This document shows positions 1-64,000 of a stretch of DNA of 64,000 nt, in pieces. Each line of letters opens with the position of its first letter. Position 1 is the stretch's first letter. The notes beneath the pieces were generated by a model, which did no database searches, was not told where the DNA came from, and saw only the letters and a list, made by a program, of their open reading frames with translations. The position numbers and the translations under genes were made by a program. This stretch comes from an uncultured Acidimicrobiales bacterium (lineage in GTDB: Bacteria; Actinomycetota; Acidimicrobiia; Acidimicrobiales; SHLQ01), in NCBI GenBank assembly GCA_938038815.1, contig CALHTF010000004.1, positions 6,824 through 70,823 of the forward strand. Direction: 5' to 3'.

Positions 1-568
1 GCACGATATCGATGAGGCCGGTTTCTTCAAGGGCTCGGAACGCCGCCCGCTCGGGCGGGCTTGTCAGGTTGCGTTTGCGGTACCTGCTCGCCTCCCAGAT
101 GTCGATGTCGAGCGGCGCGATGTTGAAGTCGCCGATGAGTAGCACCGGTTCGCCTTCGCCTTGGTCGATTTCGATCCAGGCGGTGAGCAGCCGAAACCAC
201 GCCAGCTTGATGGCGTGATGGTCGGTCCCAACCTTGCGGCCGTTGGGCGCATAGATCGTGTGGACTCGAAGGCCATCGATGGTCGCGCTGATCGATCGAG
301 GATCAGCCAACGGGGCGACCGCTCCGGGAATCCCCCGTTGCACATCGTCGAAGCCCAACCGGCTGAGCATGGCGACCCCGCCCTGGCCGCCGGGTCCGAT
401 GGCTATGACTTCGTAGCCGCGCTCGACAAAGGGCTTCGTAGGGAAGGCGGCGTCGATGCATTTTGTCTCTTGGAGACACAAAACATCGGGTTCGTGTTGG
501 TCGACCCAGTCGACGACGAGGTCGCGTCGAGCACGAATCGAGTCGACATTCCAGGAGGCCACACGCAC
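1..568 (-). CDS. xthA: Exodeoxyribonuclease III (AP endonuclease); C-terminal end runs off the window start
   Basis: Own minus-strand translation from GTG at 568: VRVASWNVDSIRARRDLVVDWVDQHEPDVLCLQETKC...PVLLIGDFNIAPLDIDIW...ERAAFRALEETGLIDIV. An in-frame TAG lies just upstream of the GTG and the frame stays open to position 1. ExoIII/EEP motifs are present (SWNV, LQETK, GDFN). It is absent from the ORF track because it has no stop inside the window. Confidence 0.85.
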   Translation of the reverse strand, partial: MRVASWNVDSIRARRDLVVDWVDQHEPDVLCLQETKCIDAAFPTKPFVERGYEVIAIGPGGQGGVAMLSRLGFDDVQRGIPGAVAPLADPRSISATIDGLRVHTIYAPNGRKVGTDHHAIKLAWFRLLTAWIEIDQGEGEPVLLIGDFNIAPLDIDIWEASRYRKRNLTSPPERAAFRALEETGLIDIV

Positions 569-593
569 GCCCGGAGACTAGCGGTAGGGCTCG

Positions 594-1454
594 TTAGCCC
601 GAGACTCCGACCGGTTCGGCACCGACTGGTTCATGCTCGGGACGATCGACGGGACGCTCGACGACCACATCGAAGTAGAACGAGATGGCGATGGCGGCGA
701 TGAACGCTTCGGTCATCTGCTGCAACCAACCGACGAACGAATGGGCGAACTCGGGCATTCCGTTGATTTGCACCATGACCGGAATAGCGATGAGTAGCCC
801 GTACCAGGCGACGTTGACGAGTCGGTTTCGGTACCGGGCGGCCACATCGAAATACAGCGGTATCGCGAGCAGCGCGCCAAACGCTTCGGAGTTTTCCTGG
901 AGCCAGTTGCCTCGGCTCTCGCCCAAGGCTGCATGCACCGATGGCTTGTACGACACGATGATGATTCCGACTACCAGAATGTAGTAACAGAGTCGGAGCA
1001 CTCGAGAGCGAATGGGAGCACCCCGGCCCCAGGCCGTACTGCTCGGCAGAAAGCCACGAGACCATCCGAGGTAGGCGCTGATGCCAAAAACCGCCACCAA
1101 TGCCTCTTTGAGCGTCACGACGCTGTTCGGAATCGCCATGGCGAATGCCAGCACAAACGACAGGGCGATCAATGCGCCAAAGAACGCGAGTTGCGGTGCG
1201 GAGCTGCGAGGCTGGCGGGCCACGAGTGGGCCACGGTCACCCGGATGCGCATGACGGGCAAACAGTTCCCAGTAGAGCGGAACACCAAACATGATGGCGT
1301 AGGCCTCACTTTGGCGACGGAAGAACTTCATGGGGCCCAGACCAAACAGGTCGGCGAGCACACCTTGATGAACGACGAACCCGAACGCGACCACGGCGAC
1401 GAAATACAGCACCCGGCGGCGCTGAAACTCGAGGTCGGGTAATGGCATGTTCAC
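594..1454 (-). CDS. Polytopic membrane protein of unknown function with a 4x internal repeat
   Basis: 286-aa ORF with multiple hydrophobic helices. A motif of the form [ST/K]EA[FYL]x6-7[PSA]xY[FWL] recurs four times (SEAYAIMFGVPLYWE, KEALVAVFGISAYLGW, SEAFGALLAIPLYFD, TEAFIAAIAISFYFD). I do not recognise the family. Confidence 0.6.
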   Translation of the reverse strand: MNMPLPDLEFQRRRVLYFVAVVAFGFVVHQGVLADLFGLGPMKFFRRQSEAYAIMFGVPLYWELFARHAHPGDRGPLVARQPRSSAPQLAFFGALIALSFVLAFAMAIPNSVVTLKEALVAVFGISAYLGWSRGFLPSSTAWGRGAPIRSRVLRLCYYILVVGIIIVSYKPSVHAALGESRGNWLQENSEAFGALLAIPLYFDVAARYRNRLVNVAWYGLLIAIPVMVQINGMPEFAHSFVGWLQQMTEAFIAAIAISFYFDVVVERPVDRPEHEPVGAEPVGVSG

Positions 1455-1505
1455 CCAGGTGGCATCGACAGCTTTTGAGGTCGGCTTAACGACCGACCCG
1501 CACGG

Positions 1506-2321
1506 CTACAAGTGGGCGTACCAGCTGTACCCTCGCTCGCCCCAGTAGTCGTCGGGCAGCTCGTCGGTGAACTGGATCGACCCGATTCCCTTGATGTGTT
1601 TGATGCCGTACTTCAGCGGTGTCGCCAAACGCAACGGTGCGCCGTGAGCTTGGTCGAGTCGGCCACCGAGCATGTCGTAAGCGAGCAGCGTTTGGGCGTG
1701 GAACATCGACGGCGTGTCGACACTCACGTAGTAGTCGCGGTCGTCCTCGTCCCGATCGACGTACTGGTCGCGGGTGGGGGTGCGCAACGACACGTACGTG
1801 AAGTCGTCCTGCTTCACGTCATAGAGCGCCGCAAAGTCAGAGAACAAGGCGCCTCCCCAGGTGGTGATTTGGCTCCACCCTTCGATGCATTTGTGTTCGA
1901 TGGTCATCTCGTTGCGTTCGAGGGCCAAGATGTCGTCGAGGGTGTGGGTTCCCCACTCTTCACCGTCGGGGCCGAGTACCCGGAGTCGCCACACCGACAT
2001 ATCGATTTCGTTGCGGATGCCGTGGCGGCCGTTGACCCGCAGGATCGACGACTCCGACTTGGGATAGGTCGGCGCAAGATGGTCTTCACGGAACAACTTC
2101 GACCAGAGTTCTTCGTTGAACTCGTGACCGTCGCGCAGCACCTGGGGAATGCGGTTGTCGGTCGGTTGGCCCTGCACCCAGCGCCATCCGGCGAACCCGG
2201 CGAGCGAAGCCGCACCGCCGAGCAGGAACGACCGTCGGGACCGTCCTTTGAATTGCTCTTCGGTAATGAACTCGGTGTCGGCAAACGATTTTGATGAATC
2301 GGGTTTCGATGAATCAGACAT
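1506..2321 (-). CDS. Molybdopterin-dependent oxidoreductase (sulfite-oxidase fold) with a Tat signal
   Basis: Twin-arginine motif GRSRRSFLLGGAASLAGFAGW. The remainder resembles the oxidoreductase molybdopterin-binding domain (HKCIEGWS, PLRLATPLKYGIKHIKGI). Start placed at MSDSS (ATG at 2321), which overlaps the upstream stop by 8 nt. The longer track ORF (to 2396) would overlap the cytochrome b gene by 83 nt. Confidence 0.75.
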   Translation of the reverse strand: MSDSSKPDSSKSFADTEFITEEQFKGRSRRSFLLGGAASLAGFAGWRWVQGQPTDNRIPQVLRDGHEFNEELWSKLFREDHLAPTYPKSESSILRVNGRHGIRNEIDMSVWRLRVLGPDGEEWGTHTLDDILALERNEMTIEHKCIEGWSQITTWGGALFSDFAALYDVKQDDFTYVSLRTPTRDQYVDRDEDDRDYYVSVDTPSMFHAQTLLAYDMLGGRLDQAHGAPLRLATPLKYGIKHIKGIGSIQFTDELPDDYWGERGYSWYAHL

Positions 2322-3171
2322 GGCTGACCTCTTTGGTGGTTGGGTCCGAATCGAGCGCTTGGTCAGGGTCAACGGGCTCGTCGGAGAGATTGGCAAGTGA
2401 GGTAGCAGAGCCGCCTCGGGGTTCGAGTTGGTAACCGGTGACCATCGACCAGAAGTTTCCGAATCCGGCCCGGGCCACCTGGAGAATGTGGATCACGAAG
2501 AAGGCCATAAAGCCAATGGTGATCCAGAAGTGAATGAGGCGGGCGGCCTCGTAACCGCCGAACGCTGAAGTGAGCAGACTCAGCTGGGTTGGTTTGTAGA
2601 TCGCGAATCCGGTCAGCAGCGAGAACAGGCCCGACACCAAGATGATCGAGTAGGTAAGGCGCTGGGCGGCGTTGTAGCTGCCTTCGTGTTCGGGTGCGTT
2701 CTTGCGCAGATACAGGTCGTGCAACACCACGCCGATCGAGTCGCGCAGCCAACCTTTGCGCGGCACCAGGTTGCGCCACTCTTTCGTGAACAACGTGTAG
2801 AGCGCGTACAACGCCCCGTTGATGGCGAACAACCAGCCGAAGGTGAGGTGAAAAGCCAACCCTCGGGCGAGGCGGCGTTCGAGCCCCAGCGCGTCGTTGA
2901 CCGAGTCGGGGAACAGGTCGAACCAGTGCCAGGCGCCGATACCGATGCCGATCTGACCTTGCCGGTCGGCCCAGTAAATGCGTAGCCCACTCCAGATCAT
3001 GATCGTGAGCAACGGGAAGTTGATCCAGTGCATCCAGCGGCTGCCGCGACGGTGCTTGAGTACTGCCCGACGCGAGGTCGAGTCGGCCGCCAGGGCGGCG
3101 GGTGCAGCTTCGCGATCGTCCGCGTTGTCGCCAGCCAGAATGTCGGCTTTGGAAGTTTGGGGCGTTTCCAT
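2314..3171 (-). CDS. Membrane cytochrome b subunit (b561 / Ni-hydrogenase cyt b-like), partner of the Mo-oxidoreductase
   Basis: 285 aa with four or more TM helices and conserved His positions (RWMHWINFPLLTIMIWSGLRIYW, AFHLTFGWLF, RLIHFWITIGF). Translationally coupled to the downstream Mo enzyme. Confidence 0.7.
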   Translation of the reverse strand: METPQTSKADILAGDNADDREAAPAALAADSTSRRAVLKHRRGSRWMHWINFPLLTIMIWSGLRIYWADRQGQIGIGIGAWHWFDLFPDSVNDALGLERRLARGLAFHLTFGWLFAINGALYALYTLFTKEWRNLVPRKGWLRDSIGVVLHDLYLRKNAPEHEGSYNAAQRLTYSIILVSGLFSLLTGFAIYKPTQLSLLTSAFGGYEAARLIHFWITIGFMAFFVIHILQVARAGFGNFWSMVTGYQLEPRGGSATSLANLSDEPVDPDQALDSDPTTKEVSHV

Positions 3172-3247
3172 ACCTAACTAACGGTAACGATCACCAACGA
3201 GTTCCCGGTCGGGCAAAATTCTGCGGCCGACGGACTCACAGGGCAGT

Positions 3248-4426
3248 ATGCGAGACGTGGCAAAACCTCACATTCCCTCGTCGCCCTATGAGATCAGCCC
3301 TGCGTGGGTTACCTCGGTCCTTCACGATCAGGGGTCGCTGCCACACGGTCAACGAGTCACTGGACTCGATGTGTCGTCGCTGGGTGGGGGAGTTGGGCTC
3401 GCCGGCGAGGTTGTGCGGGTGCATTTGCGGTATCCCGCCGACGCCGAGGACGGTCTACCCAAGTCGGTGGTGGCGAAGTTCCCGAACCCCAACCCCACCG
3501 ACCGAGCGATCATCGAATCGCAGGGCGTGTACGAGCGCGAAATTCTGTTCTACCGCGACATTGCGCCCCGTTTGCCCTTTGCGGTGCCCACGCTTTTCGG
3601 CGCCGCTATGGACGCCGGACCGTCGCATGCCATCGTGAGCCGAGCGGCGGTCGGGATCGACAAACTCCCGGCGCGTGCCCACCTCGCCATCGGCCGCAAT
3701 CCCGCCAAGTTTCTGCGGCCCACGAAACGCCGGTACGCCTTGCTGATCGAGGACTTGGGCGACGACCGTAAAGTGTTCACGATCGACGATCCGCCGCCGG
3801 CCGAAAAGCTCGAACTGGCGTTGACCAAGCTTGCACAACTCCACGCCCACCTGTGGGGGCAAGACGACCTGGCCCAGCACCCAGCGTGCTGGCCAATCGT
3901 GAGCGAGACCCCGGTGCTGCAACGCAACGTGTACCTCGAACTCGCCGCCGTGGCCGCCGAGCGGTACCAACTGTTCGACGAGTCGGTGCAGGCGTTGTGC
4001 AACGAGGCGGGCGACCGGTTCCCGACCGATGTGGCCCGGCTGAATCGTCCGATCACCTTGACCCATACGGATCCGCGTTCGGACAACTTCTTGTTCGACC
4101 GGGCCAGCGACGAGGTCACCATCGTCGATTGGGCTATGCCGGGTTTCGCCGATCCGGGTTACGACGTTGGTTACCTTCTCGCATCGTCGCTCGATGCCTC
4201 GTTGGGACGCGAGGTAGCCCGGTCGCTCGTCGAGCACTACCACCGCCAGCTCGAAGGGCTCGGCGTGAGTTATCCGCTCGAAGAGATCTGGCAGTCGGTC
4301 GAGGCCGCCGCCCGGGTGGCGGTTGTGCAGCAGACCTTGTCGCTTTCGATGTTTACCGCCAGCAACCTGAGCGATGGCCACCCGACCGACCACTGGCTAC
4401 CAAGAGCGTTGGCGATACTGCGGTGA
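3248..4426 (+). CDS. Phosphotransferase of the APH / ecdysteroid-kinase-like fold
   Basis: 392 aa with the catalytic loop HTDPRSDNFLF (HxDxxxxN) and a downstream IVDWAMPGFADPGYDVGYLL segment typical of aminoglycoside/choline-kinase-like kinases. Confidence 0.65.
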   Translation: MRDVAKPHIPSSPYEISPAWVTSVLHDQGSLPHGQRVTGLDVSSLGGGVGLAGEVVRVHLRYPADAEDGLPKSVVAKFPNPNPTDRAIIESQGVYEREILFYRDIAPRLPFAVPTLFGAAMDAGPSHAIVSRAAVGIDKLPARAHLAIGRNPAKFLRPTKRRYALLIEDLGDDRKVFTIDDPPPAEKLELALTKLAQLHAHLWGQDDLAQHPACWPIVSETPVLQRNVYLELAAVAAERYQLFDESVQALCNEAGDRFPTDVARLNRPITLTHTDPRSDNFLFDRASDEVTIVDWAMPGFADPGYDVGYLLASSLDASLGREVARSLVEHYHRQLEGLGVSYPLEEIWQSVEAAARVAVVQQTLSLSMFTASNLSDGHPTDHWLPRALAILR

Positions 4427-4442
4427 AACCTGAGGGAGCCTT

Positions 4443-5786
4443 CTAGGGCCCGGTGGCGATCGATGTGTCGTAAGCGACACCGCAGCACCTACTCAGCACA
4501 AAGAGCGCCTCCCGTGCACACCGGTTTGGGTCTTCGCCAGATGCTCGAAAGAGCAGCCGCACGCCTGAGTGGGCGGTGACTTCGAGCTGAGGTTTACTCA
4601 GCGACTGTTCAAATTGCCCGGCATCTTGGGCGGCGCTCAGGAGCCTGATGAGTAGCGCGTGGAGCTTGGCAACGGTATGGCGAGCGGCCTTGCTTTCGCC
4701 CGTCACCGCTAAGGCAGTAAGCGCTTGGGTTAGTGTTGGCCAGTCCGCGAGTAGCTTTGCGCAGCGGTGGACATGGCGCACCGTCGCCGACCAGGGGTCG
4801 CCTTTGCAGGTATCGGCGAGGTCGAGTTCGGCGGCGTTGTCGAGCCCGGCGATGTAGCCATTCAAGATGTCGCAGACGATGTCGTCGAGTTCTCCGACCG
4901 ATCGCCGTACAGTGCGGACGCTCAGCTGTGCGGCTTCGGCGACGTTGTAGAGGGTGGTCATGGCGAAGCCGCGGGCCGCGATTTCCCTTAATGCAGCGTC
5001 ATGAATGGCTGTGCGCGAGTCGACGACGAGCGCCGGGTCGCGGCGTTCTCGGAGGTGATAGCGAGCCTGGTCCGAGATCGACCGTATAAGGTCGCTCACG
5101 CTGTCGTCGTCGGTTGAGTCAGCGAGTTTGGAGATCGACGGCAGGACGGTTTGCAGAATGAGTAGGAGCAGCTCGTGCCCATCGACCGAGTCGTCGACGG
5201 CGGCTCGCATGGCGGTTCCGTCGACCACGATGCGGAACATGACCGCCGCGAGGTTGTGATCCCATGGCTCGCGGAACTCGAGCCCCCAACTTTCAAAGAG
5301 CTGAACGATCAGCGGTTCGTAAACAAGTCGATCTCGTTCATAGAAGTCGGTGATCCGGTTCTGGGCGTAGGGATCAGTCGCTGCCAATGCGGTGACAATT
5401 TGTCGGCCGATGCGATCGATGCGTTCACGGTTCCCGATCCTTGGTGGGGTGGCCATGAGGTACATCGTGTGGGCAAGGTCGCCGGTGTTGGTATCGATGA
5501 GATGTTCGGCGACATCGATACGCGCCGGGGTTGCTCCGCCGACGCCGAGGAGATCGTCGATAAGCCGGTCGGTGAAGTCGGCCTTTCCGCGAAAGTGGTC
5601 GTAGTAACTCCGGCGGCTTCGCCCGGCGGTTCGCGACACCAGCTCGGGGCTCAGACCGCTTTCTAGTACTGCACGGCCCGAGCGGATGAGTGCAACAACG
5701 CCGGATCGAATCAACCGTTCTGTTGGTTCACTAATGTCGGCAATTCTCTGTTCTTCCAGCTTAAGGTCTACTGAGTGCTCACTCAT
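4443..5786 (-). CDS. Large TetR-like regulator with two tandem TetR-type modules
   Basis: 447 aa. The first HTH region ends in GRSRRSYYDHFRGKADF (a TetR signature). A second HTH-like segment FAMTTLYNVAEAAQLSVRTVRRSVGELDDIV occurs mid-protein. Paralogue of 16048-17394. Confidence 0.6.
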   Translation of the reverse strand: MSEHSVDLKLEEQRIADISEPTERLIRSGVVALIRSGRAVLESGLSPELVSRTAGRSRRSYYDHFRGKADFTDRLIDDLLGVGGATPARIDVAEHLIDTNTGDLAHTMYLMATPPRIGNRERIDRIGRQIVTALAATDPYAQNRITDFYERDRLVYEPLIVQLFESWGLEFREPWDHNLAAVMFRIVVDGTAMRAAVDDSVDGHELLLLILQTVLPSISKLADSTDDDSVSDLIRSISDQARYHLRERRDPALVVDSRTAIHDAALREIAARGFAMTTLYNVAEAAQLSVRTVRRSVGELDDIVCDILNGYIAGLDNAAELDLADTCKGDPWSATVRHVHRCAKLLADWPTLTQALTALAVTGESKAARHTVAKLHALLIRLLSAAQDAGQFEQSLSKPQLEVTAHSGVRLLFRASGEDPNRCAREALFVLSRCCGVAYDTSIATGP

Positions 5787-5999
5787 TCGACCGGTTTACC
5801 GTTGGTGCACGACTTGTGCAAAGTTCCAACAAGTCAGCCGAGGCGCCATCTCACATTTTGTTGCATACTTGGCGAGTGCCGTCGTCCCACGGCACCCACG
5901 GTTTCCCCTGGTGTGGAAGGAACCGTAAAAGAAGTTGAAGGCTTTGCCTTCGGCTTGGTGGTTGGCTCGTTCATCCTGGCGGGTGAGCATTTTGGCCAA

Positions 6000-6020
6000 C
6001 CACCAAGCACTTCTTGGTGG
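6000..6020 (-). terminator. Hairpin downstream of the helicase gene (candidate terminator)
   Basis: CCACCAAG-cactt-CTTGGTGG, a perfect 8-bp stem 24 nt beyond the helicase stop. There is no strong U-tract. Confidence 0.35.
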
Positions 6021-6043
6021 CGGCCATTGGGGACAGTGGTTGG

Positions 6044-7687
6044 TCAGAGCTCTTCGAGCCAGGCGTCCGCGCACTTCAGCCGGAACTCCAGTTCGGCGAT
6101 CGTGGTTTCGCTCACCCGGCCAATCCCGGCCCGTTTGTTGAGTTCGCCGTTGACCTGTTGATGGGTGAGGCCGGTCATCCGGGCGAGTTCGCGCACCCGG
6201 TCCATGTTGAAGTCACGCAGCTGCTTCTTATGGGCACGTCGGGTTCGGAGGTCGCCGAGCCCACCCGGCACCGCGGGTTCGGCCACCCCGCGCAGGGGCG
6301 GCGGGGGAGGCAGATCGACGGGGTACCCGACCAGGTCGTCGGGGGTCCCCACCAAGTCTTCGGAGGGATCGATCCCGTCCTCGGGAGGAGCGGCGGTGAT
6401 CACCGTTGAGGACAACGCCGAGAACAACGACATCTGTTCTTCCGCTCGCACCGCGGCGTCGCGGTCATCGAGTTTGCCGACCAAGGCATCCTCGGCGCTG
6501 CTTTTGCGCTTTTCGATCGAGTGCCGTCGTTGCTGGGCGATCGCGAGCGCGTGATTGCGCAGCCGAGGATCGTCGGGGATGTACATGTACGCCCGCTGAG
6601 TCCGCATGCCGGGGGTCCATCGGGCGATTCGCCCAACCGCCTGACGGAAGAACATCGGGGTGGTCGTCGTGTTGGCGAACACGGCGAGCCGCAGGCGCGG
6701 GATATCAACACCCTCAGAGATCATCCGAACCGCCACCACCCAGGGCGTGTCGCTCGAGGCGTAGGACGCAATGAGGTCACTCGCCTTCGGATCGTCGGAT
6801 AGGGCAACGACCGGGGTGGTGCCGAAGCGGGTCTCGATCATCCGAGCGATATCGCGAGCGTGTTCTTGGTCGGTCGCGATCACCAGCCCGCCTGCGTTGG
6901 GATGGACGCGGCGGATTTCGTTCAGACGATTGTTGGCGTGGGTCAGCACCGTGGGTAACCACTGGCCTTCGACGCTCAGCGCGGTGCGGAGCCGGGCACC
7001 CCACTCCGACTTGAGCAGTTCGTCGTCGAACCCGGCGCCGATCTCGTCGCCTTGGTTGTTGATCCACTCCATATGTCCGTCGAAGCGCGGGAAGAACACG
7101 GGCCGCACGACGCCGCCGTCCTGCAAGGCTTCGCCGAAGCCGTATTCGTAGTTAGCGATCGCATCGCCGTAGTCGCCAAAGCTGTACTCGACAAAGGGGA
7201 TAGGGGAGTCGTCGGTCCGGAACGGGGTTCCCGATAGCAAGATCCGACAATCGGCAACCTCAAAGGCGTTCGAGACGCCCTCGCCCCAGGTTTTGTCCGA
7301 CGCAGCGTGGTGGACCTCGTCGAGAATGACCACGCCTTGGTCGCAGAGCTTACGAAGCGCTTGCCACGAACTTGCCGCCTGGCTGTAGGTGACCACGATG
7401 CCGTGCATGTCGCCGGGCAGGCCACCATCGTCGGCCTTCCACGCCGGGTCGAGGTGCAAGCCAAACCGCAACGCCGCCTCGGCCCACTGTCGCTTGAGGT
7501 GCTGGGTCGGGACGACGATGACGATGGGCAGCGGTTCGCCCCGAAGCCGTTGACGAATCGCGGCAAGAGCAAAGGTGGTCTTGCCCGCGCCAGGGCAGGC
7601 GACAGCGAGAAACGAGTCTGGTTCTTGCTTGCCGAACAGCTCGAGGGCCTCGCGCTGCCACGATCGCAAGCTAATACTGCGGGGCAT
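6044..7687 (-). CDS. Superfamily-2 DEAD/DEAH-box helicase
   Basis: Motif I ACPGAGKTTFAL, motif II VILDEVHHA, motif III LLSGTPFR, motif VI FRQAVGRIARW. Start set at MPRSISLRSWQ (ATG 7687). The track ORF extends to 7843, which would overlap the divergent aldolase gene. Confidence 0.8.
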   Translation of the reverse strand: MPRSISLRSWQREALELFGKQEPDSFLAVACPGAGKTTFALAAIRQRLRGEPLPIVIVVPTQHLKRQWAEAALRFGLHLDPAWKADDGGLPGDMHGIVVTYSQAASSWQALRKLCDQGVVILDEVHHAASDKTWGEGVSNAFEVADCRILLSGTPFRTDDSPIPFVEYSFGDYGDAIANYEYGFGEALQDGGVVRPVFFPRFDGHMEWINNQGDEIGAGFDDELLKSEWGARLRTALSVEGQWLPTVLTHANNRLNEIRRVHPNAGGLVIATDQEHARDIARMIETRFGTTPVVALSDDPKASDLIASYASSDTPWVVAVRMISEGVDIPRLRLAVFANTTTTPMFFRQAVGRIARWTPGMRTQRAYMYIPDDPRLRNHALAIAQQRRHSIEKRKSSAEDALVGKLDDRDAAVRAEEQMSLFSALSSTVITAAPPEDGIDPSEDLVGTPDDLVGYPVDLPPPPPLRGVAEPAVPGGLGDLRTRRAHKKQLRDFNMDRVRELARMTGLTHQQVNGELNKRAGIGRVSETTIAELEFRLKCADAWLEEL

Positions 7688-7822
7688 GGAAGCAGCGATG
7701 TTAGTGACCTCGCCGACGCGACGGAACCATGGGGGAGTTTCGCAACCGTTCGGTCTGCGGTAAACAGGAAGTACCAGAGGTAAATTCATCGGCGAACGCC
7801 CACCACGGAGAACGACGAAGCA

Positions 7823-8632
7823 ATGGCAAGTACCGCAGAACAAATGCTCGAAGATTCAGGCGCAATCCAAGGAAACGTCGACCTTCCTTCGGAATCGGCC
7901 TCCCATGAAGAGGAACGGGCGAGCCGCAAACATCGTCTCGCTGGCGCACTTCGGATCTTTGGAAAGCTTGGTTTCGCCGAGGGCGTCGCCGGACACATCA
8001 CGGTTCGCGACCCCGAGTTCACCGATTCGTTCTGGGTCAACCCCTTTGGACGCTCGTTTCGTTACCTGCTGCCCGATGATCTGATTCGGGTAAGCCACGA
8101 CGGCGAGGTTGTCGAGGGCGACGGTGCGCTCAACACCGCAGCGTTTGCCATCCATTCGCAAATCCACGAGGCCCGCCCCGATGTCGTGGCCGCCGCGCAT
8201 TGCCACGCGATCTATGGCAAAACCTTCTCGACCCTCGGACGTCCGATCGACCCGATCTCCCAAGACGCGGCGATGTTCTACAACGATGTTGCGTTGTGCG
8301 CCGACGACGGTGGCGCAATCGTGCTTGAGACCTCCGGCGGTAAGGCCATCGCCAACTCGCTGGGCGACAAAAAGGCTGTGCTGCACCAGAACCACGGCGT
8401 GATCACGGTTGGTCAATCGGTCGACGAAGCTGCGTGGTGGTTTGTGGCCCTCGAGCGGGCCTGCCAATCCCAACTGATGGCCGAAGCGGCCGGCACACCG
8501 ATCCACGTATCGCCCGAGTCGGCCCAACTCAGCTACGACGCATCGGGGCACTCACTCGCCGGCTGGTTCCAGTTCCAGCCCCTTTGGGAAGAACTCATGG
8601 TCACCGACCCCGACTTCCCGAAAGCGCCCTAA
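7823..8632 (+). CDS. Class II aldolase / adducin-family protein
   Basis: 269 aa with GHITVRDP, AAHCHAIYGKTFS and HQNHGVITVG, the typical metal-ligand His pattern of class II aldolase/adducin N-terminal domains. Confidence 0.8.
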   Translation: MASTAEQMLEDSGAIQGNVDLPSESASHEEERASRKHRLAGALRIFGKLGFAEGVAGHITVRDPEFTDSFWVNPFGRSFRYLLPDDLIRVSHDGEVVEGDGALNTAAFAIHSQIHEARPDVVAAAHCHAIYGKTFSTLGRPIDPISQDAAMFYNDVALCADDGGAIVLETSGGKAIANSLGDKKAVLHQNHGVITVGQSVDEAAWWFVALERACQSQLMAEAAGTPIHVSPESAQLSYDASGHSLAGWFQFQPLWEELMVTDPDFPKAP

Positions 8633-8645
8633 ACACCGGCGAAAC

Positions 8646-8693
8646 CCACAATGTGAGACATACCCACCGGTAGATCTCACGAATTGTGGTTTT
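8646..8693 (+). terminator. Compound hairpin plus T-tract after the aldolase gene
   Basis: CCACAAT-GTGAGA...(16-nt loop)...TCTCAC-ga-ATTGTGG followed by TTTTC. The long loop lowers confidence. Confidence 0.35.
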
Positions 8694-8716
8694 CTTCGCG
8701 ACTTTTTGGTCTCGGC

Positions 8717-9409
8717 ATGCGTCCTTTCAGCATGTCCGATGGATCAACCCCCCAACATCAACCCCGCGTGCAACGCTGGGGTCGACGTGAGGTCCGCGGA
8801 ACGTCAGTCAGTTCCCCCGCTGTACTGACCACGGCAACGACATCGATGCCGGTCGTCACACGTCCAACGGAATCTGGATCCCCGCAGTCCCGCTCCGAAT
8901 GTGTGGAGCCTGCCCCGGCTAGTGCTGATGTTTCCCCCCGCATCGCAACTCCGGCTCGCTCAACGACGGTGCTCGAACAACCCACCGATTCCCCCCACGG
9001 TGGGTTGGTACCTGCGCTGAGCGGCGCGACCGCCGATTCGTTGCCGAATCTCGAAACCCCCATCGTGGTCGAGCGCCCGGTCGCTCGGCCCGAACTCGCC
9101 GGGCTGTATGACACCTGGGAGCCGGTTCCGGCCTCGGATGCGTCCGACATCGACACCGAGGTTGACCCAGCCCCGACACCCACCACCAAGCGCGCCACCG
9201 CGTTGATGATGGTCTGCGCGGTAGCAATCGTGGCGATCGTGGTCCTGAGCGCCGTCCGCATGGCCGGGTTCACCGGTCTGGAATCGTCGGCCGACGAACT
9301 CTCGAGCCGCTATGTCCGAGAACTCGTGCTCTGGGTTCCCATGGTCGCTGTCCTGGCCGTCGGCCTCGCGGCCGCCGGGCTTGTCCGGACCCGCCAACTG
9401 AACCAGTAA
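8717..9409 (+). CDS. Hypothetical Ser/Thr/Pro-rich protein with two C-terminal TM helices
   Basis: ORF 8684-9409. ATG at 8717 is preferred because 8684 lies inside the upstream hairpin. The N-terminus is low-complexity and the C-terminus has ALMMVCAVAIVAIVVLSAV and LVLWVPMVAVLAVGLAAAGLV. No recognisable family. Confidence 0.45.
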   Translation: MRPFSMSDGSTPQHQPRVQRWGRREVRGTSVSSPAVLTTATTSMPVVTRPTESGSPQSRSECVEPAPASADVSPRIATPARSTTVLEQPTDSPHGGLVPALSGATADSLPNLETPIVVERPVARPELAGLYDTWEPVPASDASDIDTEVDPAPTPTTKRATALMMVCAVAIVAIVVLSAVRMAGFTGLESSADELSSRYVRELVLWVPMVAVLAVGLAAAGLVRTRQLNQ

Positions 9410-9457
9410 GCGGTCCGGTTATCCCGGCTGCGGTTCGCGATCGCTACCCTGTCGGTT

Positions 9458-10210
9458 GTGGCAAAGGCAAAGTCGTCCCCAACCAAAGCGCTCGGTATCG
9501 ACATCGGTGGCAGCGGGATGAAAGCGGCCCCGGTCGACCTCGCCACCGGTGAATTCTTGAAGAAGCGGCTGCGTATCGCCACACCGCAGCCGGCGACCCC
9601 CCAGGCGATGGTGGCGACCATAGAGGAGTTGGTCGACCACTTTGGGTGGACGGGCCCAATCGGTTGCGCGTTTCCGGGTGTTGTGCGATCGAACGTCATC
9701 GAGACCGCCGCCAACCTCGACCCGAGCTGGGTCGGCGTCAACGCCGCGAAGCTGTTTGGCGACGCAACCAACTGCAAGGTCACGATGGCCAACGATGCCG
9801 ACGTCGCCGGTATCGCCGAGATGGCCTTTGGCGCAGGCAAAGGCCACAAAGGCGTGGTGATGATGGTGACCCTCGGAACCGGCATCGGCACGGCGATGTT
9901 CACCAACGGGACACTGGTTCCCAACACCGAGCTCGGCCACCTGATGATGGATGGTGTCGAGGCCGAGGACGTCGCCTCGGCTCGCGCTCGCGAAGACGGC
10001 GATCTCTCGTGGGCCGAGTGGGCGCCCAAACTCGACAGCTACCTTGACGAAATCCATCGTTTGCTGTGGCCCGAACTGTTCATCATCGGGGGGGGAGTGA
10101 GCGCAAAATTCGAAAAGTACGCCCCGTTGTTGTCGGTGCCGACCAAGGTGGTTCCCGCAGAGCTGAAGAACCACGCGGGCATCGTCGGCGCGGCGATGCT
10201 GTGCGGCTGA
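9458..10210 (+). CDS. ppgK: Polyphosphate glucokinase (ROK family)
   Basis: [58 protein letters not shown] and LFIIGGGVS match the actinobacterial PPGK/ROK pattern. Confidence 0.85.
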
Positions 10211-10223
10211 TCGAGGCGTAGCG

Positions 10224-10613
10224 ATGGCCCAAGGACTCCGCGTCGACCGATGGTTGTGGTCGGTTCGGCTGTTCAAAACCCGGACCGCGGCTACCAAGGC
10301 GTGCGACGCCGGAGCGGTAACGATCAACGGTGACTCGGTGAAGCCGGCCCGGCGAGTTCGAGTCGACGATACGGTGCAGATCAAACGCAAGGTTGGGTAC
10401 ACCGAGGTCGTGGTGGTCGAGTTGCTCGAAAAGCGAGTGTCGGCTGCCTTGGCGGCCAATGCCTACGTCGACCAGTCGCCCGAACCCGATCCCGACGAGG
10501 TTGCGATGTTGCGAGCGATCGGCATGCGAGAACCAACCCGCGAGCGCGGTGAGGGGCGGCCGACCAAACGCGACCGACGCCGGCTCGACGAGTTTCGCGG
10601 ACGCTATCGTTAG
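10224..10613 (+). CDS. S4-domain RNA-binding protein (Hsp15/HslR-like)
   Basis: [45 protein letters not shown] is a typical S4 domain. Confidence 0.8.
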
Positions 10614-11647
10614 CTCCCCGAAGCTCCTGGGTGGTGGGTCAACCCATTGGGGTGACGAGCAAACCGATCCTCGGTGCCGTGGGTCGGCGCATCGTCGGGC
10701 CAGGGCCATCCGCCGAACTGATCGTTCTGATAGTCGGTGAACGCCGCCCGGATTTCGGCTTCGGTGTTCATCACAAACGGACCGTACCGGGCAACCGGTT
10801 CGCCGATGGGGCGACCTTGCAACACAAGAACCGAGGCGCCGGTTGCCCCCGCGACCATCGTTGTCGGGTGCTCGGCCTGAACAATGGCGCCGGTGCCGCC
10901 CGAAACCGTGTCGGCGCTGTCGGCGGCGGTCAGACCTACTTCGGAACCCTCAAAGACATACATCGTACGAATGGTTCCCGGCCGGGCCGCAGGGAGCTCG
11001 AGGTGAGCCTCGGGCTCGAAGTGGGCATGCCAAATGCCAAGGTCGGCGTCGCCGTGTGAGGCCCACGAGTCTGGTGGTGGGTCCTGGGGTACCGCCTCGC
11101 CAAACCGGCCAGCGATCACGACCACCCGGGTCGTGGCGCCCGCACTGGTTTCGACCTTGACGACGGGGGTTTGTTCGCTCCAGTGCATCGTGAAGTATGG
11201 GTCGACCATCTTGTTGGCCGCCGGCAGGTTGAGCCATATCTGGAACAGCTCCAGCGGGTTCGCCTCGGTGGTTTTGATCAGGGGAAACATTTCGGCGTGT
11301 ACGATGCCCCGCCCGGCGGTCAGCCACTGGGTGTCGCCTTCGCCGAATCGAGCGGCCGCGCCGAGACCGTCGGTGTGATCGCATCGGCCGGTCCGCACGT
11401 AGGTGACCGTTTCAAACCCGCGGTGGGGATGTTGAGGAAAGCCCGGCACACTCTGGCCGTGATACATGTTCCAACCGTCTCGACCGGCGAAGTCGCTGCC
11501 GATCTCGCGTCCGGCTAGCGAGGCTTCGGGGCCGAGAGCGCCGTTGCCTCTGGGGTAGCCGTCGAGGTGATGGGCGCAAAAGAGGAACGGATCGGCGGTG
11601 GGCCACTGCGGGCCAAGAGGAAACGACTGAAGTACAAGGTCGGACAT
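10610..11647 (-). CDS. Pirin-family protein (bicupin)
   Basis: Contains the canonical pirin metal site GFPQHPHRGFETVTYV plus AGRGIVHAEMFP. 345 aa with two cupin halves. Confidence 0.85.
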   Translation of the reverse strand: MSDLVLQSFPLGPQWPTADPFLFCAHHLDGYPRGNGALGPEASLAGREIGSDFAGRDGWNMYHGQSVPGFPQHPHRGFETVTYVRTGRCDHTDGLGAAARFGEGDTQWLTAGRGIVHAEMFPLIKTTEANPLELFQIWLNLPAANKMVDPYFTMHWSEQTPVVKVETSAGATTRVVVIAGRFGEAVPQDPPPDSWASHGDADLGIWHAHFEPEAHLELPAARPGTIRTMYVFEGSEVGLTAADSADTVSGGTGAIVQAEHPTTMVAGATGASVLVLQGRPIGEPVARYGPFVMNTEAEIRAAFTDYQNDQFGGWPWPDDAPTHGTEDRFARHPNGLTHHPGASGS

Positions 11648-11691
11648 TCCTCAACGGTAACGGAGGTGCGAGCCCCAAGGAGCGTCGTCGG

Positions 11692-12192
11692 CTACGCCGC
11701 TTCGCTTGAGACGACCGGATCGAGATAGATCACCTGGTCGGCGGCGTCGGCGAGTTCCCCCGACAATCGCCGACTGCGGGCGACGACGGTCAGTTTGATG
11801 CCAAGCTCTCGCAGCTCGGTCGCCAGCGGGGCAAAGATGTGATCGCCCGAACCAATGGTCACCAGGTGATAGCGGTTGGCGATGAACTGGGCGTCGGAGG
11901 CCCGCAGGAGCGCCAGATCGGCACCGTCGGCTCCGGCCCCGGTGAAGATTCGGCCCCGTGAACCCAAGATCTTTTGGGCGGTGAAGATAAGCCCTGGGTG
12001 ACAGCCCAGCAGCACTTGGTCCTGGGGGCGCATGGTGGCTGCGGCGGCGTAGGAGGCAAGCGCATGCTCGAAGTCATACCGGTCGCCGGCCTGGTGGGTA
12101 TCGCCCACCAGATTCTCGATATCGACGATATGGAGCGACCGTTTCCGGCGCTCCCATGTGGCGGGCAAGTCGTGGTTTTCGTCTGCTCCCAT
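11692..12192 (-). CDS. NYN/LabA-like domain protein
   Basis: LHIVDIENLVGDT...VTIGSGDHIFAPLATELRELGIKLTVVARSRRLS resembles NYN-domain proteins. Start set at MGADENHD (ATG 12192). The longer track ORF would overlap the divergent gene. Confidence 0.5.
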   Translation of the reverse strand: MGADENHDLPATWERRKRSLHIVDIENLVGDTHQAGDRYDFEHALASYAAAATMRPQDQVLLGCHPGLIFTAQKILGSRGRIFTGAGADGADLALLRASDAQFIANRYHLVTIGSGDHIFAPLATELRELGIKLTVVARSRRLSGELADAADQVIYLDPVVSSEAA

Positions 12193-12246
12193 GGCCGAGG
12201 TATCGGCACACCGGGGGGCGAACCTTGAACAACCTAGACTCGGTCT

Positions 12247-12612
12247 ATGCCAGCCAAAGAGGACAAAGACGCAACAACCAGCAGCAACGCCATTGACCGC
12301 ATGGCGGGCAACGACGACTTCTGGGACACCGTCGAGCCCTTGCTCGGCGAGGGCGCACTCGTCGAAGGCACGCTGATGGGTGGCCCGTGTGTGCGTTCGG
12401 GCGACGAGTTTGTCGCCATGCCCCACCACAAAGGACCAGGCATGGTCGTCAAACTGCATCGCGACCGGGTCGCCGAACTCATCGACGAAGGGGTCGGGCA
12501 ATCGTTCGCGCCAGCCAAGAAGGTTTTCAAAGAGTGGGTGCTGCTCGAAGCGTTCGACCTCGACCTTTGGGAACGGTTACTACGCGAGTCGATTGCGTTC
12601 GTGACGAAGTAG
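12247..12612 (+). CDS. Small TfoX-N-like / hypothetical protein
   Basis: 121-aa ORF. GGPCVRSGDEFVAMPHHKGPGMVVKLHRDRVAELI resembles TfoX N-terminal-domain proteins, but this is recognition from memory only. The start could instead be the internal Met at 12301. Confidence 0.45.
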   Translation: MPAKEDKDATTSSNAIDRMAGNDDFWDTVEPLLGEGALVEGTLMGGPCVRSGDEFVAMPHHKGPGMVVKLHRDRVAELIDEGVGQSFAPAKKVFKEWVLLEAFDLDLWERLLRESIAFVTK

Positions 12613-12617
12613 GTCGG

Positions 12618-13868
12618 TTAGTCGACCAGCGCTTGGTACACGAGGGTCTTTAGTTCGGGTCGGATCGGGTAGGTACTCGACGGCAACAGCTGAGTCATAA
12701 ACGTCACCGTGATGTCCTCGATGGGATCGACCCAGAATGCGGTCGAGGCGGCACCACCCCAGTTGAACTCTCGGTCCGAACCGAGCACTTTGCCCGCCGC
12801 GGCATCGAGGGTCACCGAGAACCCGAGGCCGAAGCCAGTGCCCTCGAACTCGGTCTCGGAGAACAGTGGTCGGCCAACCTCGATGAGGTCTTTCCCATCG
12901 GGCAGATGGTTGGTGGTCATGTAGTCGATGGTTCGCGACCCGAGTAGGCGCACGCCATCGAGTTCGCCGCGCCGACGAAGCATCTCGGTAAAGCGGTGGT
13001 AGTCGTGCACGGTCGAGACGGTTCCGCCGCCACCGGACAAGAACGTGGGTTCGTTGGTTGCGCCCCGGCCCATGGCGTCGATCGGCAAGAGGCCGCCGTC
13101 GGCTGGATTGCGCGTATACAAACGGGCGACCCGCTCTTGTTTTTCTGGGGTGTCGGCCCAAAACCCGGTATCGACCATCCCGAGCGGTTCAAAGATCTCG
13201 GTGCGGAAGAACTCGTCGAGCGACCTTCCCGAGGCCACTTCGACCACCCGGCCGAGCACGTCGGTGGCGACCGAGTAGTTCCATTCGGTGCCCGGTTGAA
13301 ACAGCAGCGGTTGCGAGGCCCACAGTTCGCAGGCGGCTTCGAGGTCGGTGCCGGGCGGAACTCCCCATTCGTAACCGGCGGCCCGGTACATGGCATCGAC
13401 CGGGTGGGCGTGCATGAAGCCATAGGTCAGTCCGGCGGTGTGGGTGAGCAGATGCCACACCTTCATCTGGTGCAGCAGCCCTTCGGTATTGGGGTTGGTC
13501 GACGATCCCGAAACAAACACCCGCTGCTTGGCGAACGCCGGGATGTACTTCGACACCGGGTCGGTGAGGGCAACCTTGCCCCGCTCGACCAACATCATCG
13601 TCGCCACGCTGGTAATTGGTTTGGTCATCGAGAAGATACGAAAGATCGTGTCGTCGGCGACCGGGGTTCCGGCCTCGACATCGGTGTGGCCGTAATGGTC
13701 GAGGTAGGCCACCTCGCCACGTCGGCCGACGCTTAGCGACCAACCAGGCAGCCGGCCATCGTCGACGTAATGGCGGAAGTGTTCGCTGATGCGCTCGAGT
13801 CGACCAGGGTCAAAACCCAGCCCTTCGACATTCGAGGAGACGGTGAGGACAGGGTTGTTTGATGCCAC
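12618..13868 (-). CDS. Serine hydrolase, beta-lactamase / esterase (class C-related) family
   Basis: SxxK motif in FRIFSMTKPITSVATMML, with a downstream YSVATDVLG and a GGGGTVST region. 416 aa. Confidence 0.8.
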   Translation of the reverse strand: MASNNPVLTVSSNVEGLGFDPGRLERISEHFRHYVDDGRLPGWSLSVGRRGEVAYLDHYGHTDVEAGTPVADDTIFRIFSMTKPITSVATMMLVERGKVALTDPVSKYIPAFAKQRVFVSGSSTNPNTEGLLHQMKVWHLLTHTAGLTYGFMHAHPVDAMYRAAGYEWGVPPGTDLEAACELWASQPLLFQPGTEWNYSVATDVLGRVVEVASGRSLDEFFRTEIFEPLGMVDTGFWADTPEKQERVARLYTRNPADGGLLPIDAMGRGATNEPTFLSGGGGTVSTVHDYHRFTEMLRRRGELDGVRLLGSRTIDYMTTNHLPDGKDLIEVGRPLFSETEFEGTGFGLGFSVTLDAAAGKVLGSDREFNWGGAASTAFWVDPIEDITVTFMTQLLPSSTYPIRPELKTLVYQALVD

Positions 13869-13955
13869 GGGGCTTTTCTAATTCTGAACCTCTTCGGTGT
13901 CGAATGCTCGCCGCGTATACGACACGCCGAACCGTCGGTGCGCTAAGCAACGTCT

Positions 13956-14447
13956 ATGGGATCGTCCAATACTTTCCGGCCGAATGCCGGCGTGGTCATC
14001 GTCGACCACGACGGCCAGGTGCTGGCGTTTCGGCGCACGGGTACCACCGACGCCTGGCAGTACCCCCAGGGCGGAATCGACGATGGTGAGTCGGCGCTCG
14101 AGGCCATGTGGCGCGAGCTCGGGGAAGAAACCGGGCTCACCGACAAGCACGTGGAGTTGGTCGCCGAACTTCCTGAGTGGATCGGGTACGAGATTCCCGA
14201 GCAGTTCCGGACCGCCAAGACGAAAAAGAAGATGAGCCGAGGCCAAGTACAGCGCTGGTTTTATGTCCGGCTACTCGATGGTCAAGCCAACGAGATTGCC
14301 TCGGTGCTCGATGCACTGCCGCCCGAAGAGTTCGACGGCTGGAAGTGGACCGACCCCGCAGCATTAGCAGCCGAGACCATCGAGTTCCGGCAGCCGATCT
14401 ACGAACGGGTGCTCGACTATGGCCGGGCCGTTGGACTGTTCGCCTAG
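13956..14447 (+). CDS. rppH: NUDIX hydrolase, RNA pyrophosphohydrolase-like
   Basis: NUDIX box GGIDDGESALEAMWRELGEETGL is preceded by WQYPQGG. The C-terminal FDGWKWTDP...FRQPIYERVL resembles RppH proteins. Confidence 0.7.
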   Translation: MGSSNTFRPNAGVVIVDHDGQVLAFRRTGTTDAWQYPQGGIDDGESALEAMWRELGEETGLTDKHVELVAELPEWIGYEIPEQFRTAKTKKKMSRGQVQRWFYVRLLDGQANEIASVLDALPPEEFDGWKWTDPAALAAETIEFRQPIYERVLDYGRAVGLFA

Positions 14448-15991
14448 CGGCGACAGTCTGACGAGAGGTACACGGCGACTTCGTTGTTGGCTTCGATCGT
14501 CAGGTCGAACGAGGTACCCGGCAGCGGAAGCTGCTCTTCGATCAGGTCTCGAGCCGAGCCGCTAAGACCGGCCAAGCGTCGCACGATGCACTCGCCTACC
14601 GAGGTGACGGTGATCGTCCCAGGCTCGATGTCGAAGCCGACGATCAAGGTTCCCGAACCATCGGGGCCAAGGGTGGAGGTCGACGATCCGTCGAGCCGCT
14701 CCCATGTTCCACAGTCAGGGTTTGTTTCGACGACGCCTTCACCGTTGACGAGCGAGACGACCGCTTGTTCGCCCTCGTCCCAGGTGAGCTGTTCGATGAG
14801 TTCGGTCAACGAATCGTCCTGGTCGACGTTGGTGGCCCCGACGCGGCTGACGATACAGAAGTCAGACGCGGTGGATCGATACACGCCGGGCACGATGTCG
14901 ACGCCGACGACCTTCGATGACGGGGAGGTGAACGAGGCGGCGGCGTTCTGTCGGTCGTATCCACTGGCGTCAAGGACGTTGTTGATGACCGACCGGTGAA
15001 CCACCGATGCTGAAGCGTCGAGGGTGGGCCAGTCGTTGCCCGACTCGCTCAGCTCCCGATGGGTGGTCTGCACGATGGTGTTGCCCGACCGCTCGTACAC
15101 GGTGTTTTCGACGATGAAGAACGTGAACGGTCCGTCAAGTTTGTGTTCGACCTCGTACCAGACCAATCGGTCGGAGGCATCGGCCTTCGGTATCGGCACC
15201 GTCTCGCGGTTTTGGTACACGGTGTCGTTGACGTCGTAGGTCGCTCCGTCGACGGTGAACCGACCCGAGGGTTCGTCGGTACAAGCAGTGGCATCGGCGA
15301 GGTCCATGGCGCTTTCGGCTGCGGCGGCGGACGAAAACACCCAGACCTGCGACGCGACGCTTCGGCGGCCGTCGGCGTGGTTGTAGATCTGGCCAGCGGC
15401 GTCACCGTTATCGGCGGCCAGGAGGTCGGTGGTTGTCTGTGCCGCACCACACACGTTCGGGCTGTCGTTGGTCTCTTGTTGTTCGAGCAGACCCGCCAAG
15501 CTCGAATACGAGGTCGGGTCGACCACGAGCTGGGGTGGCAGGGCGGCGATGCCCAACAACGAGCTTGGGCTGGTGAGTTCGGGGTTCCCCGGAGGAGTGA
15601 CCGGTGGCGGGTCGGCGAGGGGGTCGGTCGTGACCCGCGGCTCGGTGTTGGTCGGGGCCGTGGTGGGGCCGCTCGATGATTCGTCGTCGGTCGCTTCCGA
15701 ACCCGGCGCCGCAGGTTCGAGAACCTCTTCGGTTTCGGTGGGGTCATCGGTGGATTCGCCCGGCTCGCCTTGTTCTACAGGGACTTCTCGGGTCTCGAGG
15801 TTGTCCTGGGTATGCGACGCCGAATCGTCGTCGGAAAAGGCGATTGGGGCCCCGTCGGCTACTGGTTCTGGCTCGTCGCTGCACGCGGCGGCGAGCAGCG
15901 AAAATCCGAGGACCGCACCGAGCAGCCGCAACAAAGCAGCGGTTCGCGTCGAGGTATCCCGGGCAGGGCGGTTTGGCGAAAACAAAATCAC
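14444..15991 (-). CDS. Secreted lipoprotein of unknown function with an acidic, proline-rich linker
   Basis: Lipobox LGFSLLAAAC follows a basic N-terminus. Start proposed at GTG 15991 (VILFSPNRPARD...). The acidic low-complexity region (DDDSASHTQDNLETREVPVEQGEPGESTDDPTETEE) is followed by a Cys-containing globular part. Confidence 0.55.
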   Translation of the reverse strand: MILFSPNRPARDTSTRTAALLRLLGAVLGFSLLAAACSDEPEPVADGAPIAFSDDDSASHTQDNLETREVPVEQGEPGESTDDPTETEEVLEPAAPGSEATDDESSSGPTTAPTNTEPRVTTDPLADPPPVTPPGNPELTSPSSLLGIAALPPQLVVDPTSYSSLAGLLEQQETNDSPNVCGAAQTTTDLLAADNGDAAGQIYNHADGRRSVASQVWVFSSAAAAESAMDLADATACTDEPSGRFTVDGATYDVNDTVYQNRETVPIPKADASDRLVWYEVEHKLDGPFTFFIVENTVYERSGNTIVQTTHRELSESGNDWPTLDASASVVHRSVINNVLDASGYDRQNAAASFTSPSSKVVGVDIVPGVYRSTASDFCIVSRVGATNVDQDDSLTELIEQLTWDEGEQAVVSLVNGEGVVETNPDCGTWERLDGSSTSTLGPDGSGTLIVGFDIEPGTITVTSVGECIVRRLAGLSGSARDLIEEQLPLPGTSFDLTIEANNEVAVYLSSDCRR

Positions 15992-16047
15992 CCCTTCCCG
16001 TCGGCAGATCTCGTCGGAAATCGAGTCGGAAGCTAGGGTCAAACCTG

Positions 16048-17394
16048 GTGGCGACGAGTCCAAAAAACCCTCAAGTAGCAGCAACGACACCCCGCGGAAT
16101 CCCGATTGCGTCGATCGCCGACCCGCGCGAGCGCTTGTTGGCTGCTGGGCTTCAGGTAGTGGTCCACGCCGACCTTGCAATGCTGGTTAACGGCATTCAA
16201 CCCGAGGTCGTCACCGAGTTCGCCGGGCGGTCGCGCCGCAACTTCTACGACCACTTCGAGAGCAAAGAAGACTTCATGGTGGCGCTGTTTGATCGGTACC
16301 TCCTCGACGAAGAATTGGTGCTCGGAATCGCCGAAACCGAAGCCGACGCCGATCCGGTTTCTCGGACTCCGGGTGACTTCCGAGCCGAGGTCGCCAGCTG
16401 GTTTCCGATGCGGGTACTCAGAAGCGCCGAGATCTTCACCCTCTTGACCGCCATGGTGTGGCCTCCAGCGAGGCAAAACCCAGAGCTGGCCGACATTGTG
16501 CGTCGACACAACGAAATGTTCGAGCGGATCTACTCGATCCGCTACGAAACAACCCTGGCCGAGTGGAACATCGAGCTCGCCGAAGGTTGGTCACCGCTGC
16601 GGCTCGCCGTTGCAGTTCGAGCCTTCTTGGATGGCTTCATCCTGCGCTACCGACCCTCGATGGGCGATCTCAGCACGGCCCGAGCCACGCAGCTGACCGA
16701 AACCGTGGTGGGCATCTTTGCGGCCGCGTCGGTTGGCGGGACCGGCGAAGGCTTGGGGGGCGCCGCCTTTGCTCGACGGCTCGAACGGCGATGGCGTGAG
16801 GAGCACCCTTCCGGAGTCGATGAGGTGCTCGATCTTCGGCGGGTGCTGCAGGAAGTCATGCTGAGCGAGCTCGAGTCGGTGCCGCCCGAGTCGCTGACTA
16901 TCGAGTACATCGCCGAGCGAGCCGGGATCTCCCCGGTGGCGGTCCGCCGCGAGGAAGGCTCGGTTTTTCAGTTGTGCACCCGCATGTTCAACGACCTGGT
17001 CACCTTGTTCGAAGGTGCACTCCTCGATGACCTCGACGATGCGGGCCATCAACGCGACGCGATCGTCGACGTGGTACTGACCCACCTCGGTCGACTCGAA
17101 CGGTTCGGGGTTAGCCACCGAGCGCTGCTGCGCTGCTGGTTTGCCCTACGCGGTTCCGAATCCCTCGAAACGAGTCCTGTCGACCGCCTCACCGACGCGT
17201 TGACCGAGGTCCTGGCGAGTTATCCGGGCCGAGCGCTGGTCGGCGACGATCCGGTTCCGGCCCGCGATGCGGCCCGACTCCTCACGCTGCCGCTGTTATT
17301 GCCCGAAGCCGCCACGGTGTCGGGTGTCGAGGCGGCCAGCTCGTTCGCCCGGTCGTGTGTGGGCGAACCGGTCGACTCGATCGACCAGGCGTAG
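16048..17394 (+). CDS. Large TetR-like regulator with tandem modules, paralogue of 4443-5786
   Basis: GRSRRNFYDHFESKEDF sits at the same position as GRSRRSYYDHFRGKADF in the paralogue, and there is a second HTH-like segment LTIEYIAERAGISPVAVRREEGSVFQLC. In-frame GTG at 16048 gives 448 aa against 447 aa. The upstream part of track ORF 15676-17394 is antisense to the lipoprotein gene. Confidence 0.55.
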   Translation: MATSPKNPQVAATTPRGIPIASIADPRERLLAAGLQVVVHADLAMLVNGIQPEVVTEFAGRSRRNFYDHFESKEDFMVALFDRYLLDEELVLGIAETEADADPVSRTPGDFRAEVASWFPMRVLRSAEIFTLLTAMVWPPARQNPELADIVRRHNEMFERIYSIRYETTLAEWNIELAEGWSPLRLAVAVRAFLDGFILRYRPSMGDLSTARATQLTETVVGIFAAASVGGTGEGLGGAAFARRLERRWREEHPSGVDEVLDLRRVLQEVMLSELESVPPESLTIEYIAERAGISPVAVRREEGSVFQLCTRMFNDLVTLFEGALLDDLDDAGHQRDAIVDVVLTHLGRLERFGVSHRALLRCWFALRGSESLETSPVDRLTDALTEVLASYPGRALVGDDPVPARDAARLLTLPLLLPEAATVSGVEAASSFARSCVGEPVDSIDQA

Positions 17395-18279
17395 CTACTT
17401 CTTTGCCGCCCGCTTTTTGGTTGCGGGCTTTTTCTTTGCCGGCTTCTTGTTTGTCGCCTTGGATTTGCTCGGCGGCTCTTTCTTGGTCGAGGTTTTCTTC
17501 GCTGCCTTCTTCTTGGCTGCCGGTTTCTTCTTGGCCGCCGGTTTCTTCTTCGCTGCGGTCTTCTTTGGGGCGGCCTTCTTCGCCGCGGGCTTTTTCTTGG
17601 TGGGTGGCTTGCGGGCCGGCTTTGGGGTCGATCGCAGCGACGATGGCGCCTTGGGCATCACCGAGGTCAGCGATTGCAACGCACCGCCGCTGCTCTGGAG
17701 CATGTCGCCGACCGTCCCGAGATCATGGCCTGCATCGGTGACCGAATCGCCGAGTTGTCGAAGCTGACTAGCCACGGTGGCGAGATCGTCGGCCACCGTC
17801 GAAATACGAACCGCGCTCCCGGCGAACTCGGTGATCGACTTCGGCAGGATGCCGATCGATTCGATCTGGCGACCGATCCCGGAGAACATCGACTCCACGC
17901 CGTGCAGTTCGGCTTGGCACCGCTCGAGTGCCGCGGCTGCGGTTTCGGTGATGGTGGTTACCGCCACCGCAGGTGTGGCCTTGCTGTCGCTGTCGGGTTT
18001 TCCGATCAGTAGCGAACTGGCCGCTGTGGCGCCCGTTCCGGCAGCGTCGAGCGCCTCGCCGGCGGTCTGCAGCAACTCGGGCAACTGTTCGAGCAGGTCG
18101 ATCAAGTCGTCGCCGTGGTCGCGCACAAAGTCGAGCGCTTGGGAGAACCCGTCGCGGTTTTCCCAAACCAGCCCGACAACTTCGGTGATCTTGTTGCGGT
18201 CCTCCCACAGCTGATCGACCAGCGAGATGACCTTGGTGACGTCGCCGGTTGCTCTACCAAGAAGATCTTCAAGTTTCAT
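17395..18279 (-). CDS. Helical protein with a histone-H1-like Lys/Ala/Pro-rich C-terminal tail
   Basis: 294 aa. The acidic, helical N-terminal part of about 220 aa is followed by [75 protein letters not shown]. Confidence 0.6.
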   Translation of the reverse strand: MKLEDLLGRATGDVTKVISLVDQLWEDRNKITEVVGLVWENRDGFSQALDFVRDHGDDLIDLLEQLPELLQTAGEALDAAGTGATAASSLLIGKPDSDSKATPAVAVTTITETAAAALERCQAELHGVESMFSGIGRQIESIGILPKSITEFAGSAVRISTVADDLATVASQLRQLGDSVTDAGHDLGTVGDMLQSSGGALQSLTSVMPKAPSSLRSTPKPARKPPTKKKPAAKKAAPKKTAAKKKPAAKKKPAAKKKAAKKTSTKKEPPSKSKATNKKPAKKKPATKKRAAKK

Positions 18280-18380
18280 ACTGATCAGTGTTACGTGTTG
18301 GCTGGCGACTTCGGGGGATCGATTGGTGGACTTTCTTTAGGCGTCGCCACATCGAGGGCTAGCGCCACTACCGTCGTAGC

Positions 18381-20090
18381 GTGGCATCATCGTCGATTTT
18401 GAGCAGGCTCTTCGGAGCACGGCGCCTCGCGCTGGGCATCGTTTTGTGCCTGCTTGCTGCCGGGTGCGCAGCCGATACCGAACCCGAGTTGTTCCTGCTT
18501 CCCGCAGGGACCACCACCACCTCCACCCCCGATCCGTCCGCTGACGATGGTGTGGCCACCACGACCACTTCGACCACGACCACCACCTCCACCTCCACCA
18601 CGGTCCCGCCGGGACGATCCCGCCCGGCCAATCGGGTGCAAACCGAGAACGGCGAGGTGCGCGGTGACCGCACCGGCAACATCGTGTCGTTTCGGGCCAT
18701 CCCGTATGCGGCGGCACCGGTTTTGGGTCGCCGATTCAAATCTCCCCAGCCGCCTGAACCGTGGGATGGGCAGCGCGATGCCACCGAACCAGGGCCGGCG
18801 TGTCCCCAACCCCGGGGCAACGTTGAGGCCCAATTCTTCCCCGTGCCTCGCCAAGACGAAGACTGCCTGACCGTCGATGTGATTACGCCGCGCACCGGCG
18901 ACGACCTGCCGGTCATGGTCTGGTTGCACGGCGGCGACTTCGAAGCCGGCTCGGGTGCATCGAGCGCCTTCGATGGGGCAGCGCTGGCTCGCCGCGATGT
19001 TGTTGTGGTGAGTGTGAACTACCGCCTTGGAGCGATCGGGTTCATGGTCACCGGCGACCTCGCACGGGCCTCCGAAGGCGAGACCTTTGCCAATCGCGGG
19101 ATTCAGGATCAGGTCGCGGCGCTCAAGTGGGTCGAAACCAACATTCGTCGCTTTGGTGGCGACCCCGACAACGTGACCCTGTTCGGTAGCGGCGCCGGTG
19201 CCGAATCGGTGTGTGTGCATCTCGCCGCCGAGGCGAGCGCTGGATTGTTCGACCGGGCGATCCTGCAAGGCGGCGGTGGGTGCGGCGCAACCCAAAGCGT
19301 AGAGGAAGCGATTGGTCAAGGGGCGGCGTTGCTAGCCCAAACCGATTGTGAATCCTCGGCCAGCCCCATCGATTGCCTAGGTCTCATCGGGGTCGAAGCC
19401 TTGCTCGAAGCAACCGCAGCGAGCGGCAATACCTTCGGCTTGGTCGCCGATAACGATCTGATCACCCGCTCCGCGGTGTCGTTGGCGAGTACCGACGACC
19501 TCAACGCGGTCCCGCTCATGGTCGGATCGAACGCCGATGAAGGCACGCTCTTCACCCTCGACGCCGACGACTTGACCGACGAGGAGTTGCGAGAACAGGT
19601 CATCGATGTGGTGGGCGGCGAACAAGAGGCCGACCTCTTGTTGTCCCAGTACCCCCAAGATGCCTCGAACGCGGAGAAGTTGGCCGACTTCATCACCGAT
19701 TCGAAGTACACGTGCCCGGCGGGTCGCTTTGCGTTGCTCGCCAGCGACGACACGACGATCTACAGCTACCAACTGAACCACGCCAGCGCGGACGGCCCCG
19801 GTGAACTCGGCGCAACCCATGGCTCCGAGCAGTACTTCTTATTCGGGAACCCGAGTTCGATGATCGGCTTCGCCGACGAATACGACGACATCGATCAGTC
19901 GGTGTCGAACTTCATGCAACAAGCGTGGACCACCTTTGCTCGAACCGGTTCGCCAGCGAGCGAGTCGGGCGCCGACTGGCCACCGTTCTTCGAAGGGGCC
20001 GAAGCCCACCTGTTGATCGGTCCGGAGCCGACCTTGTCGCCCGAGCTTCAAGAAGGTCGGTGCGCCATCTTGGCCTCGGCCACTGGTTAG
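18381..20090 (+). CDS. Type-B carboxylesterase/lipase-family lipoprotein with an altered nucleophile motif
   Basis: Lipobox LLAAGC plus a Thr-rich linker. Family motifs are FRAIPYAAAP, VMVWLHGGDFEAGSG, NYRLGAIGF, GIQDQVAALKWV, FGGDPDNVTLFG, SNADEGTLF and GATHGSEQYFLFG. The nucleophile elbow reads GSGAG where the family has GESAG. Confidence 0.8.
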   Translation: MASSSILSRLFGARRLALGIVLCLLAAGCAADTEPELFLLPAGTTTTSTPDPSADDGVATTTTSTTTTTSTSTTVPPGRSRPANRVQTENGEVRGDRTGNIVSFRAIPYAAAPVLGRRFKSPQPPEPWDGQRDATEPGPACPQPRGNVEAQFFPVPRQDEDCLTVDVITPRTGDDLPVMVWLHGGDFEAGSGASSAFDGAALARRDVVVVSVNYRLGAIGFMVTGDLARASEGETFANRGIQDQVAALKWVETNIRRFGGDPDNVTLFGSGAGAESVCVHLAAEASAGLFDRAILQGGGGCGATQSVEEAIGQGAALLAQTDCESSASPIDCLGLIGVEALLEATAASGNTFGLVADNDLITRSAVSLASTDDLNAVPLMVGSNADEGTLFTLDADDLTDEELREQVIDVVGGEQEADLLLSQYPQDASNAEKLADFITDSKYTCPAGRFALLASDDTTIYSYQLNHASADGPGELGATHGSEQYFLFGNPSSMIGFADEYDDIDQSVSNFMQQAWTTFARTGSPASESGADWPPFFEGAEAHLLIGPEPTLSPELQEGRCAILASATG

Positions 20091-20095
20091 CCCGC

Positions 20096-21904
20096 CTACT
20101 CGGCGTTATCGATCTCGATCGGGGTCCAACCCCGTACCGAGTTCACCATCCATTGGCGCGGCGACCACGCGAGGTCGTCCTCGACGATGACCCGTTCGAC
20201 CACCATGCCGGTCGCCACCAGTTCGGCTCGAAAGGTACCGGGCAAAAGCCCCGACGTGACCGGCGGGGTGTAGAGGGTGCCGTCGAGTTCGATCACCAGG
20301 TTGCCAATGGTGGTTTCGGTGAGCTCGCCGCGGTCGTTGATCAGCACCACGTCCGGGGCGTCGGGGAAGCGAGCTTGCGCGCTTTCGTACACCTGGCGGC
20401 GGGTGGTCTTGTGGTACAGAAAATCGTCGCCGGGGTCGACCGGTGCGGTGCGGTCGATCGGCAACCGCCAGGGTGCATCGGCCGACGTTCCCAGTGGGAA
20501 CACTTCGATCTCAAACGTGCCGTCGGGGGCGGCGAGCACTCGGATGCGACTCGGTGCGTCCTCCTCGAGGTCGGCGATCGCCATGCGAATGCGAATTTCG
20601 TCGAGCGGGAAGCCAAAGTGGTCGGCCGACGCACGAAGCCGGGCGAGGTGGCGGTTGAAAAGCGCGGCACCCGCCCGAGGATCCCAACCAATGGTTTCCA
20701 GCAGTCGAAAATCCGACTCGGCATGGTCGAGCACCCGGCATTTGGTGCGGGTTTCGTGCCATTCCTTCGCTGGCTCGCTGTCGGCCACGATGCCACCGCC
20801 CACGCCGTACTCGGCGGTCTGGGCGACCCGGTCGACAAAGGCGGTGCGGATTGCCACGTTGAATTCGGCCACCCCGTCGGGGGCGACGGCACCGATGACG
20901 CCGGTGTAGATACCGCGCGGTTCGGGTTCGAGTTCGGCGATGATCTCGCACGTGCGTACCTTTGGTGCCCCGGTGATCGAAGCGACCGGGTACAGCGCGG
21001 CGAAGAGGTCGGCGATCGATGCGTTGGTCTCGGCTTGGACGGTCGAGGTCATCGTGTGGATCGTGGGGTAGTGCTCGACGGTTAGCAGGTCAGAAACCGA
21101 CACGGTGCCGATCTCGGCGATCCGGCCTAGATCGTTGCGAACCATGTCGACGATCATCGTGTTTTCGGCCCGGTCTTTGACGCTTGTTCGCAGGGCCTCG
21201 GCTGCTGCGTTGTCCCACTCGGGGTCTGGGTGGCGGGCGGCGGTGCCCTTCATGGGGCGAGAGATGACCCGGCGCCCTTCTTTGCGAAAGAACAGCTCCG
21301 GCGAGGCCGAACAGATCGCCCGGTCGCCCATATCGATGTAGGCGCCATGAGCAGCGTTTTGGGCCCGCGACAAGTCGGCAAAGAAGGCATAGTCGTCGCC
21401 GACGAAGCTGGCGCGCTGGCGGATCGAATAGTTCACCTGGTAGGTATCGCCGGCCAGTATGTATTCCTGGACCTGGCGGATCGCCGCTTCGTAGTCGGAC
21501 TGGTTCTGGCTCGTCGTCCACGGACCGACGCGGTACTCGCCAGTTTCGGGCGGTCGGGTCACGACCGGCTCGGCGAAGACCCCCAGCGCAACCAACGGAA
21601 CACGTTCGTGGCGATGGGAAACTATCGCCGAGTCAAAGGCCGGCCCAGCGTCATACGACACCATCCCGGCGACCCACCGACCTTGGCTCACGTGGTGATC
21701 GACCTGCTCCATCGCCGGCATGACCTGCGCGTGGTCATGGGCGACGATCACCTCGATCGGGTCGACGAAGTCGAGCCACCGGCGCCGGCCACGCAGCGGG
21801 AACTGCAACACGATTCGGCGCAGGTCGAGGCCGGCGGCGCTACCAGGAGGCTGGGTGGGGGCAGGCATGGGTGGGGGTGTAGGTCTATTCGAAGCGGTGA
21901 ACAA
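20096..21904 (-). CDS. pabB: Aminodeoxychorismate synthase component I fused to an aminodeoxychorismate lyase-like (class IV aminotransferase fold) domain
   Basis: Chorismate-binding motifs SPELFFR, PMKGTAAR, DRAENTMIVDMVRNDLGR, TGAPKVRTCEII and PRGIYTGVIG. The C-terminal 230 aa or so (FRLLETIGW...LYHKTTRR...NDRGELTETTIGNLV) resembles PabC/IlvE-fold lyases. The start could be the second Met at 21868. Confidence 0.8.
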   Translation of the reverse strand: MFTASNRPTPPPMPAPTQPPGSAAGLDLRRIVLQFPLRGRRRWLDFVDPIEVIVAHDHAQVMPAMEQVDHHVSQGRWVAGMVSYDAGPAFDSAIVSHRHERVPLVALGVFAEPVVTRPPETGEYRVGPWTTSQNQSDYEAAIRQVQEYILAGDTYQVNYSIRQRASFVGDDYAFFADLSRAQNAAHGAYIDMGDRAICSASPELFFRKEGRRVISRPMKGTAARHPDPEWDNAAAEALRTSVKDRAENTMIVDMVRNDLGRIAEIGTVSVSDLLTVEHYPTIHTMTSTVQAETNASIADLFAALYPVASITGAPKVRTCEIIAELEPEPRGIYTGVIGAVAPDGVAEFNVAIRTAFVDRVAQTAEYGVGGGIVADSEPAKEWHETRTKCRVLDHAESDFRLLETIGWDPRAGAALFNRHLARLRASADHFGFPLDEIRIRMAIADLEEDAPSRIRVLAAPDGTFEIEVFPLGTSADAPWRLPIDRTAPVDPGDDFLYHKTTRRQVYESAQARFPDAPDVVLINDRGELTETTIGNLVIELDGTLYTPPVTSGLLPGTFRAELVATGMVVERVIVEDDLAWSPRQWMVNSVRGWTPIEIDNAE

Positions 21905-23093
21905 AGAGCCCCGAGCGAGGCTTGGGTTCGAAGTACGACGACTTAGGAGGCATAAGCCCCTGCGAGTCAGCGACGGCGATGATCTGTTCGATCGTGGTCG
22001 GGTGCATCACAAAGGCTACGCCCTGGTCGCGGTCGCAGCGCTCGACCAGTTCGGCGATGCCGACCGGGTCGGCAAGGTATTCGATTGCATCGTCGCCGTT
22101 GGGGTCAGTGATTCCCAGGATCGGCGCGAGGACCTTCGCCTGGAGAAGTTCGGCGTCGATGGCCGGCGAGAACGTCGGGTCCTCCGGGAGGGCGAACCGG
22201 TACCAGGTGCGATCGAGATAGACGGTGGCTTCGCCGCTAGCGGAAGGGCGAGGATGGCCACTGGGGGTGTCGACCAATGTAGTGATCGAGCCCACGGCGC
22301 CCAACGCTTCGACCAACTCCGCCGGGGAGAGTCCGTTGGTGTGGCGGACCCGACGATGGAACGCCAGTATGCGTTGTTCGTCGGCGGGGAAGCTCACCGA
22401 AAGGACTCGGCTGTGGGGCGACCCTGGGTTCTTGCTCGCCGCTACTGCGGCCGCGCCGAATCGATGGTGACCGTCGGTGATGTACAAGGTCAGCGACTGA
22501 AGCTCGGCCTGAAGGGCCACCGTTTGGGCCTCGGTGGTGCGCCACAAGGTCTGCTCGACCGCACCAGCCGATGTGGTCAACGCCGGTTCGGTGGCGGTGA
22601 TCTCGTTGATCATGGCGGTCAGCATTGGGGTGGAAACGTGGGCCAACGCAACCGGGCTCGATGCCGCACCAACCGCTTCGAGGTGCTGGGCCAGCAGCTC
22701 GGCTCGGGCGGGAAGGATGTTCTCGTGTTTGCGAATCCGGCCATCGTGGGTGGCTTCGGTCGGCATCATGCCCACGATGCCGGTCTGGGCGTGGTGCTCG
22801 AGCGCGAGTCGGTAGATCAGCAGTCCTTCGGTGGGCGGCGGGTCGTACACCTCAGCCTCAAAGAGCCGTTCGAGCGCCGCACCGCACGATGTGAGAAGCG
22901 CTTGTATCTCGGCGTCGGTAGCGGCGGAGTCGGCGGGCGACCGAGTGACGTTGAGGTAACTCCACGGGTTATTCCGCGCGATTTCGTCGCGTTCGGCATC
23001 GCTCATGGCGTCATAGGCCCGCGACACGACGCGATCGGCCCAATCGGGCTTCACGATGTGCGCTCCGAGCGACTGGAAGAGTGGCTGGGTCAC
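21885..23093 (-). CDS. DUF1015-family protein
   Basis: Start GTG at 23093 overlaps the serA stop (GTGA). N-terminus PLFQSLGAHIVKPDWADRVVSRAYDAMSDAERDEI and an internal ITDGHHRFGAA, as I recall for DUF1015. The N-terminal extension of the 677-aa track ORF lies inside serA in another frame. Confidence 0.7.
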   Translation of the reverse strand: MTQPLFQSLGAHIVKPDWADRVVSRAYDAMSDAERDEIARNNPWSYLNVTRSPADSAATDAEIQALLTSCGAALERLFEAEVYDPPPTEGLLIYRLALEHHAQTGIVGMMPTEATHDGRIRKHENILPARAELLAQHLEAVGAASSPVALAHVSTPMLTAMINEITATEPALTTSAGAVEQTLWRTTEAQTVALQAELQSLTLYITDGHHRFGAAAVAASKNPGSPHSRVLSVSFPADEQRILAFHRRVRHTNGLSPAELVEALGAVGSITTLVDTPSGHPRPSASGEATVYLDRTWYRFALPEDPTFSPAIDAELLQAKVLAPILGITDPNGDDAIEYLADPVGIAELVERCDRDQGVAFVMHPTTIEQIIAVADSQGLMPPKSSYFEPKPRSGLFVHRFE

Positions 23094-24292
23094 GAGATCT
23101 TCCAACTGGTTGCTTGGATGACGTCGTCGATGTTGTTGAGCGCTTCGAGTACGTCGTCGCCCAGCGCGCCGGCGACATCGATGGTGGCAACCGCGGCGTT
23201 CGAGCCGGCAAAGATCTGGTTTTGCATGGTTTCGACGTTGATGCCGCTGCGTCGCAGAACATCGAACACCTGAGCCAGCACGCCAACCCGGTCGAAGTGA
23301 CGCACGATCAACGACGCGGTAGCCGCCGAGACGACCTCCATGTTCACGCAGTTGAGTAGTTGGCCTGCGGTGTAGCTCTCGATGACTTCGATGACGCCGG
23401 CGGCGATCGCCGCTTGGCTCTGCTCGGTCGAGGCGCCGATGTGATGGGTGCCGACCACATTGGGGTGCGATGCCAGCTCGCAGTTGAACTCGCCGGTGGC
23501 CGACGGTTCGTTGCAGTACACGTCGAGGCCGGCGCGCAAACCGTTGTCGAGAGCGGCGACCAACGCCGGCTCGTCGATGAGCTCGCCTCGGCTGGTGTTC
23601 AGCAGTACGGCGTCGGGCTTCATCTTGGCGAGGAAGTCGGCGTCGACCATTGCCTTGGTGGCGTCGTTGGCCGGTACATGCAGCGAGATGATGTCGCAAG
23701 TGGCGAGCAGTTCGTCGGTGGTGTCGAGGAGCTTGACACCCGTGGCCCGGATGCGATTCTCGACTTCGGTGCTCCGCCCGTCTTTGCGAACGGCATAGGT
23801 CGTGATGCCAAAGGCGCGAGCGCGCTCGGCCAAGGCCAACCCAATCGAACCGACACCGATGATGCCGAGGGTCTTGCCGAAAAGTCCATCGGCCTTGGAG
23901 TACTTCTTCTTGTCCCATTGGTTGTTGCGGAGATCGGCAACGTTGTCGGCGATCCGGCGATCGACGGCGAGCAACAGACCCATCGCCAATTCGGCGACGG
24001 CGATCGAGTTCTGGCCGGGGACATTGCAGACATACACACCAGCGTCGGCGGCGGCCGCTTTGTCGATGGTGTTGGTTCCGGCACCGGCTCGCAAAACCAT
24101 GCTGAGCTGTTGGCCGTTGGTGATCGTGTCGGCGTTCACCTTGGTGCTTCGCACAATCAAGATGTTGTGGTCGCCGATCGCGTCAGGCAGGGTGTCGCCG
24201 TTCAGGTCCGGATCGATCGTGATCTCGTGACCAGCCTCCCGGAGTACGGCGAGCGATGGCTCGGGGAAAGCGTCTGCAAAGAGCAGTTTCAT
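23090..24292 (-). CDS. serA: D-3-phosphoglycerate dehydrogenase with a C-terminal ACT domain
   Basis: NAD-binding GIIGVGSIGLALAERA, plus SLHVP, LLNTSRGELID and GTHHIGAST. ACT-like C-terminus LIVRHFDRVGVLAQVFDVLRRSGINVETM. Confidence 0.9.
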   Translation of the reverse strand: MKLLFADAFPEPSLAVLREAGHEITIDPDLNGDTLPDAIGDHNILIVRSTKVNADTITNGQQLSMVLRAGAGTNTIDKAAAADAGVYVCNVPGQNSIAVAELAMGLLLAVDRRIADNVADLRNNQWDKKKYSKADGLFGKTLGIIGVGSIGLALAERARAFGITTYAVRKDGRSTEVENRIRATGVKLLDTTDELLATCDIISLHVPANDATKAMVDADFLAKMKPDAVLLNTSRGELIDEPALVAALDNGLRAGLDVYCNEPSATGEFNCELASHPNVVGTHHIGASTEQSQAAIAAGVIEVIESYTAGQLLNCVNMEVVSAATASLIVRHFDRVGVLAQVFDVLRRSGINVETMQNQIFAGSNAAVATIDVAGALGDDVLEALNNIDDVIQATSWKIS

Positions 24293-24384
24293 TTTCTTCC
24301 TTCCGACATGTCGTTTCCGGCGTGGATGCGGGAAACAAAGATGTCGATTCTTGGCGGTTTGGTTGTGAGTAGAACAGTAGAGGG

Positions 24385-25107
24385 TTATTCGTCTCGTGAA
24401 AACACTCGCAGGGTTATCGCCTGACCGAACACATAGCCGTCTGCGCGTTTTTCGCCATGGGAATGGAACAGCTCGCTAGAGCGCTCGCGCTGGTTGGCCA
24501 TCTGTTCGGCCCGACTCGGGTCGATGCCCACGATCACGTGTTCCCACTCGGCGAAGTCGCGATAGACGCTTTCGGTGGCGTACCTCGTCGTGATCGTCGG
24601 GGTGAAACCGATCGATGGGGCGGTGTCGAGGGCGTCTTGGGCCAAGCCTCGAACCACGGTTTCGTCGTCGATGTGTTTGCTGGCCTCAAAGCCCGGACCG
24701 TGCGGTTCGGGTTCGGCGACGTACAAGATTCCGCCCGGCGCCAGTACCCGGTAGGACTCGGCAACCGCCGCTTCCATGTGGTCGGCGGGAACGTGGTGCA
24801 ACGAGTAGCTAAAGATCACCACGTCGACCGACTGGTCGTCGAACGGTAGGTCCTGACCCACCCCATCGACATACGCGTGGTGATTTTCGGGGTCGGCGTC
24901 GAGCGCTCGCTGGCGCATCACCTCACCGCACTCCACCCCGACCGCGTCGGCGCCCTTGCGGCGAAGAAATCGGACGAGTTCGCCAGCGCCACAGCCAACG
25001 TCGACCACCTTGTTGCCCACAACGTCGACATGATGCACTACGGCGTCGGCATTGCTCATTTTCCGAAGTTCGGCGGGAGGAGTTGTTGGGTCGACCATGG
25101 GATGCAA
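24385..25107 (-). CDS. Class I SAM-dependent methyltransferase
   Basis: Motif I VVDVGCGAGELVRFL, post-I AVGVE and motif II DVVIFSYSLHHV. Confidence 0.8.
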   Translation of the reverse strand: MHPMVDPTTPPAELRKMSNADAVVHHVDVVGNKVVDVGCGAGELVRFLRRKGADAVGVECGEVMRQRALDADPENHHAYVDGVGQDLPFDDQSVDVVIFSYSLHHVPADHMEAAVAESYRVLAPGGILYVAEPEPHGPGFEASKHIDDETVVRGLAQDALDTAPSIGFTPTITTRYATESVYRDFAEWEHVIVGIDPSRAEQMANQRERSSELFHSHGEKRADGYVFGQAITLRVFSRDE

Positions 25108-25125
25108 CGTAGCAACCGGAGCTGG

Positions 25126-26502
25126 TTAGACCGACTCGGGTTCGGCGTCGGCGGTGGTCTCCTCAGGCGGAACCGGCCACGGCTGGTCGCGCTTGCGCTT
25201 TGGAATGAGGTGGGCGGCCATGCTCGACGCCCGCGAGGGGAACGGAACGTAGCGGCGCTGGCGTTCGATCGGCGCCGCCTCGGCAACAAAGATGCGGTAG
25301 CTGACCCAGATGGCGATCAACGCCGTGCCAAAGGCCATTGTCCAGTAGAACCACTCCGGCCCAAAGAGCGACATGGTTGCGGCAGCGGCGATCGGCCCGA
25401 GGACCGCTCCGGCACCGTTGACGCGAACTTGGGCGCCGCTGGCGCCCAGAATCTGATCGGGTCGGAGCCAGTCGTTGGTGTAAGCAATGCCGAGCGAATA
25501 GAGCGGAAAGATCGTGCCGCCGAGCAGGAACATCGAGACCAGAACCAGGTTGTTGCCGGGCCGCATCGTGATCGGCGCGAGCGCGGCCAGGGTGGCGACG
25601 ATGCTGGTTGCAAAGATCACGCCTCGGCGAGGGATGCGGTCGCTGATCCACCCGATCGGCATCTGGGTGGCTAGCGCTCCAGCCATCGGGGCAGCCAAGA
25701 AGAAGGGGAGGCGCCGCGGACCCATGCCCACGTTCGACGCGTAGATCGCGCTGATGCCGAGCAACGTGCCGGAGGTGAGCCCGACCAGAAACGAGGTGAT
25801 GAGGCCAGTGGGCACCACACTCCAAACGTCGGCGATCGAGGTACGGGTCGGGACTTCGGCGCGAGGTCCGGTGGTCGCCGATAGGGAAATCGGCACCAAG
25901 GCGATCGACACCAACACCGAAACCAAGACGAACAGGGTGAAACCGTTTGTGTCGGCCACGTTCAACAGCAACTGACCAATCGCCACGCCACCCATGGAGA
26001 CCAACATGTAGACCGAGAGCAGGCGACCTCGGGTTTCGTTGGTGGCGAGTTCGTTGAGCCAGGACTCCACCACCACGTACAGCCCCGCCATGCACAAGCC
26101 AAAAACGAATCGCATCGCGAACCACACGGGCGGATTCACAAACACAGCGTGGATCAGCACCGTGCTCGACGCCAACGAGGCCAAGGCTGCGAACACCCGG
26201 ATATGGCCGACAACCGAAAGTGCTCGCTGGGCGTACAAGCTGCCGGCGAAGAACCCGGCGAAGTAGGCCGCCATGATGAGTCCACTGATCGCCAGGCCAA
26301 AGCCTTCGGCCTCCGAGCGCACACCGAGCAGCGACCCTTGAAGCCCGTTGCCGATCATCACCATGCCGAGGCCCACAAAGAGCGCCCAGGTGGCGGCGAC
26401 GGTGCTCGAACGCGCCAACAGGCCGCGTTCGCGCAACTTGGTTTTTGTGGGGGGCGACGCGACAGGACCGGGGGTCGAGTCAACGACGGGCTGATCAGTC
26501 AT
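25126..26502 (-). CDS. MFS transporter
   Basis: 458 aa with about 12 predicted TM helices. An MFS loop-like DRIPRRG lies between helices. Confidence 0.8.
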   Translation of the reverse strand: MTDQPVVDSTPGPVASPPTKTKLRERGLLARSSTVAATWALFVGLGMVMIGNGLQGSLLGVRSEAEGFGLAISGLIMAAYFAGFFAGSLYAQRALSVVGHIRVFAALASLASSTVLIHAVFVNPPVWFAMRFVFGLCMAGLYVVVESWLNELATNETRGRLLSVYMLVSMGGVAIGQLLLNVADTNGFTLFVLVSVLVSIALVPISLSATTGPRAEVPTRTSIADVWSVVPTGLITSFLVGLTSGTLLGISAIYASNVGMGPRRLPFFLAAPMAGALATQMPIGWISDRIPRRGVIFATSIVATLAALAPITMRPGNNLVLVSMFLLGGTIFPLYSLGIAYTNDWLRPDQILGASGAQVRVNGAGAVLGPIAAAATMSLFGPEWFYWTMAFGTALIAIWVSYRIFVAEAAPIERQRRYVPFPSRASSMAAHLIPKRKRDQPWPVPPEETTADAEPESV

Positions 26503-26575
26503 TGGCGGGAAGGGTACAACCGAAGTTTGGTGGTGAGACAGAACTTTTTCGTCGTGACCTGGAGAAAGCGCTGGT

Positions 26576-27400
26576 TTAGCTGTTCATCTTTGGAAGCAGG
26601 GCGATCTGACGGGCTTCGACGATGAGGCCCCGCTCGGGATCCCAGAGTTCGGCGTCGCCGCTGAACATTCCGCCGAAGATGTATTTGGACCCGTAGGTGG
26701 TTACCAGAGCTGGTGATACCGGGCGCTGGCGGAAATGAATGGTGAGCTCGACCGTCGGCGCCCAACCGATCGGCAAATCGGTATTAAAGATCGTGGGCGG
26801 AAACGCATCGGCAAACATAGTGAGCGCCACCGCATCGAGCGGTTCGTCGTCGAGCAATCCCAGCCAGCCACCCATAACTGGCTCGCCCGCTGGTGCGCCT
26901 TGAGCAAACCCGATGTACCGGGGGTCGTGGCGGATGTCGAACTTGCTCACGAACGACGGCGGATAGAACGACCCGTCGCCCCGTTCGCCCAAGGTGCGGA
27001 TGCAGTCTTCGCGAGCGGCCATCTCGGGTTGGGACGACAAGATCAACTCGGGCCCTTCGAGTTTGTCGAAGTCGCCCAAGGTCGACATGGCCCGGATGAT
27101 CTCCTTGCCGTTCTGGGTAATGACGGCACCGACCGTCGACAAGGTTCGTCCCTCGCGGCCCCGTTCGATACGGATCGTCGCCGGCCCGGGCATGGCGGGC
27201 CGTTCGAAGTGAGCGTTCACGCTGAGCGGGTCGGGTTTGTCGACCGCGTCGATCATGGCCCGCACAGCAAACGACAACGCGAAGCCACCGTTGATCACCG
27301 TGCCGATGTCCCACCCTTCGGGAATGTCTGCCTCATAGGTATCGTCGGCGACGAGCGATACAGCGGTCTGATCTCGGTACGAAGGAGCCATAGGCGCCAA
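26576..27400 (-). CDS. Acyl-CoA thioesterase-like (double hotdog) protein
   Basis: 274 aa with a two-lobed pattern similar to TesB-like thioesterase-family proteins (GWDIGTVINGGFALSFAVRA...; ...PIGWAPTVELTIHF). Family-level call only. Confidence 0.55.
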   Translation of the reverse strand: MAPMAPSYRDQTAVSLVADDTYEADIPEGWDIGTVINGGFALSFAVRAMIDAVDKPDPLSVNAHFERPAMPGPATIRIERGREGRTLSTVGAVITQNGKEIIRAMSTLGDFDKLEGPELILSSQPEMAAREDCIRTLGERGDGSFYPPSFVSKFDIRHDPRYIGFAQGAPAGEPVMGGWLGLLDDEPLDAVALTMFADAFPPTIFNTDLPIGWAPTVELTIHFRQRPVSPALVTTYGSKYIFGGMFSGDAELWDPERGLIVEARQIALLPKMNS

Positions 27401-27430
27401 TCATCGTGCACCCGGGTGAGCGACCCAAAT

Positions 27431-28570
27431 CTACAGGCGGTCGAGAACCTGGCTCAGGATCGAGGTGCTCGTGGCGAAGTTCAGCCGAACATGGTTCACG
27501 CCGTGCGGCCCAAAGGTATGGCCATCGTTGAGCGCCACCCCTCGACCGAGAAAGTGCTTGAAGGGTCGGTCGTCGATGCCGCTGGCGATCAGCTCGGAGC
27601 AATCGATCCACGACAAGAAGGTGGCCTGGGGAGCCACCGTGCTCAAACCATCGACCGCGTTCACTCGTTCGACCACGTGGTCCCGATTGGTGCGTAGGTG
27701 ACGGTGCAACTCGTCGAGCCAGTCGTCGCATTCGGTCCAGGCCGCCATCGTTGCCGCCGCGCCGATGTTGTTCACCCCACCCCACATGAATCGGTGAACC
27801 TGTTCGAAGCGGTCCATCATCGCCTGACTGCCCATCACACCCACGGCCAGTCGCAAGCCGGCGATATTGAACGACTTGGTGGCCGAGGTGAACGTGACCG
27901 TGCGTTCGGCGAACGCCGGATCGAGGGTGGCGAACACGGTGTGGGTGCCCTCCCAAACCAAGTCGGCATGGATCTCGTCGGAGATAACGAGCAGGTCGTG
28001 CTCGACTGCAACCTCGCCGATGGCTCGAAGCTCGTCGGTGGTGAACACCCGCCCGGTGGGGTTGTGGGGGTTGGCCATCATGATGATCTTGGTGGTGGGG
28101 GTGATCGCTGCTCGGAGGCCGTCGATATCGAGAGGGTAACCGTCGGCGGCTGCGCCCAGCGGGTTGTCGATGATTACCCGGCCCGACCCTTCGACTGCCT
28201 CGATGAACGGCGGATAGATCGGGGTTTGCAGCACGATGCCGTCGCCGGGTTCGGAGTACAGGTCGATGAACGCAACCAACCCTTGCAACACATCGCCGAA
28301 CATCCGGACCTTTGACTGGTCGACCTCCCAGTCGTGTTGACGTTTCATCCACCGAGCGAACGTGGCGATCGCTCGTTCGTCGTCGGCGAAGAAGGAGTAG
28401 CCAAGGTCGTAACGATCGAGCACGCCCTGCATCGCAGCCAAAATCGGGGGAGCGGGGGCGAAATCCATGTCGGCCACCCACGCGGCCAAAACGTCGTCGC
28501 CGTATTTGGTCCACTTCTTGCCTTCGCGGCCCCGCACGGTTGCCAGGTCGACGTCGAAGTAGCCTCTCAT
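27431..28570 (-). CDS. PLP-dependent C-S lyase / aminotransferase (MalY/PatB family)
   Basis: REGKKWTKYGDDVLAAWVADMDF, ANPHNPTGRVF, VISDEIHADLVW and PLP-Lys context SATKSFNIAGL. Start at MRGYFDV (ATG 28570) forms an ATGA overlap with the upstream stop. Confidence 0.8.
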   Translation of the reverse strand: MRGYFDVDLATVRGREGKKWTKYGDDVLAAWVADMDFAPAPPILAAMQGVLDRYDLGYSFFADDERAIATFARWMKRQHDWEVDQSKVRMFGDVLQGLVAFIDLYSEPGDGIVLQTPIYPPFIEAVEGSGRVIIDNPLGAAADGYPLDIDGLRAAITPTTKIIMMANPHNPTGRVFTTDELRAIGEVAVEHDLLVISDEIHADLVWEGTHTVFATLDPAFAERTVTFTSATKSFNIAGLRLAVGVMGSQAMMDRFEQVHRFMWGGVNNIGAAATMAAWTECDDWLDELHRHLRTNRDHVVERVNAVDGLSTVAPQATFLSWIDCSELIASGIDDRPFKHFLGRGVALNDGHTFGPHGVNHVRLNFATSTSILSQVLDRL

Positions 28571-29349
28571 CACAGGTCCCAGCGAAGGGTCATCGACCCC
28601 GAAAGCGGGTTGTCGGGACCGACCACAAACGGGTCGGTGTTGACCTGATTTGGTGGGCCGCTCTGCGGCTCGACGCAGAGCGCATGGTCGGGTTCGGTGA
28701 AGATCACCCAATGGTCAAAGGTCGAGCTGACCTCGAGGAGCAGCGCCCCGGGCCACTCGATGACCGCTGGGGCGGCGAGCCCAACAAAGGTCTCGTTCCA
28801 CGGGGGCTCCGGCACCGGCTTCATCTCGCCGGTCGGAATCATGTCGTCGTCGAGGGCATAGGCCTGCGATGGCTCGACGGCGAGTTGGGCTGGTCCGCCC
28901 TGGTCCAATTGACGGCGGAACCATGGGTGCCAGCCGGTGAGTGCTGGCATGGTGCGGTCGTCGTTGGTGACGGTGATCGTGACGGTGAGCGAGGTGTCGG
29001 TGAGCACGAAGTGTTGGGTGGCGTGTCCGCCAAAGGGCCATGGGTCGGCCAATGCGGTGGTGATGGTGCCCGAGTCCGACGTCGATACCGCTTCTTCCCA
29101 CCGCTGGAGGTGCCCAACCCCATGGTTGGCGTGCGGCGGGCTCGTGATGGGGAAGTTATGGCTCTCACCGTCGAAGTCGAGCTTGCCGAACGGCAGGCGG
29201 CCAGCCCACGGAACCATCGGGAACGAGCCCCAACGACTCGCCTTGTCGCCTTCGGTGATGAGGACCTCAAGGCCGTCGATCGTCAGCGACGCGAGGCGCC
29301 CACCCTGCAGGTCGATCCTGGCTGCTGCCCGAGACGATGAGAGTTCCAT
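28570..29349 (-). CDS. Aldose 1-epimerase-family (galactose mutarotase-like) protein
   Basis: From MELSSSRAAARIDLQGGRLASLTIDGLEVL, with HGVGHLQRWE, GWHPWF and CVEPQSGPPN typical of the mutarotase-like fold. Confidence 0.7.
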   Translation of the reverse strand: MELSSSRAAARIDLQGGRLASLTIDGLEVLITEGDKASRWGSFPMVPWAGRLPFGKLDFDGESHNFPITSPPHANHGVGHLQRWEEAVSTSDSGTITTALADPWPFGGHATQHFVLTDTSLTVTITVTNDDRTMPALTGWHPWFRRQLDQGGPAQLAVEPSQAYALDDDMIPTGEMKPVPEPPWNETFVGLAAPAVIEWPGALLLEVSSTFDHWVIFTEPDHALCVEPQSGPPNQVNTDPFVVGPDNPLSGSMTLRWDL

Positions 29350-29389
29350 TTGCCGACCATAGCGGACGGCCCAAAGCGCTGGTCGGGGT

Positions 29390-29827
29390 GTGCAAGACTG
29401 TCGGGCGATGTCTGAAGAATCCAACCCCCCAAAGGCGCCCCACACCGGCAAATGTGCGTGTGGCGGCGTGAAGTACTCCGTCACTGGCGACCTCCGCGCG
29501 GTGAGCAATTGTCACTGTGAACCGTGCCGGCGAACAACCGGCCACCACATGGCGGCCACGGCAACCAGTTCGGCGGCCCTGGAATTCGAGTCGAAAGAAA
29601 CGCTGCAGTGGTGGGGTCGTACCCCGACGGTCGAGTACGGCTTTTGCAACACCTGTGGGTCGTCGTTGTTTTGGCGGGCCGCCGACAAACCCGACCACGT
29701 GTCGATCACCGCCGGGTCGCTCGACCAACCAACCGGACTCCACACCTACGAGGCGCTATTCGTCGCCGAAGCCGGCGACTACCACCAACGCGACCCAGCG
29801 CTGCTCCAACACCCCTACGACCACTAA
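29390..29827 (+). CDS. GFA-family (glutathione-dependent formaldehyde-activating / CENP-V-like) zinc protein
   Basis: Cys pattern GKCACGGVKY...SNCHCEPCRR...GFCNTCGSSLFW. Confidence 0.8.
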   Translation: MQDCRAMSEESNPPKAPHTGKCACGGVKYSVTGDLRAVSNCHCEPCRRTTGHHMAATATSSAALEFESKETLQWWGRTPTVEYGFCNTCGSSLFWRAADKPDHVSITAGSLDQPTGLHTYEALFVAEAGDYHQRDPALLQHPYDH

Positions 29828-29938
29828 CCCCTCCCGAAATTTTCGCGTGGAACCCGCCGAGAGGGGGTCAAACGCGATCACAAATGGGATTCGCTGCTCT
29901 TTTCGCGGGCGCGGTCGTTGGGCATATGATCTGTCGCC

Positions 29939-31486
29939 ATGGCAATCATTCATAAAAGTCCGCTGCCCGACGTCGACATTCCGAGCGAGCCGATCACTAC
30001 CTATGTGTTGCGTGCCGGGCTCGCCACGCCCGACCGCATCGCCATGCACTGCGGTGCGAGCGGCAAGCAGTACACATACCAACAGCTGAGCGACGCTATC
30101 CACGGCTTTGCCGGTGGGCTGGCTGCTCGCGGATTGGGCAAGGGCGATGTCATTGCCCTCATGTCGCCCAACGACCCCGACTTCGCCGTCGTGTTTCACG
30201 GTGCCGCCGTCGCCGGGGTAACCGTCACTACCCTCAACCCGACCTACACCGCCGACGAGTTGCGCCATCAGCTGTCGGATTCGGGCGCCAAGCTTATGGT
30301 GTCGTTTCCGGCGACCATCCCGCTCGCCGCCCAAGCGATCGACGGGACGGCGGTCACCGAACTGGTAGCGATGGGCGAGGCCGAAGGGGCGACCCCCATG
30401 GCCGATCTGCTCGCCGCTGACCCGATCACCCAGGTCGACGTCGATGTCGACGACCACGTGGTTGTTCTGCCGTACTCGTCGGGAACTACCGGGCTGGCGA
30501 AGGGCGTGATGCTCACCCACAAGAACCTGGTTGCCAACCTCGCTCAGTGCGAGCACGCGGTTGTGCTCGACGACGGCGATGCGCTGCTCGCCGTGCTGCC
30601 CTTCTTCCATATCTATGGCATGCAGGTGCTGATGAACTACGGCCTTTCCAACGGTTCGACCGTGGTCAGCCTGCCGCGGTTCGACCTGGTGCGGGCGCTC
30701 GAGCTGATCGGCGAGTTTAAGATCGCCAAGTTCTTCGCCGTTCCGCCGATGGTCCTGGCGCTCGCCAAGCAGCCGATCATCGACGAGTACGACATCTCAT
30801 CGCTCAATCTCGTGGTGTCGGGCGCGGCTCCCCTCGGTGCCGAACTGGCCGACGAAGCCTCCGCCCGAATCAACGCACCGGTGGTGCAGGCCTACGGCAT
30901 GACCGAACTTTCGCCGGTCAGTCACTGCACACCCCCCGGCAAGAACATGCCCGGCTCGTCGGGTGTCACGATTTCGAACACCGAGTGCCGGTTTGTCGAC
31001 GAAGAAGGCAACGATCAAGACGTCGGTGCCGACGGCGAAATGTGGGTCCGTGGCCCGCAGGTGATGAAGGGGTACCTCAACAACGACGAGGCCACCACCA
31101 ACACCATCGACGCCGACGGCTGGTTGCACACCGGCGACGTTGCGCACATCGACGAAGCCGGAAACGTGTTCATCGTCGACCGGGTGAAGGAACTCATCAA
31201 GTACAAGGGTTTCCAAGTGCCGCCCGCCGAACTCGAAGCGCTCATCATCACCCACGATGCGGTGGCCGATGTGGCGGTTATCGGTATCCCCGAGGTCGAA
31301 GCCGGCGAGTTGCCGAAGGCATTCGTGGCACTGAAACCGGGCGCCGAGGCCACCGAAGACGAAATCATGGAGTTCGTCAAAGGCCAGGTTGCGTCCTACA
31401 AGCAGATCCGCTTGGTCGAGTTCATCGACGAAATCCCCAAATCTGCCTCCGGAAAGATCCTGCGCCGCTTCTTACGTGACAAGTAG
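29939..31486 (+). CDS. AMP-dependent acyl-CoA ligase (4-coumarate-CoA / fatty-acid-CoA ligase family)
   Basis: LPYSSGTTGLAKGVMLTH, QAYGMTE, GWLHTGDVAHIDEAGNVFIVDRVKELIKYKGFQVPPAELE and PKSASGKILRR. Confidence 0.85.
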   Translation: MAIIHKSPLPDVDIPSEPITTYVLRAGLATPDRIAMHCGASGKQYTYQQLSDAIHGFAGGLAARGLGKGDVIALMSPNDPDFAVVFHGAAVAGVTVTTLNPTYTADELRHQLSDSGAKLMVSFPATIPLAAQAIDGTAVTELVAMGEAEGATPMADLLAADPITQVDVDVDDHVVVLPYSSGTTGLAKGVMLTHKNLVANLAQCEHAVVLDDGDALLAVLPFFHIYGMQVLMNYGLSNGSTVVSLPRFDLVRALELIGEFKIAKFFAVPPMVLALAKQPIIDEYDISSLNLVVSGAAPLGAELADEASARINAPVVQAYGMTELSPVSHCTPPGKNMPGSSGVTISNTECRFVDEEGNDQDVGADGEMWVRGPQVMKGYLNNDEATTNTIDADGWLHTGDVAHIDEAGNVFIVDRVKELIKYKGFQVPPAELEALIITHDAVADVAVIGIPEVEAGELPKAFVALKPGAEATEDEIMEFVKGQVASYKQIRLVEFIDEIPKSASGKILRRFLRDK

Positions 31487-31718
31487 GGCCTCTTGATCGC
31501 GCTTGACCTGCTCAGGCGCTAAGTCAGCACGCTGGCACGTGCCGCCCTTGGCCGGTACTTCGGGCACAGCGCTACTTGGGCGCTTGCTCTTTGGGGCCCA
31601 GCGCTCCTCACCTTTTGCGTCCTTGGCTCCGAGCCCGACACTTCGGGACCGGATCACTCTGGGTCGCTCCGGCTCCGCCTCCGCTCCCACGCTTCGCTAT
31701 TTTCGATCGCGACTTTGG

Positions 31719-32339
31719 CTATGAGGACGTAACCCGGGCTGGGGCTTCTACGAGGCCGACCAGCATGTCGATGAGGTTGTCGACGAAATGGTCGTGGCTG
31801 GTTCGTGCCTTGCGGCCCGCGTCGAGGCGGCGGGCTCGTTCGGCGACCATGGCGGTCATCAGCGTCACCATGGCGATCAGTCGCTCGCGGCGGTGTTCGC
31901 CCGCCAGCTCCGCTGGCCGGTTGCCAATGATTGCGAGGATACGTTCGAGTTCGGGTTCGGTCGACGAGCGGTCCGAGCCGCCGACAAAGCCCGACCGCAA
32001 CTGGTCGACGATCTGCACGTAGTGGCGGCCAGACTCGGTGCGGAGGCATCCGGCGTAGGGCACGACCAAGGCGTGTAACAACGAGGCGGTGGATGACTCG
32101 TGGTCGAGGTGGGCGCCAAGCTCGCCCCGTTGGCTATCGAGATCGGGTCCGACCATGGCCAAGATGGCCAAGATCAGGTCGTCGCGGCTACCGAAGTGGT
32201 AGCTCAGGGCCGACGCGTTGCGCTGACCCGCCGCCTCGATGATCTCGCGGTTGGTTACCTGGTAGACGCCGCCAACGGCCATAAGGCGGGCGGCTTGAGC
32301 GAGCAGTTCATGGCGAGTGCTCTCGGCGTTGCGGGCCAA
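31719..32339 (-). CDS. TetR/AcrR-family transcriptional regulator
   Basis: 206 aa with N-terminal HTH TRHELLAQAARLMAVGGVYQVTNREIIEAAGQRNASALSYHFGSRDDL. It lies 1 nt downstream of the LLM gene. Confidence 0.8.
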   Translation of the reverse strand: MARNAESTRHELLAQAARLMAVGGVYQVTNREIIEAAGQRNASALSYHFGSRDDLILAILAMVGPDLDSQRGELGAHLDHESSTASLLHALVVPYAGCLRTESGRHYVQIVDQLRSGFVGGSDRSSTEPELERILAIIGNRPAELAGEHRRERLIAMVTLMTAMVAERARRLDAGRKARTSHDHFVDNLIDMLVGLVEAPARVTSS

Positions 32340-32340
32340 C

Positions 32341-33555
32341 TCAGCTACCGAGAGGCAAGATTGCGGTGTCGGGGATGATGCTCACGTCGAGCCCATCGGG
32401 AACCGGGTGCTCAAAGTCGGGGTACTGGCGCACGGCGTTCTCGCGGAACTTGGTGGTGCGGTGCACCGGATCTTTGTCGTACTCGGGGATGACCTGGTCG
32501 CCGAAGAGCTCGATCATTTCTTCGATCTCGTCGTGTTGCATGCCTTCGATCGGCAGACCGAACGCAACTTGGTCACAGCCCACGTCTTGGTAGGCAGCGA
32601 GTTGTTCGGCGACCTCTTCGGGGTTGCCGCACAACATGTAGCCACCGGCGATTGCCATGTCGAGGATCTCGTCGGTCCACTCGACGTCGCGTGGCGGGTC
32701 GGGCCATACGATGGCGTCGGGCGACTTCGGCATCGAGTCGTGGTAGAGGTTCACCATGGTGACCAGGTAGCCGCGGCCTTTGGCCTTGGCGATCTCGCGG
32801 GCCCGTTCGCGGTCCTTCAAGCAGATGACGGCGTTGGTCATCATCACGTTGTTGTTCTGGTACTGGCCGATTTGTTCGACCACGTTCTCTGCGCCCTCTT
32901 TGTACGAGTCGACCCGGCCTTTGAGGTTGTGGATCGGCTCGAAGTTAAAGGCGATGGCGCCGATGCCTAGCGAGCCGGCGATGGCGAAGGTTTGCGGGTT
33001 ACCGCACGCGACCCAGATCGGCGGGTGACCCTTGCCGTAGGGCTTGGGCAAGATGTTGTGTGGGGTAGGAACCGACCAACCATCGCCTTCGAACTGGTAG
33101 TCCTTGACTTCCCACATACGCGGGATCTCACGAATGACTTCGTTCCACATGGCCTTGGTCTGGGAAAGCTCGGTGCCGCTGAAGGTAGCGAGTTCGTGGC
33201 TGCCAGCGCCTCGGCCAGTGCCGAACTCAAACCGCTGGTTGGTCATGTGGTCGAGCATGGCGGCCCGCTCGGCGAACCGGACCGGGTGCTCTTTGGTCAC
33301 CGGGAAGCTGGTTATGGCTGACCCGACATGGATCTGTTCGGTTTGGGCGGCAACCCAACCCATCACTGGCGCGGGCGCTGCCATGTGGCTGTATTCGACC
33401 AGTCCGTGATGTTCGCCGAACCAGGCGTACTTCCAGTTGTGCTTGTCGGCCAGCACGGCGTATCCGGCCTCGCGCATCAGCTCGGTGTGCTCGGACTCTG
33501 TGTCGTGGGCCGCTGGGCCAGGGGTGTAGCCGTTACTGAAGACGCCGAATTCCAC
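32341..33555 (-). CDS. LLM-class flavin-dependent monooxygenase/oxidoreductase
   Basis: MEFGVFSNGY...WFGEHH...FEFGTGRG... is a luciferase-like TIM-barrel pattern. 404 aa. Confidence 0.8.
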   Translation of the reverse strand: MEFGVFSNGYTPGPAAHDTESEHTELMREAGYAVLADKHNWKYAWFGEHHGLVEYSHMAAPAPVMGWVAAQTEQIHVGSAITSFPVTKEHPVRFAERAAMLDHMTNQRFEFGTGRGAGSHELATFSGTELSQTKAMWNEVIREIPRMWEVKDYQFEGDGWSVPTPHNILPKPYGKGHPPIWVACGNPQTFAIAGSLGIGAIAFNFEPIHNLKGRVDSYKEGAENVVEQIGQYQNNNVMMTNAVICLKDRERAREIAKAKGRGYLVTMVNLYHDSMPKSPDAIVWPDPPRDVEWTDEILDMAIAGGYMLCGNPEEVAEQLAAYQDVGCDQVAFGLPIEGMQHDEIEEMIELFGDQVIPEYDKDPVHRTTKFRENAVRQYPDFEHPVPDGLDVSIIPDTAILPLGS

Positions 33556-33650
33556 GAGATATACCGCTTTCGTTGCTGACAGAACCTGTTTCCCGGATAG
33601 TAATGCCCTGCATTAATCCGAAGCAAGAGGGTTCGATGACCAGCGGTAGG

Positions 33651-34664
33651 TTACCTCGCCGAAACTCCGTTGTAGGGGGCGCCCGCTTCTTGCCATTCGG
33701 CATACATCGCAAAGAACTCCTCGCCGAAGGGGTCCTTTCCTTGTAGTGGCATGGCGGCGCGGCGTATGGTCCAGTCAAATGGGGCCAATGCAACGGCGGT
33801 TTCGAGGTTGCGGGCGGCCCCGGCCTCGTCGCCGGCCCGGCGCAGGTGGGCGCCGATCCGAAAGTACAAACGGGCTTGTTCGTGCTCGGGGCCCAAGTCG
33901 TCAACCGCACCTTGGGCAGCGGCCGCGTCCATCATCGTCGTGCCTTCGGTAACCCACTGGCGGATCAGATCCTTTTGCGGACCCGACTCGATACCGGTGA
34001 AGTCTTTGAACGTGTCGGTGCCGAAGGCGACCCAGTTGGGTTGTACGATGCGATCGTGCTCGTCGATCAAAATGACCGTCGGTACGTTCGAGATGGCGTA
34101 GAGCTCGGTCAACAGATGGTCGGCATCGACGAGCAGGGGATAGGTAATGCCCTCGCTCGCTTCGCGGATTGCGTCGACGTTTTCGTCGATCGCTACACCG
34201 AGGACCATGAAGTTCTGGTCGGCGAGTTCTTCGTGGAGTTCCTGCCACCCGGGCAGGTCAAAGAGGCATCCTCACCAACTGGAAAAGGCGAAGAGCAGCT
34301 TCTTCTTGCCGGCGTAGTCGCTCAACGAGCGGGTGACCCCGTTGAGGTCGGGGAGCGAGAACCCGGGCGCCGACAAGTCGTTGATCGCCTGGTGTCGTGC
34401 GCTTCGAGGTGCGCCGATGGCTACGAGGTTCGATTCGTCGTCGAGTACCCATGGCCGGCCCACCAGATCGGCGACGGCACGGACATCGATTAGGTCGGCC
34501 GGGTCGTTGTGGTCGCCCTCGGGAAACAGCGCGCTGGTATCAGCAACGGGGACGCATTGGTCGTCTTGGCACAGGCCTTCGGGCCGCAGTTTCCAGCCGA
34601 TTGTTGCTTCGAGTTCGTTGCGGGCCACGAGCGGGCCTTCGAGAAGTGCAGTCGGAATACCCAT
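33651..34664 (-). CDS. Thioredoxin-fold (TlpA/ResA/redoxin-like) protein with an in-frame TGA at the active site; candidate selenoprotein
   Basis: Track ORFs 34272-34664 and 33651-34208 share one frame and are interrupted only by TGA at 34272-34274. My read-through translation is ...GKKKLLFAFSSW-[TGA]-GCLFDLPGWQELHEELADQNFMVLGVAIDE...NVPTVILIDEHDRIV. The TGA falls where the redoxin family has its first redox Cys. Confidence 0.55.
34241..34274 (-). promoter_or_regulatory. Candidate bacterial SECIS-like hairpin immediately 3' of the in-frame UGA
   Basis: On the mRNA: UGA, then 14 nt, then CCUGCC-CGGGU-GGCAGG (perfect 6-bp GC stem at 34252-34257 / 34241-34246 with a G/U-containing 5-nt loop). 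The loop begins 20 nt (spans ~21-25 nt) 3' of the UGA, within the range described for bacterial SECIS elements. Not validated by any model. Confidence 0.35.
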
Positions 34665-34752
34665 ACCCGCACCCTAGTGGCGGTGGTCGGCCGATCAGAA
34701 AAACCCCAAAAACCTGGTTTAGGCGGCCTCGGGAAACGTCGAACATATCTAT

Positions 34753-36453
34753 GTGGACGATGATCAGACCAACGAACGGGGCGGTAGCGCGGTGACGCGT
34801 CGACTCGGCCTTGCCTTGCTTGGTTTGGTGGGAATCTCGGTACTCGGATCGCTTCTAGTCGGCACCCAACTGGTTCGGGTTTCCGGCCTCAACGCGAACG
34901 ATCTTGCCTCGCGACTCGGGTTTCTCCGGATGGCGTACATCCTGGTTTCGGGTGTCGTCGCAACCGCCGCACTGGTTGCATGGGCGTTGCTCGTTCGGCC
35001 GCTAAAGGACCGCTTGGCCGCCATCCGCCGGGTAGCGGATTCGCTGGCCGAAGGCCGCATCCAAGCCCCAATTGGCGACCAAGCAGACGATGAAGTCGGC
35101 GAGGTTGCCCGCAGTCTTGATCGACTGGCCGAGGCAATCACGGTCGATCTTCGCACCCGACAAACCAGCGAAGACGAGCTTCGTCGCAAGGCGTCGTTCG
35201 ACGAACTCACCGGCGCCGCCAACCGCGCATCGCTCACCGTCGAGCTCGAAAACACCTTGGCCGACAAAGAGATGGCCGATCACGCTGCACTGCTCAGTAT
35301 CGACCTCGACCGGTTTAAAGAACTCAACGACACCTTTGGTCACCAGGCCGGTGACGAAGCGCTCAAGATCGTGACCGAACGCATCAAGGCTGCTGTGAAG
35401 GCCAGTGACGTGGTGGCCCGCATGGGTGGCGACGAATTCTTGGTGCTGCTGCGCAATGTGAGCCCGGTCGAAGTCGCCGAGGTGGTTGCCCGTCTGCGGG
35501 CCAGCATGGGTCGGGACGCAACGATCGGAAACAAACGACACAAGCTGTTGTTCAGCATCGGTACCACCCAGATCGGTTACGGCGTCGATGCCGAGTTCTT
35601 GCTTCGCGAAGTCGATATTGCGATGTACCAAGACAAAGAACGCAACCGCCGTCTGCGAGAGCAGGCCCGGGTGAATTCGAGCGACGAGGTGGTCGATGTG
35701 CTGGGCGACGGTCATCTCGACATCCGCTTTCAGCCAATCTTTCATATCGGTAACGGCCAGGTTGTGGGCGCCATGGTGATGCCGTACTGGCTCAACACGA
35801 CCGGTGGTGTGCTCGAGCCGAGTCAGTTCCGCGCCATGATCGACGACACCCCGCAGGGTGTTGCCTTCGACCAGGCCGCCATCGGCCAGATGCTCGCCCA
35901 CGTGCACGCCTTGGCCTACAACCATGTTCTGCCCGCCAACTTTGTGATCGTGATGAAACCGACGTTGGCGACCCTTGGCGAGTCGAGCTTCCCGGCGTGG
36001 CTGCAAAGCGTGATGGCCAAGCGTGGCCTCCCGCCTTCGATGCTGCAGATGACGATCAGTCGCTCGAGTGTCGAGAACGACCCAGCCGGAATTCGCGAAC
36101 TCCACCGCATTGGCGTCAAGATGGCGGTCGAAGACCTCGGCATCCTTGCCATGCAGGACGATCGGGTCGGTCAGCTGCAAATGACCCTGGGCATGATCGG
36201 CCAACGCCGACTCCGCGACTTGGCTCGCAACAAGCTGGCTCGTCCGGCCATCATGTCGCTGCTCAGCCTCGCGAGCCAGGCAAATCTGGTTGTTGTGGCC
36301 GACGGCGTCGACGAAGAACGAGACTTCGCTGAACTCGGCCCGCTCGGTATTGGCTTTGCTGCGGGCGACTACCTGGCGCGCACGATGAACGTGGACGATC
36401 TCCGCCGCGGCCTCTCGGCTCAGCAGCAGGCCACCCAAAACAAGGCGGCGTAA
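34753..36453 (+). CDS. Membrane HAMP-GGDEF-(degenerate EAL) c-di-GMP signalling protein
   Basis: N-terminal TM helices and a HAMP-like segment. GGDEF domain with DELTGAANR and an intact RMGGDEFLVLL. The EAL-like C-terminus reads GAMVMPYW where the family has GxEALxRW, with other catalytic positions also changed. Confidence 0.85.
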   Translation: MDDDQTNERGGSAVTRRLGLALLGLVGISVLGSLLVGTQLVRVSGLNANDLASRLGFLRMAYILVSGVVATAALVAWALLVRPLKDRLAAIRRVADSLAEGRIQAPIGDQADDEVGEVARSLDRLAEAITVDLRTRQTSEDELRRKASFDELTGAANRASLTVELENTLADKEMADHAALLSIDLDRFKELNDTFGHQAGDEALKIVTERIKAAVKASDVVARMGGDEFLVLLRNVSPVEVAEVVARLRASMGRDATIGNKRHKLLFSIGTTQIGYGVDAEFLLREVDIAMYQDKERNRRLREQARVNSSDEVVDVLGDGHLDIRFQPIFHIGNGQVVGAMVMPYWLNTTGGVLEPSQFRAMIDDTPQGVAFDQAAIGQMLAHVHALAYNHVLPANFVIVMKPTLATLGESSFPAWLQSVMAKRGLPPSMLQMTISRSSVENDPAGIRELHRIGVKMAVEDLGILAMQDDRVGQLQMTLGMIGQRRLRDLARNKLARPAIMSLLSLASQANLVVVADGVDEERDFAELGPLGIGFAAGDYLARTMNVDDLRRGLSAQQQATQNKAA

Positions 36454-36459
36454 CCGGGC

Positions 36460-36494
36460 AAACTGAATCAGGTGTCAGACACGTGATTCAGTTT
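36460..36494. terminator. Near-perfect 35-nt AT-rich palindrome between convergent genes (bidirectional terminator candidate)
   Basis: AAACTGAATCA-g-GTGTC-a-GACAC-g-TGATTCAGTTT gives 16 paired positions with one G-G mismatch. It is flanked by A-run/T-run and lies between the stops at 36453 (+) and 36511 (-). Confidence 0.6.
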
Positions 36495-36510
36495 GGATAG
36501 TCGATTTGGC

Positions 36511-37335
36511 TTATTCGGGTGGGGCGACGAAGTCGATGAGCTGTTCGACCGCGCCGATAAGGGGGGCTTCGAGGTCGCGGTAGCTGGCGACGTTGTTGCG
36601 TAACTGTTTCCAGTAGGCGCCACTCGTGCCCGAGAACCCGACCCGGTCGAGAATGCCTTGCTTCCACGACTCGTTCATCGGGACATCGGGCCACCGGTCG
36701 ATTCCGGCCGCCGCCGGTTTGATGCCCTGCCAGACATCGACGTACGGGTGCCCGCAGATCAACACGTCGGGGTGGTCGATCGTCGCGGCGATGCGAGTCT
36801 CTTTGGAGCCCTCGACAAAGTGGTCGACCAAGATCCCCAGTCGTCGCCGCGGGCCAGGCCCAAAGGAGCGAACGATCGCCTCGAGGTCATCGAGACCGTC
36901 CATTGGCTGCACCACGATTCCCTCGATGCGAAGGTCGTCGCCCCACACATGTTCGATCAGTTCGGCGTCGTGAATGCCTTCGACATAGATCCGGCTCGCC
37001 CGAGCCATGCGGGCCGGTACGTCGCCCAGATCGACCGAACCCGATGCGGTGAACGTGGGGGCTTTGGAAACCGCCGCGGCTTTGGGCGGTGGCGTGAGTT
37101 CGACGAGCGTTCCGTCGACCTCGAAGGCACCTGGGCGGAGCCGGAAGGCGTGGTCGCGTCCCGCGCCGTCGCGCATGATGAGTTGGGGCGGCGCGTACCG
37201 CACGACCGTCCCGTGGGTGCCGGTGGCTTGATGGGTGAGTACGAGCCCGGTCGCCGCGGCGCGCTTGGGGTACTCGCGTCCGCGTTTGGGAGGAGCGTCG
37301 GCGTCGAGCGGGCCGGAGAGAATGCCACCAGTCAT
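36511..37335 (-). CDS. Conserved actinobacterial protein, DUF3097-like
   Basis: 274 aa. IYVEGIHDAELIEHVWGDDLRIEGIVVQPMDGLDDL matches my memory of DUF3097 proteins. Family assignment not verified. Confidence 0.5.
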   Translation of the reverse strand: MTGGILSGPLDADAPPKRGREYPKRAAATGLVLTHQATGTHGTVVRYAPPQLIMRDGAGRDHAFRLRPGAFEVDGTLVELTPPPKAAAVSKAPTFTASGSVDLGDVPARMARASRIYVEGIHDAELIEHVWGDDLRIEGIVVQPMDGLDDLEAIVRSFGPGPRRRLGILVDHFVEGSKETRIAATIDHPDVLICGHPYVDVWQGIKPAAAGIDRWPDVPMNESWKQGILDRVGFSGTSGAYWKQLRNNVASYRDLEAPLIGAVEQLIDFVAPPE

Positions 37336-37430
37336 GCCCGAAACGCTACCGGCGAAATGAGCCGTGGCGACCCTTTCGTGTACGTTCGCTCCATCGAGTC
37401 CGTAGAGCGCCGCACAGGGGGCAGACAGTT

Positions 37431-38438
37431 ATGAAGCTCGGATACATCTGGGGTTATTGGGGAGCGCAGCCGCCGACCGAATTGGTCGAACTCACCAAGA
37501 CGGTGGAGGACCTAGGCTTCGACACGGTCTGGACCGCCGAATCGTGGGGCTCGGACTGCTTTAGTCCGCTCGCCTATCTGGCCGGCTTCACCGATCGCAT
37601 CAAGCTCGGGACCTCGATCGTGCAGATGGCGGCCCGCACCCCAACCGCCACGGCCATGCACGCCATGACCCTCGATCACTTATCGGGAGGGCGGGTCGTG
37701 TTGGGTCTCGGCGTGTCGGGTCCCCAAGTTGTCGAGGGCTGGTACGGCCAGCCATCGAACCGGCCGCTGGCTCGAACGCGCGAGTACGTATCGATCGTGC
37801 GCGCCGCGCTGGCGCGCGAGGAGCACCTGTCGTTCGACGGCGAGTACTACCAACATCCCTATAACGGCGAAGGCAGCGTCGGGCTCGGCAAACCGCTCAA
37901 GATCATGACCCACCCAATCCGGTCGGAGATCCCGATCTTTATCGGTGCCGAGGGGCCAAAGAACGTGACCCAAACCGCCGAGATCGCCGATGGCTGGTTG
38001 CCGCTGTATTACTCGCCGTATCGCCAAGAGGTGTACGCCGACCAGATCGCCAACGCCAAGGATGGCTTTGAGATCGCCGTGAACATCAGCGTGAATGTCA
38101 CCGACACGGTCGAAGAGGGCCTGTTACCGGTGAAGGGGTTTTTGGCGTTCTACATCGGCGGCATGGGCGCAAAGGGGCAGAACTATCACACCAAGTTGAT
38201 GTCGCGGATGGGCTTTGAGGACGAAGCGCTCAAGATCCAGGAGCTGTTTATGTCGGGCAAACGCGATGAAGCGGTGCTTGCGGTGCCCGATGAGTTCGCC
38301 GACGAGATCAGTCTGGTTGGGCCAATCGAGCGGATCGCTGAACGACTCGATGCGTGGCGAGACAGCCCGGTGACCATGCTCAACCTGTCGAACCGAGACC
38401 CAGAGATCCTCAAGAAGATCGCCGATATAGCGCTGTAA
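37431..38438 (+). CDS. LLM-class (probably F420-dependent) oxidoreductase
   Basis: 335 aa with a luciferase-like pattern: FDTVWTAESWGSD, GGRVVLGLGVSGPQVVEGWYG and IGAEGPKN. Confidence 0.75.
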   Translation: MKLGYIWGYWGAQPPTELVELTKTVEDLGFDTVWTAESWGSDCFSPLAYLAGFTDRIKLGTSIVQMAARTPTATAMHAMTLDHLSGGRVVLGLGVSGPQVVEGWYGQPSNRPLARTREYVSIVRAALAREEHLSFDGEYYQHPYNGEGSVGLGKPLKIMTHPIRSEIPIFIGAEGPKNVTQTAEIADGWLPLYYSPYRQEVYADQIANAKDGFEIAVNISVNVTDTVEEGLLPVKGFLAFYIGGMGAKGQNYHTKLMSRMGFEDEALKIQELFMSGKRDEAVLAVPDEFADEISLVGPIERIAERLDAWRDSPVTMLNLSNRDPEILKKIADIAL

Positions 38439-38469
38439 ACGCAGAGCACCCGCAGAGAGAAACCTCGGA

Positions 38470-38490
38470 GCGAGTTGCTGCGCAACTCGC
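38470..38490. terminator. Hairpin between convergent genes
   Basis: GCGAGTTGC-tgc-GCAACTCGC, a perfect 9-bp stem with a 3-nt loop. No U-tract. Confidence 0.4.
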
Positions 38491-38505
38491 CCCCCAAATG
38501 CCCAA

Positions 38506-39681
38506 CTACCGGACCTTCGCGCCGCAGCTGATGGTGGTTTCGTCGGCCGTGGAGGTTTCGGTGGTCCAGGTTTCTTCGCCGAGACCGAGACGACAGGTGG
38601 CTTCGCCGCTGGCGGGCTCGAGGTTCTCGACTCGCACGACGACTTCGTCGTCGCGTTGTAGGTCGGCGAGGGCCACGGTTACGGGTAGCTCTCGGGCCTT
38701 GAACTGCTGGATGACCTCTCCATCGACCGAGATCTCCACTCGAATCTGGTCGCTGGTGCCCGTGAGTTCCACGAACGGCTTCTCCAAGCTCACACCCGAC
38801 ACTCGGGCGTCGATCGTTTCGGGGCCGGCGAGCCAGGGCACCATCACGGCGGCTGCGGCGGCGAGCAGTACTGCGGTGCCGACCGCAGCGCGGGGGCCGT
38901 TGCGCACGTCGATGGTCTTGGGGTTGGGGCGAAGGTCGATGTCGTCGTCGAGGGGCAACGAGTCGTTGGCCACTTCGACCATGCCGCGTTCTTCACGGAC
39001 ATATTCGAGGTTCAAGTTTCCTTGCCACAGCGTCGTGTCGCTGTAGAGGGCGTTCTTGAGCTTGGCGCCATCGAGGTCGGCGCCTCGAAGGTCAGCGCCG
39101 CGCAGGTCGGCGCCGCGGAGATCGGCGTCGCACAGCAGCGCGAATCGCAGATCGGAGTTGCGCAGGTCGGCTTGGTTGAGGTCGGCGGCGACGAGTTGGG
39201 CCGAGCGTAGGTCGATGAACGCACAGTTCGAGAGGCGCAGCGAAGCGCGGGTCATGTCAGCGCCTCGGGCGACCACGTGGCGCATGTCGGCTTTGTCGAA
39301 TACCGACTCGACGAGCCCCGACTCGCTGAAGCGACTGTGGGCGAGATTGCATCCGACAAACACCTGACCGTGGAGGTCGCGTCCGTCGAGTTCTTGGTTA
39401 CGAAGATCTCGGCCGACGAGGGCCAGTTGGTTCACTTCGCTGGTGTCGTCCTGGGTGTAGTTGCGGTTGACGAGCCATTCCGCCCAGAGGAATGGGCCAG
39501 CGACCAACGCGGCGGTGAGCATTGCTTGGCCAATGGTCTGGACCCGTCCGGGCGAACCTTGGGTGAGCAGCAACAAGCCAACAAAACCAACGGCGACGAC
39601 GAGCCCCGCGGCGAGTGGCCACGTGGTGCGTCCTTGCACGTCGTTATTGGACCCGTTTCCGGGGGTGTCCTGCGGTCCCAT
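38506..39681 (-). CDS. Membrane-anchored pentapeptide-repeat protein
   Basis: Two N-terminal TM helices, then a long pentapeptide-repeat run (…ADLNQADLRNSDLRFALLCDADLRGADLRGADLRGADLDGAKL…), a third TM (AVGTAVLLAAAAAVMVPWLAG) and a C-terminal domain of about 100 aa. Confidence 0.8.
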   Translation of the reverse strand: MGPQDTPGNGSNNDVQGRTTWPLAAGLVVAVGFVGLLLLTQGSPGRVQTIGQAMLTAALVAGPFLWAEWLVNRNYTQDDTSEVNQLALVGRDLRNQELDGRDLHGQVFVGCNLAHSRFSESGLVESVFDKADMRHVVARGADMTRASLRLSNCAFIDLRSAQLVAADLNQADLRNSDLRFALLCDADLRGADLRGADLRGADLDGAKLKNALYSDTTLWQGNLNLEYVREERGMVEVANDSLPLDDDIDLRPNPKTIDVRNGPRAAVGTAVLLAAAAAVMVPWLAGPETIDARVSGVSLEKPFVELTGTSDQIRVEISVDGEVIQQFKARELPVTVALADLQRDDEVVVRVENLEPASGEATCRLGLGEETWTTETSTADETTISCGAKVR

Positions 39682-39842
39682 TACCCAGCCTTCGGCACCT
39701 CGGGCGCCTTTGTGAGGGTTTGCGAATGGGGTTTCGGGGCTGAGGTTTACCGCTCAGTAGTGCGCACTTGGGCATTTCCGCTTGGGATTTCGATCGTTCT
39801 AGGGTCGAGGAAACTCGCCGATGTCTCTGAGGATGTACCACC

Positions 39843-41024
39843 GTGCCCAAACTCGATTTCACCGCCTTCGACGCCGACAACCACTACTACGAAGCTGAAG
39901 ATGCGTTCACCCGCCACATCGACCCAAAGATGGCGCGGCGGGCGATGCAGTGGGCCGAGATCGATGGTCGCAAACGGTTACTCGTCGCGGGCAAGATCAA
40001 CCGCTTCATTCCGAACCCCACCTTCGATCCGGTAGCTCGACCCGGGTGTCTCGACGATTACTTCCGAGCCAAGACCGCGGTGAAGGACATACGCGAGGCG
40101 TTCGGCGAACTCGAACCGATCAGCGCTGCATATCGAAATCGCGACGCCCGCATCGCGCTGCTCGACGAACAAGGGGTCGACGGAACCTTCCTGTTTCCCA
40201 CGCTGGGCGTAGGGATGGAGACCGCGCTCGAGACCGATGTCGAGGCCATGTCGGCGGCGTTCACGGCGTTTAACCGGTGGCTCGACGACGATTGGGGATT
40301 CTCCTACCAGGACCGGCTCTTCTCGGCCGGATACATCTCGCTCGCCGATCCCGACTGGGCGAACGACGAACTCGAGTACCTCCTCGGCCAAGGTGCACGG
40401 CTGATCAACCTGCGGGCCGGCTCGGTGCTGGGGTTCGACGGCGAACGTCGATCGCTCGGCCACCCTCGCCACGCAGCGTTCTGGAAGAAGGTGAACGACT
40501 CGGGTATCACGGTTGCTTTCCATTCCGGCGATTCGGGCTATTCGTTCATGGCCGGTCACTGGGGACTCGACAACGAATTTGAGGCGTTTCGGTACTCGCC
40601 GCTGAAATCATTGCTCACGAGTTCGCCGATCAGCGACGCGATGGCCTCGTTGTTGGCCGAAGGCGTGTTGGCCGAAAACCCTAAAATTCGGGTAGTCACG
40701 GTCGAAACCGGGTCGTCGTGGGTTCGGCCGTTGTTCCAAAAACTGGCCAAGACCTTCGGCCAACAAGCGCACGCCTTCGCCGAGGACCCCATCGAGACGT
40801 TCCGGCGCCAGATCTGGGTTGCGCCCTACTACGAAGACGATCTGTTCGAACTTCGTGACCTCATCGGTGCCGATCGCATGCTTTTTGGCTCCGATTTCCC
40901 TCACGCTGAGGGTTTGGCCGACCCGGTGGCGTTCATCGATGACCTCGACGGATTCGACGACGCCGAAATCAAGCTGATCATGAAGTCCAATGGCGAGGCA
41001 CTGGTGAAACCCGCCAGCGGCTAA
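39843..41024 (+). CDS. Amidohydrolase-2 family (ACMSD-like) metal-dependent hydrolase
   Basis: 393 aa with FDADNHYYE near the N-terminus, VAFHSGDSG and MLFGSDFPHAEG near the C-terminus. Confidence 0.7.
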   Translation: MPKLDFTAFDADNHYYEAEDAFTRHIDPKMARRAMQWAEIDGRKRLLVAGKINRFIPNPTFDPVARPGCLDDYFRAKTAVKDIREAFGELEPISAAYRNRDARIALLDEQGVDGTFLFPTLGVGMETALETDVEAMSAAFTAFNRWLDDDWGFSYQDRLFSAGYISLADPDWANDELEYLLGQGARLINLRAGSVLGFDGERRSLGHPRHAAFWKKVNDSGITVAFHSGDSGYSFMAGHWGLDNEFEAFRYSPLKSLLTSSPISDAMASLLAEGVLAENPKIRVVTVETGSSWVRPLFQKLAKTFGQQAHAFAEDPIETFRRQIWVAPYYEDDLFELRDLIGADRMLFGSDFPHAEGLADPVAFIDDLDGFDDAEIKLIMKSNGEALVKPASG

Positions 41025-41063
41025 TCATCTACAGATTTGGCGAAATTCTGCCGATAACCGGGT

Positions 41064-44000
41064 ATGTCTTTGCTGCCCAACAGCACCAGATTTTCTCTTC
41101 GTTTCACTGCGGCGGCAACGATTCAGTCAGCCGATGAAGCTGCGCTCGAAGCGCTTGGCTTTTCCCAAGACGAACTTGTCGATCGCGGGCTCGGTCTCCT
41201 GCACCCCAGCGATCGCCCGGTCGTCGGAGGGTTTCTCAAGGCCTTGCGTACCAGCCGCGACCAATCGACGTTCCCCGACCCGATCGAGGTTCGCTTCTTC
41301 GCGGCCGACGGCGCCATCGTCGTTTGCACCGCGACCGGCATCAACCGTCTCGACGACGACGCGACGCTCGAGTTGGCCTGTGTGGTGGGCGGGGCCGACG
41401 ACGGGTCCGAGACTCCCGACGAAACCCTGCACCCCGCAGCCGACTTCGAACCGATCGATCCGCCGCTCCCCAACGACATCGGCATCTTGTTGCGCGACAA
41501 CGACGTCATCGACATGGCGACCGGCCCGGTCCAGGCCAAGCTTGGCTGCCACCCCGACACGCTCATCGGGCTTCACCTGTGGGAGTTGGTTCACGACGAC
41601 GACGAACCAGCGTTTCGCGATCACCTAAGCGAGCTCGATGAGTCGGCGGTCGGAACCCACGCCCACTACGGCGAACTTCGGTTCGTCTCGCCCGAGGGTC
41701 ACGACCATGTCGTCGATGCCGTGGTGCTGGTTCGCCCTTCAGGACTCGTGGTTCGCGCTCGAGAAGTCGAGGCGGGGTCGTCTTCTCTCGATACCGACCT
41801 CGGCGACGTTCGCGTCGACGCCGCCGTCGTGTTTGTCGACGAGGAGTTTTCGGTCACCTATGTGAGCGACTCGTTCGCGTCGGTCACGGGTCGAGCGGCC
41901 ACCGGATCGATTGGCGTCGAGCTGATGTCGGTCGTGCACCCGATCGACCGGCCGTACGTGCAACAACGACTCGAACAGCCGGCGCTCGACGGCGAGATCC
42001 ATGGCTTTGTTCGGATTCTCGCCGACGACGGCACCTGGGGCTGGTTTGAGGTTCTTGGACGGAACTATCTCGACGACCCGACGGTCGGCCAGATCGCCCT
42101 GCATGTCACTCCGGCCGAGACGGCTGCGCCGTCGCCCGCAGACTGGGCGGGCCAACGGGGTTCGTTCAGCACCGACATCGACGGCGCAGTGTGTTTCGTA
42201 AACGCTCGCCTGCTCGACGTTGTGGGGCCACCCGAGGCCCATTCGCCCCAGTGGCAAGCCCTGCTCGAGACCGACGAGGACGGCGTTGGCGAAATCGTGG
42301 CTGTCGATGTGCCGGGGGCCACCAAACGGTTCCTTCGCAGCCGAGTTCGTGAGGTGTACGGCACCTCGGGTGAGGTAACCGGCACGGTTGGCGTGGTCAC
42401 CGATGTCACCCGGTTCGTCGTTCATGGCGATCTGCCCGAGCCGATCGACACCGCCGATGGTGGGTCGGTCATCGTGCTCGAACAGCGGGTCCTCGAGGGC
42501 AACGGCGATGACGAGTTCGGCGCGACCGAAACCGTTCAGGTGCAGTTCTTGTCGGCCGACCTCGCGCAATTCGTTGGCAACCCCGATCTCCCGAGTCCGC
42601 TGGCCGATGTCTTCACCCCCAAAACCGCCTTGGCCGTGAAGTCGCTGATCTGGCCGTCGCTCACCAGCGACGGTTCGTGGGCAGGCAAGCTGTGGCTTCG
42701 TTCTGCCCGGGGCGCGGCGACCCCGTTCCAGGCGGAGTTCCATGGGGTCGGCGAGGCCAGCACCTATTCGGCGCTCGTCGCGTCGGGGGTCATCACCGGT
42801 ATCGACGCCCCGACCGGCGAGCTCGGCGACATGGGTCTCGATCGTCAGACACTCCTGCTGAGCGGCGCGCCACTCAAGCGCCGGCTCGAACGAGCGCTCG
42901 CTCGTACCGTGGGTGGCAACGCCATGGTCGCCCTCGCCCTGATCGGCGTCGACAGCATCGAACCGGTCGGACTCGGCCGTCCGAACGCCCCGACCCCCTT
43001 TCTCAATCCGGCCGACCGCGCGTTGCTCGAGAACCAGGTTGCCGACCGGCTTACCAGCGCGTGTCGCCACGATGAGATTGCGGCTCGGATCAGCGACGAG
43101 CACTATGCCGTGCTTTCGCAGCGTCTGGGCGACGATATCGATGTCGCCCACCTCACCACCCGTTTAGCCGCCGCACTCGAACCGGCATTCGCACTCGACG
43201 ACCCGGCTCGCTCGTATGAGCTCAGCTTCAGTGTTGGGGTTGCGTCGAGCATCGACGGTCGACGATCGTCCGACGAGTTGTTCCTCAGTGCCGACAACGC
43301 CTTGGCCGCCGCCCGAAATCGGGGCCGGACACGCGTGGTGGTCGCCGACTCGCGACCCCCAGTCGATATCGAGGCCCGCCAGGAACAAGAAGAGGCATTC
43401 CGTGCTGGTCTGCTCGCCGGCGAGATCGACAACGTGTACCAACCAATCGTCGCCCGAGACCAGATCGACGAGCCACCGCACCGCTACGAAGCGCTGGTGC
43501 GGTGGAACGGATCCGACGGCGCGGTTCGAGGGGCCCGTGAGGTTCTCGAACTAGCCAACCGGTTGAACTTGGCTGCCGCGGTTGGCCACCGAGTCGCCGA
43601 CCGGGCACTCGACTTCATGGCGACCGAACAACGCGCCTCCGGCCGGACCCTCGACATGAACATCAACCTCGGCCGGGCGCAGCTGTATGAGCGGGGCTTC
43701 GTCTCGCGCCTCGATGCTTTGCTGCGGTTGTACGACGTGTCGTCGTCGCAGCTCGCGGTCGAACTCTCCGAAACGTTGGTCGTTTCGGCGCTACCCGAAG
43801 CCGAGCGTCTGTTTGGCCAACTGAGCGAGATCGGTGTGCGGGTCGTGGTCGACGATGTCGTCGGTCGACTCTTCGCCGCCGGTGGTCGGGCCTCGACCGC
43901 ATTGGCGGGGGTGGCCGACATGAAGCTCGATCGACGCTTGGTCGAAGGGGTCGGTAGGAACGCCGCCGACACGTCGCAGGTTGCTGGGCTGCTCGCCCGG

Positions 44001-44192
44001 GCCCGCGAACATCACATCTCGGTCACGGCGGTTGGCGTGGCGACTGGCCGCCAGTCGACGTTGCTCGCCGACCTGGGGTGCGATTCGTTGCAAGGGTTCT
44101 TGATCGCCCGGCCCGCCTCGGCGGCCGAACTGACCCTCGCCCCACGATTGTCGCTGGTTGCCAACGAGGAGCCGGAGGCCGGCGTCGCCTAG
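41064..44192 (+). CDS. Cytoplasmic multi-PAS sensor with a degenerate GGDEF domain and an EAL domain
   Basis: 1042 aa with no TM segment. Several PAS-like segments. The GGDEF-like domain reads ARISDEHYAVL at the GGDEF position. The EAL domain has YQPIV...RYEALVRW, NINLG, VELSET and MKLDRRLV, but DDVVGR (family DDFGTG) and TAVGVA (family AEGVE). Confidence 0.8.
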   Translation: MSLLPNSTRFSLRFTAAATIQSADEAALEALGFSQDELVDRGLGLLHPSDRPVVGGFLKALRTSRDQSTFPDPIEVRFFAADGAIVVCTATGINRLDDDATLELACVVGGADDGSETPDETLHPAADFEPIDPPLPNDIGILLRDNDVIDMATGPVQAKLGCHPDTLIGLHLWELVHDDDEPAFRDHLSELDESAVGTHAHYGELRFVSPEGHDHVVDAVVLVRPSGLVVRAREVEAGSSSLDTDLGDVRVDAAVVFVDEEFSVTYVSDSFASVTGRAATGSIGVELMSVVHPIDRPYVQQRLEQPALDGEIHGFVRILADDGTWGWFEVLGRNYLDDPTVGQIALHVTPAETAAPSPADWAGQRGSFSTDIDGAVCFVNARLLDVVGPPEAHSPQWQALLETDEDGVGEIVAVDVPGATKRFLRSRVREVYGTSGEVTGTVGVVTDVTRFVVHGDLPEPIDTADGGSVIVLEQRVLEGNGDDEFGATETVQVQFLSADLAQFVGNPDLPSPLADVFTPKTALAVKSLIWPSLTSDGSWAGKLWLRSARGAATPFQAEFHGVGEASTYSALVASGVITGIDAPTGELGDMGLDRQTLLLSGAPLKRRLERALARTVGGNAMVALALIGVDSIEPVGLGRPNAPTPFLNPADRALLENQVADRLTSACRHDEIAARISDEHYAVLSQRLGDDIDVAHLTTRLAAALEPAFALDDPARSYELSFSVGVASSIDGRRSSDELFLSADNALAAARNRGRTRVVVADSRPPVDIEARQEQEEAFRAGLLAGEIDNVYQPIVARDQIDEPPHRYEALVRWNGSDGAVRGAREVLELANRLNLAAAVGHRVADRALDFMATEQRASGRTLDMNINLGRAQLYERGFVSRLDALLRLYDVSSSQLAVELSETLVVSALPEAERLFGQLSEIGVRVVVDDVVGRLFAAGGRASTALAGVADMKLDRRLVEGVGRNAADTSQVAGLLARAREHHISVTAVGVATGRQSTLLADLGCDSLQGFLIARPASAAELTLAPRLSLVANEEPEAGVA

Positions 44193-44224
44193 TCCGTTGA
44201 CGGGCCGCTGTCTTTACTTCTTCA

Positions 44225-44512
44225 TCACTTCTTCATCCAGGGAAGCTTTTTGCGAGCGTGCGCGTGGTAGTGCTCGGGGATCTGGCGCATGTTGTCGTCG
44301 AGGAACCAGTCGTCGTGGCCAAAGATCCGATCGCCGACCTTCGCTAGCTCGGCCTGCATGTGAACCACGGCGTCGTCGGGCGGCACCACGCCGTGGTCTC
44401 GCCACACCACCATCGGCACCGAGCAGGCTTCGCACTCGGCGATCCAGCAGGTGTCGTCCTCGTGGTACCACTCGGTGAGGCGGGCGGCCTCGCATAGTTC
44501 GCAGTTGGCCAT
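44225..44512 (-). CDS. Small Cys-rich (CxxC ... CxxxxCxxC) conserved hypothetical protein
   Basis: MANCELCEAARLTEWYHEDDTCWIAECEACSVPMVVW... The track ORF starts 8 codons earlier at a TTG (44536). Confidence 0.5.
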   Translation of the reverse strand: MANCELCEAARLTEWYHEDDTCWIAECEACSVPMVVWRDHGVVPPDDAVVHMQAELAKVGDRIFGHDDWFLDDNMRQIPEHYHAHARKKLPWMKK

Positions 44513-44574
44513 CGGGTCAGGGTAGTCGTCGCACAATCCACCCGTTCGCCACCCCGGTTTGGGAAGCTCTCACG

Positions 44575-45720
44575 GTGAGTGAGCTAAGCACCCCTGTCCG
44601 CGCGATCGACCGAGCGGCGATACGAGTGGTGCTGCCCATCCTCGATCGGTATGCAACCGAACCGCTGCGGATCCGTAACGAATTCAATGATGGATTCGGT
44701 GCTGGGGGCACAACCGACTCGATCGAAATCGGCCTCGGGTTCGCTCGGGGCGAGGACCCAGGTCCGGAGTTTGTCGTTCGTCACCCGGCGGTCTGGCGGG
44801 CTATCGCCCGCCGCGGCCTCGGCGCCCTGGGTTCGAGTTACGCCGACGGATGGTGGACCACCAGCGACCTTGAAGGGGTCGTGCGGTTCTTTGTGGCGCT
44901 GGTCGAGGAAATGCCCTCGGCGCCCAACGTCGACCCCATCACCCGCCGCCTGCGGGCAGCCGCACCCGCCCCGCCAGGACTCGGCGCCGGCGACCCAGCA
45001 CTGCTTGGCCATATTCTCGATAAAACCATGTTCGACGGAACCGCCCGATACGAACCCGGCACCAACGACCTCTACCAGGCCACCCTGGCCCGCTTTGGCA
45101 ATGTGTGCGATTCGCTCGATATCCAACCCGACGACCGCATTCTGGAGCTGGGCACTGGCTGGGGCGCGTTCGCGTTGTACGCCGCTCGGGTTCGCCGCTG
45201 CGAAGTGGTGTCGGTTGCGTCGTCAGAAACCGAAGCCACATTCGCCCGTCAGCGACTCGCGAACGCCGGTCTCACCGACCAGGTCGAGATCCAGGTGGGC
45301 GGCATTGAGTCGATCACCGAACAGTTCACCAAGATCGTTTCGCTCAACTCAAGTGTGTGGTCTTCGGGGCCGCGAATGCTGGCCGAAGCGGTCGACTCGT
45401 TGATGGAACCGGGCGGACACGGGCTGGTGATCACCCATGTCGCCGGACCCGAAGGTGTGGCAACCGGTCCGAATCGACCCACGCTCGCCGACCTGTCGAA
45501 GTCGTTTGGGCGACACCGGATTCGCAAGCTCACCGAACTGGCCGACGACGACATCCGCAGTACGAGCCACCGCATCTCGAATCTCGCCGCCAGTCAGGAG
45601 ACCCTCGATCGAGCGGGCTACACCGAACCGGTGATCCGGGCTCGGCGCTTCGATCTCGTGCGCGACAAAGTTCTTGCCGAACGCCTAGCGATCCGGGCGA
45701 TCGAACTCCAGATTCGTTAG
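44575..45720 (+). CDS. Cyclopropane-fatty-acyl-phospholipid synthase-like SAM-dependent methyltransferase
   Basis: 381 aa. SAM motif ILELGTGWGAFALYAA, and the overall layout resembles CFA/mycolic-acid methyltransferase-family proteins. Confidence 0.65.
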   Translation: MSELSTPVRAIDRAAIRVVLPILDRYATEPLRIRNEFNDGFGAGGTTDSIEIGLGFARGEDPGPEFVVRHPAVWRAIARRGLGALGSSYADGWWTTSDLEGVVRFFVALVEEMPSAPNVDPITRRLRAAAPAPPGLGAGDPALLGHILDKTMFDGTARYEPGTNDLYQATLARFGNVCDSLDIQPDDRILELGTGWGAFALYAARVRRCEVVSVASSETEATFARQRLANAGLTDQVEIQVGGIESITEQFTKIVSLNSSVWSSGPRMLAEAVDSLMEPGGHGLVITHVAGPEGVATGPNRPTLADLSKSFGRHRIRKLTELADDDIRSTSHRISNLAASQETLDRAGYTEPVIRARRFDLVRDKVLAERLAIRAIELQIR

Positions 45721-45737
45721 CTACCCAGCTCCGACGC

Positions 45738-46760
45738 TCAACCTTGGGCGTGGCAGTCCGGGTCTTGACGATCGAGTTGTGGGGCGCGAGCCGGGTCGAT
45801 GGTTACCGGCAACATGCACGTAACCATGGCACCGTCGGGCGCGATCTCTAACCGGGCTATCGCTGAATCGGCATCGGCGGGTTCGCCCACCGGCCAGATG
45901 AAGTGACCCAAGCTCCAGAACACCGGCCGGTTATCGACCAAAGCAAAGGACTGCAAGCGGTGTGGACCATGGCCGACGATCGCATCGACTCCCGCGGCGA
46001 TGAGCATGTCGGCGTAGTCGCGGTCGCGACGTTCGGGGTCGCGATCGAGCGGGCGACCCCAGTGCACAGTGGCGATCACCAGATCGGCGTTCTCTCGCGC
46101 CGCAGCGACCGCGGCCTCGGCTTGTTCGGTCCGTTCGACCGCCGCCACGCCTGCCCGGTCGGGCTCGGCAAAGTTGGAGCCGATCGCCGTCATGGCCAGC
46201 ACGGCGATGCGCCAGCCGCCGGCCTCGATGATCGTGGGAGCGTAGGCCTCGTCGTCGTTCGTGCCACCGCCCACAACCAAAAGACCAGCGTCGGTCGCTG
46301 CGCCGATAGTGGTACGCAACGAGCGACGCCCCTGCAACGGCGCTTCGTCGTTGGCGACCGAAACCACATCGATCCCGATGGTACGTACATCGGTGAACTG
46401 GGCCCGATCACACAGCACGTTTTCTGGGCCGTCTTCGGCGGCCTCGTCGGGTTTGGCGGCGCAGGCCAGGTTGGCGATGGTCAGCGCGTCATTGGTGAAC
46501 AGCCCGGCCGCGCCACTCAGGGGCTTGTCGGCGCCGATAGCAAGGTCGGCCCGAGCCAGTACGTCGCCGACGGCGTGGATAACGACCCGTTCGAGCGGGC
46601 GCGGCGGTTTGTCGGGCACCACGACGATACGGGTCTCGAGCGATGGGTCGACCACCTCAAATCCCGCCTCACCAGCGCCCGAACAGGAGGCGGCGAGTAG
46701 CGCCAGGACTAACCCCAGCCAGATGGGCCAGGGCACAGTGCGCCCTGGCGAACCGTGCAT
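45738..46760 (-). CDS. CapA-family (metallophosphatase-fold) lipoprotein
   Basis: Signal/lipobox LLAASC, plus IHAVGDV, NLACA, SVANDEA, ATVHWG and GHGPHRLQ. The ATG overlaps the upstream stop (ATGA at 46760). Confidence 0.7.
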   Translation of the reverse strand: MHGSPGRTVPWPIWLGLVLALLAASCSGAGEAGFEVVDPSLETRIVVVPDKPPRPLERVVIHAVGDVLARADLAIGADKPLSGAAGLFTNDALTIANLACAAKPDEAAEDGPENVLCDRAQFTDVRTIGIDVVSVANDEAPLQGRRSLRTTIGAATDAGLLVVGGGTNDDEAYAPTIIEAGGWRIAVLAMTAIGSNFAEPDRAGVAAVERTEQAEAAVAAARENADLVIATVHWGRPLDRDPERRDRDYADMLIAAGVDAIVGHGPHRLQSFALVDNRPVFWSLGHFIWPVGEPADADSAIARLEIAPDGAMVTCMLPVTIDPARAPQLDRQDPDCHAQG

Positions 46761-48388
46761 CAGCCCCGACAGGCGTCTTGTCCGCTGAAGAAGCCGATCT
46801 GGAAGGCCCGGGTGCGGGAGAACAGATCAGCGTCGCCCGAGCGGTCGGCTCCGGCTGCGGGGTGACGGAGCCGCAACATGGTTGCCAGCCCCTCATCGAG
46901 GTCGTCGGCCGACAGCTGCAGCGGGACCGACGAGGCCCGGTTCAGTGGGTCCGGTACCAAGATAACGCCGTCGTTCACGGCGCCACTCCAGGCTCCAGCG
47001 AAACAGTCGGCTACCTCTTCGAGCTGGGCACCCGAAACATTCAGGCCCAAGATGTCGACCATGGCATGGCCGTACTCGTGAGCGAATAGCTGCGATACCG
47101 CAAAGTCGCCGATACCGGCGTGAATGCGCTGCAGTTCGTCCTGGTCCCACGAGATCGAGGTGGTCGCCGGGCAGTAGAAGATCGGACCGTGGCTTCGAGT
47201 TGTGGCGCCCGGGCAGCTGGGTGCCCCACCGTTCGATGAGCTGAAGGCGTCGAGACCGAGCTGTTCTTCACCGAGTACCCGCAGCAGGTCGTCGCTGTAG
47301 AAGTCGTTGTTGGCGTTGATCACCACGTCGAGCGCAATCTCGTAGCTCATGTTCCCGCCGTTCTCGTCGTCCTCGGTGAACACGAGCGGAGTGATACGAG
47401 GCTTGTCGCCGCTGCCTTCGCGGTAGCTGGCGCAATAGTCGGGGCCGTTGATGAGACCGTCCTCGAACGAACCGATCCGGTCAAAGGCCGTACCGTGCGC
47501 GCCCTGGGCGAGCGGGTTGGTGCCCGGAGGGTCACGCAGCAAGAGGAACCCGGCTACCGCACCATCGAGCTCTTGACGGTTGAACGGTTCGACGACCGTG
47601 CTCTCGCCGGCTTGGACGCTGGCGACCCAAGCGCCGGCAAAGCAGTCGGCCTGAAGCTCTTTGAAGATCGTGGAGTTACCTGACACTCGCGCTCGTTCGG
47701 GACCTTGAATTGCGTGGCCCCATTCGTGGGCGAGCACCACACCAACCGCCGCGTTGCCAAAGTTCTTGCTGAGGTTGGGGAACAGGTAGAACTCGTCCCA
47801 GGTGATGTAGTCGCCCGCCGGGCAATAGATGGCGTTGCTCTTGAGCACCGATGCGGGCAGCCGCTGGCCACAAGACAGCGTGCGCTGGGGAGCTTCGGGG
47901 TTAAACGGGAAGAAGTCGGGGGCCCGGTAGTTCTGGCCGTACGTCTGGGGGTACTGCACTTCCCAGTAGGAGTTCACGTCGAGCGCCAACGCGTCGGCGA
48001 ACTGTACGAGTGCTTGTTGCTCGCCAGCGGAAAGGTCGTTGCGGTTGACACCGCTGACGCCGACGAGGTCGGGGCGGCCATTCGATGCACTGTTGCCGCC
48101 GCCTCCGCCGCCACCGGTTCCGCCGCCTCCACCCAAGCCGCCGCTAAAGGCGAGGAAAAGCACGAACAGCACAATCATCCCGATCAGGCCGAGTCCACTC
48201 TTGGGAGCGCAGCCGCCGGCGGGCATGCCGCCACCGGTAGGCATTCCGCCGCCGGTGGGAAAGCCGCCGCCGCCGGTACGGCGGGGTCGCCTGGACTGCG
48301 GATGCGGGAAACCGCCTCCTCGTGACCGGCCACCGCTTCCGCGTGAACCGCCACCTCGTGGAGCACCTCCGGATCGACCCAGACGCAT
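46760..48388 (-). CDS. Membrane-anchored neutral zinc metallopeptidase (YpfJ-like) with two tandem peptidase modules
   Basis: Gly/Arg-rich N-terminus plus a TM (LIGMIVLFVLFLAF), as in YpfJ-type proteins. Two modules, each with HExxH and a downstream ADCFAGAW: AHEWGHAIQ...ELQADCFAGAW and AHEYGHAMV...EEVADCFAGAW. Confidence 0.75.
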   Translation of the reverse strand: MRLGRSGGAPRGGGSRGSGGRSRGGGFPHPQSRRPRRTGGGGFPTGGGMPTGGGMPAGGCAPKSGLGLIGMIVLFVLFLAFSGGLGGGGGTGGGGGGGNSASNGRPDLVGVSGVNRNDLSAGEQQALVQFADALALDVNSYWEVQYPQTYGQNYRAPDFFPFNPEAPQRTLSCGQRLPASVLKSNAIYCPAGDYITWDEFYLFPNLSKNFGNAAVGVVLAHEWGHAIQGPERARVSGNSTIFKELQADCFAGAWVASVQAGESTVVEPFNRQELDGAVAGFLLLRDPPGTNPLAQGAHGTAFDRIGSFEDGLINGPDYCASYREGSGDKPRITPLVFTEDDENGGNMSYEIALDVVINANNDFYSDDLLRVLGEEQLGLDAFSSSNGGAPSCPGATTRSHGPIFYCPATTSISWDQDELQRIHAGIGDFAVSQLFAHEYGHAMVDILGLNVSGAQLEEVADCFAGAWSGAVNDGVILVPDPLNRASSVPLQLSADDLDEGLATMLRLRHPAAGADRSGDADLFSRTRAFQIGFFSGQDACRG

Positions 48389-48529
48389 ATTCGAACTCGA
48401 CTTTCTACAAACAACTAGCTGCTCCCAACGGATTAGGAGCGCTACCAGCGTAGTAGCCGACCAGCGAAAACTTCGGACGGGTGGCCGAAGCGAAGTAGGC
48501 AGTGGCCTACCAACGGGCGTGCCGGTTGC

Positions 48530-51500
48530 CTAGTAAGAGCGTGCTGATGCGGGCATCAGGTCGAGCAGTTCGGCGATCACCGACACTGGTCCAGGGCGAG
48601 CAAGACCAAACCCTTGGCCCCGTCGACACCCCATCTCCACCAGCTTCTCGCGATGCTCGGGTTCTTCGATACCTTCGGCGACCACCGCAAGATCAAGGGC
48701 TTCGGCGAGCTTGATGATCGACAACACGATCGCCTCGTCGGTTTCGTCGTCTTGCAGGTTCCGGATAAACGCCTGGTCGATCTTCAAAATGTCGACCGGG
48801 AACCGTTTGAGGTAGGCCAGCGAGCTAAAGCCGGTGCCAAAGTCATCGATCGCCAAGTGCACGCCGAGGGCTCGCAACTCGCTGAGGAGTCGTAACGATT
48901 CCTCTACGTCGGTCATGATCGCCGTTTCGGTGATTTCTAGGCAAAGTTGTTCGGCGGGCAAGCCGCTCTCGGACAGTGCCTCGGCCACCTCGGCCACGAT
49001 GGTTTCGCGTTCGAGTTGGCGGGCCGACAGGTTGACTCGGATCACCAGCGGTTCGGCCCGGCGGCTGTTCCACTCGGCGCCTTGGCGACATGCTTCGGTC
49101 AGTACGAAGCTGCCGATGTCGACCACCAAGCCGGTGTCCTCAGCGATGCCGATGAAAGCTCCGGCGGTCAGCACCCCGTCTTTGGGATGGTTCCACCGAA
49201 CCAGCGACTCGGCGCCGACGATCTTGTTGGTGATCAGGTCGTATTCGGGTTGGTAGTAGACCTCAAGCTCGCCGTACTCGAGCGCCCGTCGCAACTGGCC
49301 TTCGGTCTCGATCCGGTTGGCGACCGCCTCGCGGCTGCTTTCATCGAAGATCTCATAGCGGTGACGGCCCCGTTGCTTGGCCTGATACATGGCGGCGTCG
49401 GCGTGGCGCAGGACATCTTCGTTTGCGGTGTCTTCGGCGCTCGGGAAGGCAATGCCCACACTGCCGGTGACAAAGACCTCGTGGATTCCGGCTCGGATGG
49501 GTTCCTTCAACAGCTCGATCACCCGTTGGGCGACCGACACCGCTTCCATTTCGCCTACCGGCCCCCGAAGCAGCACGACGAACTCGTCGCCGCCGAGTCG
49601 GGCGACCAGGTCGGCTTCTCGAACCGCCAGACGCAGTCGGTCGGCGACGGTTCCAAGGATCTGGTCGCCGACGCTATGGCCGAGTGAGTCGTTCACGACC
49701 TTGAACCGGTCGAGGTCGATCATCAATACCGCTGCGTCGTCGGGTGCGCTGGGTGTGCCGAGACACAGGCCGAGTTCGTCGAGGAAGACTCGACGGTTGG
49801 CGAGGCCGGTGAGTTCGTCGTGGTTGGCTTGAAATTCGAGGCGCTCGCGGTTGCGACGCGCCCGGGTGACGTCTTCGATGTAGGACAGCACGTGTTCGGC
49901 AACGCCATCGGGCGAGGGAATTCGCACCGAGTTGACTCGACCAAACACCGGTCGATGGTCGGGACGGAAGAAGGCGAGTTCTCCCTTATGTCCGTCGGCA
50001 GCGTCGTCGAGCCAGCTGTCTTTGGCGTCGATGTAGTCGCCGAGGCCGTTGCCGATCAGGTGGTCTTCGTCGACGCCAAGGAAGCGAGCGAACGATGGGT
50101 TGGTCGACACGATCTGATTGTCGACATCGGTGACCAGAATGCCGACGGGCGCCTGGGAGAACGATGAGGCGAGGTATCGCTCGGCCTCGAGGCGAGCATC
50201 GAGTTGGCCGACCAGCGCAGCGATGGTTTCCAGCGACCGAATTTCAAGCTCGTGCCAGGCGGCGCCCGGCTCGCGCTCAAAGACCAGCGCGCCCGTGGTT
50301 GCCCCGCCGGTCACCAGCGGCACCAACAGGTACGACCCTTCGGTCAGTTGGTCGCGTCCATCGGGCGGGAACAGTTCGTGGCTGTTGTACACGTGGCCCA
50401 CCGGTTCGGGTAGGGCAACAACATCGGCGAGACCCGAGCCAGGTACGACCGCAAAGTCGCGGACCCGGTGACCCAAGCCTTGGGTTTCTTCGCCCGACCA
50501 GGCTTCGGTTACCGCAATGCGATGGACCGTCTGATCGAACCGCCACCGCATCACGCGGCGCACATCGAAGAAGGCACCGAGGGCAGCAAGAGCTTCGCGG
50601 CTACGGGCTCCTCCGGTGGTTGGGGTGGCGTCGATCAACGTCGCGGCGACCCGGCGAACCAGGTCCTCCACGCTGAGGCGTTGTCGTGATGCGGCCTCGA
50701 CGGTTGTGCGGGCTCGCAGCTGGGTAGCCAGGTTCGCAAAGGTCGACAGGCTCGCCAGTTCGGCGTCGGACCAGGTGCGCCGGTTCGAGGCCACGGCCAG
50801 CACGGTCGCCGCCTGGAACCGACCGACGGCCACGGGGACAAAGGCCACCGCATCGGCAGCGGTGCTCGCCAGGAGGGCTCTGTTCAGTTCGAGTTGGTCG
50901 ACCGTGCCCGTGGTTGGTTGGGTCGAGGAGAACAGGTCGGTGAGGACGGGTGAATCGAGCGGCAAGGTTTGCGCGACGTCAGGAGTGCTGGGCCGGGCGG
51001 GTGCCACCCACTCGTTGACCAACGTCGATTCTCCAGCAGCGAGGGCCGTGTCGCGAAGTTGCAGCACATCGAGCTTGAGTACTCGTGCGATGCGGCCCAT
51101 CGCACGGGTGATGTCTTCGTCGACGGTCTCCCATCGCGATTCGAGGAAGTTCGCGCTGATCGAGCCGAGCAGGGCGTCGAGGCGGGTGGCCTGTTCGTGG
51201 GCTTGTTCGATCGTGCGTTGCTCGGACCGGTCGGTGATGTGCATCGCAAACAGTGGCTCGTGATGGTTCACCCGCTGGAGCGTCATCTCGGTCGCCCGAC
51301 GCTCGTCGCCGTGCTGCGCTTGGGTCTCAAAGGTGAGCGACCGGCGTTCGCCGCGCAGCAACTCGCTTAGGGCGCTGAGGGTTTCGGACGGTAGGTCTTT
51401 GAGGTTGGCAAAGATTGGCTTGCCGACCAGCGCGGCGGGCTTGTGGCCAAAGGCATCGGTGGCCGCTGGGTTGGCGGTCAGGATCCGCAGTTGCTGGTCG

Positions 51501-51676
51501 AAGAGCACCACCGGGTGAGGCGACCCCCGAAACGATGCTCGGACCAACGCGAGCAGATCCGAGGAGGTACTCGGTGCTGTCGGTGTTCGTGGTTGCGAAT
51601 TTCCCACCAAAGCCATACTCGCTTTATCGGCAGAACCACCCCGGTTGCTTGAGCGCTGATCGGCAAACGACCCCAT
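48530..51676 (-). CDS. Multi-PAS/GAF sensor diguanylate cyclase/phosphodiesterase (intact GGDEF and EAL)
   Basis: 1048 aa with DELTGLANRR, RLGGDEFVVLL, YYQPEYDL...GAESLVRW, EITETA, DDFGTGFSSLAYLKRFPVDILKIDQAFI, AEGIEEPE and GQGFGLARP. Confidence 0.85.
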   Translation of the reverse strand: MGSFADQRSSNRGGSADKASMALVGNSQPRTPTAPSTSSDLLALVRASFRGSPHPVVLFDQQLRILTANPAATDAFGHKPAALVGKPIFANLKDLPSETLSALSELLRGERRSLTFETQAQHGDERRATEMTLQRVNHHEPLFAMHITDRSEQRTIEQAHEQATRLDALLGSISANFLESRWETVDEDITRAMGRIARVLKLDVLQLRDTALAAGESTLVNEWVAPARPSTPDVAQTLPLDSPVLTDLFSSTQPTTGTVDQLELNRALLASTAADAVAFVPVAVGRFQAATVLAVASNRRTWSDAELASLSTFANLATQLRARTTVEAASRQRLSVEDLVRRVAATLIDATPTTGGARSREALAALGAFFDVRRVMRWRFDQTVHRIAVTEAWSGEETQGLGHRVRDFAVVPGSGLADVVALPEPVGHVYNSHELFPPDGRDQLTEGSYLLVPLVTGGATTGALVFEREPGAAWHELEIRSLETIAALVGQLDARLEAERYLASSFSQAPVGILVTDVDNQIVSTNPSFARFLGVDEDHLIGNGLGDYIDAKDSWLDDAADGHKGELAFFRPDHRPVFGRVNSVRIPSPDGVAEHVLSYIEDVTRARRNRERLEFQANHDELTGLANRRVFLDELGLCLGTPSAPDDAAVLMIDLDRFKVVNDSLGHSVGDQILGTVADRLRLAVREADLVARLGGDEFVVLLRGPVGEMEAVSVAQRVIELLKEPIRAGIHEVFVTGSVGIAFPSAEDTANEDVLRHADAAMYQAKQRGRHRYEIFDESSREAVANRIETEGQLRRALEYGELEVYYQPEYDLITNKIVGAESLVRWNHPKDGVLTAGAFIGIAEDTGLVVDIGSFVLTEACRQGAEWNSRRAEPLVIRVNLSARQLERETIVAEVAEALSESGLPAEQLCLEITETAIMTDVEESLRLLSELRALGVHLAIDDFGTGFSSLAYLKRFPVDILKIDQAFIRNLQDDETDEAIVLSIIKLAEALDLAVVAEGIEEPEHREKLVEMGCRRGQGFGLARPGPVSVIAELLDLMPASARSY

Positions 51677-51711
51677 CCTGGGTGCGAGATAATTCGCGCT
51701 AGGTTCGGCCT

Positions 51712-52341
51712 ATGGTTTCCCCAGCTCAGCGTGATGAAGTTCCGGCCGGTCTGCATCGATATGCCGATGGCCGGATCGGGTGTTGGTGGGCGGGTGACGA
51801 CGAGCCCTACCAGCACTACCACGACACCGAGTGGGGCCGACCCACCACCGACGATCGGCGACTGTTCGAAAAGGTTTGCCTCGAAGGGTTTCAGGCCGGT
51901 CTTTCGTGGCTGACGATCCTTCGCAAGCGCGAGGCCTTTCGCATGGCGTTTGCCGACTTCGATGCCGAGGTCGTGGCGGCCTATTCCGAGCGAGATGTCC
52001 TACGACTACTCGATAACGCGGGCATCATCCGCCACCGCGGCAAAATTGAAGCCACGATCAACAATGCGCAACGCCTCCCCGACATCGTCGAAGAGTTTGG
52101 GTCGTTCAGTTCGTACTTGTGGGGGTTCCAGCCCGAACCCGATCAGCGGCCCGCCGTGATCGACTACGCGACGATGAGCGAGATCGCCGTGACCCCTGAA
52201 TCGACGGCGCTTAGCAAAGACCTTAAGAAGCGGGGCTGGAAGTTTGTTGGGCCGACCACGATGTACGCCATGATGCAAGCGATGGGTTTGGTGAACGATC
52301 ACCTCGAAGGCTGCTGGGTCCGAGCCGAACTCGAGGCCTAG
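51712..52341 (+). CDS. tag: DNA-3-methyladenine glycosylase I
   Basis: GCWWAGDDEPYQHYHDTEWGRPTTDDRRLFEKVCLEGFQAGLSWLTILRKREAFRMAFADFD is the canonical Tag pattern. Confidence 0.85.
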   Translation: MVSPAQRDEVPAGLHRYADGRIGCWWAGDDEPYQHYHDTEWGRPTTDDRRLFEKVCLEGFQAGLSWLTILRKREAFRMAFADFDAEVVAAYSERDVLRLLDNAGIIRHRGKIEATINNAQRLPDIVEEFGSFSSYLWGFQPEPDQRPAVIDYATMSEIAVTPESTALSKDLKKRGWKFVGPTTMYAMMQAMGLVNDHLEGCWVRAELEA

Positions 52342-52526
52342 CGGCCGACCCGCCGTTCGGCGAAGAGTTCACGTGAGCGAAAAAGTTTGCGGGTCATGGT
52401 TGTCGGATGGTGATGCGCCGATAACGTTTGGTGGCTGATCGAAATGGCTCCTCCGACGTCGGTGTCGGAGAATCCGCCTCGCGACGCAACGTACTGGTGT
52501 AAGGGCGGAGAACCCATCCACCGGAA

Positions 52527-53222
52527 GTGAAAATGGCTGCTCTAGAGCCCCTAGATCCAGAGCTAAAAACCGAATATCGAATCGCAGAAACCCCCCGTCA
52601 CCTGGGAGTTTCGCTCCTTGAGCCGACCTGGTACGCCACGGTTGGCAAGCGCATCTTTGACCTGGTTGTCGGGTCGCTGCTCGCGGTTGTTCTCTTGCCG
52701 TTGCTGGCGTTGTCGGCTGTGGTCGTTCTGCTTTCGGTCGGTCGACCAATGTTTTATCGCCAAGTGCGAGTAGGCGCCGGGGGCCGCCCGTTCCGGATCA
52801 TCAAATTCCGTACGATGACTGCCGAGCCGGTCATCGACCTAACCGACTCGCGGGTAGCCGATGGCCCGGTCGGCCTCGTGGTCGATACCCAGAACCGGAC
52901 GACCCGGGCAACCCGGCTTTTGCGCCGGTTGAGCCTCGACGAACTTCCCCAGATCTTCAATGTTCTGCGCGGCGAGATGAGTCTGGTTGGCCCTCGGCCT
53001 GAGGTTTGGGCGCTCGCTGCTGAAGCTGGGTTGATCAACCATGCTCGCAACCAGGTGAAGCCGGGAATGACCGGCCTGTGGCAGATCTCTCCCGAACGCC
53101 GGGGCGAGATTGCCGACGGGGTGCAACTCGACCTCGACTATGTCGCGTCGGTATCGCTACGGACCGACTTGGCTGTGCTGTTGCGTACGCCGATGGCCGT
53201 GCTGGCGTCCAACACCGAATAA
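52527..53222 (+). CDS. Polyprenyl-phosphate sugar-phosphate transferase (bacterial sugar transferase family)
   Basis: GKRIFDLVVGSLLAVVLLPLL, RPFRIIKFRTM, LRRLSLDELPQIFNVLRGEMSLVGPRP, PGMTGLWQIS and DLDYV. Confidence 0.8.
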   Translation: MKMAALEPLDPELKTEYRIAETPRHLGVSLLEPTWYATVGKRIFDLVVGSLLAVVLLPLLALSAVVVLLSVGRPMFYRQVRVGAGGRPFRIIKFRTMTAEPVIDLTDSRVADGPVGLVVDTQNRTTRATRLLRRLSLDELPQIFNVLRGEMSLVGPRPEVWALAAEAGLINHARNQVKPGMTGLWQISPERRGEIADGVQLDLDYVASVSLRTDLAVLLRTPMAVLASNTE

Positions 53223-53549
53223 CACCGCACCGAGTAGCACGCAGGGCGAGCACCCGCAGGACCATTTGGTCCTTTGTATACTTTCGTGTAGTTTCAGTCT
53301 ATTCCACACAATTCGTTCCTCCCGGTTTGTTCCGGTGACGGGGCCAAGGCGTGTGGAACCTCGACTTCCTCCCGAGTTTTCACCAACTAGCGCACCGCTT
53401 GGTCCGCCGAGCGGGTGCGTGGCGAACCATCGCATCGGGAGTTGTGCTTATGCCGGTACGTACCGGGTCTCTTTTCGGATTCCAGTTCTGTGCCCGAGGC
53501 GTTCGACGCGCTGGTCGCCCAACGCAATCACAGAGAAGAGAGCAGTGTT

Positions 53550-53819
53550 ATGTCCGAAGTACTGATCATGAACAAAGAGCAAATGGTTACCCTCAAGCGG
53601 GATTTCTTGGCCCGCGCCGAGCAGGTACAAGAGTTGCGCAACGGCCTGCAACGCACCCTCGACGGGACCACGTGGGATGGGCGACGGGCCCGAGAGTTTC
53701 GCCAGCTTTGGGTCGCAGAGTTTGCACCGAATCTGGTCAAGCTCGAGCAAGCGTTGCGCGAGAACGGGCGCTTCATTGGCAAAGAGCGCGCCAACGCCAT
53801 CACCGCGATGGATTCCTAG
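53550..53819 (+). CDS. WXG100-family (ESAT-6-like) small protein
   Basis: 89 aa from ATG 53550, preceded by a purine-rich agagaagagag. Predicted helix-turn-helix hairpin with central W-x-G (LDGTTWDGRRAREF, tgggatggg at 53673-53681). Lies directly upstream of the FtsK/SpoIIIE ATPase. Confidence 0.7.
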   Translation: MSEVLIMNKEQMVTLKRDFLARAEQVQELRNGLQRTLDGTTWDGRRAREFRQLWVAEFAPNLVKLEQALRENGRFIGKERANAITAMDS

Positions 53820-53850
53820 ACCACCACCAGAGGCGAGGGTTGGGCGACGC

Positions 53851-56800
53851 ATGAACGTCGTCGTCGAACACCTCGCCCGGCGGCGGGTCGTGATGATCGC
53901 GACGGCCGGGCCGGACCATCTGGTGGGCGATCTGGCGCTGGCGATCGCCAGCGGCGGAGGACACTGGGCCGACTTCGCGACCGCGACCCGATTCGAGATC
54001 GACGGAGTCGCTCAGGAGGCGTCGACGCCCCTTGGTGAGTCGGGGCTCCGGCCCGGGTCGGTCGTGCGGCACGCTGTCGAGTCGCCGACCTTTCATGACC
54101 GCGGCGGAGCCGCCCTCGGTGTGCTCGACGTGGTCGGTGGCCTCGAGTCGGGCCAGTCGCTCACGTTGCGCCCTGGCCGTTATGTGGTCGGACGCCTTCG
54201 CAGTGCCGACCTCACGCTCGAGTCGGCGACCGTTTCGCGACGACATGCCCGCCTCGATGTGTCGGCGGGCGGCGACCTTTCGATCACCGACCTCGGCTCG
54301 CACAATGGCACTGCGGTGCTGGGTCGATCCGCACGTGCCCTTTCGGTCGCGGGCGAACCACAACCGCTGGCGTGGGCGAGCCACGTCCGTGCCGGATCGG
54401 TAACCCTGGCGGCTCACGAGCCACCCACCGACGATGCGCCCCATCACCTCGCATCCCAACCGGTCTTTGGTGGAGTCGGTAGTCGACCGGTGTTTAACCG
54501 TCAGCCGAGGCCGCCCCTGGGTGGGCAAGGCCCACCGATGCACTTTCCCCAGCGGGGTAGGCCTGAGCGCTATTCACCTCGGTTCTCGTGGGCGGCGATC
54601 GTTGCCCCGTTGGTGCTCGGCGTCGCCATGGCGGTGTTGTGGGATCCGCTGTTCGCGCTCTTCATCTTGTTGAGCCCCGTGCTGACCTTGGCGAACTGGT
54701 GGGAGGAGCGTCATCAGCACCGCCGTGAACGCAAGCGTCTCGAGCGAGACTTCACCCATGACCTCGCCCGGTTCGAGACCGAGCTGCAACAGCGCTTGGT
54801 CGTCGAGGCGAATCGCCGCTGGGCGCAACATCACCACCTCGCCGAGGTGCGGCGCCGGGTCGTGGTACCGAGCGTGCGACTATGGGAACGGCGACCTCAC
54901 CACGCTGACTTCCTGCGGGTTTCGATCGGCCGAGGCGACGCGGGGTGGACGCCGCCCACCAACGACGAGCAAGACCAAAAGCCCGAACCCGAGGTGGCCG
55001 AGTTGCTCGCCACCACCTCGATCCTGGCCGACGTGCCGATCGAACTCGACCTCTCGGCGGGCACGGTGGTGGGACTCACCGGCGATCGCCACAGCCGGAC
55101 GAGCCGAGCGGTCGCCCGGTCGATCATCGCGCAGTTGGTCGTGCATCACGGCCCGGCCGACCTGGAGATCGGCGTACTGGTCGAACCAGGAACCGCTCAC
55201 CATTGGGAGTGGGCCAGTCTCGTGCCTCACGCGATCGATCGGCACGGTGCCGGCCGCGGCGGGTTGATTGGAGTGGGCGAACACCGGATCGCCGAGCTGG
55301 CGAACCGGTGGGTTGGCCGCTCGGGCGAATCGGTTCCGGCGGTGGTGGTGGTCGACGGCGAGTCGTTGTTCGCCGGACGCGACGCACCGGTTCGACGGCT
55401 CGCTCAAGCCCCCAACGTCACCCTCGTCGTCCTCGCACCGAACGCCGACTGGCTGCCCGGCCGAACCGAAACGATCGTCGAAACGTCGAGTGAAGCCGGC
55501 GTAGCGGTGGTTCGAACCGTGAACGGGCCGGTCTCTGGGCCGGTACTGCTCGACGGGCTCGCAAGCAGCGCCGCGTGGCGAATTGGCGCCGCGTCGGCCC
55601 GCTTCGACGACCCCGAATTACAAATCGCCGGCGCCGGAGTTCCCGCCAGCACGGGACTCGGTGTGCTCTTTGGCGAACCGGTCACGGCGGAGTCGATCGG
55701 TCGGCGTTGGGCGTCGAGTGCCGCCTCGGGTTCGATCGCCACGCCCATCGGCATCGATGCGTTCGGTACCGTCATGCTCGACCTCATCGCCGACGGACCT
55801 CACGGTTTGGTCGGGGGTACGACCGGCTCGGGGAAAAGCGAGCTGCTCCGAACGATGGTTGCTTCCTTGGCCGCCACTGCCGACACCGAGACGGTCTCGT
55901 TTCTCCTCATCGACTACAAGGGCGGCAGTGCCTTCGACGGGTGCGTCGGGCTACCCCACACGGTCGGGGTCGTGACCGACCTCGATCCTGCCCTCAGCGA
56001 ACGCGCCCTGCGGTGTCTCGAGGCCGAACTCGAATATCGCGAACGCCTACTGCGGTCGTTTGCGGTCGAAAGCATCGACGCATATCGAGATCGACGAGCG
56101 GTGGACTCGGGACTCGAACCGTTGCCGCGGCTCGTGGTCGTTATCGATGAGTTCGCGACGTTGCGCACCGAACTACCCGATTTCGTCGACGCGCTTATCG
56201 GCGTTGCGCAGCGCGGCCGGAGTCTCGGGGTACACCTCATCTTGGCCACCCAACGTCCGAGTGGTGCGGTCGATGACAACATCCGAACCAACACCAACAT
56301 TCGGATCGCCCTTCGCGTCCTCGACGCTGCCGATTCGATCGATGTGATCGGGATCGACGATGCGGCGGCGATTGGCGCCGCTCAGCCTGGCCGGGCTTGT
56401 TTGCGGTCGGGTCCAAAGGCGGTCACCACCTTTCAGTCAGCTCGCGTTACCGGCCCCGCGCCGAGCGACGCCGACCACAACTTGGTCGTCGTGCCGACCT
56501 GGCTTGGCGAGCCGGTAGAGCCCTTCGACCCCACGCAGCGCCAGGCCGATGGGGTCACCGAGCTCCAAGGTCTGGTCGAGGCGACGCTCGAGGCTCACGC
56601 CGCGACCGGCCACGCGCTTCCTCGGCGACCGTGGCCCGACCCGTTGGCGGCTGACCTCATGTTGGGTGATGTCGGCGGGCATCCCGATTCGTTTGGGCTC
56701 GTCGACGATCCCGAACAACAACGCCAGTTCCCCCTTAGGTGGGAAATGAGTGACGCAAACGCGGTCGTCGTTGGAGCGAACCGGAGCGGAAAGACCACCG

Positions 56801-58086
56801 CGTTGCGCTCGATGGTGGTCGCCGCGACTATCGAGCGATCGCCCGACGAGCTCCACGTGTACGTCGTCGACTTCGGCAAAGGGGACCTGGTCGACCTCGG
56901 CGATCTCGCCCATGTGGGGGCGGTGGTGACCGCGGCGGAGACCGAACGCCAAGAACGATTGATGCGGCGACTAGCCGATGAAGTGCACGATCGGCGAGCG
57001 ACCGACCCCGCCGTGGTTGCCGCCCGGCCGCGGATTCTGCTGGTTGTCGACGGCCTCGACACCATGCGCCGCCGCCACGAGGACAACTACGCGTTGGCCG
57101 ACCGTTTCGAGTCGGTGTTCCTCGACGGGTCGGCGGTGGGTGTCCACACGGTTGTGGCCACCAGCTCACCGCTCGGTCTGGCCAACCTGTCGACCGCAAT
57201 CTCGTTCCAGCTGTACCTCCGGTTGAGCGATCCGTCGGAGCTGCGCGAGATCGGGGTACGAGGCACGGTCGATCCTGAGCCGCCCCCGGGCCGGGGCCAC
57301 CTCGGACCGCACGGTCTCGAAGCTCAGGTGGCGGTAGTCGACCAGGCCGGTTGGGCCATCGCGCTCGCTCATCGGGCGCAGGTGGGCCCGCAACAGGTCG
57401 GCGTGCTCGGCCAAGCGGTCTGCCTGGACGAACTGTTTGACGAATGGGACGAGGACACGACTGGCCAGAACCGTGTCGAAGGTCTGGTGGTGGGCCGCTC
57501 AGCGAACCAGCTCGAGCCGGTTGTGGTCGCCGGCGAGGTTGGCCAGCATCTGCTCGTGGTGGGCCCGGCCCGATCGGGTCGATCGAACGCTCTCCAGGTG
57601 CTTGCGGCGAGCGTTCGGCGGATGGGAGCACGGGGCGTGTGGCTCGGCGACCACCGCGACTGCGAACACGGTAATTCCGAACATTGTGATCCCGAACATA
57701 GTGATCCCGAACGGATTGGCTACGGCGATCTGCACTGTCTCGCATCGTCCGAGTGGGCGCCTACCTATCTTTTTGTCGACGATGCGGCTGGGGTCGACGA
57801 CCCCGATGGTGAGCTCGTTCGGCTGTTGAGCGGCGATGCGGTCACGGTCATCGCCGCCGGCCGGACAGATCGACTGCGGGCTGCGTATGGCCACTGGACC
57901 AACGAGTTTCGACACCAACGCCGAGCGTTGGTGCTGTGGCCCGACATGCTCGATGGGGATCTCATCGGTGTCGACATCGACAGCTCGATCGTTCGGTCGT
58001 TGGCCGACGCGAAGTTTGCTGGTCGAGCGGTGTTGGTGGGCGACGGAGAGCAGATCGTGGTGCAGATCGCCACGGACGAGGCCTAG
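53851..58086 (+). CDS. FHA-domain, membrane-anchored triple FtsK/SpoIIIE ATPase (EssC/EccC-like type VII secretion ATPase)
   Basis: Start at MNVVVEH (ATG 53851). FHA signature LTLRPGRYVVGRLRSADLTLESATVSRRHARLDV...ITDLGSHNGTAVLG. Two TM helices (WAAIVAPLVLGVAMAVLW / LFALFILLSPVLTLANWW). Three P-loop domains: GGTTGSGKSELL + VVVIDEFATL, GANRSGKTTAL + LLVVDGLD, and GPARSGRSNAL. Confidence 0.85.
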   Translation: MNVVVEHLARRRVVMIATAGPDHLVGDLALAIASGGGHWADFATATRFEIDGVAQEASTPLGESGLRPGSVVRHAVESPTFHDRGGAALGVLDVVGGLESGQSLTLRPGRYVVGRLRSADLTLESATVSRRHARLDVSAGGDLSITDLGSHNGTAVLGRSARALSVAGEPQPLAWASHVRAGSVTLAAHEPPTDDAPHHLASQPVFGGVGSRPVFNRQPRPPLGGQGPPMHFPQRGRPERYSPRFSWAAIVAPLVLGVAMAVLWDPLFALFILLSPVLTLANWWEERHQHRRERKRLERDFTHDLARFETELQQRLVVEANRRWAQHHHLAEVRRRVVVPSVRLWERRPHHADFLRVSIGRGDAGWTPPTNDEQDQKPEPEVAELLATTSILADVPIELDLSAGTVVGLTGDRHSRTSRAVARSIIAQLVVHHGPADLEIGVLVEPGTAHHWEWASLVPHAIDRHGAGRGGLIGVGEHRIAELANRWVGRSGESVPAVVVVDGESLFAGRDAPVRRLAQAPNVTLVVLAPNADWLPGRTETIVETSSEAGVAVVRTVNGPVSGPVLLDGLASSAAWRIGAASARFDDPELQIAGAGVPASTGLGVLFGEPVTAESIGRRWASSAASGSIATPIGIDAFGTVMLDLIADGPHGLVGGTTGSGKSELLRTMVASLAATADTETVSFLLIDYKGGSAFDGCVGLPHTVGVVTDLDPALSERALRCLEAELEYRERLLRSFAVESIDAYRDRRAVDSGLEPLPRLVVVIDEFATLRTELPDFVDALIGVAQRGRSLGVHLILATQRPSGAVDDNIRTNTNIRIALRVLDAADSIDVIGIDDAAAIGAAQPGRACLRSGPKAVTTFQSARVTGPAPSDADHNLVVVPTWLGEPVEPFDPTQRQADGVTELQGLVEATLEAHAATGHALPRRPWPDPLAADLMLGDVGGHPDSFGLVDDPEQQRQFPLRWEMSDANAVVVGANRSGKTTALRSMVVAATIERSPDELHVYVVDFGKGDLVDLGDLAHVGAVVTAAETERQERLMRRLADEVHDRRATDPAVVAARPRILLVVDGLDTMRRRHEDNYALADRFESVFLDGSAVGVHTVVATSSPLGLANLSTAISFQLYLRLSDPSELREIGVRGTVDPEPPPGRGHLGPHGLEAQVAVVDQAGWAIALAHRAQVGPQQVGVLGQAVCLDELFDEWDEDTTGQNRVEGLVVGRSANQLEPVVVAGEVGQHLLVVGPARSGRSNALQVLAASVRRMGARGVWLGDHRDCEHGNSEHCDPEHSDPERIGYGDLHCLASSEWAPTYLFVDDAAGVDDPDGELVRLLSGDAVTVIAAGRTDRLRAAYGHWTNEFRHQRRALVLWPDMLDGDLIGVDIDSSIVRSLADAKFAGRAVLVGDGEQIVVQIATDEA
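57664..57714 (+). repeat. 15-nt in-frame tandem repeat (3.4 copies) inside the ATPase gene
   Basis: gaacacggtaattcc / gaacattgtgatccc / gaacatagtgatccc / gaacgg encodes EHGNS-EHCDP-EHSDP-ER. It is visibly less GC-rich than the surrounding sequence. Confidence 0.85.
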
Positions 58087-58937
58087 TCGTCGGGGTTGCG
58101 CTCGCGCAGGAAGTTTTCGACCTCGGTCGCCAGGTCGACTCCACTCAGATCGAGGTTGCCCGATTCGTCGAAGTTCGACTCGAGTTCGCTGACGTACGCC
58201 GATACTTCCGGGTCGCCAATAACCGCGGCGTCGACCATCTGTTGCCAGCCTTCGGCCATGCCGCCGAGTCCGTCGCTGCGCGTCGAGATACCGGTGACCG
58301 CCTCGAGGCGAGCGAGTAGCGCTTGGGTTGCCTTGGGGCTGGGTTCGCCCATCACGTAGTGCGGTACCGATACCCGCAGCGAGATGACGGGCAGTCCAGC
58401 GGCATCGAGCGCGTTGTGGATGACACCAGTAACCCCCGATGGGCCCTCGTAGCTCGGTCGTCCGAGTCCGAGCCGAAGCGCCAGTTCGGCGTCGGTGGCG
58501 CTGCCCACCACTTCGATCGGGCGGGTGTGGGGCACCATGCCGGGCGAAGACCCGAGGGTCACAAACAATTCGGCGCCGGTGGCGCGGCCGATCTCCACCA
58601 CCTGTTCGGCGAAGGTCTTCCAGCGGAGATGAGGCTCGACCCCGACGATGGTCAAGATGTCGCGATGATCGCCAGCTTGTAGGAGGCGACAGTACGAGTC
58701 GGGCCAGTCGATCACCCGTTGGCCCTCGACCAGGCGGACCTGGGGTCGCTGTTGTTGGAAATCAAAGAACGTTTCGGAATCGATGGTGGCCAACATCGTT
58801 GGATCGTGCTGGCTATGTAGCCAGTCGGTGGCGGCGGTGGCCGCTCCGCCGGCGTTAAAGAACCCGTCAAACGCCGCGATAACGATGGGTCGACGAGTGG
58901 TTTCGGGATGGTCGCCTGACCACTGAAGTTCGCTCAC
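58083..58937 (-). CDS. PAC2-family (proteasome assembly chaperone-like) protein
   Basis: PIVIAAFDGFFNAGGAATAATDWL and PSYEGPSGVTGVIHNALDAAGLPVISLRVSVPHY are typical of actinobacterial PAC2 proteins. Start uncertain: GTG 58937 is proposed, and the track ORF extends to 59294. Confidence 0.65.
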   Translation of the reverse strand: MSELQWSGDHPETTRRPIVIAAFDGFFNAGGAATAATDWLHSQHDPTMLATIDSETFFDFQQQRPQVRLVEGQRVIDWPDSYCRLLQAGDHRDILTIVGVEPHLRWKTFAEQVVEIGRATGAELFVTLGSSPGMVPHTRPIEVVGSATDAELALRLGLGRPSYEGPSGVTGVIHNALDAAGLPVISLRVSVPHYVMGEPSPKATQALLARLEAVTGISTRSDGLGGMAEGWQQMVDAAVIGDPEVSAYVSELESNFDESGNLDLSGVDLATEVENFLRERNPDD

Positions 58938-59254
58938 TTGGGAGAGTTTCGCACAGCCCGCGGCCCTTTCTGCGCCAGGGTGAGGTTGAATATCACGGTA
59001 CGTGGTTGCGGTTCCGCATCGTTCTTTGCAAAGGTGGGGACCGCAGAACCGGGGGAGAGACTCAAGTGATTCTTGGGCCTTGGTGTGGCGCATGCGGTAT
59101 TTGTTCGGTACTGATGGTGGTGTTCCTAACGCAACTATCGGGCGACAGTGGCGGCTGTGAACAAGCAATGCGTTGGAAATGCGCTGGTCACAGCGTGTGA
59201 ATACCTGCGGTTCGAAAGTCGAGTCGCCGATAGTGGAGCAAGGGCAGGGGCGTA

Positions 59255-61213
59255 ATGGTTCAAACCAACCAAGGGAAAAATGGGTTGGCAGCATTGGGGG
59301 TTGTCGTCGCGGTGCTCGCGATGATTGCCACGTTGTTAGGAGCGGCGCCTACCGCCGCATCGAGTGGATTGGCGAGCGAAGGGGTGGTGAGCACCGACCG
59401 ACTCGGCGATGCTCTTGACTTCAGTAACGCCGATGTCCAACCGTTCGCCGCCACGGTGAACGGCAACGGCATGATCGATATCGAGGTGCTCACCGCCGAC
59501 ACCGGCGAGGTCGCCGATGAACTGCGGGCGCTCGGTGCAACCGTGAACGGCAGCCAGGACGGCGCGGCGGTGCATGTCGAGGCGACCCCCGAAATGATTA
59601 GCCAGATCGAAGCGATCAACGGCGTCGACGGCGTCTTGCCAGCCTTGCAGGTCGTCAACGCCCGAGGTTCGGTCGTCGGCGAAGAGGTGGCTCACATCGG
59701 CGCTCCCACCTGGCACGCCGCCGGCGCAACCGGCAAGGGTGTGCGAGTTCTACTCGTCGACCAGTTCGGTAAGGCAATCTGGGATCGGGCCCGAGCATCG
59801 AAGGATGTCCCGAAACCATCCGGCACGTTCTGCTCGGTCCGCGGCCGCGACTGCAGCGTCTGGGACGTGGTGAACCCGAACGAACCGCACGGCACCGCCG
59901 TGGCCGAAATGGTCCACGAACTCGCCCCCAACGCCAAGATCTACCTGGCGACCCAAGGCACGACCGTCGACCTTCCTCGGATCGTCGACTACGCCATCTC
60001 GAACAAGATCGACATCATCTCGATGTCGCAGGTGCTCACCGGCTTTGATACCCCAGGTAACGGCACCGGCACCTGGAACGCCGCGGCGGCCAAGGCAGCC
60101 GACAACGGCATTGCCTTCTTTGCCTCGAGCGGTAACCGCGGCGGTGTTCCTGGAGCAACCACCGCGCAAGAACGTGGCGTGTACTACCGAGGACCGTTCA
60201 CCGACACCAACAACGACGGCATCCACGAGTTCGTGCCCGGCGGCGATGAGCTGATGGGCTACCAGACCTGTAACGGTCAGATCAGCGCTCGTTGGAACGA
60301 CTTTGATTCCACCGGTACCGAGTTTGGCTTCACCGCCAGCAACGCGACCGACTACGAACTCATCGTGGTCGACAATCTCGATCAGACGCCGTTGCCGATC
60401 AAGTATCGCAGTACCGAACGTCAAGGTTCGCCCGGCCAGTTGCCGATCGAATTCGCACCCGGCGACGATTGCCGTTCCGGCCAGGTCGACTTTGTGGCGG
60501 TACGCATGGTCAGCCCGGGTAACGGCACCCAGGGCGACATCATTGAGATCATGGCCGCCAACGGTCAGTTCGAGTACTACCAGAACCCATACTCGGCCGC
60601 GATCCCAATCGTCGATAGCAAGCGGGCTGGCATCTTTGGTGTCGGCGCCGTCGACCCGGTCGGCGGAAACCAGATTGCGACCTACAGCTCGCAGGGTCCG
60701 ACCACCGACGGACGTATGACCCCGAAGATTTCGGGTGCGGCGTGTGTCGAGACCACCGCCTATGGCCCGAACCAGTGCTTCAACGGCACGAGTGCCGGTG
60801 CGCCTTCGGTGGCCGGTTTCGCGGCGTTGGTTCTGTCGTCTGGATTGGCCAAGAACCCGGCGCAACTGGAGGCCTTCCTGGCGAGCAACGCCATCGACCG
60901 GGGCCCCCGTGGCGCCGACTCGATCTTTGGTCACGGTGAAGCGATTGCGATCAGTGCACCGTGCGGTGGCCGTTTGGCTACCAAGGTCGGAACTAACGGT
61001 AAGGACACCCTCAAGGGCACCAAGAAGGCCGATGTCATCGCGGGTCTTGGCGGCAACGACAAGATCATCGGTAAGGGTGGAAACGACATCTTGTGCGGTA
61101 ACGGCGGCAACGACACCTTGATCGGTGGCGGCGGCAAGGACACCTGTTACAGCAATGCGCTTGGTCTCAAGAAGGACAAGGGTAAGTACAAGAAGTGTAA
61201 GAAGAAGAAGTAA
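59255..61213 (+). CDS. Secreted S8 (subtilisin-family) peptidase with C-terminal RTX-type Ca-binding repeats and a poly-Lys end
   Basis: Signal-like [26 protein letters not shown]. Catalytic contexts [10 protein letters not shown] (Asp), [10 protein letters not shown] (His), ASSGNRGG (Asn) and [12 protein letters not shown] (Ser). C-terminus [36 protein letters not shown], then [14 protein letters not shown]. Confidence 0.85.
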
Positions 61214-61259
61214 CACCAACCCGTAGCGAAGCGTCGCATCGGCGCTTTGATCGGTAGCG

Positions 61260-61296
61260 ACGGACGGCACCTCAGGGTGCCGTCCGTTTCGGTTTT
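61260..61296 (+). terminator. Rho-independent terminator after the S8 peptidase gene
   Basis: ACGGACGGCACC-tcag-GGTGCCGTCCGT is a perfect 12-bp stem, followed by ttcggtttt. Confidence 0.75.
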
Positions 61297-61333
61297 CAGC
61301 CGAGCGGCTCTGCTTTGCAACTAGTGTGCGGGT

Positions 61334-61801
61334 ATGGGAAAGAACAAAGAGCCACTCGAACGTATGGAAGAACTCGGCCAGCAGGCCTACGACGTGATCT
61401 CGGCCGGACTGACCGACATCGTTGGTCGTCTGCAAGAACTCGCCGAAACGATCGAAGAAAAGGTCGAAGAACAGTTCCGAGCCGCCAGCGGAACGCCGAC
61501 TCCGGCCAAGAAGGCGGCAGCGAAGAAGGCTCCGGCCAAGAAGGCGGCGGCGAAGAAGGCACCGGCCAAGAAGGCGGCGGCGAAGAAAGCTCCGGCCAAG
61601 AAGGCGGCCCCGGCCAAGAAGAAGGTCACTGCCAAGAAGAAGGCCCCGGCCAAGAAGAAGCCAGCGGCCAAAAAGAGCACGGCGAAGAAGGCGGCCAAGA
61701 AAGCTCCGGCCAAGAAGAAGGCCACTGCCAAGAAGAAGGCCCCGGCGAAGAAGTCCGCAGCGAAGAAACCAGCGGCGAAGAAGTCAGCGGCTAAGAAGTA
61801 G
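61334..61801 (+). CDS. Small protein with a histone-H1-like Lys/Ala/Pro repeat tail
   Basis: 155 aa. An acidic helical N-terminus of about 55 aa ([25 protein letters not shown]...) is followed by about 100 aa of AKK/PAKK repeats. Confidence 0.65.
61514..61603 (+). repeat. 30-nt in-frame tandem repeat x3 ([10 protein letters not shown]) within the H1-like gene
   Basis: gcggc(a/g)gcgaagaa(g/a)gc(t/a)ccggccaagaag repeated three times head-to-tail. Confidence 0.8.
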
Positions 61802-61812
61802 CTACACCAGGT

Positions 61813-62424
61813 TTGGGGGAACCGTTGCGCACTAGGTCACATCGTCAGCACCATAAGGACTCATCGAGTTCGCGGTGGCTGGTCTTGGTTGGCGCGCTGG
61901 TGTTGGCTATCGCGGGCCCCTTTGTTGGGGTGGCCCACGCCCAATCCGATAGCGACGCGGGTCCGCCGTGTCCGACGGCTGAGCAGTTGGTGTCGGGGGC
62001 CAACGCCATCGTGGTCGGCAGTGTGGTCGAAGTTCGCGACGCCGCGCCCGACGGCGAGTATGGCGACGTGGTGGTCATCGACATCTTGTCGATCGAAAAA
62101 GGTGGGGCCCAGAATCCGCTGGCGGTGACCTACCCGAAAAACGAGCCGTTCCCCGACCTGGTGCCCGAAACCGAACTCAACGTGGTGGTCCAGTACGACA
62201 CCGAGACGGGCCGGGCCAGCTCGACGATCGCCTGTGGCCGGACCATCCGCGCCGATGGCGAACCGCTGCTCATCGCCGACGAGAACGATCGCGGCGATTT
62301 GGCCACCACGGCGGGCGAAACCGCTCGACAAGCACTCACCGTGCTGGGATTCGGCGGTGCCGCAGTGATTGGACTCACTCTGTTTTGGCGGTTCTTTCGG
62401 GAATTTCGGCCCCGTCTTTCCTAG
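61813..62424 (+). CDS. Hypothetical secreted protein with a C-terminal TM anchor
   Basis: Signal-like WLVLVGALVLAIAGPFVGVAHAQS, a domain of about 130 aa with two Cys, and C-terminal LTVLGFGGAAVIGLTLFWRFF. Confidence 0.45.
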   Translation: MGEPLRTRSHRQHHKDSSSSRWLVLVGALVLAIAGPFVGVAHAQSDSDAGPPCPTAEQLVSGANAIVVGSVVEVRDAAPDGEYGDVVVIDILSIEKGGAQNPLAVTYPKNEPFPDLVPETELNVVVQYDTETGRASSTIACGRTIRADGEPLLIADENDRGDLATTAGETARQALTVLGFGGAAVIGLTLFWRFFREFRPRLS

Positions 62425-62570
62425 TTGTAGCTAGAGCGAGGCTGCTTCTGGCGTTGCGTGCGAGCCGTTTCGGCGACTACTCGGTGCCACGATTTCACGC
62501 GACAATGAGAGTCGCCGAAGCGTCTTGTAACTAACCGAACTCCACCAGTCAGGGGATTTGATCCGCCATC

Positions 62571-63374
62571 GTGAAAGCCCGCTCCCTCGCCGCATCGTTT
62601 CTCACCGTTCTCGCAATCGGATTCTTGACGGTTGGGGTGTTGTGGTGGACCGGTGCCGTCTCGATCAACTGGCCGTGGAACAACATCGAACTCAACGTGG
62701 CGTCGTCAAAGACGGTCGTCGCTCCCGATGCTCCGGCCCGGATTTACCGGGTCGAGCCGTTGGCACTCGACTGCCGGGCCCGAATTTCGGCCGTCGTGCC
62801 GGTCAAAGGCAAGAAGGAACATGAACTCGCGGGCCGGGTCTACCGAACCGACACGGTGGAAATGGAAGCGTTCGGCGATGTTGATACATGCGTGAACGCC
62901 GAATTGGTCGAGATCGAAGAGCGCGACGACGGCACAACCAAGGTGACGATTCCCGCCGAGGCGATCGAGTTCGTTCGCCCCCGGGTCGATGCGGTGGCTA
63001 CTCGCGACAGCGTTCGGTTCGATAAGGGGTTGATCGGAAAGCTCACCGATGCGTTTCCTTGGGTGAGCGATAACGAGTCGCTGACCTCCAACGCCTACGC
63101 CTTCGCCCAAACGGTGATCGGTGGGAGTGAGTGCATGGAACAGGCCTACGTGGTGACCGAGCAGGTCTTGGTCGAGGCGTACGCTGAGCACGCACGGGAG
63201 AGTGGCGGGAATCCTGACCGGGTCGAGGTGGAGATCGTCGGGACCCCCGACTTTGATCAAAACGCGCCCCTGACCGAACTCGATGGCACCGACTTTGAGG
63301 TTCGAAACGACCAGGTTGAGTGCGAGGTCGCCGATGGGGCAACCGACCAAGCGGGCGTAGAAATTGTCCAATAA
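62571..63374 (+). CDS. Hypothetical membrane-anchored / secreted acidic protein
   Basis: GTG start, an N-terminal TM (LAASFLTVLAIGFLTVGVLWW) and an acidic globular remainder. Coding-like composition, unlike the Arg-rich antisense ORF 62706-63740. Confidence 0.5.
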   Translation: MKARSLAASFLTVLAIGFLTVGVLWWTGAVSINWPWNNIELNVASSKTVVAPDAPARIYRVEPLALDCRARISAVVPVKGKKEHELAGRVYRTDTVEMEAFGDVDTCVNAELVEIEERDDGTTKVTIPAEAIEFVRPRVDAVATRDSVRFDKGLIGKLTDAFPWVSDNESLTSNAYAFAQTVIGGSECMEQAYVVTEQVLVEAYAEHARESGGNPDRVEVEIVGTPDFDQNAPLTELDGTDFEVRNDQVECEVADGATDQAGVEIVQ

Positions 63375-63422
63375 ACACGTCGTGGTTCTCGGGTAGGGGA
63401 GCGGCGGTCTAGGATCACCTCT

Positions 63423-64000
63423 ATGGCTTTCCCCCCAAGCCCCACCCCACGACTCGCCCGCCAACTGGCCGAACAAGAGGCCCTCCTCGCCGGGCAGAAC
63501 CTGGTTGGCCCTGAGCATTTGTTGGTGGCCCTCGCGTCTCGTGATCTCGAACCGGGCCCCACGGCGCTCGGCGCCTTTGGGCTCACCGCCAACTTGTTGC
63601 GGGTCGCCCTGCACGAGCTGTTCGACCAGGCATTGGCCCGGCCTATTGGTCGCCTCGGTTTCAGCGTTTTGGCCGAACGGGCCTTCTACAACGCCGAGTT
63701 GTTTGCGGCGAGCGAGTCGAGCCCGGTCGCCCAGCGACACCTGCTCGCTGGTGTGCTGTCGGTCGATTCCCAGAACGTGACCCGCATGTTGTCCAAACTC
63801 GGCACTTCGGCCGGAGCAATCCAGCGCGTGTTGGGCCTTGGGCCAGTACCGGTTCGGCGAGGCCCCGAGCCGACGACGACGCCGATCGTTTCGGAAACGG
63901 TGAGCACGACCTCCTCCACCGCGTTGGCCACCCGGCTCGACGATCTCAACGACCGGGTCGATCAGCTCACCAACCTGGTGGAAGACCTGCTGGCGAGGTA
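63423..64000 (+). CDS. Clp N-terminal (Clp R) repeat-domain protein; 3' end beyond the window
   Basis: Own translation from ATG 63423: MAFPPSPTPRLARQLAEQEALLAGQNLVGPEHLLVALAS...AQRHLLAGVLSVDSQNVTRMLSKLG... shows two Clp_N-type repeats. No stop before 64000, so it is not in the ORF track. Confidence 0.6.
   Translation, partial: MAFPPSPTPRLARQLAEQEALLAGQNLVGPEHLLVALASRDLEPGPTALGAFGLTANLLRVALHELFDQALARPIGRLGFSVLAERAFYNAELFAASESSPVAQRHLLAGVLSVDSQNVTRMLSKLGTSAGAIQRVLGLGPVPVRRGPEPTTTPIVSETVSTTSSTALATRLDDLNDRVDQLTNLVEDLLAR

Follow-up and report, generated by a model that had tools for sequence, protein, structure and literature searches.

A UGA-interrupted thioredoxin-fold gene of an uncultured Acidimicrobiales bacterium, a probable member of a known family of U-G-C selenoproteins

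We analysed a 64,000-nucleotide stretch of DNA from an uncultured Acidimicrobiales bacterium (hereafter the window), in which two open reading frames, at 34272-34664 and 33651-34208, lie on the minus strand in one and the same frame and are interrupted solely by a TGA codon (34274-34272). An earlier note, made from the letters of the window, had proposed that the two frames are a single gene whose TGA is read as selenocysteine (Sec), and each coordinate and feature that it listed was found in place. Translated through the TGA, the coding sequence (33651..34664) starts at ATG 34664, carries the TGA as codon 131 and ends at TAA 33653-33651, which yields a protein of 337 aa, as had been calculated. 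All features described below are on this same minus strand. As had also been foreseen, a gene caller split the gene, and its 185-aa C-terminal fragment (P0001) is an entry in the protein collection.

The read-through protein is composed of three domains. The first is a strand-rich domain of ~95 aa (34380..34664) with the sequence G-W...P-E-G-L-C32-x4-C37-V-P, in which C32 (34571-34569) and C37 (34556-34554) occupy invariant columns; across the family this signature reads G-W...P-E-G-L-C-x4-C-V/I-P and is invariant. The earlier note had called attention to this extra domain and to its CQDDQC motif, and both proved real, given the invariant columns and the confident AlphaFold2 model of a homologue. 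When modelled from the window's own 130-aa ORF the domain reached a pLDDT of 83.6 (mostly ~80-95 across the domain), and neither Pfam nor a Foldseek search of the PDB yielded a match for it (best Foldseek E 0.34). The second, central domain (residues ~98-215; 34020..34373) is a thioredoxin-fold catalytic domain of the AhpC-TSA/Redoxin, ResA/TlpA-like type, as first suggested, and it was recognised by Pfam (AhpC-TSA, E 7.6e-16 over residues 99-207; Redoxin, E 2.2e-12), by a PDB profile search (ResA/TlpA/Etrx at E 1e-14 to 1e-16, down to 2.5e-16) and by Foldseek. The third is a helical TPR-like domain of ~110 aa (33654..33983), marked by the conserved motif RRAAMPLxGxDPFG and by weak Pfam matches to TPR_2/TPR_12 at about residues 253-295.

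The AlphaFold model of a Cys-containing homologue (P0002; pLDDT 90.8, pTM 0.89) consists of a strand-rich N-terminal domain of ~100 residues, a thioredoxin fold and a C-terminal domain that is all-helical, which substantiates the helical extension read from the sequence alone. Foldseek gave TM scores of 0.7-0.8 (normalised to the target) for the thioredoxin-fold domain, and relatives of solved structure were found for this middle part only. Again as expected, no hydrophobic N-terminus that could act as a signal peptide or membrane anchor was seen, the 19-aa Kyte-Doolittle maximum being 0.37 within residues 1-60 and 1.06 over the whole protein; in the absence of any hydrophobic segment the protein is predicted to be soluble and probably cytoplasmic. 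Gene neighbourhoods were conserved among the closest relatives only, with no partner gene recurring across the family and no ccdA/resBC or Sco-type genes in them, and synteny was rejected as a clue to function because the neighbourhoods are clade-specific.

We next considered which residue the TGA replaces. A protein search retrieved 527 relatives, the best full-length ones being from Acidimicrobiia and labelled as peroxiredoxin, redoxin or TlpA family proteins. We aligned the 119 best full-length of these 527 relatives (~346 aa, 49-58% identical), which span 96% of the 337-aa read-through protein. In 119/119 of these homologues the TGA column is the invariant first Cys of W-C-G-C, embedded in a near-invariant context (F-[AS]-S-W-C-G-C-R-Y-D-L-P-G-W-Q), and the profile search against solved ResA/TlpA structures aligned the same column with the N-terminal Cys of WCxxC, that is, with the nucleophile. 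The proposal that the TGA sits at the thioredoxin-fold Cys site was thus correct, but the WCxxC spacing given with it was not: members of the family have C-x-C (W-C-G-C), with one residue fewer, and HMMER gaps the motif against the PDB chains. In the window protein the site reads F-S-S-W-U-G-C, with U131 encoded by the TGA (34272..34274), an assignment that relies on the Cys/TGA alternation and on the ResA/TlpA alignment. Two codons downstream, Cys133 (34266..34268) is invariant across homologues and is inferred, from the chemistry of CxxC/CxC thioredoxin folds, to be the resolving Cys of the U-G-C centre.

Orthologues that carry the TGA themselves are invisible in protein databases because gene callers split them. 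For this reason we retrieved orthologues at the nucleotide level: species-representative genomes contributed 80 loci and metagenomes another 80, the metagenome set being seeded with a Cys-type alignment. Among the resulting 161 orthologues from Acidimicrobiia genomes and metagenomes (including the window), codon 131 is TGA in 92, TGC in 58 and TGT in 11, a recurrence of the TGA well beyond what chance would give. The TGA form is present on the closed chromosomes NZ_OZ244049.1 (Ilumatobacter sp., L015), NZ_OZ242338.1 (Ca. Poriferisocius, L028) and OX638344.1 (L024), and the Cys form on OY970155.1 (L044). In the first 80 loci, 74 genes are of the TGA type; each has exactly one in-frame stop, and the downstream frame is complete in all of them except one truncated locus (L065). 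The sequence 3' of the TGA evolves as protein, with dN/dS of 0.08-0.15 relative to the five closest TGA-bearing relatives (64-69% identical), and the window gene has no further lesions and retains all of the family-invariant residues on both sides of the TGA. The low dN/dS and the intact frame past the TGA show that the sequence beyond the apparent stop is maintained as protein.

These data bear directly on one alternative, that the TGA arose recently as a nonsense mutation, was introduced by a fault in sequencing or assembly, or betrays a pseudogene in decay. A single C-to-A change does convert TGC to TGA, gene callers split the gene (P0001), and the Sec machinery is not seen in the 64-kb window. 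Yet an identical TGA recurs in 92 orthologues drawn from various species and samples, which is incompatible with a read error or a one-off mutation, and the kept invariant residues together with a downstream dN/dS of ~0.1 led us to reject the pseudogene. Conservation of the TGA and maintenance of the downstream protein therefore exclude all three versions of this explanation, to which we attach a negligible probability.

The data also bear on a second alternative, in which the locus yields two products, one of 130 aa that covers the N-terminal part and stops at Trp130, the other of 185 aa and initiated at Met149. In its favour, mechanical ORF calling reports both frames, and the protein collection contains the downstream one. 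Against this, such a split would break up the thioredoxin fold right in the active site, and residues 132-148 (G-C-x-x-D-L-P-G-W-Q...), the most conserved in the family, would go untranslated; the Cys-type orthologues, moreover, are single polypeptides. We consider that there is practically no chance that the locus works in this way, and we retain a single polypeptide read through codon 131.

Bacterial Sec insertion depends on an RNA signal, the SECIS element, and a candidate is present at the expected place. The hairpin CCUGCC-CGGGU-GGCAGG described in the earlier note was found at 34257-34241 (34241..34257), starting 14 nt after the UGA, with its stem strands at 34257-34252 (CCUGCC) and 34246-34241 (GGCAGG) and its loop (CGGGU) at 34251-34247; the codons for D-L-P-G-W-Q-E contain it. 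Its 6-bp stem, 5-nt loop, UGA-to-loop distance of 20 nt and predicted stability of -9.3 to -10.4 kcal/mol can be compared with the published bacterial SECIS (bSECIS) model, from which our criteria were taken (PMC13188914) and which describes a stem-loop located 3' of the UGA at a spacing of 16-37 nt, its apical loop being small and bearing G then G/U. The window hairpin agrees with all four published constraints, so that its compatibility with bacterial SECIS elements, as originally proposed, holds. The same 6-bp hairpin is present in each of the 92 TGA orthologues, with loops of C-G-G-G-U or A-G-G-U/C-U and thus G-G at loop positions 2-3.

Across the 89 distinct TGA-type sequences, RNAalifold returned this hairpin as the sole consensus element and no equivalent consensus structure was obtained for the Cys-type set. 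In these 89 sequences, 98.9% of the hairpin cells are paired, compared with 23-81% for slid controls. The closing pair covaries (CG 73, UG 5, UA 4, AU 1); among the five inner pairs, four never vary and the fifth varies in one sequence, from C-G to U-G. Because the inner pairs are near-invariant and partly set by conserved residues, the evidence at the RNA level consists of the restriction of synonymous codons and of one covarying pair. The extent of the element was delimited in the same way: a longer lower stem, suggested by the single-sequence minimum-free-energy fold, was rejected since it is not conserved in relatives, and our claim is accordingly limited to the 6-bp hairpin. Folding of the 86-nt region as a whole gave a stability in line with that of shuffled sequence (z = 0.19). 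An Rfam scan of the window gave no matches, a result without weight given the poor coverage of bacterial SECIS elements in that database (according to the Actinomarina preprint discussed below).

A stem at this position could in principle arise as a by-product of coding, since CUG (Leu) is of itself complementary to CAG (Gln) and CC (Pro) to GG (Trp). The 69 Cys-type orthologues, which encode the same peptide, served as the control. For the Leu-Pro-Gly codons only 4 combinations occur in the 92 TGA-type genes (CTG-CCC-GGG 73, CTG-CCA-GGT 14, CTG-CCA-GGC 4, TTG-CCC-GGG 1), compared with 20 in the 69 Cys-type genes (Fisher p=1.8e-39). Leu is encoded by CTG or TTG in 92/92 TGA-type vs 34/69 Cys-type genes (Fisher p 1.8e-16), and the Pro codon CCG is used in 0/92 TGA-type vs 36/69 Cys-type genes (Fisher p 4.9e-17). 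The synonymous sites of the hairpin are thus frozen in TGA-type genes only, which indicates that selection acts on the RNA structure only in the presence of the TGA. Codon restriction and covariation of the closing pair together place the RNA element under selection beyond protein-coding constraint, and the confinement of this constraint to TGA genes is a further argument against a pseudogene.

To trace the relation between the two forms, a midpoint-rooted neighbour-joining tree was built from BLOSUM distances of 158 full-length genes, with no outgroup. The inferred state at the root is Sec, with at least three changes to Cys and the Cys forms falling in three derived clades, a direction of change that is indicative only because the tree is so simple. 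On this basis Sec appears to be ancestral in this Acidimicrobiia family, and a Sec root also weighs against the TGA being an error or a recent lesion. In the Cys clades the synonymous-site constraint on the hairpin is relaxed, as would be expected if the hairpin serves Sec insertion only.

We then asked whether the genes for Sec insertion accompany the selenoprotein gene. A tRNA scan found no tRNA genes in the 64-kb window, and the flanks of 60 loci contained no tRNA-Sec and one tRNA-Lys only. Likewise, tblastn searches with Escherichia coli SelA, SelB and SelD against the window and 160 loci (~0.9 Mb of flanking DNA) returned nothing at E <= 1e-3. The Sec machinery is unlinked to the gene within the sequence searched. 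In another order of the Acidimicrobiia, tRNA-Sec, selA, selD and a divergent selB have been reported in all 84 complete Actinomarina genomes (2026 preprint). UGA does serve as a stop in the window, where it terminates 8/39 confidently called genes, its use as a stop being unusually rare in the window's lineage; we saw no other credible in-frame TGA there with coding signal on both sides, the remaining candidates being antisense shadows of longer genes. A global reassignment of UGA was rejected on these two grounds.

A more local possibility is that the UGA is read through without Sec, a near-cognate or suppressor tRNA inserting Cys, Trp or Gly and the hairpin acting as a generic stimulator of read-through. 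The lack of Sec machinery in the window and flanking loci is in keeping with it, and the rarity of TGA stops could hint at weak UGA termination. However, TGA alternates with Cys codons only and does so at a redox-active site, the classic Sec/Cys signature; the hairpin fits the bSECIS model, including the G-G/U determinant of the loop; the family is curated as a selenoprotein family; UGA ends eight genes of the window, which has no other in-frame TGA candidate; and a member of the same class is reported to have the Sec machinery. Read-through of this sort is therefore very improbable, if slightly less so than the two alternatives discussed above. Altogether, these results point to 33651-34664 being a single, intact gene that encodes a soluble thiol/selenol oxidoreductase of three domains and whose UGA codon 131 is decoded as selenocysteine, a reading to which, from the comparative sequence data, we assign a probability of roughly 93%.

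The protein belongs to a group that has been described before. The 2008 paper on Global Ocean Sampling (GOS) data tabulates a "Prx-like (UGC-containing)" family (pfam00578), for which it counts 46 sequences with Sec and 855 homologues with Cys and gives a higher abundance outside marine samples, and a 2026 review also lists a UGC-containing TlpA-family selenoprotein. The window protein has the attributes of this family, namely an AhpC-TSA/TlpA-like domain (pfam00578, cd02966), W-U-G-C at codons 130-133 and homology to published members. One of these members, from the GOS 2008 supplement (JCVI_READ_1110824: ...LLVAFSSWUGCAFDLPGWQELFEEL...MPLRGGDPFGEEFF...SPYHGIP), has 99.2% identity to one of the relatives retrieved here (L073); its identity to the window protein is 55.4% over 242 aa (E 2e-96). 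By this homology the window gene is another orthologue of the selenoprotein family published in 2008: the family is already known as a selenoprotein family, so that the finding, though correct, is an ordinary one.

Common to the window protein and the GOS family are the U-G-C motif and both the redoxin and C-terminal domains. The window protein and its closest clade (L001-L005) differ from it in having L/I-F/L/Y, and not A-F or R-Y, after U-G-C, and in a shorter N-terminus. The portions of the GOS-family papers that were available give no taxonomic origin, three-domain architecture, codon-level SECIS evidence or inference of ancestral Sec. The main texts of BSepDB and deep-Sep do not mention the family, nothing was found in the literature under 'WAxxUGC' or on Sec use by Ilumatobacter or Microthrix, and the literature searched gave no report of 75Se labelling or mass spectrometry for any family member.

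A curated model, NCBIfam NF041054 ('WAxxUGC_long: ResA-like WAxxUGC motif-containing protein', an equivalog of 354 positions), describes a homologue of similar length with the same U-G-C selenoprotein motif. It matches the window protein at E 3.5e-55, the match spanning the N-terminal and redoxin domains (profile positions 5-202) and extending to ~320-328 in some relatives. The scores, 187.7 bits for the window protein and 163-224 for nine other clade members of Sec and Cys types, fall below the curated cut-off of 300, which indicates a sister clade that NF041054 leaves uncaptured. The motifs differ accordingly: the signature of the model is W-A-x-x-U-G-C, whereas the window has F-S-S-W-U-G-C and the clade F-[AS]-[ST]-W-U-G-C, the first position being Phe and not Trp in all clade genes but one (L027).

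The protein can also be set beside better-characterised thioredoxin-fold proteins. With ResA, TlpA, DsbE and Etrx (e.g. PDB 1st9, 1jfu, 3gl3, 4hqs) it shares the fold and the Trp that precedes the nucleophile, Sec standing at the position of their N-terminal Cys. Those proteins, however, are membrane-anchored or secreted, use Cys only in a C-x-x-C motif and are single-domain, whereas the window protein is predicted to be soluble and has the shorter U-x-C and two extra domains. A peroxiredoxin of the AhpC/BCP type fits less well: the P-x-x-x-T/S-x-x-C motif is lacking, as U131 is preceded by K-K-L-L-F-A-F-S-S-W with no Pro at -7, and PDB peroxiredoxins match at E ~2e-3 only, vs 1e-16 for ResA/TlpA types. 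The hairpin, for its part, resembles the SECIS of Escherichia coli fdhF in being a stem-loop that lies inside the coding region shortly 3' of the UGA and whose small apical loop bears G then G/U. It departs from the fdhF type in being very short (6 bp, with no lower stem or bulge detected) and in lying fully within the codons of an invariant catalytic-loop peptide.

How such a protein might be made and might work can be sketched from established systems. According to the known bacterial mechanism, SelB with Sec-tRNA(Sec) and GTP would bind the hairpin with the ribosome positioned at the UGA, and Sec delivery would compete with RF2. By thioredoxin-fold chemistry, the U131 selenolate would then attack a disulfide in the substrate (or else a peroxide or a sulfenate), and the intermediate so formed would be resolved by Cys133 as a selenenylsulfide of the U-G-C centre. 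The N-terminal C-x4-C domain and the TPR-like C-terminal domain would probably be involved in partner recruitment or electron relay. Taken to its full extent, this model describes not just a Sec form of ResA but a self-contained cytoplasmic redox machine in which a structurally unprecedented N-terminal domain relays electrons or presents a specific substrate to a strained U-G-C centre, in which Sec is ancestral across the Acidimicrobiia and was replaced at least three times by Cys, and in which the SECIS is written into the L-P-G-W-Q codons. As a whole we hold it to be speculative and rather unlikely to be right in every part. If true, it would make the SECIS unusual in lying fully inside invariant catalytic-loop codons, with protein motif and RNA signal mutually constrained.

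Current understanding of selenoprotein biology is unchanged by these findings. What they add is a taxonomic home for a family of GOS reads in the Acidimicrobiia, a class in which Sec use is barely documented; a natural experiment in which 92 Sec and 69 Cys orthologues expose SECIS selection on synonymous sites; the suggestion of ancestral Sec in the family; and an N-terminal domain without a solved structural relative. There is a practical value for annotation as well, in that standard gene callers cut the gene in two and NF041054 scores the clade below its cut-off, so that orthologues across many metagenome-assembled genomes (MAGs) of Acidimicrobiia are probably mis-annotated as truncated genes or pseudogenes. 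The Acidimicrobiia MAGs with orthologues come from soil, freshwater, marine and sponge-associated sources.

The selenoprotein gene carries, ahead of its UGA-containing motif, an N-terminal domain of ~95 residues (34380-34664, minus strand) marked by an invariant G-W...P-E-G-L-C-x4-C-V/I-P signature. The structure of this domain was modelled with confidence; no Pfam entry matched it, and a Foldseek search of the model against the PDB gave no match (best E 0.34). The domain may represent an undescribed fold with a second redox or metal site.

Immediately 5' of the UGA, the codons at 34275-34289 (minus strand; columns 1-15 of alignment A3) differ between the Sec-type (TGA) and Cys-type (TGC/TGT) orthologues. 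The serine codon that precedes the tryptophan is AGT in 49 of the 92 Sec genes and AGC in 58 of the 69 Cys genes, and position -5 from the UGA is alanine in nearly all Sec genes vs mostly threonine in the Cys genes. The difference could arise because the upstream context affects how the UGA is decoded, or it could be a phylogenetic signal. The 39 genes called across the window (1-64000) end in TAG (18), TAA (13) or TGA (8), which in this small sample makes TGA stops unusually rare for actinobacterial DNA of 63% GC. TGA accounts for 5 of 16 stops in the flanks of the closest relatives (L001-L005; again a small sample), and for 62% and 76% of stops in the other Sec-type and in the Cys-type loci, respectively.

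Two orthologues stood out. L050 (CAXMSE010000027.1) belongs to a MAG labelled 'uncultured Gammaproteobacteria' and yet encodes a typical Acidimicrobiia-type TGA orthologue, so this contig may be mis-binned. In L065 (CAVRZT010000003.1), the read-through frame stops early, at 230 aa, and this copy may thus be damaged.

Conservation is strikingly uneven around the gene. The adjoining luciferase-like oxidoreductase (32341-33555, minus strand; at ~5530-6790 in L001, L003 and L004) shares 94-98% protein identity with its L001-L004 orthologues, whereas the neighbouring selenoprotein reaches only 67-69%. The two genes are 95 nt apart in the window vs about 1.5 kb in L001, L003 and L004, and a local rearrangement has occurred. 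On the other side, a divergent gene for a HAMP-GGDEF-EAL c-di-GMP signalling protein (34753-36453, plus strand) keeps this arrangement in L001-L004. Together with a PAS-GGDEF-EAL protein (41064-44192, plus strand) and a PAS-GAF-PAS-GGDEF-EAL protein (48530-51676, minus strand), it brings to three the large c-di-GMP signalling proteins encoded within 17 kb.

In about 18-20 loci of the Ca. Poriferisocius type, the next gene after the selenoprotein gene, in the same orientation, is an AMP-binding (acyl-CoA ligase type) homologue (for example at 4019-5560 in L042). Its counterpart in the window (29939-31486, plus strand; ~55% identity) is convergent to the selenoprotein gene and 2.2 kb off. The linkage is weak and limited to a clade.

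Further along, a 1469-aa FHA and FtsK/SpoIIIE ATPase of EccC-like type (53677-58086, plus strand) precedes a gene for a subtilase that bears RTX-type calcium-binding repeats (59255-61213, plus strand); together the two recall a locus for type VII secretion.
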